Assembly (NCBI GenBank): GCA_963662305.1
Contig: OY759352.1
Coordinates: 349,035 to 413,034 of the forward strand
DNA from: Desulfarculia bacterium
Lineage (GTDB): Bacteria; Desulfobacterota; Desulfarculia; G963662305
Length of the DNA stretch: 64,000 nucleotides
Direction of reading: 5' to 3'
Position numbers and translations under genes: made by a program. The stretch's first letter is position 1, and every line of letters begins with the position of its first letter. Below the pieces are notes generated by a model, which saw nothing but the letters and a program-made list of their open reading frames with translations, ran no database searches and was not told the origin of the DNA. This document shows, one piece after another, positions 1-64,000 of this stretch.

Positions 1-212
1 GGGCTAAAAAAAGCCCATTTTACAGAGTGGTGGTCGCCGATTCTGAAGCACCCAGGGACGGGAGATTTATCGAGGTTCTGGGAACCTACGACCCCCGCCA
101 GGATCCTGCTGAAGTGAAGATCGATGGAGACCGTTTGGATTATTGGCTCGGCAACGGGGCCCAACCGTCCGACACGGTACGCTCTTTGATCAAGAAAGCA
201 GTGTCTTCCTGA
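1..212 (+). CDS. rpsP: 30S ribosomal protein S16 (5'-truncated at window edge)
   Basis: In-frame translation from nt 3 gives [31 protein letters not shown]..., matching the conserved S16 core; the start lies upstream of the window. Confidence 0.85.
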
Positions 213-258
213 GGCTTGCCGGGGCTGAAGCGGATCACCGTGGACTCAAGGGGGGAGA

Positions 259-489
259 ATGAAAGAGCTCATCAAGCACATCGCGCAGTCTCTGGTGGAC
301 AACCCCGAACAAGTGGCGGTCTCCGAGATAGAGGGAGAACAAACTTCCGTCCTTGAGCTACGGGTGGCCAAGGAGGATCTCGGCAAGGTCATCGGCAAGC
401 AAGGCCGAACGGCCCGGGCCATGAGAACCATCCTGAGCGCCGCTTCAACCAAGATCAAGAAACGGGCCGTGCTGGAAATAATTGAGTAG
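259..489 (+). CDS. KH-domain RNA-binding protein (YlqC/UPF0109 family)
   Basis: 76 aa with [26 protein letters not shown] (KH GXXG motif); conserved position between rpsP and rimM; purine-rich RBS upstream. Confidence 0.8.
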
Positions 490-1045
490 GGATTCAATTA
501 AGGAAAACTTTATTGTCCTGGGCGTGGTGATCCAGGCCCATGGCTTAAAAGGAACGATCAGAGTCCGTTCTTTTGCAGAATCGCCCCAAAGTTTCGAGGC
601 GGCCCGGAAAATCCTGCTTAGGCCGGAAAATGGTCCGGAACGCTGGACCGAGGTGGAGTGGACCAAACCCCACCCCAAGGGGGTGCTTCTCAAATTGAAC
701 GGCATTGATACGCCGGAGAAGGCCGGTCTTCTGAAAGGAGCGGAGATCGGAGTAGATCGTTGCGACCTGCCGGATCTCCAGGAGGGGGAGTACTTCTGGG
801 CCGATCTGATCGGCCTGGAGGTTTTGACCAGCGCCGGCCAACTGCTGGGACGGGTGGTCAACATGTTTGAAACCGGGGCCAACGACGTCATGGTGGTCCA
901 GGGCGCCCGGGGAGAGGTCCTCATCCCGGCCGTGGAAGCGGCGGTGGCCGAGGTCGACTTTGAGGCCGGGCGGATAATTTTGGCCGAGTTGGCCGGTCTG
1001 GTCCCGGAAGAGACCGGCGGCGAATCCGAGGAGGAGGCGGTTTGA
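482..1045 (+). CDS. rimM: 16S rRNA processing protein RimM
   Basis: [18 protein letters not shown] (RimM N-terminal beta-barrel) and PRC-like C-terminus; TTG start overlaps the stop of the KH gene. Confidence 0.8.
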
Positions 1046-1060
1046 CCGTCTCCGCTTTCC

Positions 1061-1786
1061 ATGTTCTTTGAGATACTGACCCTTTTCCCGGAAGCGGTGG
1101 AGGGCTATCTGGAGGCCTCCATCCTGGGACGGGCCCGGAAAGAGGGGCTGGTCAGGGTCGAGGTTACCAATATCCGCGACTTTGCCCTGGACAAACACCA
1201 GGTCACCGACGACCGGCCCTACGGTGGGGGGGACGGAATGCTGATGAAGCCGGAACCCCTGGCCGCAGCCATCCGCCAGGCCCTGCCCGGACGGGTGCTG
1301 CTCACCTCGCCCCGGGGCGGGCCCTTTGATCAGGCTCAGGCCCGGGAACTGACCGGGCTGGACAAGGTCATCCTGGTCTGCGGCCGTTACGAGGGGGTGG
1401 ACCAGCGGGTGATCGACCTCCTGGTGGACCAGGAGATATCCGTGGGCGATTACGTCCTTACCGGAGGCGAGATAGCGGCCCTGGCCATTATCGACGCCAC
1501 AGCCCGGCTCATACCGGGCGTCCTGGGCGGGGACGACTCCAACGCTGAAGACTCCTTCAGCCGGGGCCTTCTGGAGCATCCCCACTACACCAGGCCCAGG
1601 GAGTTCGAGGGCCTGGAGGTTCCGGAGGTGCTGCTCTCGGGAGACCACGCCCGAATCAGGCGCTGGCGGGACCAGGAATCGGTCCGGGTTACCCTGGCCA
1701 ACCGTCCGGAACTTCTGGACAAGGTCGAACTGACCGAGGAAGAGCGGGACTGGGCCCGGGCCATGGGCTGGAAACAGGCGGACTGA
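1061..1786 (+). CDS. trmD: tRNA (guanine37-N1)-methyltransferase TrmD
   Basis: MFFEILTLFPEAVEGYL...DDRPYGGGDGMLMKPEPL...VCGRYEGVDQRV are hallmark TrmD motifs. Confidence 0.92.
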   Translation: MFFEILTLFPEAVEGYLEASILGRARKEGLVRVEVTNIRDFALDKHQVTDDRPYGGGDGMLMKPEPLAAAIRQALPGRVLLTSPRGGPFDQAQARELTGLDKVILVCGRYEGVDQRVIDLLVDQEISVGDYVLTGGEIAALAIIDATARLIPGVLGGDDSNAEDSFSRGLLEHPHYTRPREFEGLEVPEVLLSGDHARIRRWRDQESVRVTLANRPELLDKVELTEEERDWARAMGWKQAD

Positions 1787-2377
1787 ATGGCCGGGCCACG
1801 AGTGGCGGTGGGGCTGGTTCACTATCCGGTGGTGGATAAGAACGGCAGGGAGATAGCCTCGGCCGTAACCCCCACCGACCTGCACGACCTGGCCAGATCC
1901 TCCCGGACCTACGGGGTGGAATCGCTGTGGATCATCACCCCCCTGCGCGACCAGCAGAAGCTGGCTGTGAGGATGATGAGGTTCTGGCAAAAAGGCGTGG
2001 GAGCGGGTTATAATCCCAACCGCGGCCAGGCCCTGGACCTGGTCAGGATCGTGGGCGACCTGGACCAGGCCCTGGCCGGCCAGGTCGGGATTTGGCAAGA
2101 GGAACCTCTGGTCTGGGCCACCAGCGCCAGCCAGGAATTTGATAAGAGGTTGGGGTTTACCCCGGCCAGGGAGATAATCCACCGGAGCAGACCGGTGTTT
2201 TTATTGTTCGGCACAGCCTGGGGCCTGGCCCCGGAAATTGTTGAAAGGTGCGATCGCATTCTGGCGCCGCTTCAAGGGCCCGGAAAATATAATCATCTGT
2301 CCGTTCGCTCGGCGGCGGCTGTTGTCCTGGACAGGCTCTTGGGCCTGTCCGAAGGAGAGGAAGATGAACCCTATTGA
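1787..2377 (+). CDS. Predicted SPOUT-type RNA methyltransferase-like protein (putative)
   Basis: 196-aa ORF starting on the base after the trmD stop; C-terminal ...[18 protein letters not shown] resembles the SPOUT SAM-binding knot motif. Family assignment is from memory and needs HMM confirmation. Confidence 0.45.
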
Positions 2378-2705
2378 ACAACTGGAAATGGAACAGATCA
2401 GGATAGACCATCCTGAATTCAGACCTGGAGACAACGTCAAGGTCCATGTCAAGATCCGAGAAGGCGAAAAGGAACGGATTCAGATCTTCGAGGGGGTCTG
2501 CATTCGCAAGGCCAAAGGCCAGACCGGCGCCTCCTTCACGGTCCGCAAGGTCTCCTATGGAGTGGGAGTGGAGAGGGTTTTCCCGACTCATTCGCCGATC
2601 ATCGACAGGATCGAAGTCACCCGCAGAGGAAAAGTAAGACGTTCCCGGTTGTACTACCTCCGCCAGCGTTCGGGCAAGGCGGCCAGGATCAAGGAACGGA
2701 TGTAA
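2364..2705 (+). CDS. rplS: 50S ribosomal protein L19
   Basis: [49 protein letters not shown]... is a typical L19. Internal ATG at 2364 is preceded by GAAGGAGAGG RBS; the long ORF from 2238 is a 5' extension. Confidence 0.9.
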
Positions 2706-2713
2706 CCCCGGTC

Positions 2714-3343
2714 GTGGCTGGTCCTGACTGGAGTTTCGAACAGGAAGCGCTTCAGGCCGGACACGGGTATATTGCAGGGGTGGACGAGGCGGGCCGGGGA
2801 CCTTTGGCCGGACCGGTGGTTACGGCGGCGGTGATCCTGCCGTACAATCGAAATATAGACGGGGTCAGGGATTCTAAGAAACTGAGCCACGAGCAACGGC
2901 TCAAGGCCCGGGAAAGAATCCTCAAGGGCGCTTTGACCTTTGCCTGGGGGGCCGCCTCGCCGACCGAGATCGACCGGCTCAACATTCACCGGGCCACTCT
3001 GCTGGCCATGCGCCGGGCCGTTCTGAAACTTCGGCCCGGCCCGGATTATCTTTTGGTTGATGGCAAATTCACCTTGGATCTTCACCCCGGTTACGGACAG
3101 CGGGCTGTGATCAAGGGTGATGATCGCTCGGTTTCCATTGCTGCGGCCTCCATTCTGGCCAAGGTTATGCGGGACGAGATCATGGTCAGGCTGGCCCACT
3201 TCTTCCCCGGCTACGGTCTTGAGCAAAACAAGGGCTATCCCACCAAGGATCACCGGGAGGCCCTGGCCCGGCTGGGGCCCTGCCCGGCCCATCGCCGCTC
3301 CTTCGGCCCGCTCAAACAGATTCAGGGGTGTCTGTTCCCGTGA
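2714..3343 (+). CDS. rnhB: Ribonuclease HII
   Basis: GVDEAGRGPLAGPVV...DSKKLS motifs of RNase HII. Confidence 0.9.
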   Translation: MAGPDWSFEQEALQAGHGYIAGVDEAGRGPLAGPVVTAAVILPYNRNIDGVRDSKKLSHEQRLKARERILKGALTFAWGAASPTEIDRLNIHRATLLAMRRAVLKLRPGPDYLLVDGKFTLDLHPGYGQRAVIKGDDRSVSIAAASILAKVMRDEIMVRLAHFFPGYGLEQNKGYPTKDHREALARLGPCPAHRRSFGPLKQIQGCLFP

Positions 3344-3699
3344 ATAGGCTGGGCCAAGAGGGCGAAGACCTGGCCGTGACCTACTTGGAGAGAGCGGGCT
3401 ATTCCATTTTGGGACGGAACGTTCGCCTTTCCGGCGGGGAGCTGGACGCGGTGGCCAGAGACGGCGAAGTGGTCGTCTTTGTGGAGGTCAAAACCAGATC
3501 CGGCAGCCGGTTCGGCCCCCCCCAGGAAGCGGTCGACCTGGCCAAGCAGAGGCGTCTCACCCGGCTGGCTCAGGAATGGCTCCAGGTTCACGGCCTGAGC
3601 GAGTCCCGGGCCAGGTTCGACGTGGTCTCGATCATGATCGAAAACCGGGGCAAGCCGCTGCTGCGGATCTTCAAGAACGCCTTTGAGGCCGTGTCATGA
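3328..3699 (+). CDS. yraN: YraN-family (UPF0102) endonuclease
   Basis: GEDLAVTYLERAGYSILGRNVR...GELDAVARDGEVVVFVEVKTR, Holliday-junction-resolvase-like fold; conserved neighbour of rnhB. Confidence 0.8.
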   Translation: MSVPVNRLGQEGEDLAVTYLERAGYSILGRNVRLSGGELDAVARDGEVVVFVEVKTRSGSRFGPPQEAVDLAKQRRLTRLAQEWLQVHGLSESRARFDVVSIMIENRGKPLLRIFKNAFEAVS

Positions 3700-4616
3700 G
3701 TTCGACGGCGGTCCCCAGAGGGCGCCTCTATATTCTGGCCACACCCATCGGAAACTTAGGCGACCTGACCCACAGGGCGGCCCAGACCCTGGCCCAGGTG
3801 GACCTGGTGGCTGCCGAGGACACCCGCAGGACCCGGAAGCTGTTGAGCCATCTGGGGATCAAGGTCGAACTGCTGAGCTACCGGGAGCAGAACCGGACCG
3901 TTGCGGGCGACAGAGTTCTGGCCGCTCTGGAAGCGGGCCGGGACGCGGCCCTGGTCAGCGACGCCGGCACCCCGGTGATCTCCGATCCCGGATCGGATCT
4001 AGTGGCCCGGGCCGTGGAGGCCGGCCTAACGGTCGTTCCGATTCCCGGCCCCTCGGCTGTGGCCGCCGCTCTTTCGGTCTCCGGCTTCCAGGCCGACCGC
4101 TACACCTTCGCCGGTTTTCTCCCGGCCAAAACCAAGGCCAGACAGGAATTCCTGAGGGAATTGGCCCCACGCCGGGAACCCCTGGTTTTTTTTGAAGCTC
4201 CCCATCGTCTTGCCAAGTCCCTTGGTGATATACTGTCTGTCATGGGACCGCGCCGAGCCGTGCTTTGCCGGGAGTTGACCAAGATCAACGAGGAGATCGT
4301 CAGGGGCGACCTGGAGGATCTGTCCGGCTGGGCCGCCGGGGCCGACCGGATCAAGGGGGAGATCACCTTGATCCTGGCCGGGGCTCCGGCTGATGCCCGC
4401 CCCGATGATCGGGAGACGGTGCTCCGGGAGTGGCAGGAAGCCAGAACCAAGGGGCTGCCCCCCAGTCAGGCGGCCAAGGAGGTGGCCTCGCGGACAGGGC
4501 TGTCCAGAAGCGAGATCTACCGCCTGGGACTGGGCCATGAACAGCCGGCTCCCCCCTCCCAGGCGGCGAGGTCGAAAGACGGCACAAAAAAGGAACTCGG
4601 ATCCGAAAGGCTAGGC
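3696..4616 (+). CDS. rsmI: 16S rRNA (cytidine1402-2'-O)-methyltransferase RsmI; reading frame continues without a stop into HPr
   Basis: LYILATPIGNLGDLTHRA...AEDTRRT...VSDAGTPVISDPG tetrapyrrole-methylase fold of RsmI. No stop codon before the HPr domain. End coordinate is set at the internal ATG of ptsH. Confidence 0.75.
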
Positions 4617-4904
4617 ATGCAGGATTCCCCGGCAATCTCGTACACCCGGAAATTAACCCTTACCAACACCCGGGGACTGCACGCCCGGTCGGCCACCAGG
4701 ATAATCCAGCTTCTACAGCAGTTTGAATGCAAGGCCTGGTTCGTCAAGAACGGACAGACCGTGGAGGGCGATTCCATCCTCTCCCTGCTGACTTTGAACT
4801 GCCCCCGGGGCTCGGTGGTCGAGGTCCGGGTCGAGGGAAGCCAGGCCGAAGAATGCCTTGATGAGCTGGGGCTTTTATTCGCCCGTAACTTTGACGAGGA
4901 ATAA
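4617..4904 (+). CDS. ptsH: Phosphocarrier protein HPr (in frame with rsmI, no intervening stop)
   Basis: MQDSPAISYTRKLTLTNTRGLHARSATRIIQ...VKNGQTVEGDSILSLLTLNCPRGSVVEVRVEGSQAEE shows the HPr active-site His motif (GLHARSA) and fold; located directly upstream of ptsI. Confidence 0.75.
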   Translation: MQDSPAISYTRKLTLTNTRGLHARSATRIIQLLQQFECKAWFVKNGQTVEGDSILSLLTLNCPRGSVVEVRVEGSQAEECLDELGLLFARNFDEE

Positions 4905-4912
4905 CCCCTTTC

Positions 4913-6676
4913 ATGAAAAAAATATCCGCCACCCCGGCCTCTCCCGGAATAGTAATCGGCAGGGTCTATCACGTCCAACGGACCAAGACCGACGTGGTCT
5001 ACCAGGAGGTGGTCGGTCCGGGACAGGTGGTCGGCCAACTCCATATTCTGGACCAGGCCCTGGCCAAGGCGGAAGAGGAACTGAAACGGATCTGGGACAG
5101 GGTCGAGAAAGAACTTCCCGCCCAGGCGGTCCTCATCGAGGCCCACCTGATGATCCTCCGTGATCCCATGTTTCTGAGCGAAATAAAGAGGATGATCGAG
5201 GATTCCCAGGTCACCGCGGCCTGGGCGGTCATAAGCGTGGCCAAACAGATCGCCGAAAAGTTCTCCGGAATCGACGACCCTTATCTGAGAAGCCGGGTGG
5301 AGGACCTGGAGACGGTCGCCGAGAGGATCGTCAGGTTTATCCAAGGCGAAGAGGATACGCCAGTGGAGGCCATCAGGGAGAGGGCCATCCTCATCGCCCA
5401 TCATCTTTCCCCGGCCGATACAACCCAACTGAACGTGGATCGGGTCATGGGGTTTGTAACCGAGATGGGCGGCCGGACCTCTCACACCGCCATCGTGGCC
5501 CAGGCCCTGGAGCTGCCCGCCGTGGTAGGGCTGGAGCATGCCCTGGAACAGATCCCCAGCGGCTCGGTGATCATCCTGGACGGAACCAAGGGCCGGGTCA
5601 TAGTCGACCCGGACGATGAGCACCTGATCCGCTACGAGGATCTGAGAGCCCGCTACTCGGCCTTTACGGCCGAAATGAAATCCAAATCGGCCCTGCCCGC
5701 CCGGACCGGAGACGGACGTCAACTGACCGTTCTGGCCAATATCGAGCAGCCCGGCGAGGGGCTCTCCGCCCTGGAACAGGGGGCGGAGGGGATCGGCCTT
5801 TTTCGGACCGAATTTCTTTATCTTTCCCAGCCCCAACTGCCCCAAGAGGAGCAACTCTACCAGAACTACCGGGAGGTGGTCCAGGCCATGGAAGGCCGCC
5901 CGGTGACCATCAGGACCCTGGACATCGGGGGGGATAAGTTCGCCCACCACTTCGACCTGGTTCCGGAGATGAACCCGGCCATGGGCCTGCGGGCGGTACG
6001 GTTCTGCCTGAGGCGGGTGGATATCTTCAAGACCCAGCTGCGAGCCATCCTGCGGGCCTCGGCCCTGGGGCCGGTCCGGGTCATGTTCCCCATGATCTCG
6101 GGAGTTCAGGAGTTCCGCCAATGCGTCGCCATTCTGGACCAGTGCAGGGAGGAGCTTACGTCCGAGGGCGGACAATACGACGAAAATTTGCATGTGGGAT
6201 GCATGCTGGAGGTGCCCTCGGCCGTGTTCGTGGCCGATCTCTTGGCCAAGGAGGTTGATTTCGTCTCCATCGGGACCAACGACCTGATCCAATACAGCCT
6301 GGCCATAGACCGGGTCAACGAGTATGTCTCGCACATGTATAAACCCTTTCACCCCGCCATTTTGAGGATGGTGGGCGCCATTCTCAAGGCCGGCGCCGAG
6401 GCCGGCATTCCGGTGGGCATGTGTGGCGAGATGGCGGCCGACCCCTGCGCCGTACCCCTGCTCCTGGGCATGGGTTTGACCGAGGTTTCAGTCAACCCTC
6501 AGGCCGTGCCCCGGGTCAAGCACATTACCCGGATGAGTTCCTGGGCCGAATCGATCCGCCTGGCCGAAAAAGTGCTCCAATTCGAGACAGAGGAGCTGAT
6601 CTCACAGTTTCTGAACCAGGACCTGAACCGGCTCATGCCGGAAACCTTTGGGCCGGACGGCCTGATGCTTTATTGA
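4913..6676 (+). CDS. ptsI: Phosphoenolpyruvate-protein phosphotransferase (PTS Enzyme I)
   Basis: 587 aa; N-terminal GIVIGRV, GGRTSHTAIVA phospho-His domain, C-terminal PEP-utilising TIM barrel (TNDLIQY...GMCGEMA). Confidence 0.92.
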   Translation: MKKISATPASPGIVIGRVYHVQRTKTDVVYQEVVGPGQVVGQLHILDQALAKAEEELKRIWDRVEKELPAQAVLIEAHLMILRDPMFLSEIKRMIEDSQVTAAWAVISVAKQIAEKFSGIDDPYLRSRVEDLETVAERIVRFIQGEEDTPVEAIRERAILIAHHLSPADTTQLNVDRVMGFVTEMGGRTSHTAIVAQALELPAVVGLEHALEQIPSGSVIILDGTKGRVIVDPDDEHLIRYEDLRARYSAFTAEMKSKSALPARTGDGRQLTVLANIEQPGEGLSALEQGAEGIGLFRTEFLYLSQPQLPQEEQLYQNYREVVQAMEGRPVTIRTLDIGGDKFAHHFDLVPEMNPAMGLRAVRFCLRRVDIFKTQLRAILRASALGPVRVMFPMISGVQEFRQCVAILDQCREELTSEGGQYDENLHVGCMLEVPSAVFVADLLAKEVDFVSIGTNDLIQYSLAIDRVNEYVSHMYKPFHPAILRMVGAILKAGAEAGIPVGMCGEMAADPCAVPLLLGMGLTEVSVNPQAVPRVKHITRMSSWAESIRLAEKVLQFETEELISQFLNQDLNRLMPETFGPDGLMLY

Positions 6677-6760
6677 CTAAAGCCCCGGCGCACCGCCCTC
6701 CAGCGGGCCCGTGTATATGCCGCGACGCCGCCCGGCGGCCCCGCGGCCAGGGGATGATCC

Positions 6761-7222
6761 ATGAGCGATAAGATAAAGATGGTGGCCAAAAACAGAAAAG
6801 CCCGCTTTGAATACTCCATCGAGGAGACCCTGGAGGCCGGGATGGTCCTGCAAGGCACGGAGGTAAAATCGTTGCGCCAGGGCCGGGTCAACCTCAAGGA
6901 CGGTTACGCCCGGATCAAGGATGGGGAATTGTGGCTGGAGAACATCAACATCTCTATTTATCCCTTTTCCCACTACGGCAACCACGACCCGGAGCGGTCC
7001 CGCAAACTGCTCCTGCACAAACACGAACTCCGGCGCCTGACCGGGAAAACCGCGGAGCGGGGCTATTCCCTGGTTCCCCTGTCCCTCTATTTCAAAGATG
7101 GGCGGGCCAAGGTTCAGTTGGGCCTGGCCAAGGGCAAAAAGATGCGGGACAAACGCCAGGCCATTAGGGAACGCCAGGAGTCCAGAGAGGTGGAAAGGGC
7201 CCTCAAGAAGGAGTACCGCTGA
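6761..7222 (+). CDS. smpB: SsrA-binding protein SmpB
   Basis: KNRKARFEY...LQGTEVKSLR...LENINISIYPFSHY...LLLHKHE are classic SmpB motifs. Confidence 0.92.
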   Translation: MSDKIKMVAKNRKARFEYSIEETLEAGMVLQGTEVKSLRQGRVNLKDGYARIKDGELWLENINISIYPFSHYGNHDPERSRKLLLHKHELRRLTGKTAERGYSLVPLSLYFKDGRAKVQLGLAKGKKMRDKRQAIRERQESREVERALKKEYR

Positions 7223-7269
7223 CCAGGAGCTGTTGATCAGCTCTCCTGCATGATACCCGGCGCTGGTTT

Positions 7270-8364
7270 GTGGCGGTCCAGGCCTTCCATGATATCATTA
7301 TAGGGGTGACCACCAAGCTCCCCACCAGAAAACTCGGAAACAAGACCGTCCGCCTTCCTTTTGCGTCCTTGACCCATTTCTGTTTTTTCATTTTTTTAGC
7401 TCTCGTCCAGATCCCAATCTTGCCGGAAACTGCTTCGGCGCTAAACCTCATCCCCCTGCTGGACTCCGAACTGGGCAACAGGCCGGGGATGATAAGCTAC
7501 CGTGTGCGCCACCACGACCGGGCAAAAATCCGCCACCAGGACAGCCATCTCGCCAGGACAGACCAAAATATACAGATATTCTGGCCTGTTTTCCGGTCCG
7601 GCAGCAACGAACTCAATCTCTACGGCGGAATCAGCGCCAGGGAGTTTGAGACTGAATTGAGGTTTCCGTCCTCCGAGCGCAAGTTGCCGGACGATCTTTA
7701 CCGTCTCAGCCTGGGGTTCGGTTTTGAGCATATAAACGAACGGGGCTGGCTCTGGAACCTGGTCAACTTCCTCAATTCACCCACCGACAAACCCCTGGCC
7801 AACGGAGACGTAATCGGGATCAACAGCACCCTGGTTTTGCGAATCCCCCACCGGGCCAACAACGCCCTGATCCTGTTTCTCAATTACTCCAGTATCAGGT
7901 CCTCCTTCAAGGGAGTTCCCCTGCCCGGAATAGGCTACTGGTATGAAAGGGGCCAACAGATCAGGACCATGATCGGCCTGCCTTTTGCCCTGGATTGGCG
8001 GCCCGCTCCGAGAGCGAAACTGCTGGTCAACTATATTCCCGTGCGAGACCTCTCGGCCACGTTCAGCTACCAGCTGACGGAGCGGGTGAAGGCCTACCTG
8101 AACTTTGACTGGTCCAGCGATTCCTATCTTCTGGCCGACAGGACGGATATTGACGAAAGGCTCCACTCCTATGAAAAGCGGCTGGGGATCGGCCTTCAGA
8201 TAGCCCTCGCCCGGTTCATCCACCTCGATCTTTCGGCCGGATATGTCTTTGATTCCTATTTTTTCTTTGGAGAAGGTTTTGAGGACCGCGAAAACGACCG
8301 GGTCGACCTTGAGGGCGGTGCGATTTTTTCCGCTTCCCTGAATTTCGGCTTCAAGTGGTGGTAG
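7270..8364 (+). CDS. Hypothetical outer-membrane beta-barrel protein (start uncertain; alternative TTG at 7369 yields a signal peptide)
   Basis: C-terminal ...ASLNFGFKWW (terminal aromatic residues typical of OMP beta-barrels), alternating amphipathic strands; TTG at 7369 would give MTHFCFFIFLALVQIPILPETASA as a signal peptide. Confidence 0.5.
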   Translation: MAVQAFHDIIIGVTTKLPTRKLGNKTVRLPFASLTHFCFFIFLALVQIPILPETASALNLIPLLDSELGNRPGMISYRVRHHDRAKIRHQDSHLARTDQNIQIFWPVFRSGSNELNLYGGISAREFETELRFPSSERKLPDDLYRLSLGFGFEHINERGWLWNLVNFLNSPTDKPLANGDVIGINSTLVLRIPHRANNALILFLNYSSIRSSFKGVPLPGIGYWYERGQQIRTMIGLPFALDWRPAPRAKLLVNYIPVRDLSATFSYQLTERVKAYLNFDWSSDSYLLADRTDIDERLHSYEKRLGIGLQIALARFIHLDLSAGYVFDSYFFFGEGFEDRENDRVDLEGGAIFSASLNFGFKWW

Positions 8365-8419
8365 GCGGATAAACTTCATGGCCGTTTTATAGCGGATGTC
8401 ATAAATCTGTTCCGATTCG

Positions 8420-8458
8420 GCTGCCGGGGGTGTGACCCCGGCAGCACATTTAGCTTTT
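8420..8458. terminator. Intrinsic terminator hairpin between convergent genes
   Basis: GCTGCCGGGG-gtgtga-CCCCGGCAGC perfect 10-bp stem followed by acaTTTagcTTTT; 55 nt after the OMP stop and 29 nt after the stop of the minus-strand MoaD-like gene. Confidence 0.6.
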
Positions 8459-8486
8459 GAACCGGAACGTTATTCTGACAAACACC

Positions 8487-8768
8487 CTAACGGGAAGGCC
8501 GGCCTGGTCCCAGATCCAGGCGGTCTCCGTTGAGCAGGACCGTACTTTTGAACCTGCCCTTTAAGGCCTGCCTAAAAACCTTTTGATCCAGGCCCATCAG
8601 CTTATCGGCCCTTTTGAATAAACCGGCCACGGTCAGCCCTTCCTCCACTTCCAGTCCGGCTTCCTTGACCTGAGGTCCCCGGTCCCCCATGAACGCCGCT
8701 CTGACCCTGATGCGCAATCCCGCCGCCTCTGCCCCTCTGGAAAGCCTTCCGATGCTTCTTTTCCTCAC
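8487..8768 (-). CDS. MoaD/ThiS-like beta-grasp small protein (putative; lacks C-terminal Gly-Gly)
   Basis: 93 aa; LRIRVRAAF...GLEVEEGLTVAGLF...VLLNGDRLDL resembles the MoaD fold; start overlaps the AOR-1 stop by 4 nt; ends GPGRPSR, not GG. Confidence 0.35.
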   Translation of the reverse strand: MRKRSIGRLSRGAEAAGLRIRVRAAFMGDRGPQVKEAGLEVEEGLTVAGLFKRADKLMGLDQKVFRQALKGRFKSTVLLNGDRLDLGPGRPSR

Positions 8769-10792
8769 CCGTTTCCGGACGCCGTCTTTCCCAGCCCTTC
8801 CAGGCCCAGCTCCTTCAAGCGTGCGGGAAGGATCGTCCCGCTGTCCTCGTCCCAGCCCATGACCCGGTAGAAATCCCTGGCCATGCCGTCCAGATCCAGG
8901 GTTATCCCCTTGGCCGGCCCTTTTTCCGGGGCCGGATCGCCATAGACTCTGGGGTGGGGTTTGAAATCCCGCAACGGGTTGAGCCCCTGGCGCAGGTTGA
9001 AGGCGTGCCTGAGCTGTTCCACCCGTTCGCCGATAACCAGGTACTCGTCATTGGTCAAGCCCATCCCCGTGGCCGCGTTGATCCACTCGCCCAGGGGTAT
9101 CCTGGCTCCGATCTGGGTTCCGAACAGGCAGACCCCGGCACAGTCCACCACCATTTTGAAAAAGCTGCCCAGGGCCAACCCCTGGGCTTTGTCCTCAATC
9201 CGGAAGCGCTGTTTACGGCCGCTCAAGGCCGAAATTTTTTTGGCCCGTTTGAACTGCTTTTCAAATAGCCACAGGTCCAGGTAGGTCTGGGAGGTGATGG
9301 TGTGGCGGCCCGGAGTGGGCTCGCAATAATAGGCCAGGCCGTAACCCGGATCGTACTTGGGATCATGCATGGCCGGCTCCACCCCGCCGCAGTGGACGGC
9401 ATACCGGTCCGCCCCCCGGCCGATCCGTTCCGCGGCCAGCCTGACCCCGTCGGCCAGCACATCGCCTATGCCCCGGCGTTGGATGATCATCTCCACCAGC
9501 CGGATAATGGACCGGCCGTCGCCCCAGGAGAGATCCAGCCCCCCGGTGTCGGCCCGGGTGATGATCCCCTCCTCCAAAAGCTCCACGGCAAAGGCGGCCA
9601 CGGCTCCGCAGGAGATGGAGTCCAGCCCGGCCCTGTTGACCATGTCGTTGAGGATGAGGATGGTCTCCAGGTCGTTATTCAGGGACAGGGAACCGAAGGC
9701 GCAGAGGGTCTCGTACTCGGGTTTGTGGCTCTCAGCCTCCTGCCCTGCCCTTCCGGGAAGCTCCAAGACCCCGCCGCACCGCAGGGGGCAGGAAAAACAG
9801 CCGTACTTTTTGGTCTCCCGGGCGGCCATGGCCTCGGCTCCGATCTGCTGAGAAAGGGACAAGGGAAAATCAAGATAACCCACCCCTCCCCAGTTTTTGA
9901 TGGGGCTGTCGCCGTTCTCTGCCGACATGGCCGTTAGGCCGGGGGTGCCGTACTTGGACAGAATCACCTTCCACAGCTTGGCCGGTTCCCGGGTGTGGAT
10001 TGTCCCGATCCGGGTGAACCGGCCCACCAGGCCCAGCAGCCTGTCGCCGAGAAGCCTCTGCAGCCCTCCGCCCCCCCGGACCCTTTCCCGGAAATCGCGG
10101 GTCAAGGCTTTCAGGGCCGCTGGATCAGCCGTGGCCACCTTCCTGCGCCCGGCGGCCACCACGGCCTTGAGGTTTTTGGAACCCATGACCGCGCCCAGAC
10201 CGGAGCGGGCCGCCATCCGGCCCCGGTCTGTGCCGATCCCGGCCATGAGGGAGAGGTTCTCCCCGGCCGGGCCGATCAGGGCGGCCTGGGCCCTTTTGCC
10301 GTGGCGCTCCTTGAGCACGGCCTCGGCCCTGATCAGGTCCAGGCCCCACAGGTCCATGGCCGGTTCCAGCCTGGCCTCCCCGTCGTCCAGGAAAAGATAG
10401 ACCGGCTCCTGGGCCCTCCCGGAGATAAAAACCCCGTCCACCCCGCAGCGCTTCAGGGCCGGAGAGAAGTATCCGCCGCAGTTGGCGTCGCCCCAGCCCC
10501 CTGTCTGGGGCGAAAGGCCCGTCACCAGGAACCGGCCGCTGAACAGAGCTCCGGTGTCGGTGAGCAGCCCCGAAACAAAACCCAGAATGTTCTCCGGCCC
10601 AAGGGGGTGAATCCCGGGCTTTATCCGGTCGTAAAGGATCCTGGCCGCCAGGCCCACCCCGCCCAGGTATTTGGCATAGAACTCCTCGGGCAGGTCCTGG
10701 TACTCCAGGGTGCCCTTGCTCAGATCCACGTTGAGGATCCGGCCCCAATATCCCCTGCCCAGGAGCCCCTCCTTGGCCTTAGTCATTAACAC
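8765..10792 (-). CDS. Aldehyde:ferredoxin oxidoreductase (tungsten-containing AOR family), copy 1
   Basis: 675 aa; N-terminal GYWGRILNVDLSKG...; AOR domains 1-3 with Cys-rich FeS/pterin ligands (GCFSCPLRCGG). Confidence 0.88.
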   Translation of the reverse strand: MLMTKAKEGLLGRGYWGRILNVDLSKGTLEYQDLPEEFYAKYLGGVGLAARILYDRIKPGIHPLGPENILGFVSGLLTDTGALFSGRFLVTGLSPQTGGWGDANCGGYFSPALKRCGVDGVFISGRAQEPVYLFLDDGEARLEPAMDLWGLDLIRAEAVLKERHGKRAQAALIGPAGENLSLMAGIGTDRGRMAARSGLGAVMGSKNLKAVVAAGRRKVATADPAALKALTRDFRERVRGGGGLQRLLGDRLLGLVGRFTRIGTIHTREPAKLWKVILSKYGTPGLTAMSAENGDSPIKNWGGVGYLDFPLSLSQQIGAEAMAARETKKYGCFSCPLRCGGVLELPGRAGQEAESHKPEYETLCAFGSLSLNNDLETILILNDMVNRAGLDSISCGAVAAFAVELLEEGIITRADTGGLDLSWGDGRSIIRLVEMIIQRRGIGDVLADGVRLAAERIGRGADRYAVHCGGVEPAMHDPKYDPGYGLAYYCEPTPGRHTITSQTYLDLWLFEKQFKRAKKISALSGRKQRFRIEDKAQGLALGSFFKMVVDCAGVCLFGTQIGARIPLGEWINAATGMGLTNDEYLVIGERVEQLRHAFNLRQGLNPLRDFKPHPRVYGDPAPEKGPAKGITLDLDGMARDFYRVMGWDEDSGTILPARLKELGLEGLGKTASGNG

Positions 10793-10836
10793 TCTCCAGC
10801 ATTTCTACAAATTTATTCATTTTCCGGCCGGAGCCC

Positions 10837-12036
10837 TTGCCTTGTCAAGGCTGTATGGGCCGTGATACTCTGCCCGGAGTCTCCCCACAATACGTTTTCA
10901 TGGAGGTCGCCTTGCCCCTGAACAAAGGTCAATCCACGCTGATCCAACGGGTTCAGAATCGGGATCTGTGCACTTTCTGCGGGGCCTGCGCCTCGCTCTG
11001 TCCCTATTTCAGATCGTGGGAGGGACGTCTGGTCAAGCTGGACACCTGCGACCTGGAGACAGGACGGTGTTTTCTCAACTGCCCCCGGACCGGTCTGGAC
11101 CTGGACGCTCTCTATGGGGCCGTCTTCGGCGGGAAGCATGTGCCGGTGGAGATGGGCCCCTGCCTGGAGGTGGTCATGGCCAGGGGCACGGACCCCCGGT
11201 TCAAGGGCCAGGTCCAGACCGGGGGCGCGGTCACGGCCCTTTTGAGCTCGGCCCTGGAAGGCGGGGCCATCCAGGCGGCGGTGCTCACCGCCAGGGGGGA
11301 GGACCTTCTGCCCCAAGGCCGGATCGCCAGATCGGCCGGGGAAGTCCTTGATTGCGCCGGTTCCTCCTACGTGGCCGGTCCCGCCCTGGAGGCCTTCAAC
11401 GCCGCGAACGGATCAGGGGAAACCCTGGGAGTGGTAGGGTTGCCCTGCCAGATCCAGGCCCTGGCCAAAATGCGGCTCAACCGGGAGTTCGACCCTGACA
11501 AAAAGATCGACCGGCTGGGCCTGACCGTGGGCCTGTTCTGCACTTGGGCCCTGGATTACCAATCTTTCTCCGGGTTCTTCCGGTCCCGCTTTTCGGACCG
11601 GAAGATCCTGGGCCTGGACATCAGCCCCCCGCCCCAGAGACTCCTTTCGGTGACCACTCCCCAAAGTCGGGAGGAGATCCCCCTGGACGAAATCCGGGAA
11701 TTTATCCGGCCCGGCTGCAAGGTCTGCCTGGACATGACCTCGGAGCTGGCCGACATCTCGGTGGGCACCGTGGAGGGAAGACCGGGCTGGAACACCCTGG
11801 CGGTCAGAACAGAGAGAGGCCGGGCCGGGCTGGAGATGGCCCAATCACGGGGCGCCCTGGAGACCAGGCCCCTGCCCCCGGAAAGCCTGGCCCATCTCAA
11901 GGAGGCCTCGTTGCTTAAAAAATCCAGGGGGTTGGCCGCGTTACGGGAGAGGGCCGAGACCAAAGACTGTTACCTGGATCTGGATTCGAAGATGGGGCGG
12001 GCAATCATCGAGGCCGTCGAGGGGGTGGAAGCATGA
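10837..12036 (+). CDS. Coenzyme F420 hydrogenase/dehydrogenase beta-subunit (FrhB/FdhB) family FeS flavoprotein-like protein (likely starts at the internal Met ~10900)
   Basis: LIQRVQNRDLCTFCGACASLCPYF ferredoxin-like motif followed by an FrhB-like C-terminal domain; its stop overlaps the iorA start (ATGA). Confidence 0.6.
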   Translation: MPCQGCMGRDTLPGVSPQYVFMEVALPLNKGQSTLIQRVQNRDLCTFCGACASLCPYFRSWEGRLVKLDTCDLETGRCFLNCPRTGLDLDALYGAVFGGKHVPVEMGPCLEVVMARGTDPRFKGQVQTGGAVTALLSSALEGGAIQAAVLTARGEDLLPQGRIARSAGEVLDCAGSSYVAGPALEAFNAANGSGETLGVVGLPCQIQALAKMRLNREFDPDKKIDRLGLTVGLFCTWALDYQSFSGFFRSRFSDRKILGLDISPPPQRLLSVTTPQSREEIPLDEIREFIRPGCKVCLDMTSELADISVGTVEGRPGWNTLAVRTERGRAGLEMAQSRGALETRPLPPESLAHLKEASLLKKSRGLAALRERAETKDCYLDLDSKMGRAIIEAVEGVEA

Positions 12037-13952
12037 CCGCGATCAACCAGGACGCGCCGGGCAGAACAGCGCTCCTCATGGGCAACGAGGCCATCGCCAG
12101 AGGGGCCGTGGAGGCAGGGGTGTCGGTCTGCGCCGGGTATCCGGGCAACCCTTCCTCGGAGATTATCGCCACCTTGGCCCAGGCAGGTCCGGACCTGGGC
12201 CGCCACGTGGAATGGTCGGTCAACGAAAAGGTGGCCCTGGAAACGGCCATGGCCGCCTCCTTCACCGGGCTGCGGGGCCTGGCCGTCATGAAGCAGAACG
12301 GACTCAACGTGGCCGCCGACGCCCTCATGACCCTGGCCATGACCGGATGCAGGGGCGGCCTGGTGGTGGTGGTCTGCGACGACCCCGGAGCCATTTCCTC
12401 CAACAACGAGGAGGACACCAGGGCCTTTGCCAAAATAGGAGACCTGCCCCTCCTGGAACCGGCCCACATCCAGGAGGCCAAGGACATAACCAGATGGGCC
12501 TTTGAACTTTCCGAAAAGCTGGCTCTGCCGGTTCTGGTCCGCTCCACTACCAGGGTCTCCCACGCCAGGGGCGCGGTGGTCCTGGGCGAGTTGGCCCAGG
12601 AGCCGCCCCAGCCCTGGTTCGACGCCTCGGCTCCGTTCATCAGCGTTCCGCCCACGGCCGCCCATCAGGCCCTGAAAGACAAACTCAAACGGGCCGGAGA
12701 GATCTTTGAACAGAGCCCGTTCAACTATTACCAGGGACCCAAGAACCCGGAGCTGCTGGTGGTCACCTCCGGAGTGGACCTGCTTTACACCCAGGAGGCG
12801 GCCCTGCTGCTCCAGGCCGAGGAGAGGATCGGCATTTGCAAACTGGGCGCCACCTGGCCCCTGCCGGAGAAGTTTGTTCTGGACTGCCTCAGGCGTTCGG
12901 ACAGGATTCTGTTCGTGGAGGAGGTGGACGCCTTCTTGGAGGACAACGTCATGGCCCTGGCCGCCCGGCACGGCGCGGCCCTGGGGCCCAAGGAGTTTCT
13001 GGGGCGGGGTTCCGGGGCCCTCCCCCGGGTTGGGGAGACCAACCCTGATCTGGCGGCCACGGCCCTGGCCAAGATACTGGGAACGGAATACTCCCCCCGG
13101 GATCCGGAATACGCGGCCCAAGCCAGGGAGGCCGCGGCCCTGGCCCCGGAGCGGCAGATCGGCTTCTGCGCCGGGTGCCCCCATCGGGCCTCCTACTGGA
13201 GCATTAAAAACGCCCTGGCCCTGGACGGCAGGAAAGGCTTTGTGGTGGGGGACATCGGCTGCTATTCCATGGGGTTCGGCCCCTCGGGCTTCTTCCAGCT
13301 AAAGACCCTCCACGCCATGGGCAGCGGTCCGGGGGTGGCCGGGGCCATGGGCCGGTTGGCCGCCCTGGGCCTGGACCAGCCGGCCCTGACCGTGATCGGG
13401 GATTCCACCTTTTTCCACGCGGCCCTGCCCGCCCTGGCCAACGCCAGCTACAACGGGGGCAAGCTCCTGACCCTGATCCTGGACAACAGCGCCACGGCCA
13501 TGACCGGGTTCCAGCCCCATCCGGGCACGGGCCTGACCGCCATGGGCAAAGACGCCCAGGTCCTAGACATAGAGGCCGTCTGCCGAGCCCTCGGGGCCCA
13601 CGTGGAGGTGGCCGACCCCTTTGATCTGGAGGACTCCTGCCAAGCCCTGACCAGGCTGCTCAAACGGGAAAACGGGCTCCATGTCTTGATTATGAGGCGG
13701 GAGTGCGCCTTGAAGCGGTCCAAGCGGGAGGGGCCGAGTTATAAAATGTCCATCGATCCGGAGCGGTGTCTGGGTCAGGAGTGCGGCTGCAACCGGCTTT
13801 GCACCAGAATTTTCAAGTGCCCCGGCCTTTCCTGGGACAAGGACGCCGGCAGGGCCCGGATAGAGGAGACCATCTGCATCGGCTGCGGCGTCTGCACCCA
13901 GATCTGCCCCGGCTCGGCCATTATCGCCGAACCCGCAAAGGAGGCGGCCTGA
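12033..13952 (+). CDS. iorA: Indolepyruvate:ferredoxin oxidoreductase alpha subunit
   Basis: 639 aa; TPP-binding domains (GDIGCYSMG, GDSTFFH) and C-terminal 2x[4Fe-4S] CIGCGVCTQICP. Confidence 0.88.
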   Translation: MTAINQDAPGRTALLMGNEAIARGAVEAGVSVCAGYPGNPSSEIIATLAQAGPDLGRHVEWSVNEKVALETAMAASFTGLRGLAVMKQNGLNVAADALMTLAMTGCRGGLVVVVCDDPGAISSNNEEDTRAFAKIGDLPLLEPAHIQEAKDITRWAFELSEKLALPVLVRSTTRVSHARGAVVLGELAQEPPQPWFDASAPFISVPPTAAHQALKDKLKRAGEIFEQSPFNYYQGPKNPELLVVTSGVDLLYTQEAALLLQAEERIGICKLGATWPLPEKFVLDCLRRSDRILFVEEVDAFLEDNVMALAARHGAALGPKEFLGRGSGALPRVGETNPDLAATALAKILGTEYSPRDPEYAAQAREAAALAPERQIGFCAGCPHRASYWSIKNALALDGRKGFVVGDIGCYSMGFGPSGFFQLKTLHAMGSGPGVAGAMGRLAALGLDQPALTVIGDSTFFHAALPALANASYNGGKLLTLILDNSATAMTGFQPHPGTGLTAMGKDAQVLDIEAVCRALGAHVEVADPFDLEDSCQALTRLLKRENGLHVLIMRRECALKRSKREGPSYKMSIDPERCLGQECGCNRLCTRIFKCPGLSWDKDAGRARIEETICIGCGVCTQICPGSAIIAEPAKEAA

Positions 13953-13954
13953 CC

Positions 13955-14569
13955 ATGACCCTGAACCGCGATTTTCAGAACGTGATTATCACCGGCGTGG
14001 GCGGCCAGGGCAATGTGCTGGCCTCCCAGATCCTGGCCCAGATGATGCTGAACCAGGGATTCAAGGTGACCATCGGCGAAACCCTGGGCGTATCCCAGCG
14101 GGGCGGCTCGGTGATGAGCCACCTGAGGATCTCCCGGGAGAGACGGCTTTCGCCCCAGATACCCGAGGGCAAGGCCCATCTGGTCCTGACCCTGGAGCCG
14201 GTGGAGGGATTGAGGGTCCTGGGGACTTACGGCAACCCGGAAACGCGGATGGTGGCCAACACCAAACCGGTCTATCCCATCGGGGTCCTGGCCGGAGAGG
14301 CGGAATACCCCCCGGTGGAGACAATCACCCAAAAAATCAAGGAACTCACCGCCGGGCTTTGGACCTTGGACGCCACCCGGATCGGAACCGAGATGGGCGC
14401 ACCCATTCTGGCCAACATCGCCCTCCTGGGCGCGGCCGTGGGGCTGGACCTGATCCAGGGCGACCGGGAGGTATTTGAAAAGGTCATCCAAGAGATCATG
14501 CCCCAGGCCAAGGCCGCGGCGAACCTGGAGGCCTTTGATAGGGGAGCCGGGGAGGTGGAGGCGGCCTAG
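13955..14569 (+). CDS. iorB: Indolepyruvate:ferredoxin oxidoreductase beta subunit
   Basis: MTLNRDFQNVIITGVGGQGNVLASQIL (pyruvate/ketoisovalerate oxidoreductase gamma-type domain); ATG 3 nt after the iorA stop. The ORF-track entry from 13766 is a 5' extension. Confidence 0.85.
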   Translation: MTLNRDFQNVIITGVGGQGNVLASQILAQMMLNQGFKVTIGETLGVSQRGGSVMSHLRISRERRLSPQIPEGKAHLVLTLEPVEGLRVLGTYGNPETRMVANTKPVYPIGVLAGEAEYPPVETITQKIKELTAGLWTLDATRIGTEMGAPILANIALLGAAVGLDLIQGDREVFEKVIQEIMPQAKAAANLEAFDRGAGEVEAA

Positions 14570-14632
14570 TCCAGAACCGCGGCCGGATCGGGGAAGCAGG
14601 GCCGGACATAAGGAGGCGTGGCAGGCCGGAGA

Positions 14633-14688
14633 GGGGGGCTTTGGCATGCATTTTTGCATTGATGCAAAAATGCATGCCAAAGCCCCCC
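14633..14688. repeat. 27-bp perfect inverted repeat (56-nt palindrome) between convergent genes; candidate bidirectional terminator, structured-RNA or operator element
   Basis: GGGGGGCTTTGGCATGCATTTTTGCAT-tg-ATGCAAAAATGCATGCCAAAGCCCCCC; lies between the iorB stop (14569,+) and the racemase stop (14727,-); no flanking U-tract. Confidence 0.8.
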
Positions 14689-14726
14689 GGCCCCGCGCCC
14701 TTCTCCACACCCATTTATCCTCGGGG

Positions 14727-15461
14727 TTACACCACCCCCCCGTACCTCTCCCTGACCAGGCTGGAATGGACGAAATTAATCATGGTGTTGAAATCGAACA
14801 CCGGCAAGCCGGTGGCTTCCTGGACCGCTGCCGCGTAAGGCGGCAGGTTGGAGCACTCCAGCAGAATGGTTTTAATCGCGGGGTCGGTTTTGACCAGGCC
14901 CAGAGCCCGTTCCACCACATCCGCTTCCACGGCCTCCAGGTCCAGGACCCCGCCCTCGTCCAGGATGGCCCTTCTGAAAGGGAGCGAATCCTCCAGGCCG
15001 GTAATCACCACCCGCTCCGGGAACCGGACCCCCACCGCTGCCAGATGGCGAGTCGTTATCTGGGAGCCCTCGGCCGAGATCACCCCCACCTTCTCCTCCC
15101 GGCGCAACGTCTGCTGGATAAAGGGAATCTGGAGCAGGCTGGACAGAAAAACCGGCACCTGCAGGGCCTGGGCCATCTCCTCCTGGAAAAGGGCCATGAA
15201 CCCGCAGTCGCTGGTCACGGCCCGGACCCCCTGGCTCACCAGGGCCTGCCCGGCCTGGATGAACGGCTCCAGCAGGGACAGGTCGCGCCTGTAGATCAGC
15301 CGCTCGATGGAGGCCGACTTTGCCACCTGGTAGCGCACCGGAAAGGGGTAGGTGGTGGCGTTGCCCACATCCCCCGGGGGCAGAGGCAAAAGGCAGTCCA
15401 GCAGAATGATTCCGATGGTCTCCCCCGCGCTGTAACGCCCTTGTTGAGCTTTGACGATCAT
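14727..15461 (-). CDS. Asp/Glu/hydantoin racemase-family protein (hydantoin racemase / arylmalonate decarboxylase-like)
   Basis: 244 aa; ...VTSDCGFMALFQEEMAQAL... and ...LLECSNLPPYAAAVQEATGLPV... resemble the two pseudo-symmetric halves of the Asp/Glu racemase superfamily with catalytic Cys. Confidence 0.6.
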   Translation of the reverse strand: MIVKAQQGRYSAGETIGIILLDCLLPLPPGDVGNATTYPFPVRYQVAKSASIERLIYRRDLSLLEPFIQAGQALVSQGVRAVTSDCGFMALFQEEMAQALQVPVFLSSLLQIPFIQQTLRREEKVGVISAEGSQITTRHLAAVGVRFPERVVITGLEDSLPFRRAILDEGGVLDLEAVEADVVERALGLVKTDPAIKTILLECSNLPPYAAAVQEATGLPVFDFNTMINFVHSSLVRERYGGVV

Positions 15462-15678
15462 CCCCTCGCCCCCCTTTCTTGACCGGTGCCCAGGACAAGG
15501 CAGACCCTCCAGGCAAGATAGATGACTTGGATGTGAAACCAGATTAATTTCATGCTCCCGCCAAAGCCTTGACCCCTTGGGCGGGATTCATCGGATTGGG
15601 CGGCGCCGGGTTGACCCTCCCGGTGCCGCGCTTCATATGTTAAACAAGCGTATTTCTTTAACGCTTCATTATTTATAA

Positions 15679-17700
15679 CTATTTTATAACAGGACTGGGG
15701 CGCCCCACGGCCGTGCAGACCAGTTCGGTCCCCAAATAGAGCATCTCCTCAGACCCCCCGCCGATGGGCGCCTGCAGGTCGCGGCGATCCAGGGAAACCT
15801 CCGGGGTTTCCGCTCCGGCCTTGCGGGCCGCCTCCCGGATCCAGGCTTCCATGATCTTGCGGGCCTGAACCACGGCCTCCTCCCTATCCCTGAAATTCAG
15901 AACCTTATCAGGCAGATGGAGCCTGAATCCGCCTTGGTCTTCCAGGGGCTTAATCAGGGCCGTACAGCGGATGATTACCCCTCCCACCACCGCGCCCACG
16001 GCGTTGGCCACCTCGGCCCTGGGCGGAATGACGAGTCTGGTTCGCAGTCTCTCGACCATGGCCGGCCCATAGGCCTCCACCGGAGCGCCGATGGCCACTA
16101 CGGGATGGTTGAGGGTCAGGGAAATGGAGATGTCCCCCTTGCCGTTCCCGTTTTTTGACAAAGCCTTCCTGATCAGGAAGGAATCGATGAGCCCCTTGCC
16201 GGGCTCCTCCCCATCCAGGCCCTCTCCGGCCAGGGCGGCCCGGGCCAGCGCCTCCGCGCCCCCGGCATAGACTCCCTCAATCACCATGCGGGCCAAATCC
16301 TTCGGCTTCAGCCCCACCTGGGCGGCCAAAACAGCCGCACCCGTTTCGGCCGCCTCGGCGGACCACAGGTTCAACCGGCCCAGGGCGTGCAGAGCATCGG
16401 TGGGGGTGAACCCGCAGATGCCGATCAGACGCCTGGCCGCGGCCTGTCGCACCGGCCCCGGCAAAAAGGAGGCCGGCCCGTTCTCCTCCACCAGTCTCTC
16501 CCAGGCCGCCGGACCCTTTTCCAGTATGGCCAGCAAGGCGTCCTCCCAGGAGGAGTTGGTTCTTCTGTTTCCGCCGCCCTGGGGCATGAGAAAGACGGCC
16601 GCTCGGGAGGATCTGATTTTTCTTCTCTTCTGTTTCTTCAACTCTTCAATTATATTGGGATGCTCCAATGCTGCCAGGCACAGAGGGACGACCCTCTCCG
16701 GGCCCAGGCTCAGCTCCCCTCCGGTCTTGAGCTCCACCCGGCTGTCGCCGCCCAGGCCCACGGTCCGGATATCCACTGCCTCCACCATGGTCCGCCAGGG
16801 CCCGACCTGGGCTCCTTTGGGGTTGAGCCGGGGCTGGCCGCCCTTGAGCTGGGCGATGTCGGTGGTAGTACCGCCCATGTCCATCACCCAGAAATTGCCG
16901 TTTCCCTCCTCCCCGACCAAATGCCGGGCCCCGACCACGCTGGCCGCCGGTCCGGAGAGGATGGTCTCAATGGGCCTTTTGGCCGCCCAGGAGGCCTCCA
17001 CCAGGGAGCCGTCGCCCTTGACCACCATTATCTGCCCGCCTATCCCCCTCTGGGCCAGGACATCCCTGACCGAACCGATGAGTTCCCTGATCAGGGGGAT
17101 CAAGCCGGCGTTCAGAGCCACGGTGGTGGCCCGGCGGATGGAGTCCAGCCGGGAGGTCAGCATATGCCCGCAGGTGACCGGAAGACCGCTTAACTCTTCG
17201 AGGATCGCGGCCGCCCTGGTTTCGTGCTCCGGGTTGCGGACCCCGAAGTAGGAGGAAACGCCGAAGGCGTCCACCTTGCCCTTTCGGGAGAACGCCGTCT
17301 CCCGGAGCCCCTTCTCGTCCAGGGGGTGAACCTCCACGCCCTGCGAATCGTGACCGCCGGCCAGATGGATCACATCGTCCACCACCAACGCCCGTTTTAG
17401 TCCGTAGGAGTCTAGCAGGTCCTGGTCGTAACCGACCAGGACCAGACAGACCCGTCCGCCCCTGCCCTCCACAATGGCGTTGGTGGCCAGGGTGGTAGAC
17501 AGGCCGGTGAGAGTTATGGACTCTGGGCCAGGGGCCCCCTCCTGGTTCAGGACGGCATCCACGGCCAAGCCGATGCCCCTGGCGAGGTCGTCGTAGGTGG
17601 TCAGGGACTTGGCCGCAAAAAGAATACGGCCGGCGGCGTGGTCCACCAGGACCGCATCCGTGTAGGTCCCTCCGGTATCTATGCCCAGCAAAACTTCCAT
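15679..17700 (-). CDS. Hydantoinase/oxoprolinase A-family ATP-dependent hydrolase (HyuA-like)
   Basis: 673 aa; N-terminal LLGIDTGGTYTDAVLVD and downstream MDMGGTTTDI (ASKHA ATPase) are hallmark hydantoinase_A motifs. Confidence 0.75.
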   Translation of the reverse strand: MEVLLGIDTGGTYTDAVLVDHAAGRILFAAKSLTTYDDLARGIGLAVDAVLNQEGAPGPESITLTGLSTTLATNAIVEGRGGRVCLVLVGYDQDLLDSYGLKRALVVDDVIHLAGGHDSQGVEVHPLDEKGLRETAFSRKGKVDAFGVSSYFGVRNPEHETRAAAILEELSGLPVTCGHMLTSRLDSIRRATTVALNAGLIPLIRELIGSVRDVLAQRGIGGQIMVVKGDGSLVEASWAAKRPIETILSGPAASVVGARHLVGEEGNGNFWVMDMGGTTTDIAQLKGGQPRLNPKGAQVGPWRTMVEAVDIRTVGLGGDSRVELKTGGELSLGPERVVPLCLAALEHPNIIEELKKQKRRKIRSSRAAVFLMPQGGGNRRTNSSWEDALLAILEKGPAAWERLVEENGPASFLPGPVRQAAARRLIGICGFTPTDALHALGRLNLWSAEAAETGAAVLAAQVGLKPKDLARMVIEGVYAGGAEALARAALAGEGLDGEEPGKGLIDSFLIRKALSKNGNGKGDISISLTLNHPVVAIGAPVEAYGPAMVERLRTRLVIPPRAEVANAVGAVVGGVIIRCTALIKPLEDQGGFRLHLPDKVLNFRDREEAVVQARKIMEAWIREAARKAGAETPEVSLDRRDLQAPIGGGSEEMLYLGTELVCTAVGRPSPVIK

Positions 17701-17947
17701 ATCTATTTTTCCAAAAAAGAAAAGACAAGGCGCCTGACGACGCCCCTCGCCCTGATGAAAGACCGCCTCCCAGAGATATCCGGGAGGCGGCTCAACCGGT
17801 CAGGCTCAGGCAATGGAAGGGGCCTCTTTTCTCAGGCCGCCGGGGACCGGACGGCTCTGCTCCGACAAAAAGCCTCAGCCTGAATTCTTCGCTTCACCAT
17901 TCCCCTCCCAGGAGCGGAATGTCGATTCACCAGCCTCCAGCCGGGGA

Positions 17948-18754
17948 TCAGAGCTCAAACACCTTGGCCCGGTAGGCCTGCAGGTATTTCATGCAGTAAT
18001 CGTCCCGGCCGTCCAAGGCCTCGGCGGCGATGATGGACGCCATCATCCGCTTGTCCAGAGGATTGATGATGGCTCCGTCCAGTCCCTTGGCCACGGCCAT
18101 GGTCATGAAGGTCTGGTTCATAAACTTGCGTTCCGGCAGACCGTAGGAGATGTTGGACAGGCCGCACATGGTGTGGATGCCCGGCCAGCCGGTCATGATC
18201 CGTTCCACCGCTTCCAGAAACTCCACTCCGAAACGGGTGTTGGTGGCCACCGGCTGGACCAGCGGATCTATGTAGATGTTTTCCAGAGCGACGTTGTTTT
18301 TGGTCAACCCCTCGACCAGCTTATCGGCGATCTCCATCCGCTGGTCGGCCGTCTCGGGCATGCCTTCGTCCGACATGCACAGAGCCACAACCTTCAGGTC
18401 AGTCCCGGCGACAACCGGCAGAAGCCGGTCCCAGCGATCTTTTTCCAGGGAGATGGAGTTGATCATGGGCCAGCCGTTCTTGTTGTCGTGAACGGCCAAG
18501 GCGGCTTCCAGGGCGGCAGGATCGGGGCTGTCCAGACAGCAGGGTATCTCCACCACCTCTTGAACCAGTTCCACCAGCCATTTAAGATACTCGGCCTCTT
18601 TATTTACAAATACGCCGGCGTTCACATCGATGTAGGTGGCTCCGGCTTCCGCCTGATCCTTGGCCACTTTTTCCAGGGCGGCCGTATCCTGGGCCTCTAT
18701 GGCCGCTGCTATGGCTTTGCGTGAAGCGTTTATTAACTCTCCGACAATTATCAT
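17948..18754 (-). CDS. Pterin-binding methyltransferase (MtrH/AcsE-like methyl-corrinoid:tetrahydrofolate methyltransferase)
   Basis: 268 aa; pterin-binding TIM-barrel (YIDVNAG...GWPMINSISLE...MCGLSNISYGLPER) typical of MtrH-like corrinoid:THF methyltransferases. Confidence 0.75.
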   Translation of the reverse strand: MIIVGELINASRKAIAAAIEAQDTAALEKVAKDQAEAGATYIDVNAGVFVNKEAEYLKWLVELVQEVVEIPCCLDSPDPAALEAALAVHDNKNGWPMINSISLEKDRWDRLLPVVAGTDLKVVALCMSDEGMPETADQRMEIADKLVEGLTKNNVALENIYIDPLVQPVATNTRFGVEFLEAVERIMTGWPGIHTMCGLSNISYGLPERKFMNQTFMTMAVAKGLDGAIINPLDKRMMASIIAAEALDGRDDYCMKYLQAYRAKVFEL

Positions 18755-18763
18755 TACAAAAAC

Positions 18764-19390
18764 CTAACCTTCCATTAGCCGCCTGGCCAGGGTCACGGCG
18801 CTGGGAGCATCCTCGGAGTACCCGCTGGCCCCGATCTGATCCGCAAAGGCCTTGGTCACCGGGGCTCCGCCGATCATGACCTTGATTCCCAGGCCCTGCT
18901 CCTTAAAAGCGGCCACGGTCTGCTCCATGGCCGGCATGGTGGTGGTCAGCAAAGCCGACAACCCGGCCAGCTCGGCCTTGTTTTCCTGGGCGGCTTTGAC
19001 AAACTTATCCGCATCAACGTCCACGCCCAGATCGATGACATTAAATCCGGCGCCTTCCAACATCATGGCCACCAGGTTTTTGCCGATATCGTGCAAGTCG
19101 CCTTTAACCGTACCCACAACTATCGTTCCGGCTGGTTTGGCGTCTGAATCGGACAACAGGGGGCGAATAACCGCCAGACCGGCCTTCATGGCCTGGGCAG
19201 CCATAAGCATCTCGGGGACAAAAAGAACGCCTTCGGAAAACTTTTTTCCAACCTCGTCCATGGCCCCGATCAAGCCGTCGTTCAATATGGACTGAATGTC
19301 GGTACCAGCATCCAACTCGGTCTGCACTAGGATCGGTACCTCCGCATCCTTGAACTCAATTACTGCTTGATAAATATCCTGTACAGCCAT
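18764..19390 (-). CDS. Cobalamin-binding corrinoid protein (MtmC/MttC/MtgC-like)
   Basis: 208 aa; B12-binding motif VKGDLHDIGKNLV (DxHxxG); N-terminal cap helix domain; GGAPV Rossmann B12 fold. Confidence 0.85.
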   Translation of the reverse strand: MAVQDIYQAVIEFKDAEVPILVQTELDAGTDIQSILNDGLIGAMDEVGKKFSEGVLFVPEMLMAAQAMKAGLAVIRPLLSDSDAKPAGTIVVGTVKGDLHDIGKNLVAMMLEGAGFNVIDLGVDVDADKFVKAAQENKAELAGLSALLTTTMPAMEQTVAAFKEQGLGIKVMIGGAPVTKAFADQIGASGYSEDAPSAVTLARRLMEG

Positions 19391-19468
19391 ATATCACTCC
19401 TCTATCCAAAATAATCGATTCAGCCTTCTTTAAAAAAGGCTCAAGTCGGCCAAGTTCTAGTTATAAAC

Positions 19469-20881
19469 TCACCCTTTAAATTTCGCTACATATTTTTCCA
19501 AATCCCTTTTCAAGGCACCACCCGTCTCCGGCGGCTCATACTCGGCCAGTCTACGCTCTTTCTCCTGTTCAGCCCGGATTCGGGCCGTGGGTCTTCCGGC
19601 CGAATTCCAAGAGTCAAAGTTGTCCCGGCTCATCAATCGGGGATTAAAGAACTCGGTCCGGCACAATTTAAAGGTCTTGGGCTGGGTCAGGTACTGGCCC
19701 CCGATGCCCACCTGCCTGATCATCTCCAGATCGATGGATTCCGGAGTAATTTCCAGGGGTTTTACCATCTTCTTGATCATTCCGGCCAGTTCCTCATCAA
19801 GCATGAACTTTTCAAAGCTCATGGAGATGTAGGAGCCCAGGGTTCCGGCCGTGTGGAGGACGAAGTTGATTCCGGAGCGGACGGCCGTGGAAAGGGCCAG
19901 GGCCGACTCGGCCCCGGCCTGGCCGTCCGGGGTGAGGGAGTCGGTCAAACCTCCGCCGCTACGGCTGGGCAGACGGTAGAAATCGGCCATCCGGGCCGTG
20001 GCCGAAATGTTCTGGGACAACTCGGGTGCGCCGATGGACAGGCCTCCGGTGCGCATATCCATGGCCGAGGAGGTGGAGCCGTAGATCACAGGCGCGCCCG
20101 GCCGGACCGCCTGGGCCAGGCAGATGCCGGCCAGGATCTCGGCGTTCTGAAGGGCCAGGACCCCGGCCAGAGTCACCGGACCGGAGGAGCCGGCCATGAT
20201 CAGGGAGGCCACGCAGCAGGCCTGGCCGGCCCGGGCCAGTTCCATGATGGAACCGGCCATCTCCGAAGAGAACTGCAGGGGTGACAGGGAGTTGCACAAG
20301 GAGACCGTGTAGGCCTCCTCCGTGGCCCTGTCCCCGAAAAGGATTCTAAGCATATCCACGCCCTGGGCCGCGCCCTCTCTGGAAACCGGGCTGCCCATAA
20401 AAGGTTTGTCGCACAACAAAATGGAGGACAGCAGCATGTGCAGATGGGCGGTCCGGGGCGGGACGTCGTGGGGCTCGACCATCATGAACCCGTTCATGTC
20501 CAGGTAGGGCGAGGTCTGGACCAGTTTGCAAAAGTCGTCGTAGTCGGCCATGGCGGCCTGACGCCGGCCGCCATCCGGGGTGGTTACAAAGGGCGCGCCG
20601 TATCCGGGCAGAAGCACGAAATCGTCTCCCCCGATAAAGACGCTTTTCTCCGGGTCGCGGGCCTTTACCCGGAACCGGGAGGGGCAGGTCGCCAGGGCCT
20701 CCCGGATATGGGCCTCCCGGAAAAAGACCTTTTTGCCCTCCACCCGGTGGCCCTTTTTCCTGAATATCTCCAGGGCCTCGTTCTCGTTAAAGGCCACCCC
20801 CGTGTTTGACAGGATGTCCATGGTGGAATCGTGGAGCAGGGAAAGCTCCCCCGGAGTCAGGGTCTGCATCCGATCGGGCAT
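19469..20881 (-). CDS. MttB-superfamily (non-pyrrolysine) quaternary-amine:corrinoid methyltransferase (MtgB-like), copy 1
   Basis: 470 aa TIM-barrel of the trimethylamine methyltransferase family (PF06253-like); no in-frame amber codon, so non-Pyl type. Confidence 0.8.
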   Translation of the reverse strand: MPDRMQTLTPGELSLLHDSTMDILSNTGVAFNENEALEIFRKKGHRVEGKKVFFREAHIREALATCPSRFRVKARDPEKSVFIGGDDFVLLPGYGAPFVTTPDGGRRQAAMADYDDFCKLVQTSPYLDMNGFMMVEPHDVPPRTAHLHMLLSSILLCDKPFMGSPVSREGAAQGVDMLRILFGDRATEEAYTVSLCNSLSPLQFSSEMAGSIMELARAGQACCVASLIMAGSSGPVTLAGVLALQNAEILAGICLAQAVRPGAPVIYGSTSSAMDMRTGGLSIGAPELSQNISATARMADFYRLPSRSGGGLTDSLTPDGQAGAESALALSTAVRSGINFVLHTAGTLGSYISMSFEKFMLDEELAGMIKKMVKPLEITPESIDLEMIRQVGIGGQYLTQPKTFKLCRTEFFNPRLMSRDNFDSWNSAGRPTARIRAEQEKERRLAEYEPPETGGALKRDLEKYVAKFKG

Positions 20882-20905
20882 GGACCGCTCCTGTTGTGGT
20901 AAGGT

Positions 20906-20970
20906 TCAACAATGCGTTCCGCATTTTTGACGGGCCGCCGGGCCAAAACCAGGTTTTGGCCCGGCGGCCC
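20906..20970. repeat. Intergenic two-hairpin repeat element, copy A (same element as 26086-26150)
   Basis: caAATGCGTTCCGCATTTTTGACGGGCCGCCGGGCCAAAACCAGGTTTTGGCCCGGCGGCC: hairpin 1 ATGCG/CGCAT, hairpin 2 GGGCCAAAAC/GTTTTGGCCC; ~85% identical to copy B with compensatory changes; lies between mttB and the DMGDH gene. Confidence 0.75.
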
Positions 20971-20979
20971 TGACAAGGT

Positions 20980-23403
20980 TCAGCCCTTCAGTTTCTCATT
21001 CCGGGGATCATAGAGGGGCATGGGCGCCACCTTGGCCGGGAAGCGCTGATCCAGGATCTCCACCTCCAGGGCCGTGCCCTCCCGGGCCAGTTCCAGCTTG
21101 ATGTAGCCCATGGCCAGGGACTTCTCCACCCGGTGGCCGTAGCCGCCCGAGGAGGTCATGCCCACGTACCGGTCCCCCTTCCAGATGGCGTTGTAGCCGT
21201 AGGCGTCGGCGTTTCCGGCCTGGATCTCCATGAGCACCAGTTTCTGGGGAACGCCCTCCTCCTTCTGCCTGACCAGGGCCTCCTTGCCGATAAATTCCTT
21301 GTCCAGCTTGACCTGCCAGCCGAGCCCGGCCTCCCAGGGGGTGTGGTGGATGTTCAGCTCGCCCTTCCAGGTGCAATACCCCTTTTCCAGGCGCATGGAG
21401 TCCATGGCCCGGATGCCGAACATGCCCAGGGAGAACTCCCGGCCGGCCCCCATGAGCTGGTCGTAGAGGTTGATCTGGCGCTCGATGGGATGAAACAGCT
21501 CGAATCCCAGTTCGCCCACAAAGTTCAGCCTGTTGACCTGGCAGGGGACCTTGTCGATGAGCATTTTCCGAGAGGCGGCAAAGGGGAAGGCCTTGTTGGA
21601 CAGATCCGCGTCAGTCAGCTTCCGGAGGATCTTGCGGGAGTTGGGCCCCGCCAGGACCAGGCAGCCGAACCGGGTGGTCACGTCCAGAAGAGAGACGCTC
21701 TTGTCAGGGGGCAGGTTCAGGATCAGGTGGTGATGGTCGTGGCGCTTGGCCACCGCGGCCGAAACCACCATCCACTGGTTCTCATCCACCTTGGTGCAGG
21801 TCATGTCGCACAGAAAGGCGCCCTCTTCAGTCAGGGCCGGAAAAATGGCGATCTGCCCCACCCGGGCCGGGGCCTTGTTGCAGGAGAGCCTGTTCAGGTA
21901 GGCCTCGGCCCCTTCGCCGGAGACGAGCCACTTGGAGAAGCCGCTCAGATCCAGGAGCCCGGCCGACTCCATGACCATCCGGCATTCCTTTTTCACCGGC
22001 TGGAACCAGTTGGACCTGCGCCAGGAGTCCACGTCCGCGTCCCCGGCCCTGCCCGAGAACCACTGGGGCCGCTCCCAGCCGAAGGTCTCGCCGAAGACCG
22101 CCCCGGCCGCCTTCTGGCGGTCGTAGATGGGCGAAACCTTCATGGGCCGGCCAGCCATGCGCTCCTGAAAGGGGAAGGGCACGGCGTAGAGCCGGGGGTA
22201 GGTGTCGGCCACCTTCTGGGCGTTGTACTCCTTGTTCACGTAGGCCCCGTAGCGCCGGGAGTCGGCCGGCCAGAGGTCGATCCCGGGCTGGCCGTTGATC
22301 ATCCACTCGGCCAGGTACCGGCCGATGCCCCCGGCCTGGGTGATACCGAAGGAGTACCCGCAGCAGAGCCAGAAATTTTTCAGGGGAAAGGCCGGGCCCA
22401 CCAGGGGGTCGCCGTTGGGGGTGTAGGTGATGGGCCCGCAGGTAATATGCTTCAGCCCGGCGTGCTCCATGATGGGGAAGCGGTTTATGCAGGCCTCCAC
22501 ATAGGGGGTGATCCGCTCCAGGTCCGTGGGGCACTCGCTCTGGGACCAGTCCCAGGGCACCCCCTCGGGGTGCCAGGGCACGGCCACGTTTTCGTACATG
22601 CCCAGGATAAAGGAGTCCATCTCCTGACGGAAGTAGATGGACAGGTCCGGATCCCGGACCAGGGGGAAGTGGTTCCCCGCTTTTTTGCGCTCCTCCGCAT
22701 CCGGAATCTTCTCGAACAGGATGTGGTGGTGCTCGCAGGGCAGGGAGGGGATCTCCAGCCCCACCATGGCCCCCACCTCCGGGGCCCACAGCCCCCCGGC
22801 GTTGACCACGTGCTCGCAGGTGATGTCCCCCTTGTCCGTGTGGACCACCCACTCGCCCGAGGGGTTCTGGGTGATGCCGGTGACCATGGTGAAGCGGTGG
22901 ATCTCCGCCCCTTGCTGGCGGGCCCCGATGGCCAGGGCCTGGGTCATGCCGCTGGGGTCCACGTCTCCGTCGTCCGGGTGCCACAACGCGCCCAGGACGC
23001 CCTCCGTGTTGATCAGGGGATGAAGCTTCCTGATCTCCTCTGGGCCGACCATCTCCACGTTCAGCCCCAGGCACTTGTCCTTGGTGCAGTTGTAGCGGAG
23101 TTCGTCCATGCGGTCCTGGGTGGTGGCCAGGCGCAAGGCGCCGGTGGTGTGCCAGCCCGTGGACTGCCCGGTCTCCTCCTCCAGGGCCTGGTAGAGTTCC
23201 ACGGACCACATCTGGACCTTGGCCTCGTAATAGTTGGGGTGGTAGAAAGAGCAGTTGCCTGCGGCCAACCAGGTGGAGCCGGAGGTCAGCTCGTTTTTTT
23301 CGATCAGGACCACATCGTTCCAGCCGAACCTGGCCAGGTGATAAAGAACGCCGCAGCCTATTGCTCCGCCGCCGATGACCACAACGCGGGCGTGGGTTTT
23401 CAT
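20980..23403 (-). CDS. Dimethylglycine/sarcosine dehydrogenase-family flavoprotein (FAD DAO domain plus C-terminal GcvT-like folate-binding domain)
   Basis: ~807 aa from the internal Met (MKTHARVVVIGGGAIGCG, GxGxxG) preceded by a GGAGG RBS; C-terminal aminomethyltransferase (T-protein) folds. The ORF-track start at 23493 is a 5' extension. Confidence 0.85.
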   Translation of the reverse strand: MKTHARVVVIGGGAIGCGVLYHLARFGWNDVVLIEKNELTSGSTWLAAGNCSFYHPNYYEAKVQMWSVELYQALEEETGQSTGWHTTGALRLATTQDRMDELRYNCTKDKCLGLNVEMVGPEEIRKLHPLINTEGVLGALWHPDDGDVDPSGMTQALAIGARQQGAEIHRFTMVTGITQNPSGEWVVHTDKGDITCEHVVNAGGLWAPEVGAMVGLEIPSLPCEHHHILFEKIPDAEERKKAGNHFPLVRDPDLSIYFRQEMDSFILGMYENVAVPWHPEGVPWDWSQSECPTDLERITPYVEACINRFPIMEHAGLKHITCGPITYTPNGDPLVGPAFPLKNFWLCCGYSFGITQAGGIGRYLAEWMINGQPGIDLWPADSRRYGAYVNKEYNAQKVADTYPRLYAVPFPFQERMAGRPMKVSPIYDRQKAAGAVFGETFGWERPQWFSGRAGDADVDSWRRSNWFQPVKKECRMVMESAGLLDLSGFSKWLVSGEGAEAYLNRLSCNKAPARVGQIAIFPALTEEGAFLCDMTCTKVDENQWMVVSAAVAKRHDHHHLILNLPPDKSVSLLDVTTRFGCLVLAGPNSRKILRKLTDADLSNKAFPFAASRKMLIDKVPCQVNRLNFVGELGFELFHPIERQINLYDQLMGAGREFSLGMFGIRAMDSMRLEKGYCTWKGELNIHHTPWEAGLGWQVKLDKEFIGKEALVRQKEEGVPQKLVLMEIQAGNADAYGYNAIWKGDRYVGMTSSGGYGHRVEKSLAMGYIKLELAREGTALEVEILDQRFPAKVAPMPLYDPRNEKLKG

Positions 23404-23532
23404 GATTTGAACCTCCTCAGGCTGTATTCCAAAAATTAGCGAGCCGACCCTATATCCGCCGATACGGCAACCGGCCTTGATCCGTCTATCCAAGCCGATC
23501 CAGGATATCGGCTTTCCGGTTTGGGGCTGCTG

Positions 23533-23964
23533 TCAGATTCCGCAGGCCTTCTCCGGCCTGATCACCAAAACGGGTTTTTTAGATCTGCGGATGACCCGGT
23601 CGACCACGCTGCCCAGGGCCCACCGGGTCAGGCCCCCGTGACCGTGGGTGGTCATAACCACCACCGTGGCGTATTTTTCGGCGTGGTCCAGGATCTCCGT
23701 GGCCGCATCTCCCAGTCTGACATGAGTGGAGACTTCCAATCCCTTGGCGCGCAGGTCCGCCGCCATTTTTTCCAGATATTTTTCGGAACGCTCCACCGCC
23801 TCGAGTTCCATTTTCTTGTTTTCGGATCCCGGAAAGGGGTAAAAAAAGGCGACCCGCAGCAGCATAATCCGGCCTTTGTTGACCCGGGCCAGGTCCTCCA
23901 CCTGGCACAGCGTCTCCTCGGCCATCCTGGAACCGTCCAGGGGAACCAAAATTTTTGAGAACAT
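23533..23964 (-). CDS. Universal stress protein (UspA family)
   Basis: 143 aa; ILVPLDGS...VVMTTHGHGGLTRWALGSV...VLVIRP, the UspA ATP-binding fold. Confidence 0.85.
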   Translation of the reverse strand: MFSKILVPLDGSRMAEETLCQVEDLARVNKGRIMLLRVAFFYPFPGSENKKMELEAVERSEKYLEKMAADLRAKGLEVSTHVRLGDAATEILDHAEKYATVVVMTTHGHGGLTRWALGSVVDRVIRRSKKPVLVIRPEKACGI

Positions 23965-23979
23965 GGACTCTCCTCGGCC

Positions 23980-25011
23980 CTAAGACCTTCTTGAATCTTT
24001 TGGGTTCAAACCGACCATGAACCGCCAAAACGGGCTTTTGGGACTGGTCAGGTATTTTTGGTAGATGGTGGCCACGCCGCCGGGGTAGTAGATCATGACC
24101 ACGATCAGGACCAGACCGTAGATGACCAGATGGATTCCCGGCAGGTTGGAGAATCCGGAACGGATCAGCTCCATGGCGATCAGGAAGGGAATGGCGATCA
24201 AGGGACCGCCCCACAGGGTGCCCCGGCCGCCGATGTAGGCCACGGCCAGAATCTCCACGGTCTTGGAGGTATGCATGTAATCAGGGGTCAGGATGCCGAT
24301 GTAGTGGGCGTAGAATCCTCCCAGCCAGCCGGCCAGGGCGCAGGAGACGGTGAAGTTGAAGATCCGGTATCCCACCGGGTTTATTCCTGAAGTACGGGCC
24401 GCCTCCATGTTCTGGCCGATGGCCCGGAAGGCCAGCCCCATGTTGGACCTGGTGATCCAGCGGCAGATGACGAAGGTGACCACCATCATGATCAGGGCCA
24501 CATAGAAATAGGGAACGTTGGAGGGCGTGTCAAAGAGCTGGGGGGCCCTGAGCCCCAGCATGCCCCGGGTCATGGGAACCCACTTCTGGGCGATGCCCAT
24601 GAGCGACAGGCCGATGAACCAGGTCACCAGGGCGGCGAAAATGCCCCTGTGACGCAGGGTCAGCAATCCGGTCAGGAACCCCAGTATCGCCGCGCTTACG
24701 GCCCCCACGAACATGCCCGCCCAGGGGGTCAGCCCCAGCCGCACGGCCAGGATGGCCGAGGTGTACCCGCCCAGCCCGGCGATGGCGTTGAAGCCGAAAT
24801 TGACGATGTTGATGAATCCCACCGAGAGGTCAAAGGCGATGGCCGAGGCGGCGATGATGATGGCTATGGTTATCCAGCGGATCAGATACTCCTGGGGCAG
24901 AAACAGGGGCGCCAGGGCCAGAATGATCAGCCCGGCCAAGGCCAGCGGAGTAAGGCAGAGCTTGTCCAGAACCCAGCTGAAAGGATTCAGAGTCGATTTA
25001 TTGGTCTCCAT
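23980..25011 (-). CDS. livM: Branched-chain amino acid-type ABC transporter permease (LivM-like)
   Basis: 343 aa polytopic; typical LivM/BPD_transp_2 core. Confidence 0.8.
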   Translation of the reverse strand: METNKSTLNPFSWVLDKLCLTPLALAGLIILALAPLFLPQEYLIRWITIAIIIAASAIAFDLSVGFINIVNFGFNAIAGLGGYTSAILAVRLGLTPWAGMFVGAVSAAILGFLTGLLTLRHRGIFAALVTWFIGLSLMGIAQKWVPMTRGMLGLRAPQLFDTPSNVPYFYVALIMMVVTFVICRWITRSNMGLAFRAIGQNMEAARTSGINPVGYRIFNFTVSCALAGWLGGFYAHYIGILTPDYMHTSKTVEILAVAYIGGRGTLWGGPLIAIPFLIAMELIRSGFSNLPGIHLVIYGLVLIVVMIYYPGGVATIYQKYLTSPKSPFWRFMVGLNPKDSRRS

Positions 25012-25030
25012 TTTCTCTCCCCTGCCGCGC

Positions 25031-26053
25031 TTACTGGTCCAAGACGCCGCGGACCTCGGTGCCGAAGATTCCGCTGGGCTTGACGATCAGAACCAGGATT
25101 ATGAGGGCCGTGGGAACCACGTACTCCCAGCCGCTGCCGATATATTCAAGGGTCAGGACCCGGGCCAGGCCCACCAGGAAACCGCCCATGAGGGCTCCCA
25201 GGACATTGCCCAATCCCACCAGGATGACCACAAACCAGGCCATGTAGAGCGGCTCCATGCCCACCGTGGGATAGGTGGGGTAGAGAAACAGCAGGCTCCC
25301 TCCGGCCACCGCGGCCAGGGCGCAACCGATGGCCATGGTCAGCATGGTCACATTGTCCAGGGGGATGCCCACCATCAGGGCCCCGGTCTCGTCCTGGCTG
25401 ACCGCCCGGATGGCCCGCCCGGTTCTGGTCTTGCCCATGAACAGCCAGAACAGGATGATGAGAACCAGGGAGAGCAGCACCGCGAAGATCCTGTCCCGGG
25501 AGACAAAGGCTCCAAAAAAATCTACGGGCGCACCGGTGTAATAGCGGCTGATGCCCTTGAACTCTACTCCCAGGACCATCTGATGGAGGTTGATCAGAAC
25601 CACCGAAACCCCCACGGTCAGGAGAAAGGAGTTCATGACCCAGTTCTGCCTGGCTCTTTTTCGAAGCGGCCTGATGGCCAGCACCTCGGTCAGGGCTCCG
25701 GCCGCCGCTCCGGCCAGCAGGGCCGCAAAGATGGCGATGAGCGGGACGAGCAGGGCGAAAAAGGAACCAGGGGCGGCCGCCCCCTCCAGGGTCTTGAAGA
25801 CCGCGTAGGCGGCCAGCCCTCCGATCATGAAGTACTCGCCGTGGGCGAACTGAGGGATGTTCAACACCCCGAAGACCATGGCCAGGCCCACCGAGATCAG
25901 GGCCAGCATTCCCCCCAGAACAATGGTGTTTACCAGGATATAGGGTCCCCGGTCGATGGTGCAGACCACGGTCAGGACCAAGGCCACCAGAACCGTAATC
26001 CCGGCCGCGGTCCTGAACCAGTCAAAAAGTCTTTGAAACAGCGCTGTCAGCAT
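25031..26053 (-). CDS. livH: Branched-chain amino acid-type ABC transporter permease (LivH-like)
   Basis: 340 aa polytopic; LivH-like BPD_transp_2. Confidence 0.8.
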   Translation of the reverse strand: MLTALFQRLFDWFRTAAGITVLVALVLTVVCTIDRGPYILVNTIVLGGMLALISVGLAMVFGVLNIPQFAHGEYFMIGGLAAYAVFKTLEGAAAPGSFFALLVPLIAIFAALLAGAAAGALTEVLAIRPLRKRARQNWVMNSFLLTVGVSVVLINLHQMVLGVEFKGISRYYTGAPVDFFGAFVSRDRIFAVLLSLVLIILFWLFMGKTRTGRAIRAVSQDETGALMVGIPLDNVTMLTMAIGCALAAVAGGSLLFLYPTYPTVGMEPLYMAWFVVILVGLGNVLGALMGGFLVGLARVLTLEYIGSGWEYVVPTALIILVLIVKPSGIFGTEVRGVLDQ

Positions 26054-26085
26054 TTAGTCGCCCTCCGGAGCCGCGTCTTATAATA

Positions 26086-26150
26086 AGTTTCAAAAATACG
26101 TTCCGTATTTTTGACGGACCGCCCGGCCAAAAACGTGGTTTTGGCCCGGC
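26086..26150. repeat. Intergenic two-hairpin repeat element, copy B
   Basis: caAAAATACGTTCCGTATTTTTGACGGACCGCCCGGCCAAAAACGTGGTTTTGGCCCGGC; hairpin 1 ATACG/CGTAT is a compensated variant of ATGCG/CGCAT in copy A; between livH and livF. Confidence 0.75.
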
Positions 26151-26231
26151 TCACGGTCGCTTTGCGACCGGCGGCCCGTTACCGGCCCGCTTAGAGCGAT
26201 TGTCGCTTAAAGCATATTTCCGACAACCGCT

Positions 26232-26939
26232 CTAGACCCCCAAAAAGACCTTGCGCACATGGGGGTCCTCGGCCAGATTGCTGCTGGCCCCTTCCAGTTC
26301 GACCCGCCCGTTCTCCAGGACATAGCCCCGGGAGGTGAACTGGAGAGTTTTAATCACGTTCTGCTCCACCACCAGGATGGTCAAACCGTCCTTGTTGAGC
26401 CTGGACAGGGCGGCGAAGACGCCATCGGTCAGGTTGGGGGCCAGGCCGAAAGAGGGTTCGTCCACCAAAAGCAGCTTGGGGTCGGGCATCAACCCCCGGC
26501 CGATCCCCAGCATCTTCCTCTCCCCCCCGCTCATGGTCCCGGCCAGTTGGTTGCGCCTCTCCTCCAGCCGGGGGAAAAGCTCGTAGACTATGTCCAGGCG
26601 GTCCCTGATAACCTTTTTATCCTTGATGGTGTAGGCTCCCATGAGCAGGTTCTCGTGGACCGACATGTTGACGAACAGATTCATCTCCTCGGAGATGTAG
26701 CTGATGCCCTTGCGGCAGACCTTGTTGCCGGGCATTCCGGCCACATTCTCACCCCGGAATTTGACCTCTCCGCTCAGGGGCGATACCAGGCCGCTGATGG
26801 TTTTCAGGGTGGTGGACTTGCCGGCGCCGTTGGGGCCGATAAGGCAGACGTACTCTCCCTCGTCCACCTTCAGGCAGACATCCCTGAGGATCTGGAGGAA
26901 TCCATAACCCGCGTTCAGGTTGGTTACTTCGAGTAACAA
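26232..26939 (-). CDS. livF: ABC transporter ATP-binding protein (LivF-like)
   Basis: Walker A GPNGAGKST, signature SGGERKML, Walker B LLLVDEPS. Confidence 0.88.
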   Translation of the reverse strand: MLLEVTNLNAGYGFLQILRDVCLKVDEGEYVCLIGPNGAGKSTTLKTISGLVSPLSGEVKFRGENVAGMPGNKVCRKGISYISEEMNLFVNMSVHENLLMGAYTIKDKKVIRDRLDIVYELFPRLEERRNQLAGTMSGGERKMLGIGRGLMPDPKLLLVDEPSFGLAPNLTDGVFAALSRLNKDGLTILVVEQNVIKTLQFTSRGYVLENGRVELEGASSNLAEDPHVRKVFLGV

Positions 26940-27020
26940 TTGGGCCTCCGTTCAAACCGGGCCCCGCTTCTCCCGCTTTCCGCCTTCAGGGGGCGGACCG
27001 GAGAGTTCGGGTCTCCCTAA

Positions 27021-27740
27021 TCAGGCTTCAGAACCAAGGTATGCTTCGGCCACTTTCGGATCCCGGGCCACCTCTTCGGTGGGGCCGTCGGCAATCTTGG
27101 AACCGAAATTGATCACCACCAGACGGCTGCAGACGTTCATGATCAGCTGCATGATGTGCTCAACCATCAGGATGGTTATCTCCCGTTCTTGTATTTTATT
27201 TATTATCTTAATAATATCCGTCAGCTCCCCGGTGGACAGGCCGGCCGCCAGCTCATCCATGAACAGGACCTTGGGATGGCTGGCCAAGGCCCTGGCCAGA
27301 TCCAGCCTTTTGAGCTGAACCGTGTTCAGGCTTTCGCAAATGGTGTCCTCCGGGACCGGAAACTCCACAAACTCCAGCAACTCCCGGCTCAGGGCGTAGG
27401 GATTTTTGACCTTTTCCTTGTTGCCGAAGATGGCCGCGGTGAGAACATTCTCCAGGCTGGTCATCTTGGGAAAAGGCCGGGGAATCTGAAAGGTCCGTGA
27501 CAGGCCTCTCCGGCACATCCTTTCAGGCGCCAGCCCGGTGGAGTCCCGGCCCAAAAAGCTGACCCGGCCCGAGGTGGGCGAATTCAATCCGGCGATGGCG
27601 TTAAGCAAGGTGGTCTTTCCGGCCCCGTTGGGCCCGATCAGCCCCACGATCTCGCCCTGGGCCACGTGCATGTTTACTTTATTGACGGCGATCAGACCGC
27701 CGAATCTCTTAGTGACGTTTTCAGTCTCTATGACATTCAT
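27021..27740 (-). CDS. livG: ABC transporter ATP-binding protein (LivG-like)
   Basis: Walker A GPNGAGKTT, signature LSTGE, Walker B LFMDEL; likely starts at internal MNVIETENVTKRFGG. Confidence 0.85.
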   Translation of the reverse strand: MNVIETENVTKRFGGLIAVNKVNMHVAQGEIVGLIGPNGAGKTTLLNAIAGLNSPTSGRVSFLGRDSTGLAPERMCRRGLSRTFQIPRPFPKMTSLENVLTAAIFGNKEKVKNPYALSRELLEFVEFPVPEDTICESLNTVQLKRLDLARALASHPKVLFMDELAAGLSTGELTDIIKIINKIQEREITILMVEHIMQLIMNVCSRLVVINFGSKIADGPTEEVARDPKVAEAYLGSEA

Positions 27741-27886
27741 ATAACCGCCTTGGCTGATGATCGAAGACTGTTTCAATGAGGCGGGCGGAAAGCTCCCCCG
27801 GATGCCGACCGCCTGCCTTGGACGACCCTTCTGATGATCGCCGATTCCGGCCCCGGGATTAACCCGGAAGCCGGAAATGCGCTTGC

Positions 27887-29155
27887 TTATTTGGGAGCCA
27901 CGAATTTACCCGTGGCCATGGCATCGGGGTAGATGGAGATGATCTGGCCGCCCATGTACTGGGTCACCGGGAAGAAGTAGTGATCCGGGCCCAGAACCGG
28001 ATCGGGGTTGGTCTCGGGAGTGTACTTGTACTCCTTCATCATGATGATGCCGTCTTTTTGGGTAAAGGACATCTTGCCGGTGTAGACCTCCTCCACCAGG
28101 GTCTTGTGGATGGACTCGGAGTCCAGCTTGCCGTCCCGCTCAAAGGTTCTCTGCAAAACCTTGGTGAAGATGGTGAAGCCGTCGTAGGACAGACCCGAGG
28201 CCGGAGCGGAGGGTATGAAGCCGAACTTCTTCTCCTTGGCCGCGGCAAACTCCTTGGCCGCCTTGGTGGCGAACATGGTCTGAACGTCCAGGACCCCGTC
28301 CGAGGCGGCGCCCACCAGCTTGTACCAGTCGCCCACCCAGGACAGGCCGTTGGCAAAGAAGAGGGCCTGCTTGTTCAGGCCCACCTCGGCGTATTGCTTG
28401 ACCAGGCCGGTCATGGACGGGGCCGAGGTGGTGGTGCCGCCGATAAAGGAGACCCCGGATTTCTTCCACTTGGACAAAAGCGGGTAGAAATCGGTCTGCT
28501 TGAGGTCAAAATATTCCTCGCTGACGATCTCCCAGCCGTCGGCGGTCAGGGACTTTTTCAGGTTCTCGCCGGCGTTGCGGCCCCAGTCGGTCTCCTCGCC
28601 GAAGATGGCCGCCTTTTTGGCCTCGGGCTTCCACTGTCCGGCGTCCATGATGCTCTTCAGAAAAGAGGCCATGCCCTTGGCCTCCAGGCCGCCGGGTACG
28701 GGCCAGCCCTTGATTCCCCAGTAGGAATACTTTTTGGGGTCCTCGCGCCATTTGGTCACCACGGGCTGGGCCGCGCCCATGCCGTACATCCAGGGCACCT
28801 TGTACTGGGCGGCCAGGTCCATGCAGGCGATGGCCACGGATGAGTGCCAGTTGATGGCTCCGGCCACGATCCCCTTGCGCTCGCAAGCCTCGGCAAAGGC
28901 GGAGGTGGCCTTGGCCGGGTCGGACTGGGAGTCCACCCAGACTATCTCCAGGGTATAATCGCCGATCTTGCCGCCGATCTTTTCCATGACCATCTGAACC
29001 GAGGTCTTGAACTCGTTTCCAGCCTTGGCGGATGGCCCGGTAAAGGGACCCATGACCCCCACCTTCAGGACCTTTTCGGCCATGGCCTGGCCGGAGAAGA
29101 CAAAAAGTGAGATGGCGATGGCAAAGACCATCAGATAACGCGCTCTCCCGTTCAT
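27887..29155 (-). CDS. Periplasmic substrate-binding protein, LivK/Leu-Ile-Val-binding (type I PBP) family; ligand unknown
   Basis: Signal peptide MNGRARYLMVFAIAISLFVFSGQAMA then a type I periplasmic binding fold; ATG at 29155 preceded by GGAGG; first gene of the minus-strand operon. Confidence 0.8.
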   Translation of the reverse strand: MNGRARYLMVFAIAISLFVFSGQAMAEKVLKVGVMGPFTGPSAKAGNEFKTSVQMVMEKIGGKIGDYTLEIVWVDSQSDPAKATSAFAEACERKGIVAGAINWHSSVAIACMDLAAQYKVPWMYGMGAAQPVVTKWREDPKKYSYWGIKGWPVPGGLEAKGMASFLKSIMDAGQWKPEAKKAAIFGEETDWGRNAGENLKKSLTADGWEIVSEEYFDLKQTDFYPLLSKWKKSGVSFIGGTTTSAPSMTGLVKQYAEVGLNKQALFFANGLSWVGDWYKLVGAASDGVLDVQTMFATKAAKEFAAAKEKKFGFIPSAPASGLSYDGFTIFTKVLQRTFERDGKLDSESIHKTLVEEVYTGKMSFTQKDGIIMMKEYKYTPETNPDPVLGPDHYFFPVTQYMGGQIISIYPDAMATGKFVAPK

Positions 29156-29359
29156 AAAACCCTCCTTCTCTTGGTTATTCCCCAATAATACAATTAGTTT
29201 TTTGCATCACCCTCACCCAAAAACCAAGCCTCGCCTGTTCACCTCCTGTTCTGTACCGTCCAGGCCGGCGGCCTATCTGATTTTTTTAGAGTTCGACCCA
29301 GCAGGTGGAGGCCGGCCCGTGACCCGAATGGGCCGGCCTTGTAATTAAAAGTTAAAGTG

Positions 29360-30675
29360 TTAACCGTTAACCGAAAAACTTGAATCAGGGTTGATCTTCC
29401 GCTTGCGGGAGTAGAACCCCACATCGATGCTGTACCCGGTGTACTTCATCTTGAACTGGAGCGGATCCTTGTCGTGGTCCAGACCCTCTTTTTCCACCTG
29501 GTTGATCAATTCGGCCATCATGGCCCCCACCACCGGGGCGTTCTTGTACTGGTTGCCCGAGGTGCCGATGGCCAGGTAGAAACCGCCCAGATCGGTCTTG
29601 TCGTAGATGGGGATCCAATCGTCGGAGCAGTCGTACAGATCGGCTATCCCCAATTGCTTGTTGGGTATCTTCAGGGAGGGGATGCGCCTGGCCAGGCGGT
29701 AGACCTGGGCCTTGTACTGGGCGTCGGTTATGTTGCGGTTGAAGTTGTCCGGATCCGAGATCCACTCCTGTTTGTCGCAGTCCGGATCTTCGGAGCCCAC
29801 CAGGATCATGTTGCCCACCTCGGGCCGGAAATAGATGGAGTTGTCGCCGTCCGAGGTGTGGTACCCGTTGTTCAGAAAGTCGAACCCCTCGGGCGAGGGC
29901 ACATGATGGACTTCGTGGCGCAGGGCCTTGGTCTTGATGTTCATCCCCTCCAGAACGCCCTCGGCCATGGCATTGACCACAAAGGAGTGGGGCCCGGCCG
30001 CATTGACCACAATGGGCGCGTCGATCCGGGTTCCGTCCTTAAGGGTCACCCCGGCCACCCTGCCGTTTTCGGAGCGGATATCCACCACCTCGGCCTTGAA
30101 CATGAACTCGCCGCCCTTGTTTTCCGCGGCCCGCTGGAGATTGTGGGTGGAAAGCTGGGGTCGTTCACATACCCTCCGCCCGGGCAGAAAACGCAACCTT
30201 CCACCTCGCCCTTGGGTTCGGTGAAGTTGTCGTCCTCCTCGGGACGGGAGGGCGGCCAGAATTCACCGTGGGAGTAGATGGCGATATGTTTATCCAGATC
30301 GTCCAGGGTCCATTCTTCATATTCCACGCCTACTGCGTCGTAATGCTTGACCACCTTTTTCCAGTCGTGCCCCTTGGACTTGATCAGAATGGAGCCGGTG
30401 TTGCGGTACTCGGCCAAACCGCTTTCATCCTGGCATTCCAGGTAGGCGGCCCAGTCAGACCAGTATTTGAAGCCCTCGTAAGCCATGGCCACGCCGTCCT
30501 GGGTGGAGTAGTGGGCCCGGACAATGGCGCAGGAGTTGGAGGTGGAACCGTATCCGCTGGTGGGAAGTTTGTCGATGTTGAGCGTCTTGTAGCCTTTTTT
30601 AGCCAGTTCAAACCCGATGGAAGCCCCGATGATCCCAGCGCCGATGATTACGGCGTCGTACTTCTTGTTTGCCAT
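29360..30675 (-). pseudogene. FAD-dependent oxidoreductase (DadA/sarcosine-oxidase-beta-like) interrupted by a frameshift at a C4 run (~30160)
   Basis: N-terminal ORF 30046-30675 (MANKKYDAVIIGAGIIG...GGGYVNDP) and C-terminal ORF 29360-30196 (...QLSTHNLQRAAENKGGEFMFKAEVV...) are consecutive parts of one DAO-family protein in different frames; adding one C to gaCCCCag restores a continuous reading frame. Confidence 0.7.
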
Positions 30676-30772
30676 TTGTCTCTCCTGATATTTTCATGGA
30701 GCCGCAACCTGCGGCTTTCTTCTGCTAATCCCATCCTGGACCGTCCCCACCTGAATCCAGGCCCGGCGGCTA

Positions 30773-31411
30773 TCAGAACACCTTGGATAGAAAGCCCCTG
30801 GTGTGCTGGAAATTCTCCCTCATCAACAGCTCCACCCGGTCTCCTTCGCCGGCCCGCATGGCCTCCACGATCCGCAGATGCTCGGCCATGGAATTCCGGA
30901 TTCTCTCCTGGGACTCGAAGCTGCCGGCCAGAATCTTGTTCATCCTCAACGTGTCATAAAGATTCTTGATCATGTCGATGAGCCGGGTCATGCCGCAGGC
31001 CTGGACGATGTCGCTGTGGAACAGCCGGTCCGCCTCGGTGTAATCCAGCCTCCCCTTTTCATAATCTTCCATGTACCCGGCCAACCGGTCTATCTGCTCC
31101 GGGGTAACCCGCTCCGTGGCCAGGCGGGCGGCCAGGCTCTCCAAAGCCTCCCTGATAAGGAGAATCTCCAGGGCCTCCTCCTTGTTCCATTGCCTGACGA
31201 ACGCTCCCCGGCGGGGAATGATCTCGATCAAGCCTTCCTTGGACAACTGGTTCAGGGCCTCCCTGATGGGGGTCCGGCTGACCGCCAGATCCCGGACCAG
31301 ATCGGCCTCCTTCAACCTGGTTCCCGGCGCCAGGTCGCCGCTGGCGATACCGTTCCTCAAGATTTTGTACACTTCGCCTTTTAAGTCCCTTACCGTTTCT
31401 ATCTTCTTCAT
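30773..31411 (-). CDS. GntR-family transcriptional regulator (FadR/FCD subfamily), copy 1
   Basis: winged HTH ...DLAVSRTPIREALNQLSKEGLIE plus FCD C-terminal domain; ATG at 31411 with GGAGG RBS. The longer ORF to 31483 is probably a 5' extension. Confidence 0.8.
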   Translation of the reverse strand: MKKIETVRDLKGEVYKILRNGIASGDLAPGTRLKEADLVRDLAVSRTPIREALNQLSKEGLIEIIPRRGAFVRQWNKEEALEILLIREALESLAARLATERVTPEQIDRLAGYMEDYEKGRLDYTEADRLFHSDIVQACGMTRLIDMIKNLYDTLRMNKILAGSFESQERIRNSMAEHLRIVEAMRAGEGDRVELLMRENFQHTRGFLSKVF

Positions 31412-31544
31412 GAGCGCAGAAAGGGTACCTCCTTGTATCTGGACGGCATTGAGCCCCTTGGTCGATGCCTGGGTTAATTTCAAAATAGAACTTGGTTATG
31501 CAGAGGATCTACTTATTGTATATGTATACGCATACACTCGGGCC

Positions 31545-31556
31545 GACTGTCAACCC
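31545..31556. promoter_or_regulatory. Candidate GntR operator motif GACTGTCAACCC (shared with 33487-33498)
   Basis: Identical 12-mer found upstream of both GntR genes; it contains the GntR-type half-palindrome TGAC.GTCA; a third partial copy CTGTCAAC lies at 31746-31753. Confidence 0.4.
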
Positions 31557-31748
31557 CCAATTTCGCTCTACCTGCAATAATTTCCCAAGCGGCTGTCCGA
31601 AAAGAATCCCGGTGGCCCACCCTGGATAATCGGCTACAATCTTGGATCCAGGTTTATATTTTTGACCCGTATTGATGGTGCCACAGCCGGGATAACCCTT
31701 CCCGGCCGCCATTCTTATCGCCTTTGGCCTCTACCGCGTCCCGGCCTG

Positions 31749-32651
31749 TCAACTGCCGGAACAGGCACCGCGGTAGACCCCCAATTCCTCCCTGGCAAAC
31801 CTTATGCTCTCCCGGACCGCCGCATATTCCAGGCGGCGGGCCTCGTCCTTGTCCCCTGTCCCGGGGTCGAACTCCACCTCCAGGTTGAGGCGCTCCATGG
31901 CCGGGTTGGCCCTGATAATCCGATAGGCCTCCCGCATGGGCACATCCCCGGCGCCGCAAGCCACGCCGGTGATGCGGCAACCGTAGGGTTCAAACTCGAT
32001 GCGGTGGTCTGAAAAATGGTTGGTGAAAGCCACCGGGGCCAGTTTGCGGATGGCGGTCAAGGGATCCTCGCCCACCATCAGGGAGTTGTTGGTATCCACA
32101 CAGGCCCCCACAAAGGCATGGTTGACCCGGTTGATTATCCACAGCACCTCGTCGGCAAAGGCCTCGGTATGGTTCTCCAAGCAGAGCCGGACCCCGGCCT
32201 TTTGGGCCAGGGGCGCGGCTTTAGCGACCTTGCGGGCCACCTCCTCGAACTGGCCCAGCAGGTCCGGGTGAAAGGCCGAGTTGCAGACTGGATGGGGCCG
32301 GTGGATGTCCATGCTGATCTTGCCGATGTCCGAACCGATGGCGTGGGCGATCTCGATGCCCTGTTCCACCGTGTGGATCAGACGCTCGTCGTAAGAGGAA
32401 GCGTCCAGGGAGAAATTGTATTCCAGAAACAACCCCCGGTCGGCGGCGGCCTTTTTCACGTCGTTGAGGTGGGCCGAGTCCAGCCTGCCCAGATCCACGG
32501 CGGTGAGGTGGAGTCCGTCCAGATCCAGGTCGAGGGCCTCGTCCATGAGCCCGTAGATATCCCAGACCTGTTCCCAGTCCAGCTCGAACCCGCCCCAGTT
32601 CTGACCCATGCCGTGAAGGTGGAAACTGTAGGTATGCAACCCCAGGAGCAT
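31749..32651 (-). CDS. Sugar phosphate isomerase/epimerase (xylose-isomerase-like TIM barrel) family protein
   Basis: 300 aa; ...CLENH... metal-binding motif and overall AP-endonuclease-2/xylose-isomerase-like TIM-barrel signature. Confidence 0.65.
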   Translation of the reverse strand: MLLGLHTYSFHLHGMGQNWGGFELDWEQVWDIYGLMDEALDLDLDGLHLTAVDLGRLDSAHLNDVKKAAADRGLFLEYNFSLDASSYDERLIHTVEQGIEIAHAIGSDIGKISMDIHRPHPVCNSAFHPDLLGQFEEVARKVAKAAPLAQKAGVRLCLENHTEAFADEVLWIINRVNHAFVGACVDTNNSLMVGEDPLTAIRKLAPVAFTNHFSDHRIEFEPYGCRITGVACGAGDVPMREAYRIIRANPAMERLNLEVEFDPGTGDKDEARRLEYAAVRESIRFAREELGVYRGACSGS

Positions 32652-32710
32652 AACCCTTCCCCCCTGCCCTGACAGACATCGCTCTGCGGAAAAGCGCTAT
32701 TGCCGGCGGA

Positions 32711-33424
32711 TCAGAGTTCCTCCAGCGTCTCTGCGATATCCGTGCTGACCACGTTCAGATGTTCGCTCATGGCCCCGGCCGCTTCCTCGGAGCTGCCCGC
32801 CCCCACCGCGGCAGCCACCTTTCTGGCCGTGTTCAAACATTCCTGCTTCTCCCCCGAGAAGCCCAAAAAGTCGTCCCGATCCCGGACTATTTTAGTCCAC
32901 AAGAGATTCATGATCTCCATGAGCACCGCATTGTTGGAGGCCCTGGCCAGGGCCTGATGGAACTCCAGATCAGCCTTGTAGAAACCGGCCTTCTGGTCCA
33001 CCAGAGCCGACATCTTCATCACCGCCCGGTCAAGGGCGGCTGTCTGGGTGGAATCGGCTCGGGTCGCGGCCAGGGAGGCGGCCTTGCACTCCAGCACGTT
33101 TCTGATGTCCACCAGATCCAGAGAATCCACGGCAATAAAGGCCTGGTTGAGCCGGTCCGTGGAAAGGTCCTCGTCCGGGATGTTCTCTTTTAAAAAAGCT
33201 CCCTTGCCCTGATAGACATCCAGGTAGCCCATCAGGGTCAGAGCCCGGGCGGCCTCCCGGACCGAAGACCTGCAGACCCCGAACATCTCGGCCAGTTCTC
33301 TTTCCGGCGGCAATTTCTGGCCCGGCCCCAAGACTCCCTCTCGGACCTGTTCCAGTATCTGCTCGACAATCATCTCGGATGAGGTGGTTTTGTTAATCTT
33401 TTGGAATTTCATCTTATTTCGCAT
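32711..33424 (-). CDS. GntR-family transcriptional regulator (FadR/FCD subfamily), copy 2 (start uncertain: 33373, 33412 or 33424)
   Basis: HTH ...PPERELAEMFGVCRSSVREAARALTLMGYL plus FCD domain; the ORF track extends to 33484 with an unlikely N-terminal extension. Confidence 0.75.
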   Translation of the reverse strand: MRNKMKFQKINKTTSSEMIVEQILEQVREGVLGPGQKLPPERELAEMFGVCRSSVREAARALTLMGYLDVYQGKGAFLKENIPDEDLSTDRLNQAFIAVDSLDLVDIRNVLECKAASLAATRADSTQTAALDRAVMKMSALVDQKAGFYKADLEFHQALARASNNAVLMEIMNLLWTKIVRDRDDFLGFSGEKQECLNTARKVAAAVGAGSSEEAAGAMSEHLNVVSTDIAETLEEL

Positions 33425-33484
33425 TTTGGTTCCAGTATTAGATTCATTTTCCAGGTTATCCACATCAACTACCATCATTTTCAA

Positions 33485-33498
33485 TTGACTGTCAACCC
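33485..33498. promoter_or_regulatory. Palindromic operator candidate TTGACTGTCAA/GACTGTCAACCC in the divergent promoter region
   Basis: Perfect 5-1-5 palindrome TTGAC-T-GTCAA; the same 12-mer as at 31545; AT-rich divergent intergenic region between GntR-2 and the FAD oxidoreductase. Confidence 0.45.
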
Positions 33499-33646
33499 TA
33501 TTCCCTGCTATCCGATTAAGTATGCCATCAACTTAGCTGCTTGTCCTACCAATTTTTATAGAGGCTTGAAAAAGGCTATATTGGGGCAGGGTCGCCTTTC
33601 GAACAAAATAGAGAATCCGGTTTTTTAAAAGCTTGAGAGGGCTGTC

Positions 33647-34846
33647 ATGAGAAAGATATATCTACCTGAGCCAAAAGACAGAACAGCCGACGCGGTGGTC
33701 ATCGGAGGGGGCATTGTGGGCGTGGCCACCGCCTTCTGGCTGTCCCGTGCCGGGCTGGACACCGTCTGTCTGGAGGCTCGGGAGGGGCTCTCCACCCTGA
33801 CCACGGCCGCCTCGGCCGAGTGTTTCCGGGCCCAGTTCACCGAGTCGGCCCTGGCCCCCATCGCCAAGGAATCAATCGAGATATTCGAAAATTTCGAGGA
33901 GTTCACCGGGGTGGCCGGGATAGACCTGGGGCTCCACCAGCAGGGTTATTTTTTCGTTACCGACCGGGAGGAGATGCTGCCCGAGTTGGAGGCCTCGGTG
34001 GCCCGCCAGCACGAACTGGGGGTGACCGACTCGGAGGTTCTCCTGGGCGCGGAGCTCAAAAAGAAGTTCCCCTTTTTGGGTGATTCCGCCAAGGGCGCCA
34101 CCTTCCGCCAAAAGGACGGCTGGCTCTCCTGCCACGAACTGACCCAGGGGTTTGCCAAGGGCTCCACGGCCAGGTTTTTCGTAAAGACCAAGGCCGTGGG
34201 GATAGTCCTGGAAGGGGGCAGGGTCGCGGCGGTGGAGACGGACCGGGGCCGCATCTCCACCCGGGTGGTGGTAAACGCGGCTGGTCCGTTCGCCGGCCCC
34301 ATCGGTCGCATGGCCGGACTGGAGTTGCCCTTGGAGCCGGTGCGGCGGCAAAAGGTCTTTATCGCCACTCCGGCGGCCCCCGATTACGCCCCCTTTACCG
34401 TGGACCTGATCAACGGCTCCTACTGGAGGCCCGAGACCGGGGGAGCCCTGCTGGGCTGGGTCGACCCGGACGAACCGGTCAGCGAGCCCATGGAAAACCC
34501 CGCCGGAGACTGGGATTTCCCGGCCATCTGCCTGGACAAGTGCGCCCGGTTGAGCCCCTTTTGGCTGGATGTGGCCGAGGGCCTGAAAAAGAGCGACGTC
34601 ACGGTCTCGGCCGGACAGTACGTCTACACCCCGGACAGCCAGCCCATTATCGGGCCGGTCAAGGAGGTGGAGGGGCTCCATCTCAACTGCGGCTACTGGA
34701 TGGGGGTCATGGTCTCCCCGGTGGTGGGCCGGATCTGCGCCGAGATCATCACCGGGAAGATGGACAATAGGGACAATCCCTTGCGGCTCAGCCGGTTTGA
34801 GGAGGGCATTGAACCGGAGAAAGGCGCTTTTTTAAGCGGTCACTGA
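33647..34846 (+). CDS. FAD-dependent oxidoreductase (DadA / sarcosine oxidase beta-like)
   Basis: ADAVVIGGGIVGVATAFWLSRAG (GxGxxG) and DAO-fold throughout; 399 aa. Confidence 0.8.
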   Translation: MRKIYLPEPKDRTADAVVIGGGIVGVATAFWLSRAGLDTVCLEAREGLSTLTTAASAECFRAQFTESALAPIAKESIEIFENFEEFTGVAGIDLGLHQQGYFFVTDREEMLPELEASVARQHELGVTDSEVLLGAELKKKFPFLGDSAKGATFRQKDGWLSCHELTQGFAKGSTARFFVKTKAVGIVLEGGRVAAVETDRGRISTRVVVNAAGPFAGPIGRMAGLELPLEPVRRQKVFIATPAAPDYAPFTVDLINGSYWRPETGGALLGWVDPDEPVSEPMENPAGDWDFPAICLDKCARLSPFWLDVAEGLKKSDVTVSAGQYVYTPDSQPIIGPVKEVEGLHLNCGYWMGVMVSPVVGRICAEIITGKMDNRDNPLRLSRFEEGIEPEKGAFLSGH

Positions 34847-35036
34847 AATCAATGGGAGGAGACAGGGTCGGGTTTCCCTTGGGGAAGGAGCTTTCCGGGG
34901 CAAGAACACGGTTTCGCCCCGGCTGAAAATTTACGGCGCCGGCGGGTCGTTTCCGGGCCGTTGCGAGCGGTTCTCAAACCCACGGATACCTTGAGAACCG
35001 TTTCATGATCAAACATCGGGGGCTTAGGGGGGTTGA

Positions 35037-36458
35037 ATGTTTGAGCGGATGCATACCTTCGGCAAAAAGGAGATGGCCTGTGTTCACGACACCGCCATGG
35101 CCATTCTGGACAAGGTGGGAATCGCTTTTCACGACCCGGAGGCTGTGGAGATTTTTAAAAAACACGGGGCCAGGGTGGATGGGGTTAAGGTTTTCCCCCA
35201 GGAGAGCCTAGTCCAAAAGGCCCTGTCCACAGCTCCTCCGGCCTTCACCCTGACCGCCCGGGACCCGGCCAAATCGGCCCGCCTGGGGGGGCCTGATTTC
35301 GCCCTGGTCCCGGGTTACGGGGCGCCCTTCATCATCACCCCGGAAGGGGAGAAGCGCAACGGAACCCTGGAGGACTACGACAACTTCTGCAAGCTGGTCC
35401 AGACCTCACCCTATTTGGACATGAACGGCTTCCTGATGGTGGAACCGTCCGACATCCCCAAGGAGAGCGCCTACCTGGATATGATGCTCTCCAACATCCT
35501 GCTCTGCGACAAACCTTTCATGGGCGCGCCCCTCTCCCGCCGGGCCGCGGCCCAGGCCGTGGAGATGGCGGCCCTAACCTTCGGCGGCCTGGAATTCATT
35601 AAGGAGCACCCGGTCATGCTGCCGGTGACCAGCATCATCGCCCCCCTGCGCTACTCCGAGGAGATGGCCGGCTCCATCATCGAATTCGCCCGGGCCGGGC
35701 AACCGGTCCTGGCCGCCAGTCTGGTCATGGGCGGCTCCTCCGGGCCGGTCACCCTGTCCGGGCTGCTGGCTTTGCAGAACGCCGAGATTCTGGCCGGGAT
35801 GGCCCTCTCCCAGCTGATCCGGCCCGGAGCGCCCTTCATCTACGGCTCCTCCTCCTGCCCCATGGACATGCAAACCGGGGCTCTGGCCATGGGCGCCCCG
35901 GAGACCATGGTCATCATCGCCGCCACGGCCCAGATGGGACAATTCTACAACCTGCCCACCCGGGGGGGCGGTACTCAGACCGACGCCCACCTGACCGATT
36001 ACCAGGCCGGGGTGGAGGCGGCCCTGAACCTGCTCACCACCATCCGCAGCGGGATCAACTTCGTGCTTCACGCGGCCGGAATCCTGGACTCCTACGCCTC
36101 CATGAGCTTCGAAAAATTTCTTTTGGACGACGAACTGTGCGGTATGGTCAAACGAATGATCAGGCCCGTGGATTTCTCTGAGGAGGCCCTTGACCTGGAG
36201 ACCATAAAAAAGGTGGGCGTGGGCGGCCAGTTCCTGACCCAGCCCAAGACCTTCCGGCTCTGCCGGACCGAGTTTTTCACCCCCCGGCTGATGATCCGTC
36301 AGAGCCGCGGCAACTGGGACCAGGAGGGCCGCCCGGACGCGGCCCAAAGGGCTGCGTCCGAGCTGGAGAGACGGCTGGAGAGCTACGTCAGGCCGGACAT
36401 TGAGCCGGCCTTGGAAAAGGACCTCAGACTTTACGTGGAAGACCGGAAGAAAGGGTGA
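35037..36458 (+). CDS. MttB-superfamily (non-pyrrolysine) methyltransferase, copy 2
   Basis: 473 aa; ~55% identical to copy 1 (19469-20881) over its full length; no amber codon. Confidence 0.8.
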   Translation: MFERMHTFGKKEMACVHDTAMAILDKVGIAFHDPEAVEIFKKHGARVDGVKVFPQESLVQKALSTAPPAFTLTARDPAKSARLGGPDFALVPGYGAPFIITPEGEKRNGTLEDYDNFCKLVQTSPYLDMNGFLMVEPSDIPKESAYLDMMLSNILLCDKPFMGAPLSRRAAAQAVEMAALTFGGLEFIKEHPVMLPVTSIIAPLRYSEEMAGSIIEFARAGQPVLAASLVMGGSSGPVTLSGLLALQNAEILAGMALSQLIRPGAPFIYGSSSCPMDMQTGALAMGAPETMVIIAATAQMGQFYNLPTRGGGTQTDAHLTDYQAGVEAALNLLTTIRSGINFVLHAAGILDSYASMSFEKFLLDDELCGMVKRMIRPVDFSEEALDLETIKKVGVGGQFLTQPKTFRLCRTEFFTPRLMIRQSRGNWDQEGRPDAAQRAASELERRLESYVRPDIEPALEKDLRLYVEDRKKG

Positions 36459-36853
36459 AGCCGGTGGTTCTGAAAGCCATACATGACAGATGCTCCGGGT
36501 GTCGGGCCTGCCTTCTGGCCTGCAGCCTGGATAATTTCAGGGAGATGACCGTCTCCAAGGCGGCCCTGGGCATCCAGGGCCGCTTCCCGGCGCCGGGTGA
36601 TTACCGGGTCCTGCTGTGCGACCAGTGCGGGGCCTGCGCCGAGGCCTGCCCCACCGAGGCCATCCGGGAGACCGAGGGACGCTACCTCATCGACCACGAC
36701 CTGTGCATGGGCTGCCTCTCCTGCGTGGAGGCCTGCCCCAAGGGGGTGATGTTCGCCCATCCCAGCCTGGACGAGCCCATCAAGTGCACCCTCTGCGGGG
36801 CCTGCGTGGCCATCTGTCCCCGGGGGGCCTTGGTCTTGGAAAGGAGGGCTTAG
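36455..36853 (+). CDS. Poly-[4Fe-4S] ferredoxin
   Basis: 132 aa with four CxxCxxCxxxCP-type motifs (CSGCRACLLACS, CDQCGACAEACP, CMGCLSCVEACP, CTLCGACVAICP); start overlaps the mttB-2 stop. Confidence 0.85.
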   Translation: MKPVVLKAIHDRCSGCRACLLACSLDNFREMTVSKAALGIQGRFPAPGDYRVLLCDQCGACAEACPTEAIRETEGRYLIDHDLCMGCLSCVEACPKGVMFAHPSLDEPIKCTLCGACVAICPRGALVLERRA

Positions 36854-38752
36854 ATGCTGTTCGGATATGCCGGAAAGATCCTGCGGATAGACCTTACCAG
36901 CGGTAATGTCCGAAAAGACCCTCTGCCCCCGGAGCTGGCCGAGAGATTCCTGGGCGGCCGGGGTTTTGTGGCCCGCCTGTTGTGGGAGGAGTTACCCTCC
37001 GGAGTGGACCCCTTTGCCCCGGACAACATTCTGATCATCGCCGCCGGACCGCTCAGCGGCCATCTTCTGCCGGCCAGCGGCAAAACCCATTTCGGGACCA
37101 AGTCCCCGGCCACGGGCGGCTACGCCGACTCCAACATGGGCGGGCACTTCTCCCCGGCCCTTAAATACGCAGGTTACGACGTCCTGATCCTCACCGGCCG
37201 GGCCGCTCAGCCCAGTCTGGTGAAGATCGACGACAATGAGGTGGAGATCCGCCCGGCCGGCGATTGCTGGGGCGCGGGCGCCCTGGATACCGAGGAGCGG
37301 CTGAAAAAGGATTTGGGCGAAGATTTCCAGATAATCACCATCGGCCCGGCCGGAGAACGGCTGGTCCGCTTTGCCTGCATCTCCCACGACTTCGGCCGCC
37401 AGGCCGGCCGGACCGGAGCAGGCGCGGTTATGGGTTCCAAGAACCTCAAGGCCGTGGCCGTACGGGGCAGCGGCAGCCTGCCGGTCTACGACTTGGCCGG
37501 GGCCTACCAAAAAGGCCGGGAGGCCTACCAAAAGGTCAAGGCCAAGCCCGGATTCGCGGGCTGGACCCCGGAAGGGACGGCCGGAATCACGGACTGGGTC
37601 AACGAGGTGGGGGTCTTTCCCACCCGCAATTTCCAGACCTCTTTTTTCGAGGACTACAAGAAGATCAACGGCCGGGCCGTGGTGGAGAAGTTAAAAATCA
37701 CGGACAAGGGCTGCTTCTGCTGCCCCACCCCCTGCGGCAAATACGGCCGGGCCGAGACGGCCCTGGGCTCCGCCTTTGTGGAGGGCCCGGAGTACGAGTC
37801 CATCGCCCTTCTGGGCGGCTCGTGTTTCCTCAATTCCATCCACGAGGTGGGTTTCGCCAACCACGTCTGCGACCAGCTGGGCCTGGATACCATCTCGTCC
37901 GGGGCCGTGGCCGGTTGGGCCATTGAGTGTTTTGAGAAAGGGCTGCTGTCAAAAGAGCAGGTGGGCCGGGAGATCCGCTTCGGGGACCTGGATTCCCTGG
38001 TCTATCTTTTCAACCGGATCGCCTTCCGCGAGGGGATCGGCGACCTGCTGGCCGAGGGGGTCAAACGGGCATCCCGCAAAATCGGGCGGGGCTCGGAAGA
38101 TTTCGCCATCCATGTCAAGGGATTGGAATGGTCCGGCTACGAGTGCCGCAACGCGCCGGGGATGATGCTGGCCTACATGACCGCGGACGTGGGGGCCCAC
38201 CACAACCGGGCCTGGGTCCTGGGCCACGACGTGGCCGGGTCTGCGGCCAGCGTCCACGACCTGATCTCGGGCGGCGGCCGGGCTGAAAAAATGCCCAAGA
38301 GCCCGGTCTCCGGCAAATCGGAAAAGGTCATGGAGTTGCAGCACATCCGGCCTTTGTTCGACTGCCTGGGCATCTGCCGGCTGCAGTACATGGAGTTGGG
38401 CTTTGAGGTGGAGAACTACGAGGAGCTGTTCTTTCTGATCACAGGGCAGAGGCTCTCCTGGGAGCAGATGCTCAAGATCTCGGAACGGGTCTGGCATTTG
38501 ACCCGGTCCTTTTCTGTCCGGGAGATCCCGGACTTTGGGCGGAAGTACGATTACCCTCCGGCCCGGTTTCACCAGGAGCCGGTGCCCACCGGGCCCAACA
38601 AGGGTCATTTGCTCACCCAGGAGGAACTGGAGCTTCTTCTGGACGAATACTACCAGGCCCGGGGCTGGGACAAAAACGGCATCCCCACATCCCAGACCCT
38701 GGAAAAACAGGGCCTGGAGGACGTGGCCCAGACCCTGGCCAAGAAAAGTTGA
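36854..38752 (+). CDS. Aldehyde:ferredoxin oxidoreductase (tungsten-containing AOR family), copy 2
   Basis: 632 aa; GKILRIDLTSG..., AOR domains; ATG immediately after the ferredoxin stop with GGAGGG RBS. Confidence 0.88.
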   Translation: MLFGYAGKILRIDLTSGNVRKDPLPPELAERFLGGRGFVARLLWEELPSGVDPFAPDNILIIAAGPLSGHLLPASGKTHFGTKSPATGGYADSNMGGHFSPALKYAGYDVLILTGRAAQPSLVKIDDNEVEIRPAGDCWGAGALDTEERLKKDLGEDFQIITIGPAGERLVRFACISHDFGRQAGRTGAGAVMGSKNLKAVAVRGSGSLPVYDLAGAYQKGREAYQKVKAKPGFAGWTPEGTAGITDWVNEVGVFPTRNFQTSFFEDYKKINGRAVVEKLKITDKGCFCCPTPCGKYGRAETALGSAFVEGPEYESIALLGGSCFLNSIHEVGFANHVCDQLGLDTISSGAVAGWAIECFEKGLLSKEQVGREIRFGDLDSLVYLFNRIAFREGIGDLLAEGVKRASRKIGRGSEDFAIHVKGLEWSGYECRNAPGMMLAYMTADVGAHHNRAWVLGHDVAGSAASVHDLISGGGRAEKMPKSPVSGKSEKVMELQHIRPLFDCLGICRLQYMELGFEVENYEELFFLITGQRLSWEQMLKISERVWHLTRSFSVREIPDFGRKYDYPPARFHQEPVPTGPNKGHLLTQEELELLLDEYYQARGWDKNGIPTSQTLEKQGLEDVAQTLAKKS

Positions 38753-38982
38753 ACCTGACCCTGACCCTTTCCGGGGGTCTGCGGGCCGTGCTCAGCGACC
38801 TGCCGGAGCGCATGGAGCTGGACCTGGACAGGCCGGCCATGGTCTGGGAGATCCTGCTCCGGGCCGGGATCAACCCCGGCCTGGCCATGATGGTCTTTCT
38901 GGACGGCAGAAGGGCGGATCTGGACCAGGTGGTTGAATACGATTGTGAGCTGACGGTGGTTGGTCCTGCGGCCGGGGGGTGA
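38749..38982 (+). CDS. MoaD/ThiS-family sulfur-carrier protein (C-terminal Gly-Gly)
   Basis: 77 aa ending ...TVVGPAAGG; TTG start overlaps the AOR-2 TGA (TTGA). Confidence 0.75.
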   Translation: MNLTLTLSGGLRAVLSDLPERMELDLDRPAMVWEILLRAGINPGLAMMVFLDGRRADLDQVVEYDCELTVVGPAAGG

Positions 38983-39124
38983 TTATTCACCTTGGGCAGC
39001 CGCGGACTGCTCCTGTCTTTTAAACGACCCATCACCGTTAATCATTATTTTCTCAGGATACGGGGAGAGGCGGCCCCCGGAAACCGGGCCGTTTTTCAAG
39101 GCGGAAAACGGGGCTGACGGCGAT

Positions 39125-40234
39125 TTACCGAGGGTAGCCGTATTTTTCAAACCACGGTCCCCACTCTTGGGCCACTTTATCCCGGGCCTGGGCGACGAGA
39201 ACAAACCTGTTTTTGCGATAGTCCTTAATTCCTTCCAGATACTGGGTCGCCTTTTTCTCCAGGGCCTGGAATCCCGGCAGATCCAATCCGCGGTAGATCC
39301 GTTCCAGGCAGGCCAAGGGTTTCTTTTCCAGGTCCTCGTAGCGGACCTCGACCAGGTGTCCCGGGGGGATCAGATTCCGGTCCCGTTCAAAAAGAGCATG
39401 CATCTCCTTGTACCAGGATAGAATGATCTCCTGGACCCGATCAGGCCGCGGTTCCTGAAGATGAATTCCGGATATGGTTTTTCGCCACAGATTCACGGTG
39501 GAAAGATAGACATCGTATGGATTGCGGAAAAGGTGGACGAACCTGGCCTGGGGATAAAGCTCCAGCAGAATTCTGATCCTGGCCATGTGGGGCGGCGATT
39601 TGAGCAGAACCCGCCGGCCTTTGGTGAAAGTCAGTTTCCTGACATACACGCTCAGGGCATTTTTATACTTTTCCAGATCCTTGGCGGGCAGGGCCAGGGG
39701 ATCCAGGAGGGAATGGGGCTCGTCCCCGCTGACCGGAAACATGAATTTGAAGTAGGGGGAGGATAGACAAAGGGCGGCCAGGGCGAACTCGTCCTCATTG
39801 GGCCGAAAGGCGGACAGGGCCAGGTTGTCCATGGGTCTGGTGGGGGGCAACAGCCGATTAAGGACGGGAGCCCCGAGTCTTTGGCAGTAAAGATAGATGT
39901 GGGGAAAGGAAGTCTGGAAATAATTGGGGGTGTAGAGATTGTCGTCCAGGAACATGAGGTTCTGGAGGTGGGTGGTTCCGGAGCGGAAATGGCCCAGGAT
40001 AAAGACAGGGGGATGTTCGATCCTTCTTTTTTCCACCTTGGGCCGGTTCAGCCTTTTTTCATAGGGGCTGAACGCGGAGTTATAGCAGGAGGCGGTTACC
40101 AAACCGGCCAGGTGCGGCACTCTGGACGGGGACACCCGAAAATTGTTCCGGGCCAGAACCCGGAAAAGATCCATGAACCTCATCCCGGTGAGGGGCTGCA
40201 TAAAATGCCCGGCAATTAAGCGGCTGGCCTTCAT
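39125..40234 (-). CDS. Sulfotransferase-family protein
   Basis: 369 aa; ILGHFRSGTTHL 5'-PSB (PAPS phosphate-binding) motif and downstream RNPYDV 3'-PB-like region. Confidence 0.7.
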   Translation of the reverse strand: MKASRLIAGHFMQPLTGMRFMDLFRVLARNNFRVSPSRVPHLAGLVTASCYNSAFSPYEKRLNRPKVEKRRIEHPPVFILGHFRSGTTHLQNLMFLDDNLYTPNYFQTSFPHIYLYCQRLGAPVLNRLLPPTRPMDNLALSAFRPNEDEFALAALCLSSPYFKFMFPVSGDEPHSLLDPLALPAKDLEKYKNALSVYVRKLTFTKGRRVLLKSPPHMARIRILLELYPQARFVHLFRNPYDVYLSTVNLWRKTISGIHLQEPRPDRVQEIILSWYKEMHALFERDRNLIPPGHLVEVRYEDLEKKPLACLERIYRGLDLPGFQALEKKATQYLEGIKDYRKNRFVLVAQARDKVAQEWGPWFEKYGYPR

Positions 40235-40279
40235 TTCGGTCCTGATTCCCGGCGGACGGTCCGGGTTAAGCCAAACAGT

Positions 40280-41050
40280 CTAGCGGCCATGATACTTGGG
40301 CCGATCAGGGCGATAGGATACGAGGGGCGGGGCCAGGCCCAGCAGCACGGCCAGGGAGTTCACGATCCGGATCAGATAGGTCCGCAGCAGGCCGCATTCC
40401 CGGTATCTTCTCGGAGACTCGAAGACCCTCAGGCCTGTAATAAGCCTGGTCCGCCCCAGCCGGCCCAGCCGTCTGAAAAGATCCACATCCTGGGCCACGG
40501 ATAATTCCTCGTTGTAGCCGTTGACCCTGAAAAACGCCTCCCTGTCCACGATCTGGCACCAGCCGCCCGCGACGTGGATATTCAGCAGGTTCTCGGTCCA
40601 GATGAGCAGGTCCTGCGCCAAAAGAAGGACCCTCTCCGAAGCCCTGGCCCGCCCCGGTTCCACGGCCAGCCTGGAAGTGGCCGCCACGAGTCGTCCCCGG
40701 TCGAAGACCTTCTCCGCCAGGGCGAAGAAATCGGCCGGATTGGGAATCCGGGTGTCGGCGTCCAGAAAGATTAGAATCCGGCCCCCGGACTGCCAGGCCC
40801 CCCGGTTACGGGCGGCGCCCGGCCCGGTCCGCTGCCCCGGAAGCGCCTTGACCACAGTGTCGGCCAGCCCCTGGACCTGCTCCAGGGTGCCGTCACTGGA
40901 ACCGTCGTCCGAGACGATTACCTCCACGCCCAAGGACTCCCTGGCCCGGGCCAAGCCTTCCAGGGTCGAGCGTATATATCCGGCTTCGTTGCAAGCAGGT
41001 ATAATTACGCTTATCCGGACGGATCGGCGATCTCGGAGAGGATCGGCCAC
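40280..41050 (-). CDS. Glycosyltransferase family 2
   Basis: ISVIIPACNEAGYI...VSDDGSSDGT...FLDADT (DxD) GT-A fold motifs. Confidence 0.85.
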   Translation of the reverse strand: MADPLRDRRSVRISVIIPACNEAGYIRSTLEGLARARESLGVEVIVSDDGSSDGTLEQVQGLADTVVKALPGQRTGPGAARNRGAWQSGGRILIFLDADTRIPNPADFFALAEKVFDRGRLVAATSRLAVEPGRARASERVLLLAQDLLIWTENLLNIHVAGGWCQIVDREAFFRVNGYNEELSVAQDVDLFRRLGRLGRTRLITGLRVFESPRRYRECGLLRTYLIRIVNSLAVLLGLAPPLVSYRPDRPKYHGR

Positions 41051-41206
41051 TTTTCGGCCCCCTGCCGACGCACGCGGCGCCGTCTTGTATTCTCAGGGTT
41101 TATGAGGCATATTGGCTCATGCTCCGCATCAAGGATAAAATATAACCCATTCAAACCAGGGTCCTATGATCTGTCAAGTGGGCCCTGACCATAGCCTTTC
41201 TTAAAA

Positions 41207-42625
41207 ATGAATCCAAGGACTTTAATCAACCAGGCCTCCTCCCTGATAGCAGCCAGAATCATCAAGGATTCCATCACGTTTTTGCTCATGCTCTGGCTGG
41301 CCAGGACCGATCAGTCCGGATTCGGGCTGTTGTCCTTCGGGGTGGGCCTCTCCTTCCTGGTCCTGGCCTTTCTGGACCTGGGCCTGGACCAGTATCTGCT
41401 CCGGGAGTACAGCAAAAAGCAGGAGCCGCCCCTGGAACTCCTGAACACCCTGCTCAGACTCAGGGCCTTCCTGGGGCTGGCCCTGACCGCCGGAGTGGCC
41501 GTGGTTCTGGCCCTCCAGAGCTACGGGCTGAACCACATGGTTCTGATCCTGGGCATCTGCCTGACCAGGGTCATGGAGTCCTGCGCCGAATCCCTGCTGA
41601 ACGTCTACCGGGCCAGGGGGCGCCAGGTTCTGGAGGCCTGGCTTTCCACTGCGGCCCTGCTCGCCGGGGCGGCTTTCGGCGCCCTGCTGTTTCTCCTGGG
41701 CAGGGGCTCCGAGGCGGTGGTTCTGTTTCTCGTTATTTACGCCGGGTTGAGGCTGGCCCTGGTGACCGGCGCAGGCCTAAGAAACGGCCTTTTGGCCGGA
41801 GTGACCCTCCGGCCCCTGTTCCCCCTGGGTGCGGCCGGATTGGCCGACCATGGCCGGGGTCTGCTGGTCCTGGTGGCCGTCTATCTCTGCGGCACTTTTT
41901 TCAACCGGGTTCAGCCTTTGTTTCTTAAGCAGTACCAAGGCCTGACCGAGGTGGCCCTGTTCGGCTCCTCCTACGACCTGACCGGGGGGGTGCTGTCCAT
42001 TATCTCCCTTCTGATTCTGGGGCGGGTAGTCTTTCCCCGTCTGGTGGCCACCCTGGGCCGGAGTAAGGCGGAGTTCCAGGCCGTGGTGGGGGCTCACCTG
42101 CAAAGGTTGGTTCTGGTGGGGGCGGCCCTGACCTTTTTCTTCTTTCTCCGGGGCGGCCCCCTGCTGGTCCTTATTTACGGGCCGGATTACGCCGGAGCCG
42201 CGCTCCCGGTGCAGATCCTGGCCTGTTCCCTGATCCCCTCCCTGATCAACAACTACCTGGTTCTGGTCTGGCTGGCCGAGGGCAGGTACCGCCTCCTCCT
42301 GTGGTCCCACGGCGGCGCGGCCCTCTCCTCCCTGGTCCTGGGTTTTTTCCTGGTCCCGCCCCTGGGCCCCCAGGGCGCCGCCCTGAACCTTTTCATCTCC
42401 AGGGCAATCATGACCCTCCTGTTCCTTGTTGCGGCCCAGCGCAGCTACGGCCTCCTTTGCTCTTCCTCCAACCTCAAGGCCCTGGCCGGGCCGTTCATTC
42501 TTATGGGAACATATCTGGGCCTGGCGGGGTGGAATTTTCTGTGGGCGGTCAGGATCTCCCTGAGCTTGTACGCCCTCTGGCTGTGGACAGCCTATTTTCG
42601 GCGCGATCTAATGAAGGAGGAATAG
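41207..42625 (+). CDS. Polysaccharide biosynthesis protein / oligosaccharide flippase (Wzx-like, MOP superfamily)
   Basis: 472 aa, ~12-14 predicted TM helices, Polysacc_synt-like N-terminus. Confidence 0.75.
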   Translation: MNPRTLINQASSLIAARIIKDSITFLLMLWLARTDQSGFGLLSFGVGLSFLVLAFLDLGLDQYLLREYSKKQEPPLELLNTLLRLRAFLGLALTAGVAVVLALQSYGLNHMVLILGICLTRVMESCAESLLNVYRARGRQVLEAWLSTAALLAGAAFGALLFLLGRGSEAVVLFLVIYAGLRLALVTGAGLRNGLLAGVTLRPLFPLGAAGLADHGRGLLVLVAVYLCGTFFNRVQPLFLKQYQGLTEVALFGSSYDLTGGVLSIISLLILGRVVFPRLVATLGRSKAEFQAVVGAHLQRLVLVGAALTFFFFLRGGPLLVLIYGPDYAGAALPVQILACSLIPSLINNYLVLVWLAEGRYRLLLWSHGGAALSSLVLGFFLVPPLGPQGAALNLFISRAIMTLLFLVAAQRSYGLLCSSSNLKALAGPFILMGTYLGLAGWNFLWAVRISLSLYALWLWTAYFRRDLMKEE

Positions 42626-42636
42626 CCTCTCTCAGC

Positions 42637-43737
42637 TCATCTCCGCCCCGCCACCCGCAGAAAAAGATCCTCATGCCTCCGGACCATCCGGCTCAGGGGA
42701 AACTCCTCAACGGCCCGTTTGCGCCCGGCCAGTCCCATCTCTGCCCTTAGTCCTGGGTTTTCCGCCAGCCGATCCAAAGCCCGGGCCAGATCGGCCGGGT
42801 CCCTGGGCCGAACCAGGAATCCGGTCCGGCCCTCTTGGATCAGCTCGTCGGTTCCTCCGGCCAGGGTCGAGACCACCGGCAGGCCGCAGGCCATGGCCTC
42901 CAGGATCACATTGGGCAGGGACTCCTGCACCGAGGAAAGGGCCACCATATGGGCCGCGTGATAATGGCTCCGGATATCCGTGCCCGTGGGCGGGAAGGAG
43001 AAGCTTTCAGGCGGCAGCTGCTTTTGGGCCAGGGCCCTGATCCTATTTTTCAGGGGCCCCTCCCCCACCAGCATGAGACCGGCCTGGGGATGTTTTTTCA
43101 ACAACAGGGCAAAGGCCGATATCAGGGTGGCCTGGTCCTTGTCCTTGACCATCCGGGCCACGGAAAGGATAACCGGGCCGCCCCGGGGCGGGTCCGGAGC
43201 CGGCCGGAAACACTCCGAATCAACGCCGTTGAAGATGATCGTCATCCTTTCGGCGGAGATACGGTAGTTTTCCATTGCAAAATTCCCCACCGCCGCGCTG
43301 TTGGAGATGAGATGGTGGGCCAGGGGCCAAAGCAGCCGCTCGTGCTGTCGCCAGACCGCGCCGTTGCGGCAGTTGCCGATGATCCCCAACCCCGGCACGG
43401 TCCGCCCCAGCAGACGGCCCCAGATGTTGGGCACCACGGTCAGGAGAACCAACAGGTCGGGTCTTCTTTTGCGGATGGCCCGCCACAACCGGACCAGGGC
43501 CGGAGGGGCCACCCAGGGAGCCGACTCCAGACGGACCAGGGGGACCCCCCAGTCTTGGGCCAGGGGAGTCAGGTCGTCCCCCTGGGCCAGGGTCCAGACT
43601 TCCGGCTGAAACCTGTCCCGGTCCAGGCCCCTGGCCAACTCCAGGGTCTGGCGCTGGGTGCCGCCGAATTTCAGATCCTGGAGGATAAAGGCGACCTTCA
43701 GCCGGGGCCGATCCGGGAAACCGCTCAGCTCAATCAT
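42637..43737 (-). CDS. Glycosyltransferase family 4 (GT-B)
   Basis: 366 aa; Glyco_trans_4 N-domain and C-terminal EGFGLPVLEAMA-like motif (ESLPNVILEAMACGLPVV). Confidence 0.85.
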   Translation of the reverse strand: MIELSGFPDRPRLKVAFILQDLKFGGTQRQTLELARGLDRDRFQPEVWTLAQGDDLTPLAQDWGVPLVRLESAPWVAPPALVRLWRAIRKRRPDLLVLLTVVPNIWGRLLGRTVPGLGIIGNCRNGAVWRQHERLLWPLAHHLISNSAAVGNFAMENYRISAERMTIIFNGVDSECFRPAPDPPRGGPVILSVARMVKDKDQATLISAFALLLKKHPQAGLMLVGEGPLKNRIRALAQKQLPPESFSFPPTGTDIRSHYHAAHMVALSSVQESLPNVILEAMACGLPVVSTLAGGTDELIQEGRTGFLVRPRDPADLARALDRLAENPGLRAEMGLAGRKRAVEEFPLSRMVRRHEDLFLRVAGRR

Positions 43738-45031
43738 GCCAACCGTCCCCGTGTTTTCGGCCCATCGAAGAATTTGTCCTAAAAAGTTTCATCAACAGAC
43801 GGGAATTGATCTCCGGATCAAACTCCCTCCCTGCCAGGTCCCGGCCCCTGCGGCCCATCTCCACGGCCTTGTCCCGGTCCGAGACCATCCGGTGAACCGC
43901 TTTGGCCAGTTCCATTGGATCGGCCCGTTCCACCAGGATTCCGGTCTCGTTGTGACGAACCGCTTCCCTTATGCCGGAGACATCCGTGGCCACCACGGGC
44001 AGGCCGTGGGACAGGGCCTCCACAATGACGTTGGGCAGGCCGTCCCGGTCACCCTTGGACCGGACCAGGCTGGGCGCGACCAGCAGATCAGCCCTGCGGT
44101 AATAGACGCCCACCCGGTGGTGCGGGACGAACCCCGGAAAGCGGATTTCTTTTTGCAGACCCAGCTCCCGGGTCAGTCCGATAAGCCGCCTTTGGCAGGG
44201 ACCGGAGCCCACCAGGTCCAGCCGGAAATCCAACCCTTGGGAGGCCAAAAGGGCGCAGGCGCGGATCAGAAACTCGAACCCTTTTTTGCGGACCATCCGG
44301 CCCACGGCCAACAGCCGGAAGGGCGGCTCCAGGCGCAGCAAAGCCAGGTCCGTGTGCTCCAGGGTCAGGGGTGAATGGATCGTCCAGATCTTGGCCCCGC
44401 AATCCGGGGCCTGCCTGAGCAGATGGGCCGGAGTGGCCCGGCTCTCGGTCCGCACAAAAACCGCAGCCCGCATTTTTTCCGCCAGGGCCCCGTCCGGAGG
44501 AAAGATGTCCACGGCCCTGGCCGAAAAGCTGAAGGGGATGCCGGTAAGCAAGGAGGCGACCCAGGCCGCCGTGGCCGGGCCGTTGGCCCAGGCGGCGTGG
44601 ATGTGGCCCACGCCCTTTTCCAGGCATCTCCGCCCCAGGGCCAGCCCGGCCCAAAAGGCCCAGATGTTCTCCCCGGTCTGCTCCAAGTCCCGCCATTTTC
44701 TCTCCAAAACCGTGCGCATGGTCCGGTTGACCAGGCCGGGCCTTTCCCGCCGCCAGTAATTGACCTCCCGCCCCAGGGAGGAGAGACACCTGACCCCCAG
44801 CCGCTCCACGGGCACTCCGGGAGCGGCCATCTCCGGGGAGAGGTTTTTTTTCAGCGGACCGTACAGGGTAAAGACGATCAGCGGCAGCCCCCGCTCCCAA
44901 AGCCCTTTTACCTCCCGAAAGACGAACGTCTCCGAGGGTTTGGGAAACCAGTGGGCCACAAAGGCCGTCTTGGGCAAGCGAGAGTTCAATCCGTCTTGTT
45001 CCAATGCCGCCGCCTGGGTTTCATCGGCCAA
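43730..45031 (-). CDS. Glycosyltransferase family 4 (GT-B); probable TTG start at 45031 (ATG of the ORF track at 45127 would overlap the upstream gene by 107 nt)
   Basis: ...GDRDGLPNVIVEALSHGLPVVATDVSGIREAV... GT4 motif; N-terminal KTAFVAHWFP typical GT4 start region. Confidence 0.75.
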   Translation of the reverse strand: MADETQAAALEQDGLNSRLPKTAFVAHWFPKPSETFVFREVKGLWERGLPLIVFTLYGPLKKNLSPEMAAPGVPVERLGVRCLSSLGREVNYWRRERPGLVNRTMRTVLERKWRDLEQTGENIWAFWAGLALGRRCLEKGVGHIHAAWANGPATAAWVASLLTGIPFSFSARAVDIFPPDGALAEKMRAAVFVRTESRATPAHLLRQAPDCGAKIWTIHSPLTLEHTDLALLRLEPPFRLLAVGRMVRKKGFEFLIRACALLASQGLDFRLDLVGSGPCQRRLIGLTRELGLQKEIRFPGFVPHHRVGVYYRRADLLVAPSLVRSKGDRDGLPNVIVEALSHGLPVVATDVSGIREAVRHNETGILVERADPMELAKAVHRMVSDRDKAVEMGRRGRDLAGREFDPEINSRLLMKLFRTNSSMGRKHGDGWHD

Positions 45032-46688
45032 TACTTCCGGCCTCCACCAGCCATATTCCGGGCATAATCTCCTGCCGGCCCCCATTGCCGCCCCGGAGCA
45101 GAGCATAATCCCGCCCTGGCCGGACAAGCTCCCGGATCAGCCTGTCAAAGGGAGCGAAAAACGGTTTTCCCGTCATGAATTGGGGATTGAAGCACCTCTC
45201 CTCCACGACCAGGTGGGTGACTCCGTATTTCCGGCAGAACAAGGCCGCCTCCTCCGGATCCGGGCTGTAATAGGCCCTGAACAGATCCTCCAGGAGGGGC
45301 TTTTCCTTTTGCCACAGGCCCGCGGACCAGGGATGGGCCTGCTCATAGTTTATCAGCACCGGCCTGCGGCCGAAGGTCTGGACGTTGTCCATGGTCCGGG
45401 GGTGCCCGGCCAGCCGGGCCTCCTGGGGCAGAGCCAGAACCGCCTCGTAGGCCGGCCTGAGTTCGCCATAGTCGCTCAGGCCCACCCCGTGGAGACGCCA
45501 GGCGCCGGCCAGGGCCGCCGCAGCAAGGACCAAGGCAAAGACCCGGCCTGAGTTCAGCCCCGGCCGGAGCGCGGCGTAGATCCCCCAGGCCAGAAACAGG
45601 CAGAAGAAAAGATGGAAGGGATAGATGACGAAGCGGTTGGGCACAAAAAGCCTCAGGGCCAGAATACGGGCCAGGAGATAAAGGATCCCCGAGGCCAGGA
45701 CCAGAAAGACCACCGGGGCGAACCCGGCCGTTGTTCGTGCGGGGAAGGAAGAGGTTCTCCATTTTCTGAACTCGCAAAACAACCCGAAACTGGCCAGGCC
45801 CAGAACACCCAGGCTCACGGCCAGGCCGGGCCGGAATCCCAGTTCATGAAAAGGGCCGATCCAACCCCAGGCTCCTACACTCACCTCCCACATAAAGGGC
45901 CGGATGGGGAACAGCCTCAGCCGCCCGCCCGCCCCCAGTTCCGGCATCTCCAGAGCCTCGGCCCCGGCCGCCCAGGGCCCGAACCCGGCCGCAATCAGAC
46001 GATGGTTGAGATAAAAGACCAGGGCCGCCCCGGCCAGGAGAATAAGCCAATGATTTATCCTACCCAGATAGGGCGGCCGCCATATTCTCAGCCCCAGGAG
46101 CGGCCCGGCCCTGCCGGCCGCAAATGCCAAACCCAGAGAGAACCCGGCCAGGACGAAGATATAGGGGATGAACAGGGCCATGAGCAGGAGGGACAGGCTG
46201 ATCAGCCGGTCGTTTCGCTTCAGCCAGGCCAACCAGAAGAGGGCCAACAGGGGCGCGGCAAAGGCCCGGGCCAGGCCTCCGGAAAGATGGTAGATGAAAA
46301 AAGGCATCAACCAAAAAGCGGCAACGCAGGACCAGGCCAAACCCCTGTCTCCATACTCCCGGCCGATCAGGAACAGACAGACCCCCAACAGCGCGAACAG
46401 GAGGCCGGGCAGAACCTTGGAGAAATAGAGGGGGTCCACCACCGGGCTGAAGATCCGATACACGGCCTTGACCCCGGGCGGAACATAGAGCCTTGAGTAT
46501 CGGGTCAGATAATGGTTATGGAACAGCTCCGGGTTCTGCCACTGCTCCATCCAGTAGATCTGCTGGCGGACGTCTTCGTTGACCACATAGGGGCCGGCCA
46601 GCCCGTAAAAATGAGCGGCCCAAAAAACCAGGGCGCAGACCAGGCCGGCAACATAGGGCTCCGCGCGGTATGTTTGGGGAAAACTCAT
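45021..46688 (-). CDS. Large polytopic membrane protein, hypothetical (possible lipid-linked-glycan glycosyltransferase/polymerase)
   Basis: 555 aa, >10 predicted TM helices and a C-terminal soluble domain; no confident family match by eye. Confidence 0.5.
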   Translation of the reverse strand: MSFPQTYRAEPYVAGLVCALVFWAAHFYGLAGPYVVNEDVRQQIYWMEQWQNPELFHNHYLTRYSRLYVPPGVKAVYRIFSPVVDPLYFSKVLPGLLFALLGVCLFLIGREYGDRGLAWSCVAAFWLMPFFIYHLSGGLARAFAAPLLALFWLAWLKRNDRLISLSLLLMALFIPYIFVLAGFSLGLAFAAGRAGPLLGLRIWRPPYLGRINHWLILLAGAALVFYLNHRLIAAGFGPWAAGAEALEMPELGAGGRLRLFPIRPFMWEVSVGAWGWIGPFHELGFRPGLAVSLGVLGLASFGLFCEFRKWRTSSFPARTTAGFAPVVFLVLASGILYLLARILALRLFVPNRFVIYPFHLFFCLFLAWGIYAALRPGLNSGRVFALVLAAAALAGAWRLHGVGLSDYGELRPAYEAVLALPQEARLAGHPRTMDNVQTFGRRPVLINYEQAHPWSAGLWQKEKPLLEDLFRAYYSPDPEEAALFCRKYGVTHLVVEERCFNPQFMTGKPFFAPFDRLIRELVRPGRDYALLRGGNGGRQEIMPGIWLVEAGSIGR

Positions 46689-46726
46689 GGTCGGGGTATT
46701 TTAGGCCGGCAGGCAATGGTTTGCAA

Positions 46727-48397
46727 TCATGGCGCCCCCTCCCCCGGTTTTACGCGCTCCAGGATCACCACCCGTCCATCCCCGCCCGGCAGCCACCGGG
46801 CAAAAGGGTATTCCTTGACTACCCGAAAGCCCTTTACCGGGCCGAAGGCTACCATGTACCTGTCATCCCTGACCCACCACCAACTCCTACCCGGCCGGGG
46901 TTTGCAGCGCCGATCGTAACCGTACCAGCCGTTGAACTCGAACCCGCCGTCGATCTCCTCCCAGGAAAGGCCCAGCTCTTGGGTGAGATGGTCCAGGGCC
47001 TTCCAGCGGGCCCTGTTCCAGGCCATATAATCGTGGCTCCCGGCCAAGCTCAAAAATCCCCAGAAAACCAGGTGAGCCAGAGCCAGACCGGTCAGGGCCT
47101 TTTTGCACGAGGCCGGCTCGATCCGCCACCTTGCCAGGGGCCGGATCAGGATAAGAACCGTCACGGGCAGAAGGTAGCGGTCGAACAAGACCGGGGCCGG
47201 AAGAAGAGCCAGCAGGTAGACCAGGGCGGTTAAGATGAAAAGGTCGGCCCGGCCCTTGAGGAGACCCTTGATCCAGCCGCCTATCTCCATGACCAGCAGG
47301 GCGCCCCCGGCCAGTGAGAACAGACTGATCAAGGCCCACCAACTCGGACCCAGGAGCGGATAGTTAGCCAGACCCAGGAGATGAACGTCGGCCAGGGTCA
47401 AGGGGCCGATCCCGGCCTTGACCAGGATGTTGCGGCCCAGGGGCATCAGGGTCGTCTGGATAAGAAAGGGGAGCGACAACAAGGCTGAAAACAGAGCCGC
47501 TTCGGCCAAGTATCGTTTCCGCTCCGCTCCGGGCCGGGCCGACCAGCGGACCGCCGTCCTCCAGGCCAGCAGGGGAAAGAGGAACAGGCCCAGATAGGTC
47601 AGGCAGATGGCGGCATTTTTTAGGAGCCTGAGCCCCAGAAGGCCCTCTCCCAGGCCGAGGAGAAGACCGGATTCCACCAGGCGGTACTCTTCCGGAAACC
47701 CCAGGTATCCCGCCGCAAAGAAAAGGTAGAGCCCCAGGGGCAGCACCGTGGCGGTCAGACCCCAACCCGCCAGGACAGCGGACCTGCGGCTGAAACCGTG
47801 TTGAAACAATATTGCAACGCCGAAAGCCGGGAGCACCGCCAAACCCAGCTGTCTGGTCAGGGTGGCCGCCCCGGCCAGAACCAGCCCCAGGGCCAGGGCG
47901 CGGCCGGATCCGAACTTCAGGCCCCGATCTAGGCAAAAGACCGCTCCGGCCAGCAAAACGGCAAAGGGCACGTCGGTCATGAAAGTGAGAGACAGGGGCA
48001 GGTGCAGGGGCGTAACCATAAGCACCAGGGCGGTCAGCAGCGCGGCGGGGCGGGGGGCCGAGTTGATCCTTTGAAACAGATAGACGCTCAGAATCAGAGC
48101 CCAGCCCGCAACGAGTCCGGAGAGCCGCAGGGCCTCAAAGGAAAAACCGCAGGGCAGACAGAACAGGGCGCCCCAGGCCAGGTGGACCAGCAGGGGCATG
48201 GAGGTCCAGCCGCCAATCTCCAGACGATTGTGCTGGATCAGATTTTGAACCGACCCGGCAAAGGACCAGCCGTCGTTCAAAGGGAAGCCGCCGCCCGGAC
48301 CGGCCAGCAGGATCAGCGCGGCCCACAGCCCGCTCAGCAAGGCCAACAGGGCCAGATCGGAGATATCGAGAGGCCTTTGGTTCGCCACGGACTTCAC
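46727..48397 (-). CDS. ArnT/PMT-like (GT39/GT83-type) polytopic membrane glycosyltransferase (putative)
   Basis: 556 aa; N-terminal polytopic region with FMTDVPFAVLLAG... resembling the dolichyl/undecaprenyl-phosphate-sugar-dependent GT-C family; C-terminal soluble domain. Confidence 0.5.
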   Translation of the reverse strand: MKSVANQRPLDISDLALLALLSGLWAALILLAGPGGGFPLNDGWSFAGSVQNLIQHNRLEIGGWTSMPLLVHLAWGALFCLPCGFSFEALRLSGLVAGWALILSVYLFQRINSAPRPAALLTALVLMVTPLHLPLSLTFMTDVPFAVLLAGAVFCLDRGLKFGSGRALALGLVLAGAATLTRQLGLAVLPAFGVAILFQHGFSRRSAVLAGWGLTATVLPLGLYLFFAAGYLGFPEEYRLVESGLLLGLGEGLLGLRLLKNAAICLTYLGLFLFPLLAWRTAVRWSARPGAERKRYLAEAALFSALLSLPFLIQTTLMPLGRNILVKAGIGPLTLADVHLLGLANYPLLGPSWWALISLFSLAGGALLVMEIGGWIKGLLKGRADLFILTALVYLLALLPAPVLFDRYLLPVTVLILIRPLARWRIEPASCKKALTGLALAHLVFWGFLSLAGSHDYMAWNRARWKALDHLTQELGLSWEEIDGGFEFNGWYGYDRRCKPRPGRSWWWVRDDRYMVAFGPVKGFRVVKEYPFARWLPGGDGRVVILERVKPGEGAP

Positions 48398-48508
48398 CCT
48401 CCGGGGCTGATTTATTCCTGTGGGTTCAGGGCTGACTGAGCGTATATTAGGGCCAGGATTATGTCAATTGAGGCGGGATTGTCCGGCCTTGGACAAAACA
48501 GGGGCAGC

Positions 48509-49480
48509 ATGAGCAGGATTCTGGTAACCGGAGGCAGCGGGTTCATCGGCTCCCACCTGGTGGAGGCCCTGATCGCCCAAGGCCACCAGGTGGCCTGCCT
48601 GTTGCGCCGGGAACAGGACCGAACCTGGATCAAGGGCCTGGACATAACCCCGGCAAGAGGTGATCTGTCCGACCCGGAGAGCCTGGGCCGGGCGGTCCGG
48701 AAGGCGGAGGCGATCTGTCATCTGGCCGGTGAGACCAAGGGGCCTAAATTCGACAGGATCAATGCCCGGGGTACGGCCAATCTGGTCTCGGCCGTCCAGA
48801 CCCATTGTCCCGGCTTGAAAAAACTGGTCTACCTCTCCTCCATGGCCGCCCAGGGTCCCGGGCCGGCAGGCAGGCCTCTGACCGAGGCCGACCCGGAGCG
48901 GCCCGTCTCGGCCTACGGCCGTTCAAAACTGGCCGGAGAGGCGGCTCTGGCCGCCCTGGAGCCGAACACGGAGGTGACCGTGCTCCGGCCGCCGGTGGTC
49001 TACGGACCCAGGGACGACAAGACTCTGGCCCTGGTCAGCCCGGCCCGGCGCGGGTTCCTGCCCCTGGTCCGAGGTCGGGCTCAGAGGATCAGCCTGCTTT
49101 ACGTGACCGATCTGGTCCAGGCCGTGCTTCTGGCCCTGGAAAAATCAGGCCCGGGCGGTAAATATCTCCTCTCCGACGGCGATATCCACAGAACCGCAGA
49201 CCTGGGCAAGATCCTGGGCGGGCTGCTCAAGGTCAGGGTCAGGGCCGTACCCCTGCCCCGGAGCCTGGTGGGCCTGGCCGCCCTGTTAAGCGACGGCTGG
49301 TCCTGCTTGAGCGGCTCCCCGTCCATCTTCGGCTGGGACAAATACCTGGAGCTGCGCCAACCCAACTGGAGCGCGGACTGCTCCGCGGCCAGGGAAAAAT
49401 TGGGGTTTTCGCCCCGATACCGGGCGGGGCAGGGGTTTGAAATTACCCTTAACTGGTATCGGAACAACGGCTGGATATAG
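48509..49480 (+). CDS. NAD-dependent epimerase/dehydratase (SDR family)
   Basis: MSRILVTGGSGFIGSHLV (GxxGxxG Rossmann) and extended-SDR fold; ORF track starts at 48461. Confidence 0.85.
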   Translation: MSRILVTGGSGFIGSHLVEALIAQGHQVACLLRREQDRTWIKGLDITPARGDLSDPESLGRAVRKAEAICHLAGETKGPKFDRINARGTANLVSAVQTHCPGLKKLVYLSSMAAQGPGPAGRPLTEADPERPVSAYGRSKLAGEAALAALEPNTEVTVLRPPVVYGPRDDKTLALVSPARRGFLPLVRGRAQRISLLYVTDLVQAVLLALEKSGPGGKYLLSDGDIHRTADLGKILGGLLKVRVRAVPLPRSLVGLAALLSDGWSCLSGSPSIFGWDKYLELRQPNWSADCSAAREKLGFSPRYRAGQGFEITLNWYRNNGWI

Positions 49481-49489
49481 CCACGCGGT

Positions 49490-50608
49490 CTACTTCATCA
49501 GGCCCAGATAGGCCTGCTCCAGCTGGCGCACCTTGTCCCTCAGGTTGAACGACTCCCTTATCCGGGCCGCCCCGGCCCGGCCCATCTCCGACCTCAAAAC
49601 CGGATCCAGGAGCAGCCGGGCCAGGCTGTGGGCCATCAAGGCGGGATCGTCCCTGGGGGCCAGGTAGCCGGTCCGCCCTTCCCGGACCAGTTCGGCGTTG
49701 CCGCCTACATCGGTCGCGACCACTGGCAACCCGGCGGCCATGGCCTCCATCACGGCCACGGGCATGCCTTCGTAGCAAGAGGCCAGGGCAAAGACATGGG
49801 CTTGGCTCAACAGAATCTCCACGTCCCGCCTGCAACCCAGAAAAGAGACCCGGTCGTCCAGGGAAAGGGCTGAGCAGAGCCGCCCGGCCTCGTTTTTCAG
49901 GGGCCCGTCACCCACCATCAGGAGGCGGAAATCGTGTCCCTCTTGCTTGAGCAGGGCCGCGGCCCGGATCAAACAGGCCGGGTCTTTTCTGTGTTCCAGA
50001 TGGGCCACGGAGATGATCACGGGCGGACCTTCTCCTTCCCCCGGAGCGGCACGGGGCAGATGGGGCCGGACTTCCAGGCCGTTGTGGATGACCGCCACCC
50101 TTTGCGGGCTCATGCCCTCGTCCCTGGTCATGACCAGCCGGCCGGCCTCGGTGTTGGAGATAAAAAGATCCACCCGTTTGTTGGTGACCCTCTCCACCAG
50201 GGCCTGCAAAAAAGACCGCCCTTCCCTGCCGCTGCGATGGGAGACGCTCCGCCGACCCGTGACCAGCAGGGGCGCACAACTCCCCCATTTGGCCAGGCGG
50301 GCCGTGAGGTCGCAGAAGGCTCCGAACCCGTGAACCAGGTGAAGCCCCCTCCCCGCCACCAGGCGCCTCAGGTTGCGGACCAGGATGGGCGCGCTCAGGT
50401 AGCGCCGGTCCTCGGGAATGTCCAGGTTGACCACCTCCAGGCCGGAGTCCTTGAACTCCCTGGTCAACCCGCGGGCCGGGGAGAGAAACAGGCAGACCAC
50501 CTCGAATCTGGTCCGGTCCAGCAGGGGATAGGTCAGAAGGCTCATCTTCTCCGTACCCCCCCTGGTGTATCCGCCCATGAGACAGCCTATCCTGATCCTG
50601 TTTTTCAT
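49490..50608 (-). CDS. Glycosyltransferase family 4 (GT-B)
   Basis: ...ASCYEGMPVAVMEAMAAGLPVVATDVGG...; internal Met MKNRIRIGCLMGG at 50608 abuts the asnB stop; the ORF track extends to 50692. Confidence 0.8.
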   Translation of the reverse strand: MKNRIRIGCLMGGYTRGGTEKMSLLTYPLLDRTRFEVVCLFLSPARGLTREFKDSGLEVVNLDIPEDRRYLSAPILVRNLRRLVAGRGLHLVHGFGAFCDLTARLAKWGSCAPLLVTGRRSVSHRSGREGRSFLQALVERVTNKRVDLFISNTEAGRLVMTRDEGMSPQRVAVIHNGLEVRPHLPRAAPGEGEGPPVIISVAHLEHRKDPACLIRAAALLKQEGHDFRLLMVGDGPLKNEAGRLCSALSLDDRVSFLGCRRDVEILLSQAHVFALASCYEGMPVAVMEAMAAGLPVVATDVGGNAELVREGRTGYLAPRDDPALMAHSLARLLLDPVLRSEMGRAGAARIRESFNLRDKVRQLEQAYLGLMK

Positions 50609-52569
50609 CGGCTCTCCAGCCAGGCTTGGAAGACCAGGACATTCCACAGGAGGTACTTCCAGTCGGCTTGGCCGGAGAGGTGCTCCTCCCATTTCCGGGC
50701 AACCGGCTCTGGACGCAAAAATCCCTCTCTGATAAGGCGTTCCGGGGCCAGCAGGTCCTGGGCCCAGTCCCGCAAGGGGCCCCTGAGCCAGCGCCCCAGC
50801 GGCACCCCGAAGCCCATCTTGGGCCGGTCGATCAGGGGTTCGGGGATGTATTTCCGCAGCACCTGTCTCAGGATGACCTTGGTCTTGCCTTTACTTATCA
50901 GCATCCTGTCCGGCAGCCTGGCCGCGAACTCCACCACCCGGTGGTCGATCAGGGGCACCCTGACCTCCAGGCCCACGCTCATGCTGGCCCGGTCGACCTT
51001 GACCAGAATGTCGTCCGGGTGGTAGGCCGCCAGGTCCAGATACCTCATCATGGTCAGGGGATTCTTAAACCGGGACAGCTCCAGGGGGTCCTCCATCACG
51101 CTCAAGGGCAGACCTGGACCGATGACCACCTCTTCGGGATTCTTCCAGTGGGCCAGAATCCCGGCGAATACCTGGGCCGGATTCTCGGAGGCCAGCACCC
51201 CCGCGCCTCGTTGGACCAGTTCTTCGGGGGACCTGTGGGCCAGCATCCGGGAACGCAACAGACCGGCCGCGGCCGGGAGCTTGGCCCACAACCCCTTGGG
51301 CAGGCCGGTGATCAGCCTGGCCGCCGCTCCTCGCAGGGGGCCGGGGATCAGCCGCAGCCTGGACCAGGCCTCCAGGGTGGCCGGGTAGCGGTCGTATCCG
51401 CCGAACAGCTCGTCCCCGCCGTCCCCGGACAGGGCCACTTTGACCCGTCTCCGGGCCAGGGCGGCCAGCAGCCGGGTGGGCAGCTGGGAGGAATCCGCAA
51501 AAGGCTCGTCAAAGATTCGGGGCAGATCCGGGATGACCTCCCTGGCCTCCCTGGAGGTGAGGTAGAGCTCGGTGTGGTCCGTGCCCAGGTGGGCGGCCAC
51601 CTCCCTGGCAAAAATCGCCTCGTTGTGAGTCTCCTCCCAGAAGCCGATGGTAAAGGTCTTGACCGGGCGGCTGGAGCGGGTCTGCATAAGGGCCGTGACC
51701 AGGCTGGAGTCCAGTCCGCCGGAGAGGAAAACCCCCAGCTCCACGTCGGCGATCATCCTGGCCTCAACCGCCCGGCCGAGGAATGATTCCAGTTCCGAGG
51801 CGGCCTGGTCCAGGCTGCCCTGATAGGGTTCCTTTAGACCTTGTTCCATCACCTTGGCCAGCGACCAGTAGGGCCGGGGCCGGGGCAGGTCGGACAGAGC
51901 GCCCGCTCCGGCCTTTGTCTCCATGGTGAGGGCGCAGCCGGCCGGCAGTTTGAAGATGCCCTTATAGATGGTGTGGGGAGCCGGGATATAGCCGTTTTTC
52001 AAGAACAGGGCCAGGGCCCCCCGGTCCACCTCCCCGGACCAGACCGGGTGGGCGGTCAGGGACTTCAGCTCCGAACCGAACAAAAACACCTGGCCGGAAA
52101 CGCCGTAGTAGATGGGCTTGAGACCCAGTCTATCCCGTACCAAATGCAGCCTTCGCTCCCTCCTGTCCCACAGGGCCAGGGCGAACATGCCCACGAAGCG
52201 CGGCAGAGAAGCCTCAAGCCCCCATTCCTCCACGCAGCCCAGGACCACCTCGGTGTCCGAGGTCCCCCGAAAGCGGTGGCCCAGTCCTTCCAGCTCATTT
52301 CTCAACTCCGGGAAATTGTAGACCTCGCCGTTGTAGGCCAGGACATACCGTCCCTGGGCCGAGACCATGGGCTGCCTTCCTTTTTCGGAAAGGTCCAGGA
52401 TGGACAGTCTGGTGTGGCCCAGGGCCAGGCCGGCCCTCTCGTCCGCCCAGGAGCCCCGGTCGTCCGGACCCCGGTGGGCCAGGGTCCGGGCCATGGCCTC
52501 CACCACCCCGGCCGGGGATTCCCGCCCCGCCCGGCCCAGGGGATCCCAGAACCCGGTCAGGCCGCACAT
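50605..52569 (-). CDS. asnB: Asparagine synthetase (glutamine-hydrolysing) family amidotransferase
   Basis: MCGLTGFWD (Ntn Cys2), SGGLDSS PP-loop, 654 aa. Confidence 0.88.
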   Translation of the reverse strand: MCGLTGFWDPLGRAGRESPAGVVEAMARTLAHRGPDDRGSWADERAGLALGHTRLSILDLSEKGRQPMVSAQGRYVLAYNGEVYNFPELRNELEGLGHRFRGTSDTEVVLGCVEEWGLEASLPRFVGMFALALWDRRERRLHLVRDRLGLKPIYYGVSGQVFLFGSELKSLTAHPVWSGEVDRGALALFLKNGYIPAPHTIYKGIFKLPAGCALTMETKAGAGALSDLPRPRPYWSLAKVMEQGLKEPYQGSLDQAASELESFLGRAVEARMIADVELGVFLSGGLDSSLVTALMQTRSSRPVKTFTIGFWEETHNEAIFAREVAAHLGTDHTELYLTSREAREVIPDLPRIFDEPFADSSQLPTRLLAALARRRVKVALSGDGGDELFGGYDRYPATLEAWSRLRLIPGPLRGAAARLITGLPKGLWAKLPAAAGLLRSRMLAHRSPEELVQRGAGVLASENPAQVFAGILAHWKNPEEVVIGPGLPLSVMEDPLELSRFKNPLTMMRYLDLAAYHPDDILVKVDRASMSVGLEVRVPLIDHRVVEFAARLPDRMLISKGKTKVILRQVLRKYIPEPLIDRPKMGFGVPLGRWLRGPLRDWAQDLLAPERLIREGFLRPEPVARKWEEHLSGQADWKYLLWNVLVFQAWLESR

Positions 52570-52609
52570 GGCAGCGGCTCCCGCCCCGGCAAATGGGAAC
52601 GGCGGTCCA

Positions 52610-54136
52610 TCAGCCGTCGACCATCCCGGCCAGCTGTTCTTCCAGCCGCCGGATCACCCGGCCGTGATAGGCCATGTGGTGTCTCCCGCTGGCGGCCAGG
52701 GTCACGGCCATGGGAAAGACCCGGGGGTTGGCCAGAAGAGCCGCCCCAAGGTATTTCCAGAATTGGAGACGACCGGCATCGGCCAGCCCCATTTTCCAAA
52801 GAACCCTGAAAAAGGCCTTGATCTCCCCTGGTTTCAAGCGGTTTACAAAACAGGGATGGGCGGGCAACCGCTTGATATACTTCACAACCCGGTTGTAGTA
52901 GGCCGTTGGTTCGTACAATCTTTTCAGGGTCCAGCAATACCCGGCCAGGAGCGTCTGGGAGCCCATCAGGGGGATGTAATTCAAGGCGGCCACGTCTCCC
53001 ACTTGGTCGCCGGTTGGATAGCCCAGCAACCGTCCCTGGGCCTCCATGCGGTCCCAAAGACGGGTGTCGGGCGGCACGGATAGCAGCCCCACCATGGGAT
53101 AGGGGATGGGGCAGGCCTCGATAAAATCCACCATGGCCTGGAATGAAGATTCGTTATCCGCGTCAAACCCCAGGATGAATCCCCCCACCACCAGCATGCC
53201 CTTGTCCGTGATCCTTCTTACCGAGTCCACTATGTCCCGGTTGCGGTTCTGATTCTTGTGGCATTCCTCCAGGGAGGCGTCGGAGGGGGATTCTATCCCC
53301 AAAAACAGGGTCAGGAATCCGGCCCGGACCATCAGGTCCAGGAGTTCATCGTCGTCGGCCACATCCAGGCTGACCTGGACCGAGATCTTGTAGGGGTATT
53401 TGTGTTCCTTCTGCCAGGAGGCGATGGTTTCCAGGATGGGCTTCACCTTGCGCTTGTGGCCGATTATATTGTCGTCCACAATCATCAGCTCGCCCTCTTT
53501 CCACCCCGAGGCGTAAAGGGAATCCAGTTCGGCCTTCACCTGTGCGGCCGATTTGAGCCTGGGCCTCCGGCCGTTGAGGATGACCACGTGGCAGAAATCG
53601 CAATCGTTGGGACAACCCCGCCCCACCTGAAGAGGCATGGACAGATATTTTCCCCGGTCCACCAGGTCCCATCTGGGGATGGGGGTCTGGCCCAGTTCCG
53701 GAAATTTTTCGGCCCTGTAGACCGGTTGGGCCCTGCCCTGGGCCAGGTCTTCCAAAAACCGGGGCAGGGTCTCTTCCACCTCGCCCGCAAAAAGGTAATC
53801 GATCCGCTCGAACCCCTCCCTAATCAAGCTGAAATGGGGCCCTCCGGCAACCACGGGAACGCCTTTTTCATTGCATCTGCGGACGACCTCCCCGGCGGAT
53901 TTGGACTGGATCTCCATGGCCCCGACAAAAACCATCTCGGCCCAGTCCAGGTCTTTTTCCGGAAGCGGTTCCACGTTCAGGTCCACCATTTTGAGGGGCC
54001 ATTCCCGGGGCAGCATTCCGGCCACGGTCAAAAGCCCCAAGGGGGGCAGGAATATCTTGGCCGACAGGAATCCGGCGGTCCCCCGCAGAGACCAGAAAGT
54101 ATCAGGAAATTCGGGCTGGACAAACAGAGCTCTCAT
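52610..54136 (-). CDS. B12-binding domain-containing radical SAM protein
   Basis: N-terminal cobalamin-binding Rossmann-like region, radical-SAM cluster motif CPNDCDFC (CxxxCxxC), ~508 aa from MRALFVQPEF. Confidence 0.8.
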   Translation of the reverse strand: MRALFVQPEFPDTFWSLRGTAGFLSAKIFLPPLGLLTVAGMLPREWPLKMVDLNVEPLPEKDLDWAEMVFVGAMEIQSKSAGEVVRRCNEKGVPVVAGGPHFSLIREGFERIDYLFAGEVEETLPRFLEDLAQGRAQPVYRAEKFPELGQTPIPRWDLVDRGKYLSMPLQVGRGCPNDCDFCHVVILNGRRPRLKSAAQVKAELDSLYASGWKEGELMIVDDNIIGHKRKVKPILETIASWQKEHKYPYKISVQVSLDVADDDELLDLMVRAGFLTLFLGIESPSDASLEECHKNQNRNRDIVDSVRRITDKGMLVVGGFILGFDADNESSFQAMVDFIEACPIPYPMVGLLSVPPDTRLWDRMEAQGRLLGYPTGDQVGDVAALNYIPLMGSQTLLAGYCWTLKRLYEPTAYYNRVVKYIKRLPAHPCFVNRLKPGEIKAFFRVLWKMGLADAGRLQFWKYLGAALLANPRVFPMAVTLAASGRHHMAYHGRVIRRLEEQLAGMVDG

Positions 54137-54324
54137 CACCCCTCCTGGCTCAGGCGATAGTCCGTCCGACAGAATCGCCGTTACGCCCCCCAACCTGCGC
54201 GGGCGGCCCCCTCAGCCAAGGGGTAAGGGTACCACACCCACCTGTTTTCCCGAAAGATTGAAATAAGTTTCGCCATGCTATAGACTCTGGTCCCGATCCG
54301 GTCGGCAGGACGAATCGAGGGGGT

Positions 54325-55488
54325 ATGACTCCGGAAAATTTATTTTACCTTATCATCGGGGTCACAAGTTTGGGACTGCTGGTCTACTGCGCCGGGGTCT
54401 CGCACTACCAGGCCAAGGTTAACGGGCCTTCGAGGGAAGCCCGGGCTCGGCCTCCCGTCTCAATCATTCTGCCTCTCACCGGCGACTCTCCCCTTCTTGA
54501 ACCGGGCCTGGAATCCATTCTGGCCCAGGACTATCCAAGCCTGGAGCTGATTCTGGCGGTGGAGGACGAGGCAGACCCGGCCTGGCCCCTGGTACTGGGC
54601 ATGGCCGCCAAAGACTCCAGGGTGGTGCCGGTAACGGCCGGCCGGGCCGATACCTGCGGCCAGAAAAACAAAAATCTCCTGGCCGGGCTGGAGCGGATCA
54701 GCCCCGAGTCTGAAATAGTGGTCTTCACCGACGCCGAGCACCTGGCTGAAAAGGATTTCATCACCGACCTGGTGGCTCCCATCATCCGGGGCGAGGCGGC
54801 CGTCTCGTCGGGATATCACCATTACCTTCCCCGGGAGGGCGGCCTGGCCGGCTCGGCCAAAGCCGTCTGCGTGCAGCTTCTAAACCTCACCAGGACAATT
54901 CCCTTCCTGAACAGACCCTGGGGAGGGGCCACGGCCGTGGCCAGACAGGCTCTGAACGGCCTGGACCTGATCTCCCTGTGGTCCTTTACCGTGGTCGATG
55001 ACGTTACCCTGGCCCGCCGCAGAGGCGGCAGGTCCCGGTTTCCCCTCCGGCTTGTGGCGCCCAAGCTTAGCACCCCGGATCAGGGAGACGACCTGGCCGC
55101 CTGGAACCGCTGGCTGACCCGGCAGATCGCCTTTATAAAACCGTCCATCGTCAACGACTGGCTGGGCCTGGGCGTTATCGCCTTGGGGTTGAATCTGGCC
55201 TTTTTTGCCTCGCTGTTGGCCCTGGTCCGGTGGCCGATCACGGGGGGAGGGGCCTGGCCGGCCACGGCGGGGCTGATCTTTTTCCTGGTCTTTTTCTGGA
55301 GTTGTGCACAGGTCAGAAAGCACCATCCCCGGCCCGGCCACTTGGGTTACTGGTGGGCCGGGTGCGTGGCGGCCATGATCATGGGGTTGTGGTGCTTTAT
55401 CAAAACCTGTTTCAGCAACCGGATCAGCTGGCGAGGCAAGACCTACCAGGTCGGTTGGGGCGGACGGGTGAAAAAAATAATCCGCTGA
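54325..55488 (+). CDS. GT2-superfamily membrane glycosyltransferase, ceramide-glucosyltransferase-like (GT21-type architecture; putative)
   Basis: N-terminal TM helix, GT-A core (PVSIILPLTGDSP...TDAEH...VVDDV) and 3-4 C-terminal TM helices, as in ceramide glucosyltransferase/HpnI-like enzymes. Confidence 0.55.
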   Translation: MTPENLFYLIIGVTSLGLLVYCAGVSHYQAKVNGPSREARARPPVSIILPLTGDSPLLEPGLESILAQDYPSLELILAVEDEADPAWPLVLGMAAKDSRVVPVTAGRADTCGQKNKNLLAGLERISPESEIVVFTDAEHLAEKDFITDLVAPIIRGEAAVSSGYHHYLPREGGLAGSAKAVCVQLLNLTRTIPFLNRPWGGATAVARQALNGLDLISLWSFTVVDDVTLARRRGGRSRFPLRLVAPKLSTPDQGDDLAAWNRWLTRQIAFIKPSIVNDWLGLGVIALGLNLAFFASLLALVRWPITGGGAWPATAGLIFFLVFFWSCAQVRKHHPRPGHLGYWWAGCVAAMIMGLWCFIKTCFSNRISWRGKTYQVGWGGRVKKIIR

Positions 55489-55585
55489 AGACAAAACCGG
55501 AATCGCCCACCCCGCGGCAGGGCATCGGATATGGCAGCAAAAAACGGCGACTGCCCTCGCGGCAGGCCGCAGGGAATTAAACCCC

Positions 55586-56092
55586 CTAAATCTCGAACCG
55601 GGATCTGGTCTTCCTGGTCCATAAAATAATCGCCCCAAATCCGCATAGGGCGATGCAGAAAGATACGGCTCCGGCTTTGAGAACCCAAAATTTTGGCAAA
55701 AGCTCGACCCGGACCACGTATCTCCTTTTGTTGAACCGGGGGTCGGTGTTGTCCGAGGCGGAAAAGATCAGCTTCCCCTTCCAGTGGGAGTAGCGCCCCC
55801 GCCCTTTTCTGGCCACATCCACATGCAGGCTGTGGGCCGGACCAAGTTCTTTGCCGTCCTCCAAGAGAACCAGGGACGATCTCCGGGGATCATCCATGTC
55901 GTCCGTCTCAATCCTCCAATAAGGCGACCGGGGCACATCCCACTGGTGGGAGAACAGCCTGAGCCCGCCCATAAACAGGGGCTTCACATAGACAGTTCTG
56001 CTTTGGGGGAAAAACCGGAGATACCAGGGCGCAGCCCCGCCCAGGAGGAGGATGAGGCAGCCCACAAGAGCCAGGCGGGTTGGGTTTTTCAT
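55586..56092 (-). CDS. Hypothetical membrane-anchored protein
   Basis: 169 aa from MKNPTRLALVGCLILLLGG (N-terminal TM/signal) with a C-terminal TM; the ORF-track N-terminal extension is unlikely. Confidence 0.4.
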   Translation of the reverse strand: MKNPTRLALVGCLILLLGGAAPWYLRFFPQSRTVYVKPLFMGGLRLFSHQWDVPRSPYWRIETDDMDDPRRSSLVLLEDGKELGPAHSLHVDVARKGRGRYSHWKGKLIFSASDNTDPRFNKRRYVVRVELLPKFWVLKAGAVSFCIALCGFGAIILWTRKTRSRFEI

Positions 56093-56293
56093 GGGTCCCC
56101 TTTTCCCTTCGGGGCCGGGTTGGGTCCCATCCGGTCCGGCCCCGATGTTCTTGGGCGGTCTTATATCATTTTTCAGACAATCCGCCCAGATCCGAATCTC
56201 ACCCTCGGCTTGGGCGGACCAGACCGGCAGCATAATGCCATCGGGAGAAGACCGGCCTGTATTTCGATCTTGGATTTTGATATAACAGGCCAC

Positions 56294-57526
56294 ATGTTAT
56301 TGCCAAAGGGAGTCGCCGTGCCGGACAAGGGATTTAACCCGGAACTCGATCTTTTCCGAAAATGCTACCAGTACACCGAGGACCTGGAGGCCAGGGAGGG
56401 CGGTTACTATCTTATTTTCCGCCCTCTTGAATCCGGCCAGAACCCCGTGGTCACCCTGGAGGGCCGGGAGATGATCAACCTGGCCTCCAACAACTATCTG
56501 GGGCTGACTTCCCATCCCCGGGTGGTGGAGGCGGCCAAGGAGGCCCTGGACCGATACGGCACCGGCTGCTCCGGTTCCCGCTGGCTCAACGGCAACATGT
56601 TGATCCACGAGGAACTGGAAAGCCTTCTGGCCGAGTTTTTGGGAAAAGAGGCGGCCATTGTTTTCTCCACCGGGTACCAGACCAACCTGGGGGCCATCTC
56701 CTGCCTGGTGGGCAGGAACGATGTAATCTTCACGGACAAATTGGACCACGCCTCCATAATCGACGGGGCCAGGATGAGCCTGGGCCGGCTGATCCGGTTC
56801 CGGCATAACGACATGGACCATTTGGAGGGCCTGCTCAAAAGGGAACAGGACAAAGGCAAGCTGATCGTGGTGGACGGCGTCTTTTCCATGGAGGGCGACC
56901 TGGCCGACCTGCCTGGTCTGGTGGACCTGGCCCGGAGATACCAGGCCCGGATTTTTCTGGACGACGCCCACGGCCTGGGGGTGACCGGTCCGGGCGGCAG
57001 GGGCACGGCCGCCCATTTCGGCCTGGCCGAGGAGGTGGACCTGATCATGGGCACCTTTTCCAAAAGCCTGGCCTGTATCGGAGGGTTTGTGGCCGGGGAC
57101 GCCCGCCCCGTCTCCTGGATCAAGCACCGGAGCCGCTCCCAGATGTTCTCGGCGGCCCTGCCCCCGGTTCTCACGGCCACGGCCAGGGCCGCCCTGGAGA
57201 CGGTCATCAGGGAACCGGAACTGGTGGACCGGCTGTGGACCAACGCCCGGAAACTCAAAGAGGGCCTCATCGCCCTGGGGTTTGACACCGGCGGCTCCCA
57301 AACACCCATCGTGCCGGTGATCCTGGGCAACGAGCCCCTCATGCTGGCCACGACCATCAATCTGGCCCAGGCCGGGGTGTTCGTGAACCCGGTCCGGCCG
57401 CCGGCGGTGCCCCAGGGCCGGGAGATGCTGCGGCTCTCCCTCATGGCCAACCACACCGGAGAGCATATCGACCAGGCCCTTGCGGCCCTGGGCGAGGCGG
57501 GTCGTAATCTGGGGATCATTTCCTGA
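56294..57526 (+). CDS. Serine palmitoyltransferase / 8-amino-7-oxononanoate synthase-family PLP-dependent alpha-oxoamine synthase
   Basis: ...MINLASNNYLGL...GSRWLNG...GTFSKSL (PLP-Lys) motifs of the AOS family; 410 aa from MLLPKGV. The ORF-track entry from 55784 is a 5' extension. Confidence 0.8.
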   Translation: MLLPKGVAVPDKGFNPELDLFRKCYQYTEDLEAREGGYYLIFRPLESGQNPVVTLEGREMINLASNNYLGLTSHPRVVEAAKEALDRYGTGCSGSRWLNGNMLIHEELESLLAEFLGKEAAIVFSTGYQTNLGAISCLVGRNDVIFTDKLDHASIIDGARMSLGRLIRFRHNDMDHLEGLLKREQDKGKLIVVDGVFSMEGDLADLPGLVDLARRYQARIFLDDAHGLGVTGPGGRGTAAHFGLAEEVDLIMGTFSKSLACIGGFVAGDARPVSWIKHRSRSQMFSAALPPVLTATARAALETVIREPELVDRLWTNARKLKEGLIALGFDTGGSQTPIVPVILGNEPLMLATTINLAQAGVFVNPVRPPAVPQGREMLRLSLMANHTGEHIDQALAALGEAGRNLGIIS

Positions 57527-57591
57527 CCGGAAAGGGTCTGGTTGAGGGGGGCCTGGGGATCAATATTTCCGGGGTGGGCCGATATTCCGGC

Positions 57592-58809
57592 TCAGTAGCC
57601 CATCAGGCCGCAACATCTGGTACAGACCGGCATAAGCCCATCCCTGGCCAGGCTGAGCCGGAATTTCCGGTAGGGCTCTGAATTCCAGAGCACGGTCAGG
57701 GATGTTTCTTTTATGTTCCCCACCACATAATCGTGATAATCGCGGCAGGGCGAGACCTTGCCGTCAGGGCCGATCTCGGCGGCCTGATAGATGGATAGAC
57801 AACGGCTGTAGCCGAAATCGTTGCCGTGGTCGTTATAGTAAGACCGCAAGTCTTCCGCTTCGAAAATGGGGGGAATAACGATCGCGGCCGGGTCGGACCA
57901 GCCTTTTGAAGCGGAGCGCAGGGACTTGAGCTGGTCCGCGATGAGATGGTGGTCCACGGCCCGCCAGTCGCCGATCCATCCCCCGGGCAGGGCGGGCTCG
58001 AACCCGAACCTGCGGTTGAAATCCAGCCGGTGGGCCTCCACTCCGGGTTCATCAATCCACCAGGACAGGTAAAAGACGAACAGGTCCACCCGGTCCTTGA
58101 AGGTCCGGTATATGTCCGTCAGGTAGGCCACGTTTTCCTTGGAAATAACGGTCAGGGAGGCGATGAGGGGCAGGCTTCCGCCCCGGTCCCTCCTGGCCCG
58201 GAGCAGGCTCTCCAGCCCCCTCTCCAGGGTGGCGAAGTTGTCGCCCCGGCCGGCCGAGGGGCGGAGCCGGTTGTGCAGCCCGGCGGTGGGTCCGTCAACG
58301 GATATCTGGGCCAGAAACAGGGGCGCCCCGGCCAGCGCCCCGGCCGCGTCGGCCAGCCCGGTGCCGTTGGTGGCCAGGGAGGTGGGCAGCCCCAGCCGGG
58401 TAGACCTTTCCACGAGTTCCACCAGGTCGGGATATAAAAAAGGCTCTCCACCCCAAAGGTAGTACAGGGGCCTCCAGCCCCGGGAGGCCAGGTCCCCCAG
58501 AACCTCCAGATGCCCCTTCAGATCCACCTCCTGCTCTCCCACGCGTCCTGCGGGCAGATGGCGCAGATATCCGCGCTCCCCCCACTGGCCGCAGGTCCGG
58601 CAGCGGAGATTGCATCTTTCGGTGATCCTGACGCTGAGCTGACGGATGGGCCCGGCCCGGCCTCCGGATAATTTGGCGGGACGTTGGGCAAGAAGCCATT
58701 TCCCGGCCTGGAGCAGGGCCAGTTTTTTGAATATCCAGGGATGGCGTATCAGGGGCGGGACGCCCTTGACGATCGCCTTGGGTCCGACACTGGGTTTTTT
58801 CCCGCTCAT
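57592..58809 (-). CDS. Radical SAM / SPASM-domain protein (anSME-like maturase)
   Basis: CNLRCRTC (CxxxCxxC), WGGEP, and a C-terminal Cys-rich SPASM region ending ...CTRCCGLMGY. Confidence 0.75.
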   Translation of the reverse strand: MSGKKPSVGPKAIVKGVPPLIRHPWIFKKLALLQAGKWLLAQRPAKLSGGRAGPIRQLSVRITERCNLRCRTCGQWGERGYLRHLPAGRVGEQEVDLKGHLEVLGDLASRGWRPLYYLWGGEPFLYPDLVELVERSTRLGLPTSLATNGTGLADAAGALAGAPLFLAQISVDGPTAGLHNRLRPSAGRGDNFATLERGLESLLRARRDRGGSLPLIASLTVISKENVAYLTDIYRTFKDRVDLFVFYLSWWIDEPGVEAHRLDFNRRFGFEPALPGGWIGDWRAVDHHLIADQLKSLRSASKGWSDPAAIVIPPIFEAEDLRSYYNDHGNDFGYSRCLSIYQAAEIGPDGKVSPCRDYHDYVVGNIKETSLTVLWNSEPYRKFRLSLARDGLMPVCTRCCGLMGY

Positions 58810-58896
58810 CCGGCTGCTGTCTTTTCCTGTTGGATCGGTTGGAGAGCCTACTCGGACCTTGCCGTCTTTTTAAAAAACCCCAAAGGCCGGCTCCGC

Positions 58897-58921
58897 AAAA
58901 AGCCCCGGGGAATCCCGGGGC
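58897..58921 (-). terminator. Intrinsic terminator (minus strand) after the secreted-protein gene
   Basis: GCCCCGGG-gaat-CCCGGGGC 9-bp GC stem followed by UUUUU on the minus strand (AAAAA at 58897-58901 on plus). Confidence 0.6.
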
Positions 58922-58948
58922 TTGCCTGCGTTTATGCTGTTCCGGCTA

Positions 58949-60223
58949 TTAGATTATTTCGATGGTCTCGGTCCTGATGTTGGACAGGTTGCCTTCCGCG
59001 TCCATGAGCCAGTAGTTGATGGTGTGCACCCCGGACTCCAGGCCGCCGATGAAGGAGGTGGGCAGGGTCCGGCGGAAGTCCACCAGATTGACCTGATAAT
59101 TGTAGCTGAGTCCGGTCTGCCAGGCGATTCCGTTGCTCAGAGTTCCGCTGCTGTCCAGGGCCAGCTGCTCGGGCCCGTCCTTGCCAGCGGAACCGGGCCT
59201 GATCCATTCCACCACCAGGGCCGACGCACCGGTGTAGGCGGCGGAGAAAGGCAGGGTCCTGTTCAACTGGTAGGCGGTTCCGTTCACCCTGGCGTTGTTG
59301 ATTTCGGCCGAGACCTGCTGGTTGCCCAAAAGCCTGCTGTAGGGTCCCCCGCCGCCAAAGTGATCCTCTGCGCCGCCGCCGTCTCCCCGGGGGTCCACCT
59401 GCCAGCCGGTCCCGACTACGTTAAGTTCGCCTATCTCAGGAAGAACGATCTTGGCCGTGCCCTTGTTGGGAGAGGTTATGGAACCCGCCAGCTGATAGTC
59501 GATCGCCCCTGCGGCATTCAGGTGATAGGCGTCTATGCTTATCTCGCCGCCCTCACCGCCGGCCAGTCCCTGGAAGTGGTAATTGGCCTGGGAATCATCC
59601 GGACCATAAATCTTCAACAGTCCATTGAAGTTTCCTCGTCCGGTATAGGTCCAATCAAGCCATACGGTGTAATCCGGGCGGGATGGATCGGTATAGGACC
59701 ACCACCTGGCCACATTGTCCATGGTGGACATGGCCCTTGCGCCCACAAGCGCATTTTCCGAAATCCAACCCAGGATGGGGGCGTCGGCCCGGGACTGATT
59801 GGAGATGTAGATGGCGTTGTTGTAATACTCGATGGCATAGGAGCCGTCCGGCTGGAGGTAATAGGCTTGGGGAAAATCGTTGCGGGTCTCGTCGTACAGT
59901 CGCAGTACTCCATCCTGGAATTCGGCCCTGAAATTTACCTGCCACAGGCCCAGGGAGAGCTGCCAGGTGGAAGTTATCCCCTTTGGTACAGTGAAAGTCA
60001 ACAACCCGGCGTCATCGGCCAGGTAGGAGGCCGTCTCCGCTCCGGCCTGGACGGCCATAGCTGCCGCCGGGGGATACCACAGCTTGCCGTGGGCATAGGT
60101 GGTCACCTGAAGTTTAAAGGTCAGGGTTTCCTGGGCCAGGGCCTCGCCCGAAGCCAGCAACCCCATCAGCGCCACCCCCACAATAAGGCTGATGAATGTT
60201 GTTTTGGATATTTTACTAACCAT
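58949..60223 (-). CDS. Secreted hypothetical protein (signal peptide; Gly-rich beta-rich)
   Basis: MVSKISKTTFISLIVGVALMGLLASGEALAQE signal peptide; 424 aa; no recognisable family. Confidence 0.5.
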   Translation of the reverse strand: MVSKISKTTFISLIVGVALMGLLASGEALAQETLTFKLQVTTYAHGKLWYPPAAAMAVQAGAETASYLADDAGLLTFTVPKGITSTWQLSLGLWQVNFRAEFQDGVLRLYDETRNDFPQAYYLQPDGSYAIEYYNNAIYISNQSRADAPILGWISENALVGARAMSTMDNVARWWSYTDPSRPDYTVWLDWTYTGRGNFNGLLKIYGPDDSQANYHFQGLAGGEGGEISIDAYHLNAAGAIDYQLAGSITSPNKGTAKIVLPEIGELNVVGTGWQVDPRGDGGGAEDHFGGGGPYSRLLGNQQVSAEINNARVNGTAYQLNRTLPFSAAYTGASALVVEWIRPGSAGKDGPEQLALDSSGTLSNGIAWQTGLSYNYQVNLVDFRRTLPTSFIGGLESGVHTINYWLMDAEGNLSNIRTETIEII

Positions 60224-60839
60224 TTCCGACCCTCCCTCTGAGTTGCCGCCTTGTTACTGACCCGGTTATGGTTCAGCTTTTCAAAATTACTTTATTAGTC
60301 AAACTGGATTTGTAGTTATCGCCAAAGCCGAATCAGTGGCTGTGATTATCCGTCTAATCCTCCCGAGATTATTTCTAATCACGTGTTCTGATCTTATCCG
60401 GGCATGTTGCGCCGGTCAAGTACCAGCGTGTAATTAACTTTTTCAACCAGGGACGAGCCGCCCTCCACCCGTTTTATACAACTGCAGGTCAATCCAACAA
60501 TAGATAGATTTTTACGCATACTATTATTCATATCCATATCTTACAGGTTCGCCAGGCCTGTCCTTCCGTCCTTGGGTGCTGTTGCGGCCGGCCGCTCAGG
60601 GTTGATTACGGCCAGCCTGGCGCGGCGGCGATCCGCCCCCTCCCGGCCCGGGGGCCGGGAGGGGAGCCTGTCCGGGTTGGACTTGCCGTGCTTTACAAAA
60701 ACATCGGTTTTTGCAATGCTTGCAAATCGCTGCGGATCAAGGGTCTGGCCGAACAAGGGGGGGGGGGCGGGGGACGGCCGGAAATGGACCTGGCCTCAGT
60801 CTCAACTTGATTCGACGGCCCTTTTTCAATAGAACCGGG

Positions 60840-61691
60840 ATGGAGAACAGAAGGCGGCCGGGAGGCAAATTGTCCACACGGGATCTGATGCGCGTCTTTG
60901 GGACGATCCGGGATTACCGGGAGCTGATTACGGGGCTGGCAGCCAGGGAGATCCGGGAGAAGTACGTCCAGTCCATGGCCGGCCTGCTGTGGCTGTTCAT
61001 CTACCCGGCCTGCCTCCTGTCGGTCTATCTGGTCGTCTTCGGTTTTGTTTTTAAAATGCGGGCCGACATGCTGGGGCTGGATCTCAATATGAGCTATACC
61101 GCCTACCTTATCACCGGGTACATCCCCTGGCTGGGCGCGGCCGAAAGCCTGACCAGGGCGCCCCTGGCCGTCTCCTCCAATTCGGCCCTGATCAGGCAGG
61201 TGGTCTTTCCCCTGGAAATTCTGCCGGTCAAGCTGGTCCTGGTCTCCCTGACCCCCCAGCTGGTCCTCCTGGTTTTGGCCTCGGTCTATCTTCTTCTCGA
61301 CTCCGGAGGCCGCGTCCCGAATCTTCTGTGGCTGACCCTGCCCCTCCTTTTTTTCCTGGAATTCATGCTCCTCTGCGGGCTGGTCTGGGCCATCTCCGCA
61401 GTTGGGGTCTTTTTGGGCGACATCAAGGAGGTCGTCAAACTGGCCGTGCTGGTCGGGCCTTTTTTGGCTCCGATTTTCTTTTCCCCCAGCCAGCTGCCGG
61501 CCTGGGCCGGAGGTCTGATCCACCTCAACCCCTTCACCCTGCTGATCAACTGTTTCCGGGACGCTCTGCTGTACGGCAGGGTGGCCCACCCTCTTAGCTG
61601 GCTGTTCGTCGGCCCCCTCTGCCTGGCCTGTTTCTGGGCTGGATACGGGGTCTTTAAACGCCTTCGGCCGGGCTTCGGCAACCTGCTATGA
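60840..61691 (+). CDS. ABC-2 type polysaccharide/O-antigen export permease (Wzm/KpsM-like)
   Basis: 6 TM helices, ABC2_membrane signature; ATG at 60840 (the ORF-track upstream extension is Gly/Arg-rich). Confidence 0.8.
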   Translation: MENRRRPGGKLSTRDLMRVFGTIRDYRELITGLAAREIREKYVQSMAGLLWLFIYPACLLSVYLVVFGFVFKMRADMLGLDLNMSYTAYLITGYIPWLGAAESLTRAPLAVSSNSALIRQVVFPLEILPVKLVLVSLTPQLVLLVLASVYLLLDSGGRVPNLLWLTLPLLFFLEFMLLCGLVWAISAVGVFLGDIKEVVKLAVLVGPFLAPIFFSPSQLPAWAGGLIHLNPFTLLINCFRDALLYGRVAHPLSWLFVGPLCLACFWAGYGVFKRLRPGFGNLL

Positions 61692-62986
61692 CCAGACCGA
61701 CGCACAAGCCGTCCGCTCCGGCCATCCAGGTCCGTGGCCTGACCAAAACCTTCAAGGTCTACGACGGCCCTCTGGACGTTTTCAGGGAGCATGTTCTTAA
61801 AAAGCCCAGCCACCAGCTTTTCACCGCCCTCGAGGGGGTCTCCTTCAGTTTGGAACCGGGAGAGGTGCTGGGGGTGATCGGGCCCAACGGCGCCGGGAAA
61901 AGCACTCTCCTGCGCATTCTTGCCGGCACCCTGGACAGGACTGCGGGCGAAATCCTTATCTCGGGCAAGGTCTCTTCCATTCTGGAACTGGGGACCGGGT
62001 TTCATCCTGATTTCAGCGGCCGGGAGAACGTCTATCTGGCCGGCCTGTGTCACGGCATGAAAGCCGCCGAGGTCAGAGCCAAGATACCCTGGATAAAGGA
62101 GTTCAGCGCCCTGGGCGACTTTTTCGAAAAGCCGGTGCGGACCTACTCTTCGGGCATGCAGGCCCGGCTGTTTTTCAGCGCCGCAGCGGCGGTGGAGGCG
62201 GATATCCTTTTGGTGGACGAGGCCCTGTCCGTGGGCGACGCCAGGTTTCAGCGGAAATGTTTCGCCCGCATGGAACGCTTCCGCGATAAGGGGGGAGCGG
62301 TGATCCTGGTCTCCCACGACATCAACCTGGTGATGGGGCTTTGCGACAAGGCCCTTCTTCTGGAAAAGGGCCGGGTAATCAGCCGGGGCCCTTCCCGGGA
62401 TGTGTCCCGCATCTATTTCAGAAGGGTCCACTCCGGACAGGAAAACCGGGTGGGTGAGTTGGAACCTCCGGCTTCAGGAGAAAAGCCGTTGATCCCGGCC
62501 GGCTCAGAACGGTACGGCAACGGCCGGGCCGAAATCGTGGACTACGGCCTCAAGGACCACCACGGCAGGATGACCGAAACCATTACCTCCGGCCAGCAAT
62601 GTCACCTGTTCATAAAGGCACTCCTGCACCAGGACATAGAAGACCTGCGTTTCAGTTACATCATCAGCACTGTGTCCGGGATAAACGTGTTCGGCTTCAA
62701 CACCGCCGACCATCCGGCTCCGGGGCCCCTGGTCAAAGACGCTGTTCTGGAGGCGCGGTTGAAACTGCGGATGTGGCTGGCGCCGGGAGAATACTTCCTC
62801 ACCTTCGGCATCTGGCCCAAGGACGGGCCCCATTACGACCGTCTGATCGACGCCCTGCTTCTGCGGGTCGTCAGCGAGAAATATATCGCCCCAGGAAGCC
62901 TGGTCAATCTGGAACCCGAGCTGGAGTTGGTGCGGGTCGGAAAAACCGACTCCGGGGCCGGAGAAGATTCCGGGGGTCGGGCCTGA
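61688..62986 (+). CDS. ABC transporter ATP-binding protein (Wzt/KpsT-like) with C-terminal substrate-binding-type extension
   Basis: Walker A GPNGAGKST, signature SSGMQARL, Walker B ILLVDEAL; ~190-aa extra C-terminal domain, as in Wzt O-antigen-binding domains. Confidence 0.85.
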   Translation: MTRPTHKPSAPAIQVRGLTKTFKVYDGPLDVFREHVLKKPSHQLFTALEGVSFSLEPGEVLGVIGPNGAGKSTLLRILAGTLDRTAGEILISGKVSSILELGTGFHPDFSGRENVYLAGLCHGMKAAEVRAKIPWIKEFSALGDFFEKPVRTYSSGMQARLFFSAAAAVEADILLVDEALSVGDARFQRKCFARMERFRDKGGAVILVSHDINLVMGLCDKALLLEKGRVISRGPSRDVSRIYFRRVHSGQENRVGELEPPASGEKPLIPAGSERYGNGRAEIVDYGLKDHHGRMTETITSGQQCHLFIKALLHQDIEDLRFSYIISTVSGINVFGFNTADHPAPGPLVKDAVLEARLKLRMWLAPGEYFLTFGIWPKDGPHYDRLIDALLLRVVSEKYIAPGSLVNLEPELELVRVGKTDSGAGEDSGGRA

Positions 62987-62988
62987 CC

Positions 62989-64000
62989 ATGGAAAGGCCG
63001 GGCAAACCCGCCAAGATAATCTGGGTGGTCATGGACACCCTGAGGGCCGACCACCTGGGTCTTTACGGCTACCCCCGGCCGACCTCCCCTTTTCTGGACA
63101 AGCTGGGAGACGAATCAATCGTCTTTGACTGGGCCTTTTCGGCCTGCCCCTATTCCATTCCCTCCCAGACCTCGATGCTGAGCGGGAGATACTGCTCCAA
63201 CCACTACCTGGGCTTTTCCAAAGGCGCCCCGATTAAACACCCTTTCAAAGGCGCAATGTTGTCCGAGGCGCTCCTGTCCGCCGGCTACGCCACAGCCTCC
63301 TTTGTCACAACCGACCTGCCCGTTCATCCGGCGGAAAGCTCCGCCGCCATCGGGTTCCGGAACCGGTTCAATCCTGATCGAGAGACAGGGGCCAATGGCA
63401 CGAACAAAATGCTGGCGGCTTTTATCAGCGCCCTTGGCGAGAACGACCTGTTCGCTTTTTTAAACTACTTAGACATCCACGGCCCCTATCTCCACCAAGA
63501 GCCGCACCGCAGCCTGTTCACTTCTGACCAGTGGTCAATTCCTCCCCTTCATCTGCGCCGGATCAGCCCCGACAGCGACCCCCTGGGCGGCCTGCCCGAA
63601 TTCCAGATCCTGGAGGGAAAGGAGCAAAACGGGCTGCTCCGTGAATACCGGACCGACCTGCGTTACTACCTGGCCCAGTACGACGCCGGAATCCGCAAGG
63701 CCGACCAAGCCCTGGAGAAACTGGTGGAGCTGTTGCAAGAGCGGGGCGTCTATGACGATACCCTCCTTATCGTGACCTCCGACCACGGCGAGGCTTTCGG
63801 CGAAAACAACCTCTACTGCACCCACGGCTTCACCCTGACCCCGGACCAGATCCACGTGCCCCTGCTGCTCAAGCCCCACCGGGGATGGCGGGTCGAAGCA
63901 GGCAGAATAGAGACCCAGGTCTCCCTGGTGGATCTGATGCCCACCATCCTCGAACTGGCGGGACTGCATCCCCTGGGCCCGCCCCTTGACGGGCGGTCCC
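62989..64000 (+). CDS. Sulfatase-like (alkaline-phosphatase superfamily) protein, 3'-truncated at window end
   Basis: Open frame to the window end; IIWVVMDTLRADHLG N-terminal metal-binding motif and TSDHGE; no signal peptide; canonical C/S-x-P-x-R formylglycine motif not evident. Confidence 0.65.
   Translation, partial: MERPGKPAKIIWVVMDTLRADHLGLYGYPRPTSPFLDKLGDESIVFDWAFSACPYSIPSQTSMLSGRYCSNHYLGFSKGAPIKHPFKGAMLSEALLSAGYATASFVTTDLPVHPAESSAAIGFRNRFNPDRETGANGTNKMLAAFISALGENDLFAFLNYLDIHGPYLHQEPHRSLFTSDQWSIPPLHLRRISPDSDPLGGLPEFQILEGKEQNGLLREYRTDLRYYLAQYDAGIRKADQALEKLVELLQERGVYDDTLLIVTSDHGEAFGENNLYCTHGFTLTPDQIHVPLLLKPHRGWRVEAGRIETQVSLVDLMPTILELAGLHPLGPPLDGRS

Follow-up and report, generated by a model that had tools for sequence, protein, structure and literature searches.

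Gene content and layout

Positions 17948–29155 of the window (the whole stretch of DNA analysed, 64,000 nucleotides) hold ten genes, all on the minus strand. Their ORFs and their Pfam and NCBIfam domains agree with the initial annotation, apart from its count of eleven genes and one gene name discussed below.

17948–18754, minus: methylcorrinoid:tetrahydrofolate methyltransferase, predicted (MtgA-like function; MeTr/AcsE pterin-binding family; Pterin_bind, 75 bits)
18764–19390, minus: corrinoid protein, MtgC/MttC type (B12-binding_2 and B12-binding domains)
19469–20881, minus: non-pyrrolysine MttB-superfamily methyltransferase, MtgB-like (glycine betaine:corrinoid; PF06253, MTTB, 472.7 bits)
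20980–23403 (ORF to 23493), minus: dimethylglycine-dehydrogenase (DMGDH)-family flavoprotein (DAO, FAO_M, GCV_T, GCV_T_C)
23533–23964, minus: universal stress protein, single Usp domain (97 bits)
23980–25011, minus: LivM/UrtC-type ABC permease (BPD_transp_2)
25031–26053, minus: LivH/UrtB-type ABC permease (BPD_transp_2)
26232–26939, minus: LivF-type ABC ATPase (ABC_tran; LivF model 227 bits, below cutoff)
27021–27776, minus: LivG-type ABC ATPase (ABC_tran and BCA_ABC_TP_C)
27887–29155 (ORF to 29185), minus: periplasmic substrate-binding protein (SBP), divergent Peripla_BP_6 member (139 bits)

The genes follow one another at gaps of 9–178 nt, and the overlaps that had been described at some junctions are absent. 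Position 29155 is the true start of the SBP gene, an ATG that follows GGAGG and precedes a signal peptide. The DMGDH gene probably starts at Met31 of its ORF, because homologs are 805–809 amino acids long and a ribosome binding site lies ahead of that ATG.

The unit exceeds this interval: it also takes in a hydantoinase-A-like gene, a frameshifted DAO-family gene (an eleventh co-oriented gene, just beyond the interval) and a divergent cluster of DAO, MtgB-paralog, ferredoxin and FOR-like genes.

15679–17700, minus: hydantoinase-A/MutL-like ASKHA protein, 673 aa (Hydant_A_N, Hydantoinase_A and MutL)
29360–30675, minus: DAO-family amine-oxidising flavoprotein, 438 aa when repaired
30773–31483, minus: GntR/FCD-family regulator (GntR and FCD; same position occupied in related locus L056)
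31749–32651, minus: xylose-isomerase-like TIM-barrel protein (AP_endonuc_2)
32711–33484, minus: second GntR/FCD-family regulator, divergent from the DAO2 cluster
33647–34846, plus: DAO2, SoxB/ThiO-like FAD amine oxidoreductase that lacks a folate domain (DAO, 181.8 bits)
35037–36458, plus: second MtgB-like protein, a paralog with 57% identity to the operon copy (PF06253, 459 bits)
36455–36853, plus: poly-[4Fe-4S] ferredoxin
36854–38752, plus: tungsten-type aldehyde:ferredoxin oxidoreductase, closest to formaldehyde:ferredoxin oxidoreductase (AFOR_N and AFOR_C)

In this assembly, the DAO-family gene at 29360–30675 is broken by a 1-nt frameshift in a run of C near 30156. Among the related loci described below, L056, L057, and L142 have intact orthologs (437–438 aa) in this position, the L001 ortholog lies within an uninterrupted ORF, and in L018 and L033 the ortholog adjoins the MtgB-DMGDH cluster. 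Its protein has weak similarity only to glycine, sarcosine, and N-methyltryptophan oxidases. DAO2 weakly matches soxB and ThiO, and a 59%-identity ortholog heads the L058 cluster. A homolog of the xylose-isomerase-like protein (48–76% identity) lies directly upstream of MtgB in L058, L140, and L141.

The tungsten enzyme scores 493 bits against P. furiosus FOR (1B25) versus 424 against AOR (1AOR); the L140 cluster has a 66% identical ortholog just upstream, and that of L141 has an AFOR_C gene there that is cut off by the edge of the locus. Aldehyde:ferredoxin oxidoreductases, a pyruvate:ferredoxin-type enzyme, and ferredoxin give the window an anaerobic context.

Methyl-transfer proteins and the DMGDH-type flavoprotein

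The operon MttB copy is MtgB-like, as had been proposed: it scores 443 bits (46% identity) against Desulfitobacterium hafniense MtgB, 303 bits against the S. meliloti homolog, and 188 bits against Methanosarcina (pyrrolysine) MttB. With these scores, and with neither an amber codon nor any other in-frame stop, grouping with the true trimethylamine enzyme was rejected. In MtgB, residues Y97, R312, H348, and F356 contact glycine betaine, and the F356Y variant is kinetically equal to wild type (PMC13080624); the operon copy has Y-R-H-Y at the equivalent positions, which keeps all four contacts. This signature is found in the 51 closest MtgB homologs (both window copies among them; 39–55% identity to D. 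hafniense MtgB), three of which carry Asp in place of H348, and is missing from all 16 more distant MttB paralogs in the fetched loci. The second MtgB-like paralog also has Y-R-H-Y (42% identity to D. hafniense MtgB).

The corrinoid protein carries its DxHxxG motif as GDLHDIG. Its top NCBIfam models are curated MtgC and methyltransferase-cognate corrinoid proteins, all below cutoff, the best being glycine-betaine-specific MtgC (197 bits, cutoff 370). The third gene of this triad had been called MtrH-like; it is a MeTr/AcsE-type pterin-binding methyltransferase (NF005719, 355.5 bits, cutoff 259), and the Pfam search listed no MtrH-family match for it.

No RamA/RACo-type activase was found within the window. 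The hydantoinase-A-like protein, which has no Fe-S motif, is probably an accessory of the corrinoid methyltransferase system and a candidate for corrinoid (re)activation, given its synteny, a domain fusion, and published proteomics. Its homologs come after the pterin methyltransferase gene in L056 and L057 and lie near an MttB-family gene in L140, L141, L042, and L043, the L141 homolog being fused with DUF1638; of 80 metagenomic relatives, 18 adjoin corrinoid, pterin, or MttB genes. In the glycine betaine cluster of strain DCMF, a 668-aa 'Unknown' protein is 2^7.2-fold up on glycine betaine versus dichloromethane, and the published figure of that cluster includes a hydantoinase (HydA) (PMC9768040).

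The DMGDH-family gene is a genuine four-domain homolog, in keeping with the initial annotation, and the possibility of an unrelated protein was rejected. It combines an FAD domain with folate-binding GcvT domains, matches rat DMGDH along its full length (633 bits), and keeps the catalytic His/Tyr, with the equivalents of DMGO H225, Y259, and D552 conserved. The FAD-linking His is replaced (STWLAAG versus STWHAAG in rat). Of the nearest 120 homologs, 119 cover this motif and every one has Met or Leu rather than His, whereas the His is present in 104 of 116 representatives of the family. The clade as a whole has lost the covalent-FAD histidine, so it may not share the substrate or the redox behaviour of characterised DMGDH.

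Conservation of the island and its importer

Eleven related loci were sampled, from Desulfobacterota genomes (named relatives are Thermodesulfobacteriota, Desulfobacterales, and Desulfosarcina) and from unclassified metagenome contigs. In all 11, an MtgB-clade gene lies within 10 kb of a DMGDH-clade gene, in three gene orders. The set of MtgB, corrinoid protein, pterin methyltransferase, and DMGDH is recurrent among them, and eight have an orthologous Liv-type transporter. The coupling of triad, flavoprotein, and importer that had been noted here is backed by this conservation across rearranged loci, although most Desulfosarcina MtgB loci have no DMGDH nearby.

The gene order of the window is shared with L001 and L056 (56–90% identity) and with L057 and L142; the Usp gene keeps its position in L001, L057, and L142 and is missing in L056. 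A second order, MtgB-Corr-Pterin-SBP-LivGFHM-DMGDH-EtfB-EtfA-Fe-S/CCG, occurs in L058, L140, and L141. In L016, L018, L023, and L033, MtgB is followed by DMGDH, EtfB, and EtfA and, where the contig continues (L018 and L033), by the Fe-S/CCG oxidoreductase, pterin methyltransferase, and corrinoid protein. Upstream, L018 has a divergent SoxBDAG-like set, and the ORF layout matches in L016 and L033. EtfAB thus stands beside DMGDH in 7 of the 11 relatives, together with a membrane Fe-S/CCG oxidoreductase, for which three to four N-terminal transmembrane segments are predicted. Neither ETF, nor an ETF-oxidising enzyme, nor any SoxABDG homolog is encoded in the window.

The SBP reaches only 48.9 bits against the LivJ/K model (cutoff 477), and its best PDB match (60 bits) is not an informative solved relative. 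Orthologs (52–90% identity) occur in seven related loci and share nine invariant Trp. Synteny makes the SBP a candidate for binding glycine betaine or methylated glycines.

Proposed route, alternatives, and precedents

We consider it likely that the island serves an anaerobic Desulfobacterota-type bacterium in the catabolism of glycine betaine and the N-methylglycines formed from it; homology and synteny are what support this interpretation as a whole. The Liv/HAAT-type importer, with its Trp-rich SBP, would take up glycine betaine, dimethylglycine, or sarcosine. The MtgB-like enzyme, judging by homology and its four substrate-contacting residues, would release dimethylglycine by transferring one methyl group of glycine betaine to the corrinoid protein's Co(I), and the pterin-binding methyltransferase, placed in its family above the curated cutoff, would pass the methyl group to tetrahydrofolate. 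The hydantoinase-A-like protein would probably keep the corrinoid protein active.

The DMGDH-type flavoprotein is predicted to convert dimethylglycine to sarcosine, delivering the C1 unit to tetrahydrofolate via its GcvT domains and its electrons to ETF, which the membrane Fe-S/CCG oxidoreductase would re-oxidise; the genes for these last two stand beside DMGDH in the relatives only. We infer a further step from sarcosine to glycine which, speculatively, may be carried out by DMGDH itself or by the neighbouring DAO-family flavoproteins, the best local candidate being the frameshifted gene at 29360–30675. The FOR-like tungsten enzyme might, again speculatively, use ferredoxin to oxidise any free formaldehyde, and methyl- and methylene-tetrahydrofolate would enter the organism's C1 oxidation pathway.

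One might instead suppose that the island mainly scavenges dimethylglycine or sarcosine excreted by other anaerobes (methanogens, acetogens, and sulfate reducers of the Desulfobacterium type, for which dimethylglycine is the end point), with the MtgB module an add-on or fed glycine betaine by another transporter. The importer belongs to the amino-acid/urea HAAT family, unlike the known betaine ABC, BCCT, or ProP families, and published mtgB clusters have OpuD, ProVWX, or OpuABC (PMC8547467; PMC9768040); an amino-acid-like ancestry would fit uptake of these products, and in L058, L140, and L141 the transporter directly adjoins DMGDH, not MtgB. Yet no rearrangement that contains the transporter genes separates them from MtgB, and the nine invariant Trp are reminiscent of quaternary-amine cages, which is suggestive only. 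We think this reading unlikely as the main role, and it overlaps with glycine betaine catabolism rather than excluding it.

Less probable still is that the methyltransferase acts on another betaine or methylated amine (e.g., proline betaine, beta-alanine betaine, or another carboxy-betaine) and the flavoprotein on the matching tertiary amine. MttB-superfamily specificities are diverse, and overall similarity by itself does not reveal them (PMC13080624); the missing His makes the DMGDH clade atypical, and L057 and L142 have a second MttB paralog beside an enolase-superfamily (MR_MLE) gene. The conserved glycine betaine contacts argue against it: the aromatic pair of this site is not conserved in MtcB, MtpB, MthB, and MtyB, D. 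hafniense MtgB is ~300-fold slower on proline betaine (PMC13080624), and paralogs with other signatures are clearly distinct within the same loci.

In marine Alpha-, Gamma-, and Deltaproteobacteria (SAR324), which are aerobic, later glycine betaine demethylation genes are often near mtgBCD (PMC12478193), but that the triad is another such Roseobacter-type MtgBCD(E) system, joining methionine synthesis to betaine catabolism with an aerobic DMGDH, is very improbable: no homocysteine-binding or MtgE-type gene was found among the ~50 larger window ORFs scanned, the corrinoid protein and MtgB have the affinities given above, the neighbours are tungsten aldehyde:ferredoxin oxidoreductases and ferredoxin, the relatives are Desulfobacterales and Desulfosarcina genomes, and covalent FAD, typical of the family overall, is predicted to be lost.

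If glycine betaine catabolism is the role, the cluster suggests that such sediment-type anaerobes can degrade this common osmolyte past dimethylglycine, their presumed end point; cultured Desulfobacterium strains are reported, in work cited in PMC6716910, to stop there. The earlier suggestion that an uptake-to-glycine route in one operon was new for anaerobic MttB systems needs tempering, as the aerobic marine co-location is published (PMC12478193) and other enzymes have already been reported to take some anaerobes beyond dimethylglycine (PMC9768040). A published figure that shows the types of mtgB cluster on cold-seep contigs also names DMGDH and soxB in its legend (PMC8547467).

Two intergenic gaps of the operon hold copies of a tandem two-hairpin repeat that are 82% identical to each other.

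20905–20970, minus: copy 1, in the DMGDH|MtgB gap (RNA MFE -49.4 kcal/mol, z -7.2)
26085–26150, minus: copy 2, in the LivF|LivH gap (RNA MFE -29.5 kcal/mol, z -4.4)

Copy 1 is not present in the DMGDH|MtgB gap of the relatives, and the LivF|LivH gap measures 24–27 nt in L056 and L057.

Operon content and the MtgB-type triad

A series of minus-strand ORFs runs without interruption from 17948 to 29185, and Pfam and NCBIfam assign its products to families as follows, with the neighboring genes that are discussed later.

Features of the operon and its flanks (window positions)
14727-15461: Asp/Glu-racemase-like gene, downstream of the HyuA-like gene
15679-17700, minus: hydantoinase-A/MutL-like protein (HyuA-like), 673 aa, after a 247-nt gap from the pterin methyltransferase
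17948-18754, minus: Pterin_bind methyltransferase (Pfam/NCBIfam)
18764-19390, minus: corrinoid protein (B12-binding_2 and B12-binding)
19469-20881, minus: MttB-family methyltransferase (MTTB, Pfam)
20980-23493 (ORF), minus: dimethylglycine dehydrogenase (DMGDH)-type protein (DAO, FAO_M, GCV_T, GCV_T_C)
23533-23964, minus: Usp protein (Pfam)
23980-25011 and 25031-26053, minus: two BPD_transp_2 permeases (Pfam)
26232-26939 and 27021-27776, minus: two ABC ATPases (Pfam/NCBIfam)
27887-29185 (ORF), minus: Peripla_BP_6 substrate-binding protein, SBP (Pfam)
29360-30675, minus (co-oriented): DAO-family flavoprotein, 438 aa when repaired, frameshift in a C run near 30156
33647-34846, plus: second flavoprotein gene (DAO2), no folate domain
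35037-36458, plus: second MtgB-like gene, 57% identical to the operon copy, same glycine betaine signature
within 33647-38752, after the second MtgB-like gene, plus: poly-ferredoxin
36854-38752, plus: tungsten-type aldehyde:ferredoxin oxidoreductase, closest solved relative formaldehyde:ferredoxin oxidoreductase

The initial annotation had described a minus-strand operon at 17948-29155, running from the binding protein through LivG, LivF, LivH, LivM, USP, DMGDH, and MttB to the corrinoid and MtrH-like proteins, and the ORFs, Pfam, and NCBIfam bear this out with minor corrections. The genes number ten, not eleven, and none of the junctions overlaps, the gaps being 9, 78, 98, 129, 15, 19, 178, 81, and 110 nt. 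The SBP indeed starts at the end coordinate 29155, with an ATG behind GGAGG and then a signal peptide. Translation of the DMGDH gene most likely begins at Met31 of the ORF (i.e., 20980-23403), because all homologs are 805-809 aa long and AGGAGG precedes that ATG. The unit is also larger than was first described, extending upstream (the DAO gene and a divergent cluster) and downstream (the HyuA-like gene).

The operon's MttB-family copy has a full-length MTTB TIM-barrel domain (PF06253, 472.7 bits, residues 4-467), and its 470-codon ORF, which contains no in-frame amber codon or internal stop, matches Desulfitobacterium hafniense MtgB (2QNE/9YCE; 443 bits, 46% identity) from end to end. It scores 303 bits against the Sinorhizobium homolog 4YYC and 188 bits against the pyrrolysine trimethylamine (TMA) methyltransferase 7XCL. 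The proposal that it is of the non-pyrrolysine MtgB type thus stands on the missing amber codon and on 443 bits to MtgB versus 188 to pyrrolysine MttB. A true TMA-MttB identity can be rejected on the same scores and because the protein lies below the cutoff of the pyrrolysine-MttB model TIGR02369 (332 vs 525).

In D. hafniense MtgB, mutagenesis and a ligand-bound structure established the glycine betaine site (PMC13080624): Y97 and F356 hold the substrate by cation-pi contacts, R312 and H348 hold its carboxylate, and an F356Y variant is kinetically wild-type (Picking et al. 2026, PMC13080624). According to the same study, the enzymes for carnitine, proline betaine, phosphocholine, and gamma-butyrobetaine do not retain this aromatic pair (PMC13080624). 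At the equivalents of Y97, R312, H348, and F356, once a two-residue offset of the PDB chain numbering is corrected, the operon copy aligns Y, R, H, and Y. The 51 closest D. hafniense MtgB homologs in the fetched loci of relatives (39-55% identity; both window copies included) have the signature Y-R-H-[Y/F], with Asp for H348 in three; the 16 more distant MttB paralogs have unrelated residues there (e.g., SFHG, PFHG, GSLS).

The corrinoid protein consists of a B12-binding_2 cap and a B12-binding Rossmann domain whose DxHxxG motif reads GDLHDIG. Among NCBIfam models it scores best against glycine-betaine-specific MtgC (NF047996), at 197 bits and below the cutoff of 370; it is also below cutoff for NF047995 (170 vs 310) and TIGR02370 (192 vs 215). 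By its domains it is of the same kind as MtgC, but not a member under the narrow NCBIfam models. The third protein, which had been called MtrH-like, turns out to be a MeTr/AcsE-type pterin-binding methyltransferase (PF00809, 75 bits; NF005719, 355.5 bits, cutoff 259), and its Pfam matches listed at E<=0.001 are Pterin_bind and a weak CdhD, with no MtrH-family match. Because of the MtgB similarity, the glycine betaine signature, the corrinoid motif, and the MtgC-model match, we read the three genes as an MtgB/MtgC/MtgA-type glycine betaine:tetrahydrofolate methyltransferase system.

A DMGDH clade and its conserved neighborhoods

The flavoprotein next to MtgB had been assigned to the DMGDH family, and its domains (DAO, FAO_M, GCV_T, and GCV_T_C) and full-length similarity to rat DMGDH (633 bits), human DMGDH (625), and Arthrobacter dimethylglycine oxidase (DMGO; 350) uphold this. 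In alignment, H225, Y259, and D552 of DMGO have identical counterparts in the window protein; we take His225/Tyr259 to be the catalytic pair and Asp552 the folate-site acid. The histidine that carries the covalent 8-alpha-FAD (rat STWHAAG; DMGO His48) is replaced by Leu. Among the 120 nearest homologs (P0001-P0120; 58-88% identity), all 119 sequences that cover the motif have Met or Leu at this position. In the wider family, His is present in 104 of 116 representatives (about 90%), these being the full-length sequences with a residue in that column after an exhaustive search and 50% clustering; the two that come closest to the window protein, at 59% and 49% identity, carry Met instead. Judged by these alignments, loss of the FAD histidine is a property of the MtgB-linked DMGDH clade in Desulfobacterota, and it may plausibly reflect a lower-potential, non-covalent flavin adapted to an anaerobic electron-transfer chain.

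The clade is well populated: the 120 nearest homologs, each a cluster at 90% identity, all fall within it, many are metagenomic, and some represent more than 100 member sequences. The gene cluster is therefore not rare, and JGI automatically names these homologs "dimethylglycine dehydrogenase." Cluster membership led to MAG-level names only and to no cultured strain with this clade.

A scan with the MttB protein, restricted to one genome per species, returned 55 loci, nearly all from Desulfobacterota (Thermodesulfobacteriota, Desulfobacterales, Desulfosarcina, and Desulfococcus). The best match, locus L001, contains the whole operon in the same order at 56-79% identity, the upstream DAO gene included. 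When the DMGDH gene is taken as the point of reference, an MtgB-clade gene lies within 10 kb in 11 of the 11 loci examined (L056, L057, L058/L059, L140, L141, L142, L001, L016, L018, L023, and L033). The window and its relatives show three gene orders.

Gene orders around MtgB and DMGDH in the window and its relatives
Type A (window, L001, L056, L057, L142): DAO-SBP-LivGFHM-(USP)-DMGDH-MtgB, then corrinoid protein-pterin methyltransferase except in L142
Type B (L058, L140, L141): (AOR or DAO2)-AP_endonuc_2-MtgB-corrinoid protein-pterin methyltransferase-SBP-LivGFHM-DMGDH-EtfB-EtfA-Fe-S/CCG oxidoreductase-YbaK
Type C (L016, L018, L023, L033): MtgB-DMGDH-EtfB-EtfA

In L142, a second MttB paralog and an enolase-superfamily (MR_MLE) gene follow MtgB in place of the corrinoid and pterin genes. 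In type C, where the contig continues (L018 and L033), the order goes on with the Fe-S/CCG oxidoreductase, a pterin methyltransferase, and a corrinoid protein. Upstream in L018 is a divergent SoxB-SoxD-SoxA-SoxG-like set with YbaK, DAO, and an ETF-like gene; as far as the contigs of L016 and L033 reach, their upstream ORFs are arranged in the same way. This separate SoxBDAG-like set (in L018 by content, in L016 and L033 by layout) is consistent with DMGDH acting on dimethylglycine.

EtfB-EtfA directly follow DMGDH in L016, L018, L023, and L033 (Pfam check in L018 only), as they do in L058, L140, and L141. The Fe-S/CCG protein encoded after etfBA in relatives is about 670 aa long and has 4Fe-4S motifs, two CCG domains, and three to four predicted N-terminal transmembrane segments. 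It presumably fits the membrane ETF-oxidizing enzymes of anaerobic Deltaproteobacteria (the ETF:menaquinone oxidoreductase type of fatty-acid oxidation), and the gene order in relatives suggests that it would re-oxidize ETF for DMGDH. Within the 64-kb window, no homologs of ETF, the Fe-S/CCG protein, SoxABDG, YbaK, or DUF1638 were found.

Comparative genomics offers strong evidence that the MtgB-DMGDH coupling is functional and not accidental. The same parts are kept through rearrangement, which argues strongly for MtgB, the Liv-type transporter, and DMGDH belonging to one pathway and points to ETF as the DMGDH acceptor. The DMGDH extension should be considered a feature of a subset, since most Desulfosarcina-type MtgB loci have MtgB with its corrinoid and pterin partners only.

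A further MttB paralog adjoins an MR_MLE gene at L057:17549-21642 and L142:13995-16648; the L057 paralog has the non-glycine-betaine signature LFHG, and a DAO gene is also found there. Because the enolase superfamily includes proline betaine epimerases, these pairs may serve another betaine.

Transporter, candidate accessory protein, and proposed route

The importer is composed of two BPD_transp_2 permeases, two ATPases (one with BCA_ABC_TP_C), and the Peripla_BP_6 SBP. By domain content, its permeases and ATPases are typical of the HAAT family. The SBP falls well below the cutoffs of the NCBIfam LivJ/LivK model (48.9 bits, cutoff 477) and the UrtA model (27.2 bits, cutoff 492.75), and its highest score against a solved structure is 60 bits. 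Of the 422 residues of the window protein, 12 are Trp, and its orthologs in seven related loci (52-90% identity) share nine invariant Trp, a content reminiscent of the aromatic cages of betaine-binding proteins. Synteny suggests glycine betaine, dimethylglycine, or sarcosine as candidate ligands. A HAAT-type partner is unusual, because published mtgB clusters use BCCT, ProVWX, or OpuABC transporters (PMC8547467, PMC9768040).

Homologs of the HyuA-like protein are encoded directly after the pterin methyltransferase in L056 (79% identity over the available 107 aa) and L057 (53%), and beside or near an MttB-family gene in L140, L141, and the Spirochaete loci L042 and L043 (34-46%). In a metagenome scan, 18 of 80 relatives (L060-L139) adjoin corrinoid, pterin, or MttB genes, and five of the six closest full-length relatives (at least 48% identity) are among those that do; an alignment query was required, as a single-sequence metagenome scan gave none. 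On a Desulfobacterota-type contig (L141:18718-21516), the HyuA-like protein is fused to DUF1638 in one 933-aa ORF. DUF1638 has been named with RamA as a predicted partner in reductive cobalamin recharging (PMC12478193). In strain DCMF, a 668-aa protein listed as "Unknown" lies between MtgB and MtgA (Holland et al. 2022, PMC9768040); its abundance on glycine betaine exceeded that on dichloromethane 2^7.2-fold, and the legend of the cluster figure includes "HydA, hydantoinase" (PMC9768040).

The HyuA-like protein is not a RamA/RACo homolog, as neither a ferredoxin-type cysteine motif nor any RACo Pfam domain is present, and because an Fe-S motif is lacking it is not itself a RamA-like reductase. 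We hypothesize that it acts as an ATP-dependent accessory protein or chaperone in corrinoid activation. Fused to DUF1638 in one relative, it is a candidate for a part still missing from the scheme of corrinoid reactivation.

Homology, diagnostic residues, and conserved synteny support the reading of the locus as one for glycine betaine demethylation. The first methyl group would be removed by the corrinoid-dependent MtgB step, and the distinct His-less DMGDH clade, with non-covalent FAD, would take the next demethylation and pass its electrons to ETF and from there to the membrane Fe-S/CCG oxidoreductase. Uptake would depend on a new class of Liv-type SBP for quaternary or methylated amines, and a HyuA-like/DUF1638 corrinoid-activation module would replace or complement RamA. 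That all of these steps hold together, such that strictly anaerobic Desulfobacterota strip at least two and possibly three methyl groups from glycine betaine, is a tentative proposal to which we give somewhat less than even weight. The weakest links are the step from sarcosine to glycine, the electron acceptor in the source genome, and the transporter ligand.

If the proposal is true, dimethylglycine is no dead end of anaerobic betaine demethylation, and sulfate reducers would be a complete sink for betaine methyl groups in sediments. Glycine betaine is among the most abundant osmolytes of marine and saline sediments and a major methane precursor, via trimethylamine or by direct demethylation. 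The MtgB plus DMGDH/ETF cluster is a testable route by which sulfate reducers could oxidize two or three of the methyl groups, which would divert carbon and electrons from methanogenesis. For the biochemist there are also leads in a DMGDH lineage that gave up covalent flavinylation and in a Liv-family SBP that likely recognizes methylated amines.

The individual modules are known; their combination in anaerobic Desulfobacterota includes several unusual features, namely the His-less DMGDH clade, the HAAT-type SBP, the hydantoinase-like/DUF1638 accessory, and a formaldehyde:ferredoxin oxidoreductase-like enzyme. The glycine betaine:tetrahydrofolate methyltransferase system MtgB/MtgC/MtgA of D. 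hafniense, reportedly the subject of Ticak et al. 2014, has the same three-component logic, an MtgB that is 46% identical, and the four glycine-betaine-binding residues in common with the window triad. By these features the triad fits that system and would work alike. It differs in its setting, with DMGDH, the Liv/HAAT importer, USP, and DAO flavoproteins alongside and no RamA-type activase near the triad. In D. hafniense, dimethylglycine is the end product. Glycine betaine is there converted to dimethylglycine (PMC8547467), which is not a substrate of its MtgB (PMC13080624).

The aerobic marine MtgBCD(E) system (Ruegeria pomeroyi, SAR116, SAR324, and SUP05) is likewise a B12-dependent glycine betaine demethylase (PMC12478193), and in aerobic marine Alpha-, Gamma-, and Deltaproteobacteria mtgBCD is often co-located with genes for later demethylation (PMC12478193). 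Its own features are a CmuA-like MtgC, a link to methionine synthesis, a BCCT transporter (OpuD), and RamA with DUF1638 (PMC12478193), whereas the window cluster has the anaerobic type of MtgB, a ferredoxin and tungsten-enzyme context, the His-less DMGDH, and the HAAT-type transporter. Classical DMGDH and DMGO (rat 4P9S, human 5L46, and Arthrobacter 1PJ5) share with the window protein the four-domain architecture, the catalytic His/Tyr, and the folate-site acid. Their partner is ETF, and ETF genes adjoin DMGDH in the window's relatives. The differences are that the FAD-binding His is Leu or Met throughout the window clade and that the putative ETF oxidizer of the relatives is the membrane Fe-S/CCG protein, not the classical ETF-QO. 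This last feature resembles the ETF:menaquinone oxidoreductase type of syntrophs and sulfate reducers, a likeness found in the relatives, as the gene is absent from the window.

Demethylation beyond dimethylglycine by anaerobes has been proposed for the acetogens "Ca. Formimonas warabiya" DCMF, Sporomusa ovata (strain An4), and "Ca. Frackibacter" (PMC9768040), in which methyltransferases for dimethylglycine, then a selenoprotein sarcosine reductase, and BCCT transporters are invoked (PMC9768040); in contrast to the route proposed here, no DMGDH or ETF is involved. The accepted view is that Desulfobacterium, Desulfitobacterium, Acetobacterium, and Methanolobus excrete dimethylglycine (PMC6716910, PMC8547467), and in the literature searched it is still regarded as the end product for sulfate reducers (PMC6716910). 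DMGDH and soxB appear, without discussion, in a figure legend on mtgB cluster types in cold-seep contigs (PMC8547467). In the literature searched, no published description of an MtgB-DMGDH-ETF pathway in anaerobes was found, and PMC9324843, PMC10826368, and PMC8042283 have no bearing on the coupling of MtgB and DMGDH.

Intergenic elements and flanking genes

The 64-kb window has exactly two copies of an element of about 67 nt with two hairpins in tandem (20905-20970 and 26085-26150, minus strand), both of them inside operon gaps (DMGDH/MtgB and LivF/LivH) and in the same orientation. The copies are 82% identical and show a compensatory change in one stem pair (ATACG/CGTAT vs ATGCG/CGCAT), and as RNA both fold with much greater stability than shuffled sequences do (z -7.2 and -4.4). 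Close relatives lack the element in these gaps, and their LivF/LivH gap is only 24-27 nt long. A search of all 142 fetched loci for the element's core motif found no match; therefore, it should not be called a conserved regulatory site. It is possibly a REP/MITE-like insertion, an mRNA-stabilizing or processing element, or a partial terminator.

A strong palindrome at about 14625-14691, downstream of the racemase-like gene, has terminator-like matches on both strands and probably acts as a bidirectional terminator at the end of the minus-strand unit. A sub-threshold Rfam match to mir-5595 at 14633-14688, present on both strands, reflects the palindrome and not a microRNA. Between 13.5 and 39.5 kb, Rfam at a permissive threshold gave no riboswitch, cobalamin and glycine types included, the mir-5595 match being its sole hit, and sigma-70 promoter-like sites are no more common than in shuffled sequence (4 vs 5.8 expected).

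The frameshift in the DAO gene is a one-base deletion in the C run. Four relatives have intact orthologs: the repaired protein is 90% identical to the gene in the same position in L056, the closest relative, and 69-80% identical to those of L001, L057, and L142. Either the assembly is wrong at this base or the gene has recently become a pseudogene. Upstream of DAO follow, in order, a GntR/FCD regulator, an AP_endonuc_2 gene, and a second GntR/FCD regulator. The AP_endonuc_2 gene (31749-32651), for a xylose-isomerase-like TIM-barrel protein, has its counterparts directly upstream of MtgB in L058, L140, and L141, and on this placement it is a conserved member of the neighborhood.

In the divergent cluster at 33647-38752, the product of 36854-38752 scores 493 bits against Pyrococcus formaldehyde:ferredoxin oxidoreductase versus 424 against aldehyde:ferredoxin oxidoreductase (AOR), and in L140 and L141 the type B cluster is directly preceded by an AOR-family gene (in L140 a 66% identical ortholog, in L141 cut at the locus edge). 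As DAO2 has no folate domain, N-demethylation by this protein would release free formaldehyde. We speculate that the cluster might be a branch that detoxifies formaldehyde or conserves energy. Since it lacks both a corrinoid protein and a pterin methyltransferase, it would have to share those of the operon.

Further out, another aldehyde:ferredoxin oxidoreductase gene (8765-10792, minus) is divergent from those of an FrhB/FdhB-like Fe-S protein and a TPP-dependent 2-oxoacid:ferredoxin-oxidoreductase-like protein (all within 8765-13952), a set that supports an anaerobic lifestyle. On the other side, 39125-62986 is a polysaccharide and cell-envelope region (several glycosyltransferases and a sulfotransferase, PMT_2-like membrane proteins, B12-binding radical SAM enzymes, an asparagine synthase, an epimerase, and a Wzm/Wzt-type ABC exporter) that appears unrelated to the betaine island.

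Follow-up and report, generated by a model that had tools for sequence, protein, structure and literature searches.

A conserved association of MttB-family methyltransferases with a DAO-family flavoprotein and a ferredoxin-linked aldehyde oxidoreductase

The window analysed here is a stretch of 64,000 nucleotides from a Desulfarculia bacterium (contig OY759352.1), in which the gene for an MttB-family methyltransferase, MttB-2, is found in one operon with genes for a flavoprotein, a polyferredoxin, an aldehyde oxidoreductase (AOR) and a small ThiS/MoaD-family protein. The linkage between MttB and AOR is not a product of chance, since an MttB-family gene lies within 10 kb of the AOR-2 orthologue at 32 of 36 well-flanked loci. 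More than a hundred related genomes and metagenome contigs carry the combination, and the recurrence of a methyltransferase, an amine-oxidising flavoprotein and an AOR of the formaldehyde:ferredoxin oxidoreductase (FOR) type points to an undescribed anaerobic route of methylated-amine breakdown. A full-text literature search found no paper linking MttB with AOR, those mentioning both that were read do not join the two, and the coupling thus appears undescribed, as the initial annotation of this DNA had supposed.

The operon and the surrounding island

Five genes at 33647-38982 constitute a single operon, which is part of an island for methylated-amine catabolism (about 15.7-39.0 kb).

33647..34846, + strand: DAO399, FAD-dependent amine dehydrogenase/oxidase family, first operon gene (Pfam DAO, E 4e-53)
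35037..36458, + strand: MttB-2, non-pyrrolysine MttB-family methyltransferase (473 aa; full-length Pfam MTTB, E 1e-137)
36455..36853, + strand: AorA-type polyferredoxin (132 aa; four CxxCxxCxxxC motifs; several Fer4 families)
36854..38752, + strand: AOR-2, AOR/WOR-family catalytic subunit (632 aa; AFOR_N, E 3e-78; AFOR_C, E 3e-120)
38749..38982, + strand: ThiS/MoaD-family small protein (77 aa; C-terminus ...GPAAGG)

The last four reading frames had been annotated at these positions, and their families were borne out by Pfam, motif and profile searches. The overlapping and abutting codons that were said to join them could be read directly from the sequence: GTGA between mttB-2 and the ferredoxin gene (36455-36458), a TAG stop abutting an ATG start before AOR-2 (36851-36856) and TTGA between AOR-2 and the small gene (38749-38752). 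Homologous loci L001-L005 show the same tight spacing (0-14 nt or a 4-nt overlap), and where the small gene begins with TTG, its homologues have an aligned ATG. Near the operon, a sigma-70-like promoter was matched at just one place, 33555-33582 in the divergent spacer. The flavoproteins had been regarded as upstream context; they are present, but DAO399 belongs to the operon itself, with mttB following it after 34 bp in the close relatives L001 and L002.

The remainder of the island lies on the opposite strand.

32711..33484, - strand: GntR-FCD regulator, divergent from the operon (Pfam GntR, FCD)
31749..32651, - strand: xylose-isomerase-like TIM-barrel protein (Pfam AP_endonuc_2)
30773..31483, - strand: second GntR-FCD regulator (Pfam GntR, FCD)
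29360..30675, - strand: DAO438, monomeric-sarcosine-oxidase-like flavoprotein (two overlapping ORFs, each half Pfam DAO)
23980..29185, - strand: Liv-type ABC transporter, binding protein, two ATPases and two permeases (Peripla_BP_6, ABC_tran x2, BPD_transp_2 x2)
20980..23493, - strand: dimethylglycine/sarcosine-dehydrogenase-like flavoprotein with folate-binding GCV_T (Pfam DAO, FAO_M, GCV_T, GCV_T_C)
19469..20881, - strand: MttB-1, paralogue with canonical partners (Pfam MTTB)
18764..19390, - strand: corrinoid protein, candidate in-trans partner of MttB-2 (Pfam B12-binding_2, B12-binding)
17948..18754, - strand: pterin-binding methyltransferase, methylcorrinoid:tetrahydrofolate type (Pfam Pterin_bind)
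15679..17700, - strand: Hydantoinase_A/MutL-like ASKHA protein (Pfam Hydant_A_N, Hydantoinase_A, MutL)

Pfam searches confirmed the two GntR-FCD regulators, the two DAO flavoproteins and the TIM-barrel protein, for which no informative relative was found among solved structures or NCBIfam. DAO438 is broken by one frameshift: its alignment with the unbroken 438-aa orthologue from L001 runs through two frames, changing near 30150-30250. The source genome is of the sulfate-reducer type.

MttB-2 is presumed from its relatives to be a quaternary amine:corrinoid methyltransferase. Its ORF is unbroken, with Gln at the pyrrolysine position, and it shares 42% identity with the glycine betaine methyltransferase MtgB of D. 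hafniense and 57% with MttB-1, which is itself 46% identical to MtgB. In a neighbour-joining tree MttB-2 falls into a monophyletic subclade in which every member lies directly upstream of a ferredoxin-AOR pair, and MttB-1 clusters with L007, L008 and L173, homologues linked to corrinoid/DMGDH genes. The reported lack of a corrinoid protein and pterin methyltransferase near MttB-2 was reproduced with Pfam and tblastn; tblastn detected no second copy of either in the window, and the single pair lies 16 kb off, beside MttB-1. This lack is true of the window but not general, as in other genomes the AOR module often has a corrinoid protein for a neighbour, together with a pterin methyltransferase and even a RACo activase. 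MttB-2 could plausibly be served by the corrinoid pair in trans, by analogy with Eubacterium limosum, in which MtqC/MtqA serve three MttB enzymes (PMC8604678).

Pfam DAO is the sole domain found in DAO399, which is without a folate-binding domain. The best solved relatives are Pyrococcus horikoshii 1Y56_B, dimethylglycine dehydrogenase and glycine oxidase, and the top PDB match of just 110 bits makes the protein distant from any characterised enzyme. The PDB entry of 1Y56_B is labelled 'sarcosine oxidase'; we take this chain to be a subunit of L-proline dehydrogenase. DAO399 stands nearest to dehydrogenases that act on N-methyl amino acids and on proline.

The polyferredoxin is predicted to carry four [4Fe-4S] clusters, and the four-motif pattern is kept in 48 of 50 orthologues. 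It is homologous to solved small subunits of the AOR family (9MQX_E; 8C0Z_C, AorA; 6X6U_B, WOR5; 4Z3W_E, BamC) and adjoins the AOR orthologue in related loci, and a natural fusion of the two in P0165/L090 supports a ferredoxin:AOR complex. Among solved structures AOR-2 matches P. furiosus FOR best (1B25; 493 bits, 42% identity across 606 aligned residues), and AOR scores lower (1AOR, 424 bits). [quoted passage not shown] FOR-likeness does not imply a formaldehyde substrate, because the physiological substrate of P. furiosus FOR is itself uncertain; glutaric dialdehyde gives the lowest Km, and the crystal contains bound glutarate (PMC12096430).

The 77-aa protein had been called MoaD-type, which applies at the family level, although by itself it has no Pfam match: the sulfur carrier TtuB is hit (E 3e-7) by a profile built from 13 homologues, Pfam ThiS is matched by 9 of the 13, and the terminal GG is invariant across the 13 aligned members. 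A GG-ending ORF overlapping the AOR stop codon is present at 21 of 86 related loci. By analogy with AorD/AorE, the protein is probably a cofactor-maturation factor.

Conservation across genomes

A genome scan with AOR-2 yielded 80 loci from species-level genomes, nearly all Desulfobacterales, of which 36 were well flanked (at least 5 kb on each side of the AOR-2 orthologue), including that of the isolate Desulfosarcina alkanivorans PL12. Adjacency of MttB and AOR was observed in most of the 80 genomes and in many metagenome contigs, which supports the functional coupling proposed in the initial annotation and contradicts a chance juxtaposition. The linkage of DAO399 to AOR is about as tight as that of MttB, with an orthologue (55-72% identity) within 10 kb at 33 of the 36 loci. 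In the reverse scan, 17 well-flanked DAO399 loci contained AOR in 14 cases and MttB in 15, and none was devoid of both.

The order DAO399-MttB-ferredoxin-AOR-small ORF is kept down to 59% MttB identity with differing flanks; the contig of L006 ends before the small ORF would be visible. At most loci the order is ferredoxin-AOR-DAO399, and MttB lies either directly upstream of the ferredoxin gene or just after DAO399. The AOR-adjacent MttBs belong to at least three large clades with 32-45% identity between them. Median identities to the window proteins are 67.5% for AOR (its floor of 65% being a product of locus selection), 58% for the ferredoxin, 59% for DAO399 and 40.5% (range 26-67%) for the nearest MttB. 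The MttB clade is thus swapped while AOR, ferredoxin and DAO399 remain orthologous. Judged from these sequences, this looks like variable first steps funnelled into a constant last step, an arrangement that would fit a common small product such as formaldehyde.

That MttB paralogues are so numerous, and catabolic genes so clustered, that an AOR comes to lie near one by chance is very hard to believe. MttB families can be very large, with 42 members in E. limosum (PMC8604678); the Desulfobacterales genomes considered here would be expected to carry many paralogues likewise, and the partner MttBs do come from many different clades. Nevertheless, a rough estimate assuming about 20 copies per 6-Mb genome predicts chance proximity at well under 10% of loci, as compared to the 89% of well-flanked loci observed. 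In three separate clades MttB directly precedes the ferredoxin gene and their codons overlap or nearly abut, the clade-B MttBs next to AOR form a monophyletic group, and AOR-1, an enzyme of the same window with only 32% identity to AOR-2, has no MttB neighbour within 8 kb.

Other genes of the island recur to varying degrees. GntR genes are found within 10 kb of AOR at 33 of the 80 loci and a TIM-barrel homologue at 38, and the Liv-type ABC transporter lies beside the module in many. Proline-linked genes also occur, PutA at L020, Pro_racemase at L171 and MR_MLE enzymes at about 15 loci, as do Zn-ADH genes beside the module (L006, L078, L090) and BCCT transporters (L051, L173).

A proposed route and its alternatives

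The initial annotation had MttB demethylation itself yield or consume the aldehyde. MttB chemistry does neither, and the likely producer, given its relatives, is the conserved DAO399. We tentatively propose that demethylation by MttB-2, with the corrinoid pair acting in trans, is followed by release of an aldehyde by DAO399 and its oxidation by AOR-2; the steps and their order are inferred from gene content. MttB-2 would move one methyl group from a quaternary amine, probably glycine-betaine-like, to the Co(I) corrinoid protein (18764-19390), from which the pterin methyltransferase (17948-18754), likewise in trans, would hand it on to tetrahydrofolate. The remaining tertiary or secondary amine would be oxidised by DAO399, and hydrolysis of the iminium would give a free aldehyde, most likely formaldehyde from an N-methyl group; release in free form is suggested by the missing folate-binding domain. 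AOR-2, as a FOR-clade tungsto/molybdopterin enzyme, would convert the aldehyde to the acid (formate), with electrons leaving via its own [4Fe-4S] cluster and then the four clusters of the polyferredoxin. The 77-aa protein would help to mature the pterin cofactor, the role put forward for AorD/AorE.

One instructive locus is that of D. alkanivorans, which reads BCCT transporter-GntR-ferredoxin-AOR-DAO399-MttB-corrinoid protein, with soxB upstream and a clade A, MtgB-like MttB. If the proposed reading is true, this locus would cover the path from glycine betaine to glycine. Folate-coupled DMGDH-like enzymes are encoded in the window and at L006 as well, so that the need for a separate formaldehyde sink is not obvious.

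The same three steps would operate, rather less probably, on an aldehyde that is the carbon skeleton of the substrate, DAO399 oxidising the demethylated amine or amino acid at one of its skeletal C-N bonds and AOR-2 the resulting aldehyde or semialdehyde. Examples would be proline via P5C/glutamate-5-semialdehyde to glutamate, dimethylaminobutyrate or -valerate to succinic or glutaric semialdehyde, and glycine to glyoxylate. An amino-acid semialdehyde fits the proline-linked genes equally well, and the kinship of DAO399 with 1Y56_B points the same way. Ligands of Liv-type binding proteins are typically amino acids, which also favours this reading, as does the glutaric dialdehyde preference of FOR (PMC12096430). 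Substrate-specific skeletons are harder to square with AOR and DAO399 remaining orthologous while the MttB clade changes; moreover, PutA in L020 would itself provide a semialdehyde dehydrogenase, and the vicinity of the module showed no genes for handling oxalate, which speaks against glyoxylate. In a variant, AOR-2 acts before MttB on betaine aldehyde from choline, which would fit the Zn-ADH genes and BCCT transporters noted above, but the window has no choline dehydrogenase.

An improbable alternative makes DAO399 the FAD subunit of a three-subunit AOR, a general aldehyde detoxifier that merely resides in amine islands. The prevalent ferredoxin-AOR-DAO399 order mirrors aorA-aorB-aorC, and DAO399 (44 kDa) is close in size to AorC (46 kDa) (PMC6365974). 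Against this, the search of solved structures with DAO399 returned no chain of A. aromaticum AOR (8C0Z), Pfam detected no NAD(P)-binding module besides the FAD Rossmann fold, and the window and its relatives place DAO399 upstream of mttB rather than after AOR. Furthermore, DAO399 orthologues adjoin MttB with no AOR within 8-10 kb in L149, L157, L165 and L171.

It is more doubtful again that the ferredoxin and AOR serve to feed low-potential electrons into reduction of the corrinoid from Co(II) to Co(I) instead of oxidising a stoichiometric intermediate. MttB systems do require an ATP-dependent reductive activase and a strong reductant (RamQ in E. limosum, PMC8604678), and the electrons from aldehyde oxidation have a very low potential (PMC6365974). 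At L173 the stretch between AOR-DAO and MttB-corrinoid protein holds a RACo activase and an adjoining DUF1638/hydantoinase-like protein; DUF1638-fused homologues of the ASKHA protein (15679..17700), which may be an accessory to the corrinoid system, come after DAO399 in both L082 and L173. Reactivation would still require a source of aldehyde, however, and is needed only occasionally, which is hard to reconcile with translational coupling to the methyltransferase, and there are loci, L027 and L033 for example, at which the AOR module lacks any MttB or corrinoid gene within 10 kb.

Comparison with known systems

The initial annotation had presented AOR, ferredoxin and MoaD as a special set of partners for MttB. 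This set is an already-known operon layout, as bacterial aor operons follow the order aorA-aorB-(aorC)-aorD/E and that of A. aromaticum is closed by MoaD-like genes (PMC6365974); the ferredoxin-AOR-MoaD part of the window corresponds to this AorA-AorB-AorD/E arrangement. The MttB-1 cluster of the window and the MttB-1-type loci L007 and L008 differ from the MttB-2 operon in that a DMGDH with a folate domain lies beside MttB and no AOR is adjacent.

Operon structure and genomic surroundings

The four open reading frames of the initial annotation were found to be real, and they lie on the forward strand of the window as follows.

Genes of the mttB-2 to small-protein segment
35037-36458, forward strand: MttB-2, full-length match to Pfam MTTB (E 1e-137)
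36455-36853, forward strand: polyferredoxin, 132 aa, four CxxCxxCxxxC motifs
36854-38752, forward strand: AOR-2, both AOR-family domains
38749-38982, forward strand: small protein, 77 aa, ending in Gly-Gly

The junctions also read as had been claimed, namely as GTGA, as TAG followed directly by ATG (the polyferredoxin stop codon abuts the AOR-2 start) and as TTGA. The gene for DAO399, a DAO-family flavoprotein, is located directly ahead of mttB-2, and the predicted operon spans 33647-38982. Domain annotation places this operon in an amine-catabolic island at 15.7-39.0 kb, which includes genes for a hydantoinase/MutL-like ASKHA protein, a pterin methyltransferase, a corrinoid protein, the paralogue MttB-1, a folate-domain DMGDH-like enzyme, a Liv-type ABC transporter, a frameshifted sarcosine-oxidase-like protein, two GntR-FCD regulators and a TIM-barrel protein. 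The sole corrinoid protein and the sole pterin methyltransferase of the 64 kb adjoin MttB-1 and are indeed 16 kb away from mttB-2. Past 39 kb, polysaccharide-synthesis genes follow that are unrelated to the island. This large polysaccharide/glycoconjugate cluster (39125-64000) starts right behind the operon and encodes a sulfotransferase, several GT2/GT4 glycosyltransferases, an asparagine synthase, a Wzt-type ABC ATPase, a B12-binding radical SAM enzyme with DUF4070 and a SPASM radical SAM enzyme.

A sigma-70 scan detected one weak site, in the divergent GntR/DAO399 spacer, and no internal promoter, and a sigma-54 pattern search of two spacers gave no match; both searches are too weak to prove a single transcript. 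No relevant RNA family was detected in an Rfam scan of 28-42 kb. The spacer between DAO399 and mttB-2 (34847-35036) measures 190 bp in the window versus 34 bp in the closest related loci (L001 and L002) and holds a 9-bp perfect inverted repeat (GGTTCTCAA...TTGAGAACC). A riboswitch or attenuator in this spacer was considered and dropped because the 190 nt fold no better than shuffled sequence (z = +0.85).

Other features of the window were recorded alongside. The sarcosine-oxidase-like gene DAO438 (29360-30675, reverse strand) consists of two overlapping ORFs that result from a single frameshift near 30150-30250; its L001 orthologue is intact (438 aa, 85-87% identical), and the frameshift marks either a pseudogene or an assembly indel. 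The ASKHA protein gene (15679-17700, reverse strand) adjoins the pterin methyltransferase gene. Its homologues elsewhere are fused to DUF1638 and come after DAO399 (related loci L082, 13115-15943, and L173, 1893-4820), and a RACo-type corrinoid activase follows the fused homologue in L173. Possibly, the ASKHA protein serves corrinoid methyltransferase systems as an accessory factor not characterised so far. The product of a second, unrelated AOR-family gene, AOR-1 (region 8765-13952), is 32% identical to AOR-2. The AOR-1 gene is divergent from genes for an FrhB-like Fe-S flavoprotein and for a TPP-dependent 2-oxoacid:ferredoxin-oxidoreductase-like protein with a C-terminal Fer4; its neighbours include no polyferredoxin, MttB or DAO, and MttB is absent within 8 kb. 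At 3696-6676 (forward strand), a continuous 402-aa ORF joins RsmI-like methylase and PTS HPr domains, with the PTS enzyme I gene directly next; the ORF may be a real fusion or an HPr gene with an internal start.

Conservation of the MttB-AOR linkage

The initial annotation had presented the coupling of MttB and AOR as a candidate undescribed pathway. This assessment agrees with a full-text literature search for MttB/MtgB or sarcosine together with aldehyde/formaldehyde ferredoxin oxidoreductase, tungsten and sulfate reducers, which returned no paper linking them; some papers that name both MttB and AOR treat them as unrelated genes. A gene-neighbourhood survey with AOR-2 and a reverse scan with DAO399 verified that the adjacency is conserved in other genomes. 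The AOR-2 scan, restricted to one genome per species, yielded 80 loci at 65-76% identity, nearly all of them in Desulfobacterales MAGs, together with the isolate Desulfosarcina alkanivorans PL12. All counts were based on tblastn with the window proteins and not on ORF clusters, because crude ORF calling took antisense ORFs in GC-rich DNA (clusters 11 and 12). Within 10 kb of the AOR-2 orthologue, an MttB-family gene was present in 32 and a DAO399 orthologue in 33 of the 36 loci that are flanked by 5 kb or more on each side. The reverse metagenome scan with DAO399 provided 17 well-flanked loci, 14 with an AOR, 15 with an MttB and none with neither. Mere co-location of these genes, with no biochemical link between them, is regarded as one of the weaker explanations of the clustering. 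MttB-2 homologues with 82, 77, 66 and 59% identity all lie in the order DAO399-MttB-Fd-AOR, and the flanks of the 66% and 59% loci are quite different. A small ORF is located behind the AOR in the 82, 77 and 66% loci, and the contig of the 59% locus ends after the AOR.

Across the 80 loci, the median identity to the window proteins was 67.5% for the AOR (a value with a floor set by locus selection), 58% for the ferredoxin, 59% for DAO399 and 40.5% for the nearest MttB (range 26-67%). As MttB identity is far more variable, DAO399 and the Fd-AOR pair form the constant core and the methyltransferase is the variable front end. Often found near the core are the TIM barrel, GntR, a Liv-type ABC transporter and soxBDAG, and some loci (L027, L033) contain the core with no MttB within 10 kb.

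The MttB genes that adjoin the AOR are positioned either directly upstream of the ferredoxin or just behind DAO399, and they comprise at least three large clades, which share only 32-45% identity with one another, and eight minor ones. Clade A is nearest to MtgB, a characterised glycine betaine methyltransferase (45-53% identity), and clade C is 28-32% identical to MtgB, the values for MttB-1 and MttB-2 being 46% and 42%. The two paralogues of the window are 57% identical to each other. In clade B, the members directly upstream of Fd-AOR are monophyletic and sister to the MttB-1 type. Those homologues that are 55-58% identical to MttB-2 cluster with MttB-1. Among them, P0050, P0088 and P0118 are accompanied by the canonical corrinoid and pterin-methyltransferase partners (with DMGDH for P0050 and P0088), P0065 occurs with DAO399, and P0070 is found without canonical partners and without DAO399. 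In the orthologous clade-B loci L009-L016, no corrinoid protein or methylcorrinoid:THF methyltransferase was present within 10 kb.

Properties of the encoded proteins

MttB-2 matches positions 29-497 of the 500-position MTTB TIM-barrel profile (PF06253) with its residues 3-472, and its uninterrupted ORF contains no in-frame UAG (pyrrolysine) codon. From its sequence it is a predicted non-pyrrolysine MttB-family methyltransferase, and corrinoid methylation is its putative activity. In M. barkeri MttB, the pyrrolysine (shown as K in the PDB sequence) aligns with Gln in MttB-2 (GGGTQTDAH) versus Leu in MtgB and MttB-1 (GGGL...). This motif was considered as a substrate marker and rejected; the position is not diagnostic because AOR-linked orthologues at 65% identity again carry Leu. 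The paper on MtgB (PNAS 2025) does not give the binding-site residues. Among NCBIfam models, the pyrrolysine-type model alone was recovered for MttB-2, below its cut-off (348 vs 525 bits), and no substrate-specific model reached cut-off for MttB-2, DAO399, the TIM barrel or the MR_MLE protein. The search of solved structures found no informative relative of the TIM barrel. MtcB and MtyB of Eubacterium limosum are 53% identical and have different preferred substrates (PMC8604678).

The sole domain in the 399 aa of DAO399 is DAO (PF01266), of which positions 1-352 of 353 are matched by residues 15-366. A GCV_T folate-binding domain is absent from DAO399 and present in the neighbouring protein encoded at 20980-23493. 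Even the nearest solved relatives are distant; they include 1Y56_B of P. horikoshii (entered as 'sarcosine oxidase'), dimethylglycine dehydrogenase and glycine oxidase. According to one of the weaker readings, DAO399 is an AorC-like electron-transfer subunit. No AorC-type FAD subunit gene is located behind AOR-2; the search of solved structures with DAO399 returned no chain of 8C0Z, and no conserved cysteine motif that could serve as an iron-sulfur docking site was found in the protein. In the related locus L171 (11711-15740), the DAO399 orthologue (64% identity) has an MttB-1-type gene on one side and, on the other, a divergent MttB-like ORF (27% identity) for which no Pfam match is on record; a Pro_racemase-family gene comes next and AOR is absent within 10 kb. 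This locus hints that some DAO399/MttB pairs act on proline-type substrates.

AOR-2 contains both AFOR_N and AFOR_C. Its best solved relative is the P. furiosus formaldehyde ferredoxin oxidoreductase FOR (1B25), matched end to end over 606 residues with 42% identity and 493 bits, versus 425 (9MQX_D), 424 (1AOR), 353, 344 (AorB), 251, 245 and 223 bits for the other solved clades. Judged by these bit scores, AOR-2 is assigned to the FOR clade. The cluster cysteines of FOR are matched by CxxCxxxC (GCFCCPTPCG) and a distal Cys (GICRL) in AOR-2, and E315, Y429 and H450 align with the second-shell catalytic residues E308, Y416 and H437. The polyferredoxin, with four [4Fe-4S] motifs, is homologous to the solved small subunits AorA (8C0Z_C, E 1e-10), Wor1S (9MQX_E), that of WOR5 (6X6U_B) and BamC. 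Gene-level evidence from related genome loci places an AorA-like polyferredoxin next to the AOR orthologue. With its co-translated polyferredoxin and one fusion among its relatives, AOR-2 does not match the single-subunit homotetramer of P. furiosus FOR at the gene level. This natural polyferredoxin/FOR-type AOR fusion (P0165, 775 aa; L090, 10001-12328) was found in the gene order DAO-TIM-MttB-[Fd-AOR], and its locus encodes three MttB proteins in all, an MR_MLE protein and a Liv-type ABC transporter besides the DAO and the TIM barrel.

The small protein had been annotated as a MoaD sulfur carrier, a claim that holds for the family to which it belongs. Searched alone, the 77-aa protein with its C-terminal AAGG has no Pfam match and reaches best E values of 0.04 to SAMP2 and 0.8 to TtuB. 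In 21 of 86 related loci, an ORF with a GG end overlaps the stop codon of the AOR gene. The GG is invariant in 13 aligned homologues, a profile built from these matches the sulfur carrier TtuB (E 3e-7), and nine of the 13 match Pfam ThiS (best E 1e-6). No MoeB/ThiF- or MoaE-type gene was noticed in the operon. Polyferredoxin, catalytic subunit and MoaD-like gene follow one another exactly as in the Aromatoleum aromaticum aor operon, in which AorD/E are proposed cofactor-maturation factors (PMC6365974). The trio is therefore an ordinary bacterial AOR cassette, and the unusual point is what the cassette is attached to and not the cassette itself. A role of the MoaD-like protein as methyl acceptor in place of the corrinoid protein was also considered; it was rejected because the small gene is also present in loci with an adjacent corrinoid protein (L024, L044).

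Proposed route and comparison with known systems

Marine sediments contain glycine betaine and similar quaternary amines as major osmolytes, from which methane can be formed. The amount of carbon that reaches methylotrophic methanogens depends on which anaerobes use these compounds and on the extent to which they degrade them. To our knowledge, the MttB systems characterised to date take off one methyl group. For those of E. limosum, no further breakdown of the demethylated product is described (PMC8604678). A conserved module with a flavoprotein and a ferredoxin-linked AOR would explain a deeper breakdown of quaternary amines by Desulfobacterales, and it would place FOR-type tungsten enzymes in a physiological setting; decades after these enzymes were discovered, it is still uncertain what they naturally act on.

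As the most likely reading, we infer a three-step route that leads from MttB via DAO399 to the FOR-type AOR. MttB-2 would take a methyl group from a quaternary amine and transfer it to a shared corrinoid protein; MtqC/MtqA, which serve three MttB enzymes in E. limosum, set a precedent for such sharing (PMC8604678). The remaining tertiary or secondary amine would be oxidised by DAO399, which would release a free aldehyde because it has no folate domain. This aldehyde would then be oxidised by the FOR-type AOR, with the electrons passing down the polyferredoxin. Formaldehyde is favoured as the aldehyde for several reasons: it is the one product that many different methylated amines share, which matches a variable MttB and a constant AOR; AOR-2 is FOR-like; the MttB-1-type loci L007 and L008 and the MttB-1 cluster have a folate-domain DMGDH beside MttB and no adjacent AOR; and the D. 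alkanivorans locus (BCCT, GntR, Fd, AOR, DAO399, MtgB-like MttB and corrinoid protein, with soxB upstream) would read as a full route from glycine betaine to glycine. The foremost rival explanation has the AOR oxidise an aldehyde of the carbon skeleton, be it glutamate semialdehyde from proline, succinic or glutaric semialdehyde, glyoxylate or betaine aldehyde. It is supported by the preference of FOR for glutaric dialdehyde (PMC12096430), by PutA, Pro_racemase and MR_MLE genes in some related loci and by Zn-ADH and BCCT genes in others. A weaker alternative, to which the RACo activase in the L173 cluster lends support, is that the AOR supplies electrons for corrinoid reactivation.

The formaldehyde route can be extended to a single physical complex of DAO399, polyferredoxin and FOR-type subunit, which would convert N-methyl groups to formate in a folate-independent four-electron reaction, channel formaldehyde from the flavin to the metallopterin site and feed both electron pairs into one iron-sulfur wire. 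Such a complex is considered improbable; it would possibly add confurcation of high- and low-potential electrons. If true, it would represent the first defined physiological role for FOR-type tungsten enzymes and a second, corrinoid-plus-tungsten route for the complete mineralisation of betaines by sulfate reducers. As all components belong to known families, the novelty lies in their combination and not in a new kind of enzyme: the new pairing joins an AorA-type polyferredoxin to an apparent FOR-clade catalytic subunit, and the pair is linked in turn to a DAO flavoprotein and to MttB methyltransferases. Being widespread in Desulfobacterales and present in a cultured strain, this combination is worth pursuing and open to testing. 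The strain in question is D. alkanivorans PL12, in which the module (NZ_AP021874.1, about 6.47-6.49 Mb) adjoins genes for a BCCT transporter and a corrinoid protein.

MttB-2 resembles MtgB of D. hafniense and MtpB, MtcB and MtyB of E. limosum, which are described with MtqC, MtqA and RamQ, in being full-length and non-pyrrolysine (42% identity to MtgB). Like MtqC/MtqA, the one corrinoid protein and one pterin methyltransferase of the island could serve both MttB paralogues (PMC8604678). The descriptions of these systems name no AOR or DAO flavoprotein partner, whereas mttB-2 is translationally coupled to the polyferredoxin/AOR genes and has the gene for a putatively amine-oxidising flavoprotein ahead of it, which implies that the demethylated product would be degraded further.

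With AorABC and AorD/E (A. aromaticum / Moorella thermoacetica) the operon shares a four-cluster polyferredoxin, a catalytic subunit and a MoaD-like gene in the same order. It differs in that the catalytic subunit is predicted to be of the FOR clade and not an AOR sensu stricto, in that a DAO-family flavoprotein is the conserved neighbour and no AorC homologue is encoded, and in its context, which is methylated-amine catabolism here versus aromatic-aldehyde metabolism for AorABC. P. furiosus FOR, of which AOR-2 keeps Glu308/Tyr416/His437 and the cluster cysteines, is a homotetramer with no extra subunit, a narrow short-aldehyde range and an uncertain physiological substrate (PMC12096430). That enzyme comes from a hyperthermophilic archaeon, whereas AOR-2 is bacterial, has a co-translated polyferredoxin (fused once) and is encoded within a defined catabolic setting.

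DAO399 shares the DAO fold with dimethylglycine dehydrogenase and heterotetrameric SoxBDAG, the group to which it is most similar, and folate-coupled demethylases of this group are encoded in the same loci (DMGDH-like at 20980-23493; soxBDAG in L003 and L033-type loci). Unlike these, DAO399 has neither GCV_T nor a SoxA-like partner of its own, and the formaldehyde sink would be a metallopterin enzyme in place of tetrahydrofolate. An aerobic pathway for proline betaine and hydroxyproline betaine with the enolase-superfamily epimerase HpbD was reportedly described by Zhao et al. in Nature in 2013; its first demethylation is said to be carried out by a Rieske oxygenase and its aldehyde step by an NAD-dependent dehydrogenase. 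Genes of the same kinds (enolase-superfamily MR_MLE, DAO-family, PutA and Pro_racemase-family) occur in some related loci, and in the window no MR_MLE gene lies beside the module. Unlike in the HpbD pathway, the counterparts of the oxygenase and the dehydrogenase would here be the MttB/corrinoid system and the ferredoxin-linked AOR.

Follow-up and report, generated by a model that had tools for sequence, protein, structure and literature searches.

Does a glycosyltransferase built like ceramide glucosyltransferases, encoded close to a serine palmitoyltransferase (SPT)-like alpha-oxoamine synthase (AOS), mark a pathway for glycosylated sphingolipids in an anaerobic member of the Desulfarculia? 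The region lies on contig OY759352.1, in a stretch of 64,000 nucleotides that we refer to as the window. Its three open reading frames, which lie where the original prediction had placed them, are all real and intact, and encode a GT21-like glycosyltransferase (GT), predicted to be membrane-embedded and to act on lipids (54325-55488, + strand, 387 aa), a small bitopic membrane protein (55586-56092, - strand, 168 aa) and an Spt-like PLP-dependent AOS (56318-57526, + strand, 402 aa). The small gene and the AOS gene are divergent as described, with a spacer of 225 bp, and the distance from the GT stop to the AOS start is 829 bp, in agreement with the 0.8 kb first given. Two boundaries were revised: the AOS stop at 57526 was right but the true start is a GTG at 56318, preceded by GGGAG, and the protein described as membrane-anchored with 169 aa is indeed anchored but has 168 aa, counted from the ATG that aligns with the starts of its homologues.

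The AOS sequence, an exact match to database protein P0001, aligns with PF00155 (E 4.5e-62) and carries the complete set of family motifs, as had been noticed: H144 (HASIIDG), D215/D216-H218 (DDAHG), K249 (GTFSKS), GSRWLNG and RPPAVP. K249, H144, D216 and H218 align with residues of the crystallized S. multivorum SPT, to which the AOS is 50% identical, as compared to 38% for Kbl and 31% for BioF; identity to an M. xanthus homologue situated in an AOS-GNAT-SDR cluster is 49%. The S. multivorum enzyme was also the top PDB match (414 bits, versus 341 for Thermus BioF/KBL and 263-275 for cysteate acyltransferases), and among NCBIfam models SerpalmtaseCFB scored highest (490.7 bits; TIGR01825 411, bioF 406, Kbl 389). 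The AOS falls under every SPT equivalog cut-off (NF047600, NF047599 and NF047603, with 490.7/640, 383/500 and 322/670, respectively); relatives from AOS-GNAT-SDR or SDR-AOS clusters fall short of the cut-off too (495-549 bits).

A neighbor-joining tree (390 columns) placed the AOS inside an Spt-like clade in 100/100 bootstraps, together with the solved Sphingobacterium SPT and members of Myxococcus Spt-bCerS-CerR clusters, and apart from a small set of outgroups (E. coli BioF, E. coli Kbl, Coxiella Kbl and Thermus BioF/KBL). Its nearest outgroups, from loci L003 and L175 (60-68% identity), carry AOS-GNAT(-SDR). The phylogeny originally proposed as a check separates the AOS from BioF and Kbl; HemA and CqsA, also named there, were compared through the PDB and NCBIfam searches instead of the tree, as were SulA and alpha-proteobacterial Spt, and all four gave lower scores. 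The grouping with BioF or Kbl and the biotin-operon or tdh partners against which the prediction had cautioned were not found: bioA, bioB, bioC, bioD and tdh were all absent from the window ORFs scanned. Judged by its sequence, the AOS belongs to the Spt-like group and is neither BioF nor Kbl.

The architecture that had been attributed to the GT (N-terminal transmembrane segment, GT-A core and C-terminal transmembrane bundle) is borne out by both hydropathy and an AF2 model (pLDDT 92.3, pTM 0.90), in which a helix spans residues 3-32, the GT-A core residues 45-251 and a set of four helices residues 257-362, with hairpins at the C-terminus. Among solved folds, GT2 enzymes embedded in the membrane come nearest (TM-score 0.6-0.66). 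In sequence searches the top PDB match was human ceramide glucosyltransferase (UGCG; E 9e-7, 31 bits); the HpnI model (TIGR03472) aligned over the full length (76 bits, E 2e-21) and missed its cut-off of 310, and PF13506 reached 15.8 bits in our scan, under its cut-off of 21.7, and is listed in precomputed annotations for 29/29 GT homologues. D84 aligns with D92 of UGCG and D136 with the aspartate of its 'CDS' motif, and the two proteins have in common a C-terminal ISWRG..Y..GG motif. The D1/D2/D3 set (D84, D136, D225/D226) and W263 are invariant across 27 homologues, and the subfamily invariants further include CGQKN, PWGGA, R266 and Q267; in the (Q/R)xxRW region the Arg ahead of the Trp varies, and R266 and Q267 follow it without variation. 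The corresponding UGCG numbering we take to be D144, D236 and W276, as in Marks et al. 2001. The GT forms a small separate subfamily of 29 clusters at 90% identity, mainly from Desulfovibrionales-like anaerobes. Sequence, motifs and predicted structure agree that it is GT21-like, and by analogy with GT2/GT21 it is presumably inverting. Characterized GT21 enzymes have membrane-lipid hydroxyls as their acceptors, and Agrobacterium Pgt glycosylates both diacylglycerol (DAG) and ceramide, with a preference for DAG (PMC3972451).

Hydropathy places two transmembrane segments in the small protein, at its N-terminus (5-27) and C-terminus (135-160). It had no Pfam or NCBIfam match and no PDB fold match, and contains an unnamed beta-rich domain of ~60 aa that is shared by 3290 representative proteins, in many of them as repeats and in fusions with GT4, Sulfatase or PMT domains. 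Its orthologues are limited to L002 and L007 (51% identity), with none in other GT21 loci; on this distribution of homologous sequences, it is a lineage-specific accessory that lies outside the conserved module. The divergent intergenic region (56093-56317) carries a conserved promoter-like block and a GC-rich hairpin. Upstream of the AOS, CCTGTATT..GATTTTGgTATAA and a GGAG ribosome-binding site are common to the window, L002, L007 and L094; an inverted repeat of 17 pairs lies at 56109-56145, and the spacer had no Rfam match.

Checks for the remaining ceramide genes gave mixed results. A candidate for CerR was found 7 kb upstream of the AOS in the same locus (48479-49480, + strand): an extended SDR of the 'epimerase' family (PF01370, E 2e-37) and putative 3-keto reductase. 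Over its full length it shares 44% identity with the SDR from the AOS-GNAT-SDR triad of L003; identity to Myxococcus triad SDRs is 33-37% (best of three SDR queries), and NDUFA9 is matched over nearly the full length (62 bits). The CerR assignment was made through these triad SDRs and NDUFA9. Homology to NDUFA9 has been reported for CerR (PMC11087976). The bCerS sought alongside it was not detected: a profile HMM of 62 bCerS-like GNATs, which scored 234-491 bits on control loci, gave a best E of 4.7 in the six-frame translation of the 64-kb window, from a genome of 2.6 Mb, and with the same profile the three loci syntenic to it (L001, L002, L007) had no match below E = 4 either. No match from the source contigs was among the best 120 listed in a corresponding database search. 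Likewise, the locus has no ACP gene and no acyl-ACP synthetase gene.

The surrounding genes are rich in glycan functions. Upstream of the SDR is a glycan-assembly block (41207-48397), recognized by Pfam, with a TM-rich Wzx-like flippase (41207-42625, +), GT4a (42637-43737, -), GT4b (43730-45127, -) and two TM-rich GT-C/PMT_2-like membrane proteins (45021-46688 and 46727-48397, both -). Between the SDR and the GT lie a further GT4 enzyme, GT4c (49490-50608, -; PF00534, E 7e-39), conserved in L002 with 59% identity; an AsnB-type glutamine amidotransferase (50605-52569, -), whose asn_synth_AEB score (466 bits) exceeds the model cut-off and whose score with the XrtA-type amidotransferase model is 576 bits, under the cut-off of 817; and a B12-binding radical SAM protein with DUF4070, transcribed away from the GT gene (52610-54136, -; PF02310, PF04055, PF13282). 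The AOS is followed by a radical SAM/SPASM enzyme (57592-58809, -; PF04055 and PF13186), a 424-aa signal-anchored protein with no function assigned (58949-60223, -; N-terminal hydrophobic segment 5-31) and a two-gene Wzm/Wzt-type ABC exporter (60870-61691 and 61688-62986, both +; ABC2_membrane, ABC_tran, Wzt_C), the last two features being conserved in L002 and L007. The sulfotransferase and sulfatase-family genes said to share this envelope locus are indeed there, 14 kb (39125-40234; PF13469, E 2e-32) and 5.5 kb (62983 to beyond 64000; PF00884, E 1e-42) from the three-gene region; a motif check showed that the 'sulfatase'-family protein lacks the canonical C/S-x-P-x-R motif.

Other genomes and metagenomes show that this neighborhood recurs. 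The GT21 subfamily neighbors Spt-like AOS, bCerS-like GNAT and CerR-like SDR genes in six gene orders: that of the window; AOS-ZnADH-rSPASM-GT4-GT21; rSPASM-AOS-GT21-GNAT-SDR (L166); GT21-B12rSAM-GNAT-SDR-AOS (L154); GNAT-GT21-SDR (L008, L125, L157); and GT21-flippase-AOS (L093). Of the metagenome GT21 loci, 32 are at least 12 kb long; 8 of these have an Spt-like AOS and 4 a bCerS-like GNAT, against a frequency of very roughly 1% that we would expect by chance, and the AOS genes of GT21 loci fall in at least three separate Spt-like subclades. In 18 of the 32, no AOS, GNAT or SDR occurs within 10 kb, and the same is true of the GT21 locus of Solidesulfovibrio fructosivorans (L006). Conversely, a GT21 gene was nearby in none of 80 Spt-like loci from reference genomes, and the AOS-GT21 pairing is therefore not general.

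The most constant partner of the GT21 subfamily is the radical SAM/SPASM protein, with homologues in 21/32 metagenome loci; that of the window is 49% identical to its L006 homologue and 54% to that of L091, and its nearest PDB relative is the cytosylglucuronate decarboxylase BlsE (40 bits). B12-radical SAM homologues (35% identity) adjoin GT21 in L154 and L115, and amidotransferase homologues lie near GT21 in L008, L093, L144, L152, L162 and L164. GT4a homologues are found between the radical SAM/SPASM and GT21 genes in L006, L096 and L144, and five of the GT21 loci contain a deacetylase-like gene. Locus L174, whose AOS is 64% identical, is syntenic with the window: all five genes of the glycan-assembly block (GT4a, GT4b, flippase and GT-C proteins) have homologues there that keep their order and lie next to AOS, SDR and a bCerS-like GNAT.

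These results lend support to the original glycosphingolipid reading of the spt-GCS-like pair, through the AOS tree, the CerR-like SDR, the GT21 features and the recurrent linkage, and we consider it, with moderate confidence, the best explanation of the sequence data. Since AOS, reductase and GT21 recur together in other anaerobes, the module probably makes an uncharacterized sugar-bearing membrane lipid of sphingolipid type. The three-gene region would then be one part of a locus of ~25 kb, from about 39 to 64 kb of the window, that probably serves to make a glycosylated envelope lipid of the sphingolipid type.

An account that we regard as unlikely is that the two enzymes are neighbors rather than partners. 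The GT, acting together with the radical SAM/SPASM protein and the GT4 proteins, would glycosylate DAG, in the manner of Pgt, or a hopanepolyol, in the manner of HpnI, the B12-radical SAM protein being HpnJ-like and the SDR HpnA-like, and the sphingoid lipid made by the AOS would not be touched by the GT. The preference of Pgt for DAG over ceramide (PMC3972451) is consistent with this, as are the GT21/radical SAM-SPASM/GT4 cores of L006 and the 18 metagenome loci described above, and NCBIfam gives HpnI, HpnJ and HpnA as its best names for three genes of the locus, with the deacetylase-like genes recalling HpnK. However, the Hpn scores lie far under their cut-offs (HpnI 76/310, HpnA 120/368 and a weak HpnJ match of 54/578 bits), squalene-hopene cyclase and hpnH are absent from every gene table, and SDR orthologues are located in Spt-bCerS-SDR triads. 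Moreover, the six independent gene orders, which include contiguous GNAT-GT21-SDR operons, place GT21 immediately next to Spt-, bCerS- or CerR-like genes.

The identity of the AOS substrate bears on two further accounts. It is distinctly unlikely, in our view, that the AOS uses an amino acid other than serine, such as alanine (giving 1-deoxy bases), cysteate (capnine/sulfonolipid type) or glycine, with a product that is used unacylated or unusually acylated; such a product would explain both why bCerS is missing and why the locus has sulfur-related genes, among them the sulfotransferase. Black Sea 1-deoxy- and sulfono-1-deoxy-ceramides correlate with Desulfobacterota (PMC11334938), the AOS scores under the SPT equivalog cut-off, and cysteate acyltransferases are among its detectable relatives. 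Their best score (275 bits) is nevertheless far below that of SPT, bCerS-like GNATs are present in sister loci, and a 1-deoxy base, having no C1 hydroxyl for GT21-type glycosylation, fits the GT21 linkage poorly. That the AOS should be a standard BioF or Kbl enzyme of biotin synthesis or threonine catabolism, located by chance in a polysaccharide locus, is highly improbable: the bioF and Kbl models fall modestly short of their own cut-offs (~390-406 bits, versus 426 and 460), JGI pipelines label many AOS relatives '8-amino-7-oxononanoate synthase', and in Desulfovibrionales-type loci the AOS adjoins a Zn-ADH in a kbl-tdh-like arrangement, but the tree, the identities and the missing bio and tdh genes all point elsewhere, and this Zn-ADH is just 26% identical to Tdh and neighbors an AOS that is also in the Spt-like clade.

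Returning to the glycosphingolipid reading, the sequences show to which family each protein belongs, that the catalytic motifs are intact and that the gene linkage recurs; the substrates, order of steps, sugar identity and final structure of the pathway are inferred. The Spt-like AOS, with PLP on K249, would condense a small amino acid, serine by default with alanine or another as possibilities, with a long-chain acyl thioester to yield a 3-keto long-chain base, whose keto group the CerR-like SDR would reduce. The base is probably then N-acylated by a bCerS-like GNAT, whose gene is absent from the locus in this lineage. The GT21-like enzyme, held on the cytoplasmic side of the membrane by its N-terminal helix and C-terminal helical bundle, would add a first sugar, taken from a nucleotide sugar, to the primary hydroxyl of the lipid. 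GT4 enzymes may lengthen the head group, the radical SAM/SPASM, B12-radical SAM and AsnB-type amidotransferase proteins may modify it, and the Wzx-like flippase or the Wzm/Wzt exporter could carry the product outward.

The original view that only a few bacterial lineages make sphingolipids is out of date: predictions of Spt-like genes now cover 40 phyla, Desulfobacterota among them (PMC11334938); for the latter phylum the prediction predates this analysis (Ding 2024). The Spt-bCerS-CerR pathway is described for Caulobacter, Myxococcus and Bacteroidota (Olea-Ozuna 2021 and Stankeviciute 2022, as related in PMC11324152, PMC11087976 and PMC11334938). Like it, the window has an Spt-like AOS of the soluble homodimer type with all PLP motifs and an NDUFA9-like SDR reductase in the AOS locus, and the AOS clade includes members of AOS-GNAT-SDR clusters; unlike it, the window locus lacks bCerS-like GNAT, AcpR and AasR, the AOS scores under curated SPT cut-offs, and the genes are scattered over a glycan locus of 25 kb that also encodes radical SAM enzymes, in an anaerobe whose best named matches probably place it in Thermodesulfobacteriota.

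In comparison with the GT21 enzymes UGCG, Agrobacterium/Mesorhizobium Pgt and HpnI, the GT keeps the N-terminal helix, GT-A domain and C-terminal helical bundle, as well as the three aspartates D1, D2 and D3 and the Trp belonging to (Q/R)xxRW, but is very distant from all three and differs in having radical SAM/SPASM as its most constant partner. The proposed scheme, in which ceramide would receive a first sugar and then be extended, resembles those of B. fragilis BF9343_3149, the Z. mobilis GlcA transferase and Caulobacter Sgt1/Sgt2 (PMC9692976). The alpha-GalCer synthase BF9343_3149 and the Z. mobilis enzyme are, however, soluble or peripheral retaining GT4 enzymes of GT-B fold, whereas the GT is modeled as a membrane-embedded GT-A. 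As for the HpnI-HpnK-HpnJ system of bacteriohopanetetrol cyclitol ether, Hpn equivalog cut-offs are all widely missed, hopanoid core genes were not seen, and the linked lipid-forming enzyme is Spt-like rather than a squalene-hopene cyclase. Yet a GT21-type GT beside a B12-radical SAM/DUF4070 protein and an HpnA-like SDR, with a deacetylase-like gene in some sister loci, suggests an analogous logic in which a lipid is glycosylated and its sugar then remodeled by radical chemistry. If the glycosphingolipid reading is correct, the Spt-like AOS, its partner reductase and the GT21-like enzyme would act together within a large cell-envelope sugar locus of an anaerobe.

An ORF check of the window confirmed the three reading frames of the original prediction at their positions. 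The alpha-oxoamine synthase (AOS) gene (56318–57526, + strand) starts with GTG downstream of a GGGAG ribosome-binding site and encodes 402 residues that match a database protein, P0001, exactly. The PLP motifs are complete (H144, D216, H218, K249 within GTFSKS, and GSRWLNG). NCBIfam searches gave 490.7 bits for the Bacteroidota-type SPT model, 411 for TIGR01825, 406 for bioF and 389 for Kbl, none of which reaches the curated cut-off. Against the PDB, the AOS scored 414 bits with S. multivorum SPT, 341 with Thermus BioF/KBL, 289 with Kbl, 263–275 with cysteate acyltransferases and up to 234 with BioF; identities were 50% to S. multivorum SPT, 49% to the M. xanthus homologue, 44% to Thermus BioF/KBL, 38% to Kbl and 31% to BioF, and the best value in the reference-genome collection, which does not include the lineage of the window, was 55%. 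We placed the protein in a distance-based neighbour-joining tree of 80 reference-genome loci, database matches, E. coli BioF and Kbl, and three PDB sequences taken from printed alignments. With the few outgroups of this tree, the AOS falls into a clade that includes S. multivorum SPT, Bacteroidales and Myxococcus; all 100 bootstrap replicates keep BioF, Kbl and Thermus BioF/KBL outside this clade. No bio genes or tdh were detected among the window ORFs scanned. Tree, HMM and PDB scores and gene context thus bear out the predicted Spt-like character of the AOS, outside BioF and Kbl.

In Myxococcus and many other genomes among the reference loci, the homologous AOS gene is followed by a GNAT-type N-acyltransferase of ~375 aa and an extended SDR, an order that corresponds to the Spt–bCerS–CerR arrangement of bacterial ceramide synthesis (PMC11324152, PMC11087976, PMC11334938). 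AOS–GNAT(–SDR) is also present in the nearest outgroups of the window AOS (loci L003 and L175; 60–68% identity), and a further locus, L174 (AOS 64% identical), carries GNAT, GT4a, GT4b, flippase, two GT-C-like proteins, AOS and SDR, a set that is syntenic with 41–57 kb of the window. A search for ceramide synthase and reductase genes had been proposed; within the window it recovered the second and not the first. The candidate reductase is a CerR-like SDR (48479–49480, + strand), 44% identical to the SDR of L003; the window SDR aligns to NDUFA9 along almost its entire length, and NDUFA9 homology has been reported for CerR (PMC11087976). A profile HMM of 62 bCerS-like GNATs, which scored 234–491 bits on control loci, found no such GNAT in the six-frame translation of the window, and the source contigs gave no match among the best 120 GNAT matches listed in a database search.

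In Desulfovibrionales-type loci, the AOS gene adjoins a Zn-dependent alcohol dehydrogenase (Zn-ADH) of ~404 aa (4756–7338 in L091; also L096, L130, L133, L167 and L144), which is 26% identical to E. coli Tdh. This layout resembles kbl–tdh, yet the AOS proteins concerned belong to the Spt-like clade, and the Zn-ADH may act there as ketoreductase instead of the SDR. In two distant loci (L005, 9000–21182; L008, 395–13975), Spt-like or GT21/bCerS-like/SDR genes adjoin a PfaA-like polyketide/PUFA synthase of ~2,600 aa, together with a phosphopantetheinyl transferase, an ACP, a KAS and a PAP2_3 protein, a possible sign of acyl chains supplied by a PKS and of a branch leading to phospho-head-groups.

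The glycosyltransferase (54325–55488, + strand, 387 aa) aligns with the HpnI model from end to end at 76 bits, with the cut-off far above; among solved structures, the human ceramide glucosyltransferase UGCG is closest to it in sequence. D84 pairs with D92 of UGCG, and a C-terminal ISWRG..Y..GG motif is common to both; in 27 homologues D84, CGQKN, D136, PWGGA, D225/D226, W263, R266 and Q267 are invariant. In the AlphaFold model (pLDDT 92.3), a GT-A core lies between an N-terminal helix and four C-terminal helices, which are followed by terminal hairpins, and the closest solved folds are membrane-embedded GT2 synthases. Alignment, invariant motifs and model together confirm the GT21-like architecture that had been predicted, at scores below the strict family cut-offs. 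This small subfamily comprises 29 clusters, most of them of Desulfovibrionales-like origin.

We examined the surroundings of seven database homologues of this glycosyltransferase and of 80 metagenome loci that a search with the family alignment had retrieved. Of the metagenome loci, the 32 that span 12 kb or more were used to count neighbours: a radical SAM/SPASM enzyme (rSPASM) accompanied the GT21 gene in 21, a Zn-ADH in 10, an Spt-like AOS in eight, a bCerS-like GNAT in four and a CerR-like SDR in three. With 1–2 AOS genes per genome, ~1% of 20-kb neighbourhoods would be expected to hold one by chance, a rough estimate for loci that are not all independent. Gene order varies, the window representing one type; others are AOS–ZnADH–rSPASM–GT4–GT21, with AOS..GT21–B12rSAM–GNAT (L115; B12rSAM, B12-binding radical SAM/DUF4070 protein) as a variant, rSPASM–AOS–GT21–GNAT–SDR (L166), GT21–B12rSAM–GNAT–SDR–AOS (L154), GNAT–GT21–SDR (L008, L125, L157) and GT21–flippase–AOS (L093). 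The AOS genes of GT21 loci come from at least three separate Spt-like subclades. Many GT21 loci have no sphingolipid gene within reach, and from the AOS side the pairing is not seen: the 80 Spt-like reference loci contain no GT21 gene.

The radical SAM/SPASM gene, the neighbour that most consistently accompanies the subfamily, lies at 57592–58809 (− strand) in the window and recurs in L006, L091, L096, L144, L166 and others; among solved structures, its product matches the glucuronide decarboxylase BlsE best, though weakly at 40 bits. A core of radical SAM/SPASM, GT4 and GT21 genes is also present in the cultured bacterium Solidesulfovibrio fructosivorans JJ. The sulfatase-family (PF00884) protein encoded from 62983 to 64000 (+ strand) and past the window end has S-I-P-S-Q in place of the sulfatase motif C/S-x-P-x-R. 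It is unlikely to be a formylglycine sulfatase, and may be a phospho-/sulfo-transferase-like enzyme of alkaline-phosphatase fold. A role of the radical SAM/SPASM enzyme as anaerobic maturase of this adjacent protein is unlikely because of the S-I-P-S-Q motif, the weak match to anSME (~23–39 bits) and its association with GT21 rather than with sulfatases. Two tandem multi-TM proteins of ~555 aa (45021–46688 and 46727–48397, both − strand), one of which matches PMT_2 (GT-C), have homologues beside AOS, SDR and GNAT in L174, and GT-C-type periplasmic glycosylation may therefore be part of the same pathway.

The small membrane protein (55586–56092, − strand) lies where it was predicted and measures 168 aa, rather than 169, from an ATG aligned with the starts of its homologues. 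Each end carries a hydrophobic segment, and the ~60 residues in the middle make up an unnamed domain (consensus EDGxxLGPAHSLHxDIxxxGxGRFSHW..FSTSDNTDPxxNGRxY) with no Pfam model and no solved structural relative; a fold search with the protein gave no significant PDB match. This domain is shared by 3290 representative proteins, often in several copies, up to six per protein, and fused to GT4, Sulfatase, PMT or DUF4838 domains; it is also found at 18533–18703 of L001 and at the start of a 642-aa GT4 protein just past the window end. Orthologues of the small protein were found in the sister loci L002 and L007 only. We rejected it as a core component of the module, since the remaining GT21 loci lack it and its domain accompanies envelope enzymes widely as an accessory; we count it with the glycan genes of the locus rather than with those that define the module. 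Its gene and that of the AOS diverge from a 225-bp spacer (56093–56317), in which a promoter-like block, CCTGTATT..GATTTTGgTATAA, ~35 nt upstream of the AOS start, is conserved in L002, L007 and L094, and an inverted repeat of 17 pairs (56109–56145), a GC-rich hairpin, adjoins the start of the small gene. Rfam gave no match between 38 and 64 kb, the spacer included.

The envelope locus begins at ~39.1 kb, and positions 1–38900 are unrelated to it and concern anaerobic catabolism. They encode two aldehyde:ferredoxin oxidoreductases, an MttB-family methyltransferase, dimethylglycine/sarcosine-oxidase-like enzymes, a hydantoinase, an indolepyruvate-type oxidoreductase and a Liv-type ABC transporter. 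One ORF (3696–4904, + strand) joins RsmI-like TP_methylase and PTS HPr domains, with PtsI directly after it (4913–6676), a fusion that is unusual if it is no sequencing artefact.

From the family placement, intact motifs and gene linkage observed here, we infer the substrates, step order and product of a glycosphingolipid pathway, a reading that we moderately favour. The AOS would form a 3-keto long-chain base, the SDR would reduce its 3-keto group, and an acyltransferase encoded elsewhere, if any, would N-acylate the base. The GT21-like enzyme would then add the first sugar at the membrane and GT4 enzymes would extend the head group, which the radical SAM/SPASM (weakly BlsE-like), B12-radical SAM and AsnB-type glutamine amidotransferase proteins could modify before export by a Wzx-like flippase or Wzm/Wzt.

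The GT21 acceptor could instead be a different lipid, for instance DAG or a hopanoid. The best family names obtained, HpnI, HpnJ and HpnA, speak for this, but the Hpn scores lie far below cut-off and we hold it to be rather unlikely. Bacterial GT21 enzymes are also known for hopanoids. Pgt, a bacterial GT21 for DAG, accepts ceramide as well (PMC3972451). An AOS that uses a substrate other than serine appears slightly less probable still, and a plain BioF or Kbl is ruled out to near certainty by HMM scores, PDB scores, tree and gene context.

Beyond the glycosphingolipid reading itself, we tentatively suggest, as a possibility short of an even chance, that sulfate-reducer-type anaerobes could possess a dedicated, undescribed pathway in which GT21, a distant cousin of the eukaryotic ceramide glucosyltransferase, places the first sugar on ceramide or a long-chain base, and its obligatory radical SAM/SPASM partner, with B12-radical SAM and AsnB-type enzymes, creates a new head group by remodelling this sugar. 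In the lineage of the window, this lipid might anchor a Wzm/Wzt- or flippase-exported glycan, in effect an LPS-like polymer built on a sphingoid and not on lipid A. If the linkage of an Spt/CerR(/bCerS) set to a GT21-type enzyme and radical SAM enzymes in anaerobes is genuine, it would provide candidate genes for the unassigned glycosylated or otherwise modified ceramides of anoxic waters and sediments, a bacterial UGCG relative tractable for structure–function work, and a testable example of a glycolipid head group remodelled by radical SAM chemistry, comparable to HpnI/J/K in hopanoids. GT21 subfamily, radical SAM/SPASM and Spt-like AOS would then also form a marker set for metagenome mining.

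The original prediction regarded sphingolipid synthesis as documented in only a few bacterial lineages, an argument that is outdated since Spt-like genes have already been predicted in Desulfobacterota and about 40 phyla (PMC11334938). In the literature we found no description of a conserved module of GT21 and radical SAM/SPASM with Spt, CerR and, in some cases, bCerS. The bacterial enzymes that have been described as ceramide glycosyltransferases, from B. fragilis and Z. mobilis, are GT4 enzymes (PMC9692976) of a few aerobes and gut Bacteroides, whereas the candidate enzyme here is of GT21 type, is accompanied by radical SAM enzymes and occurs in anaerobes.
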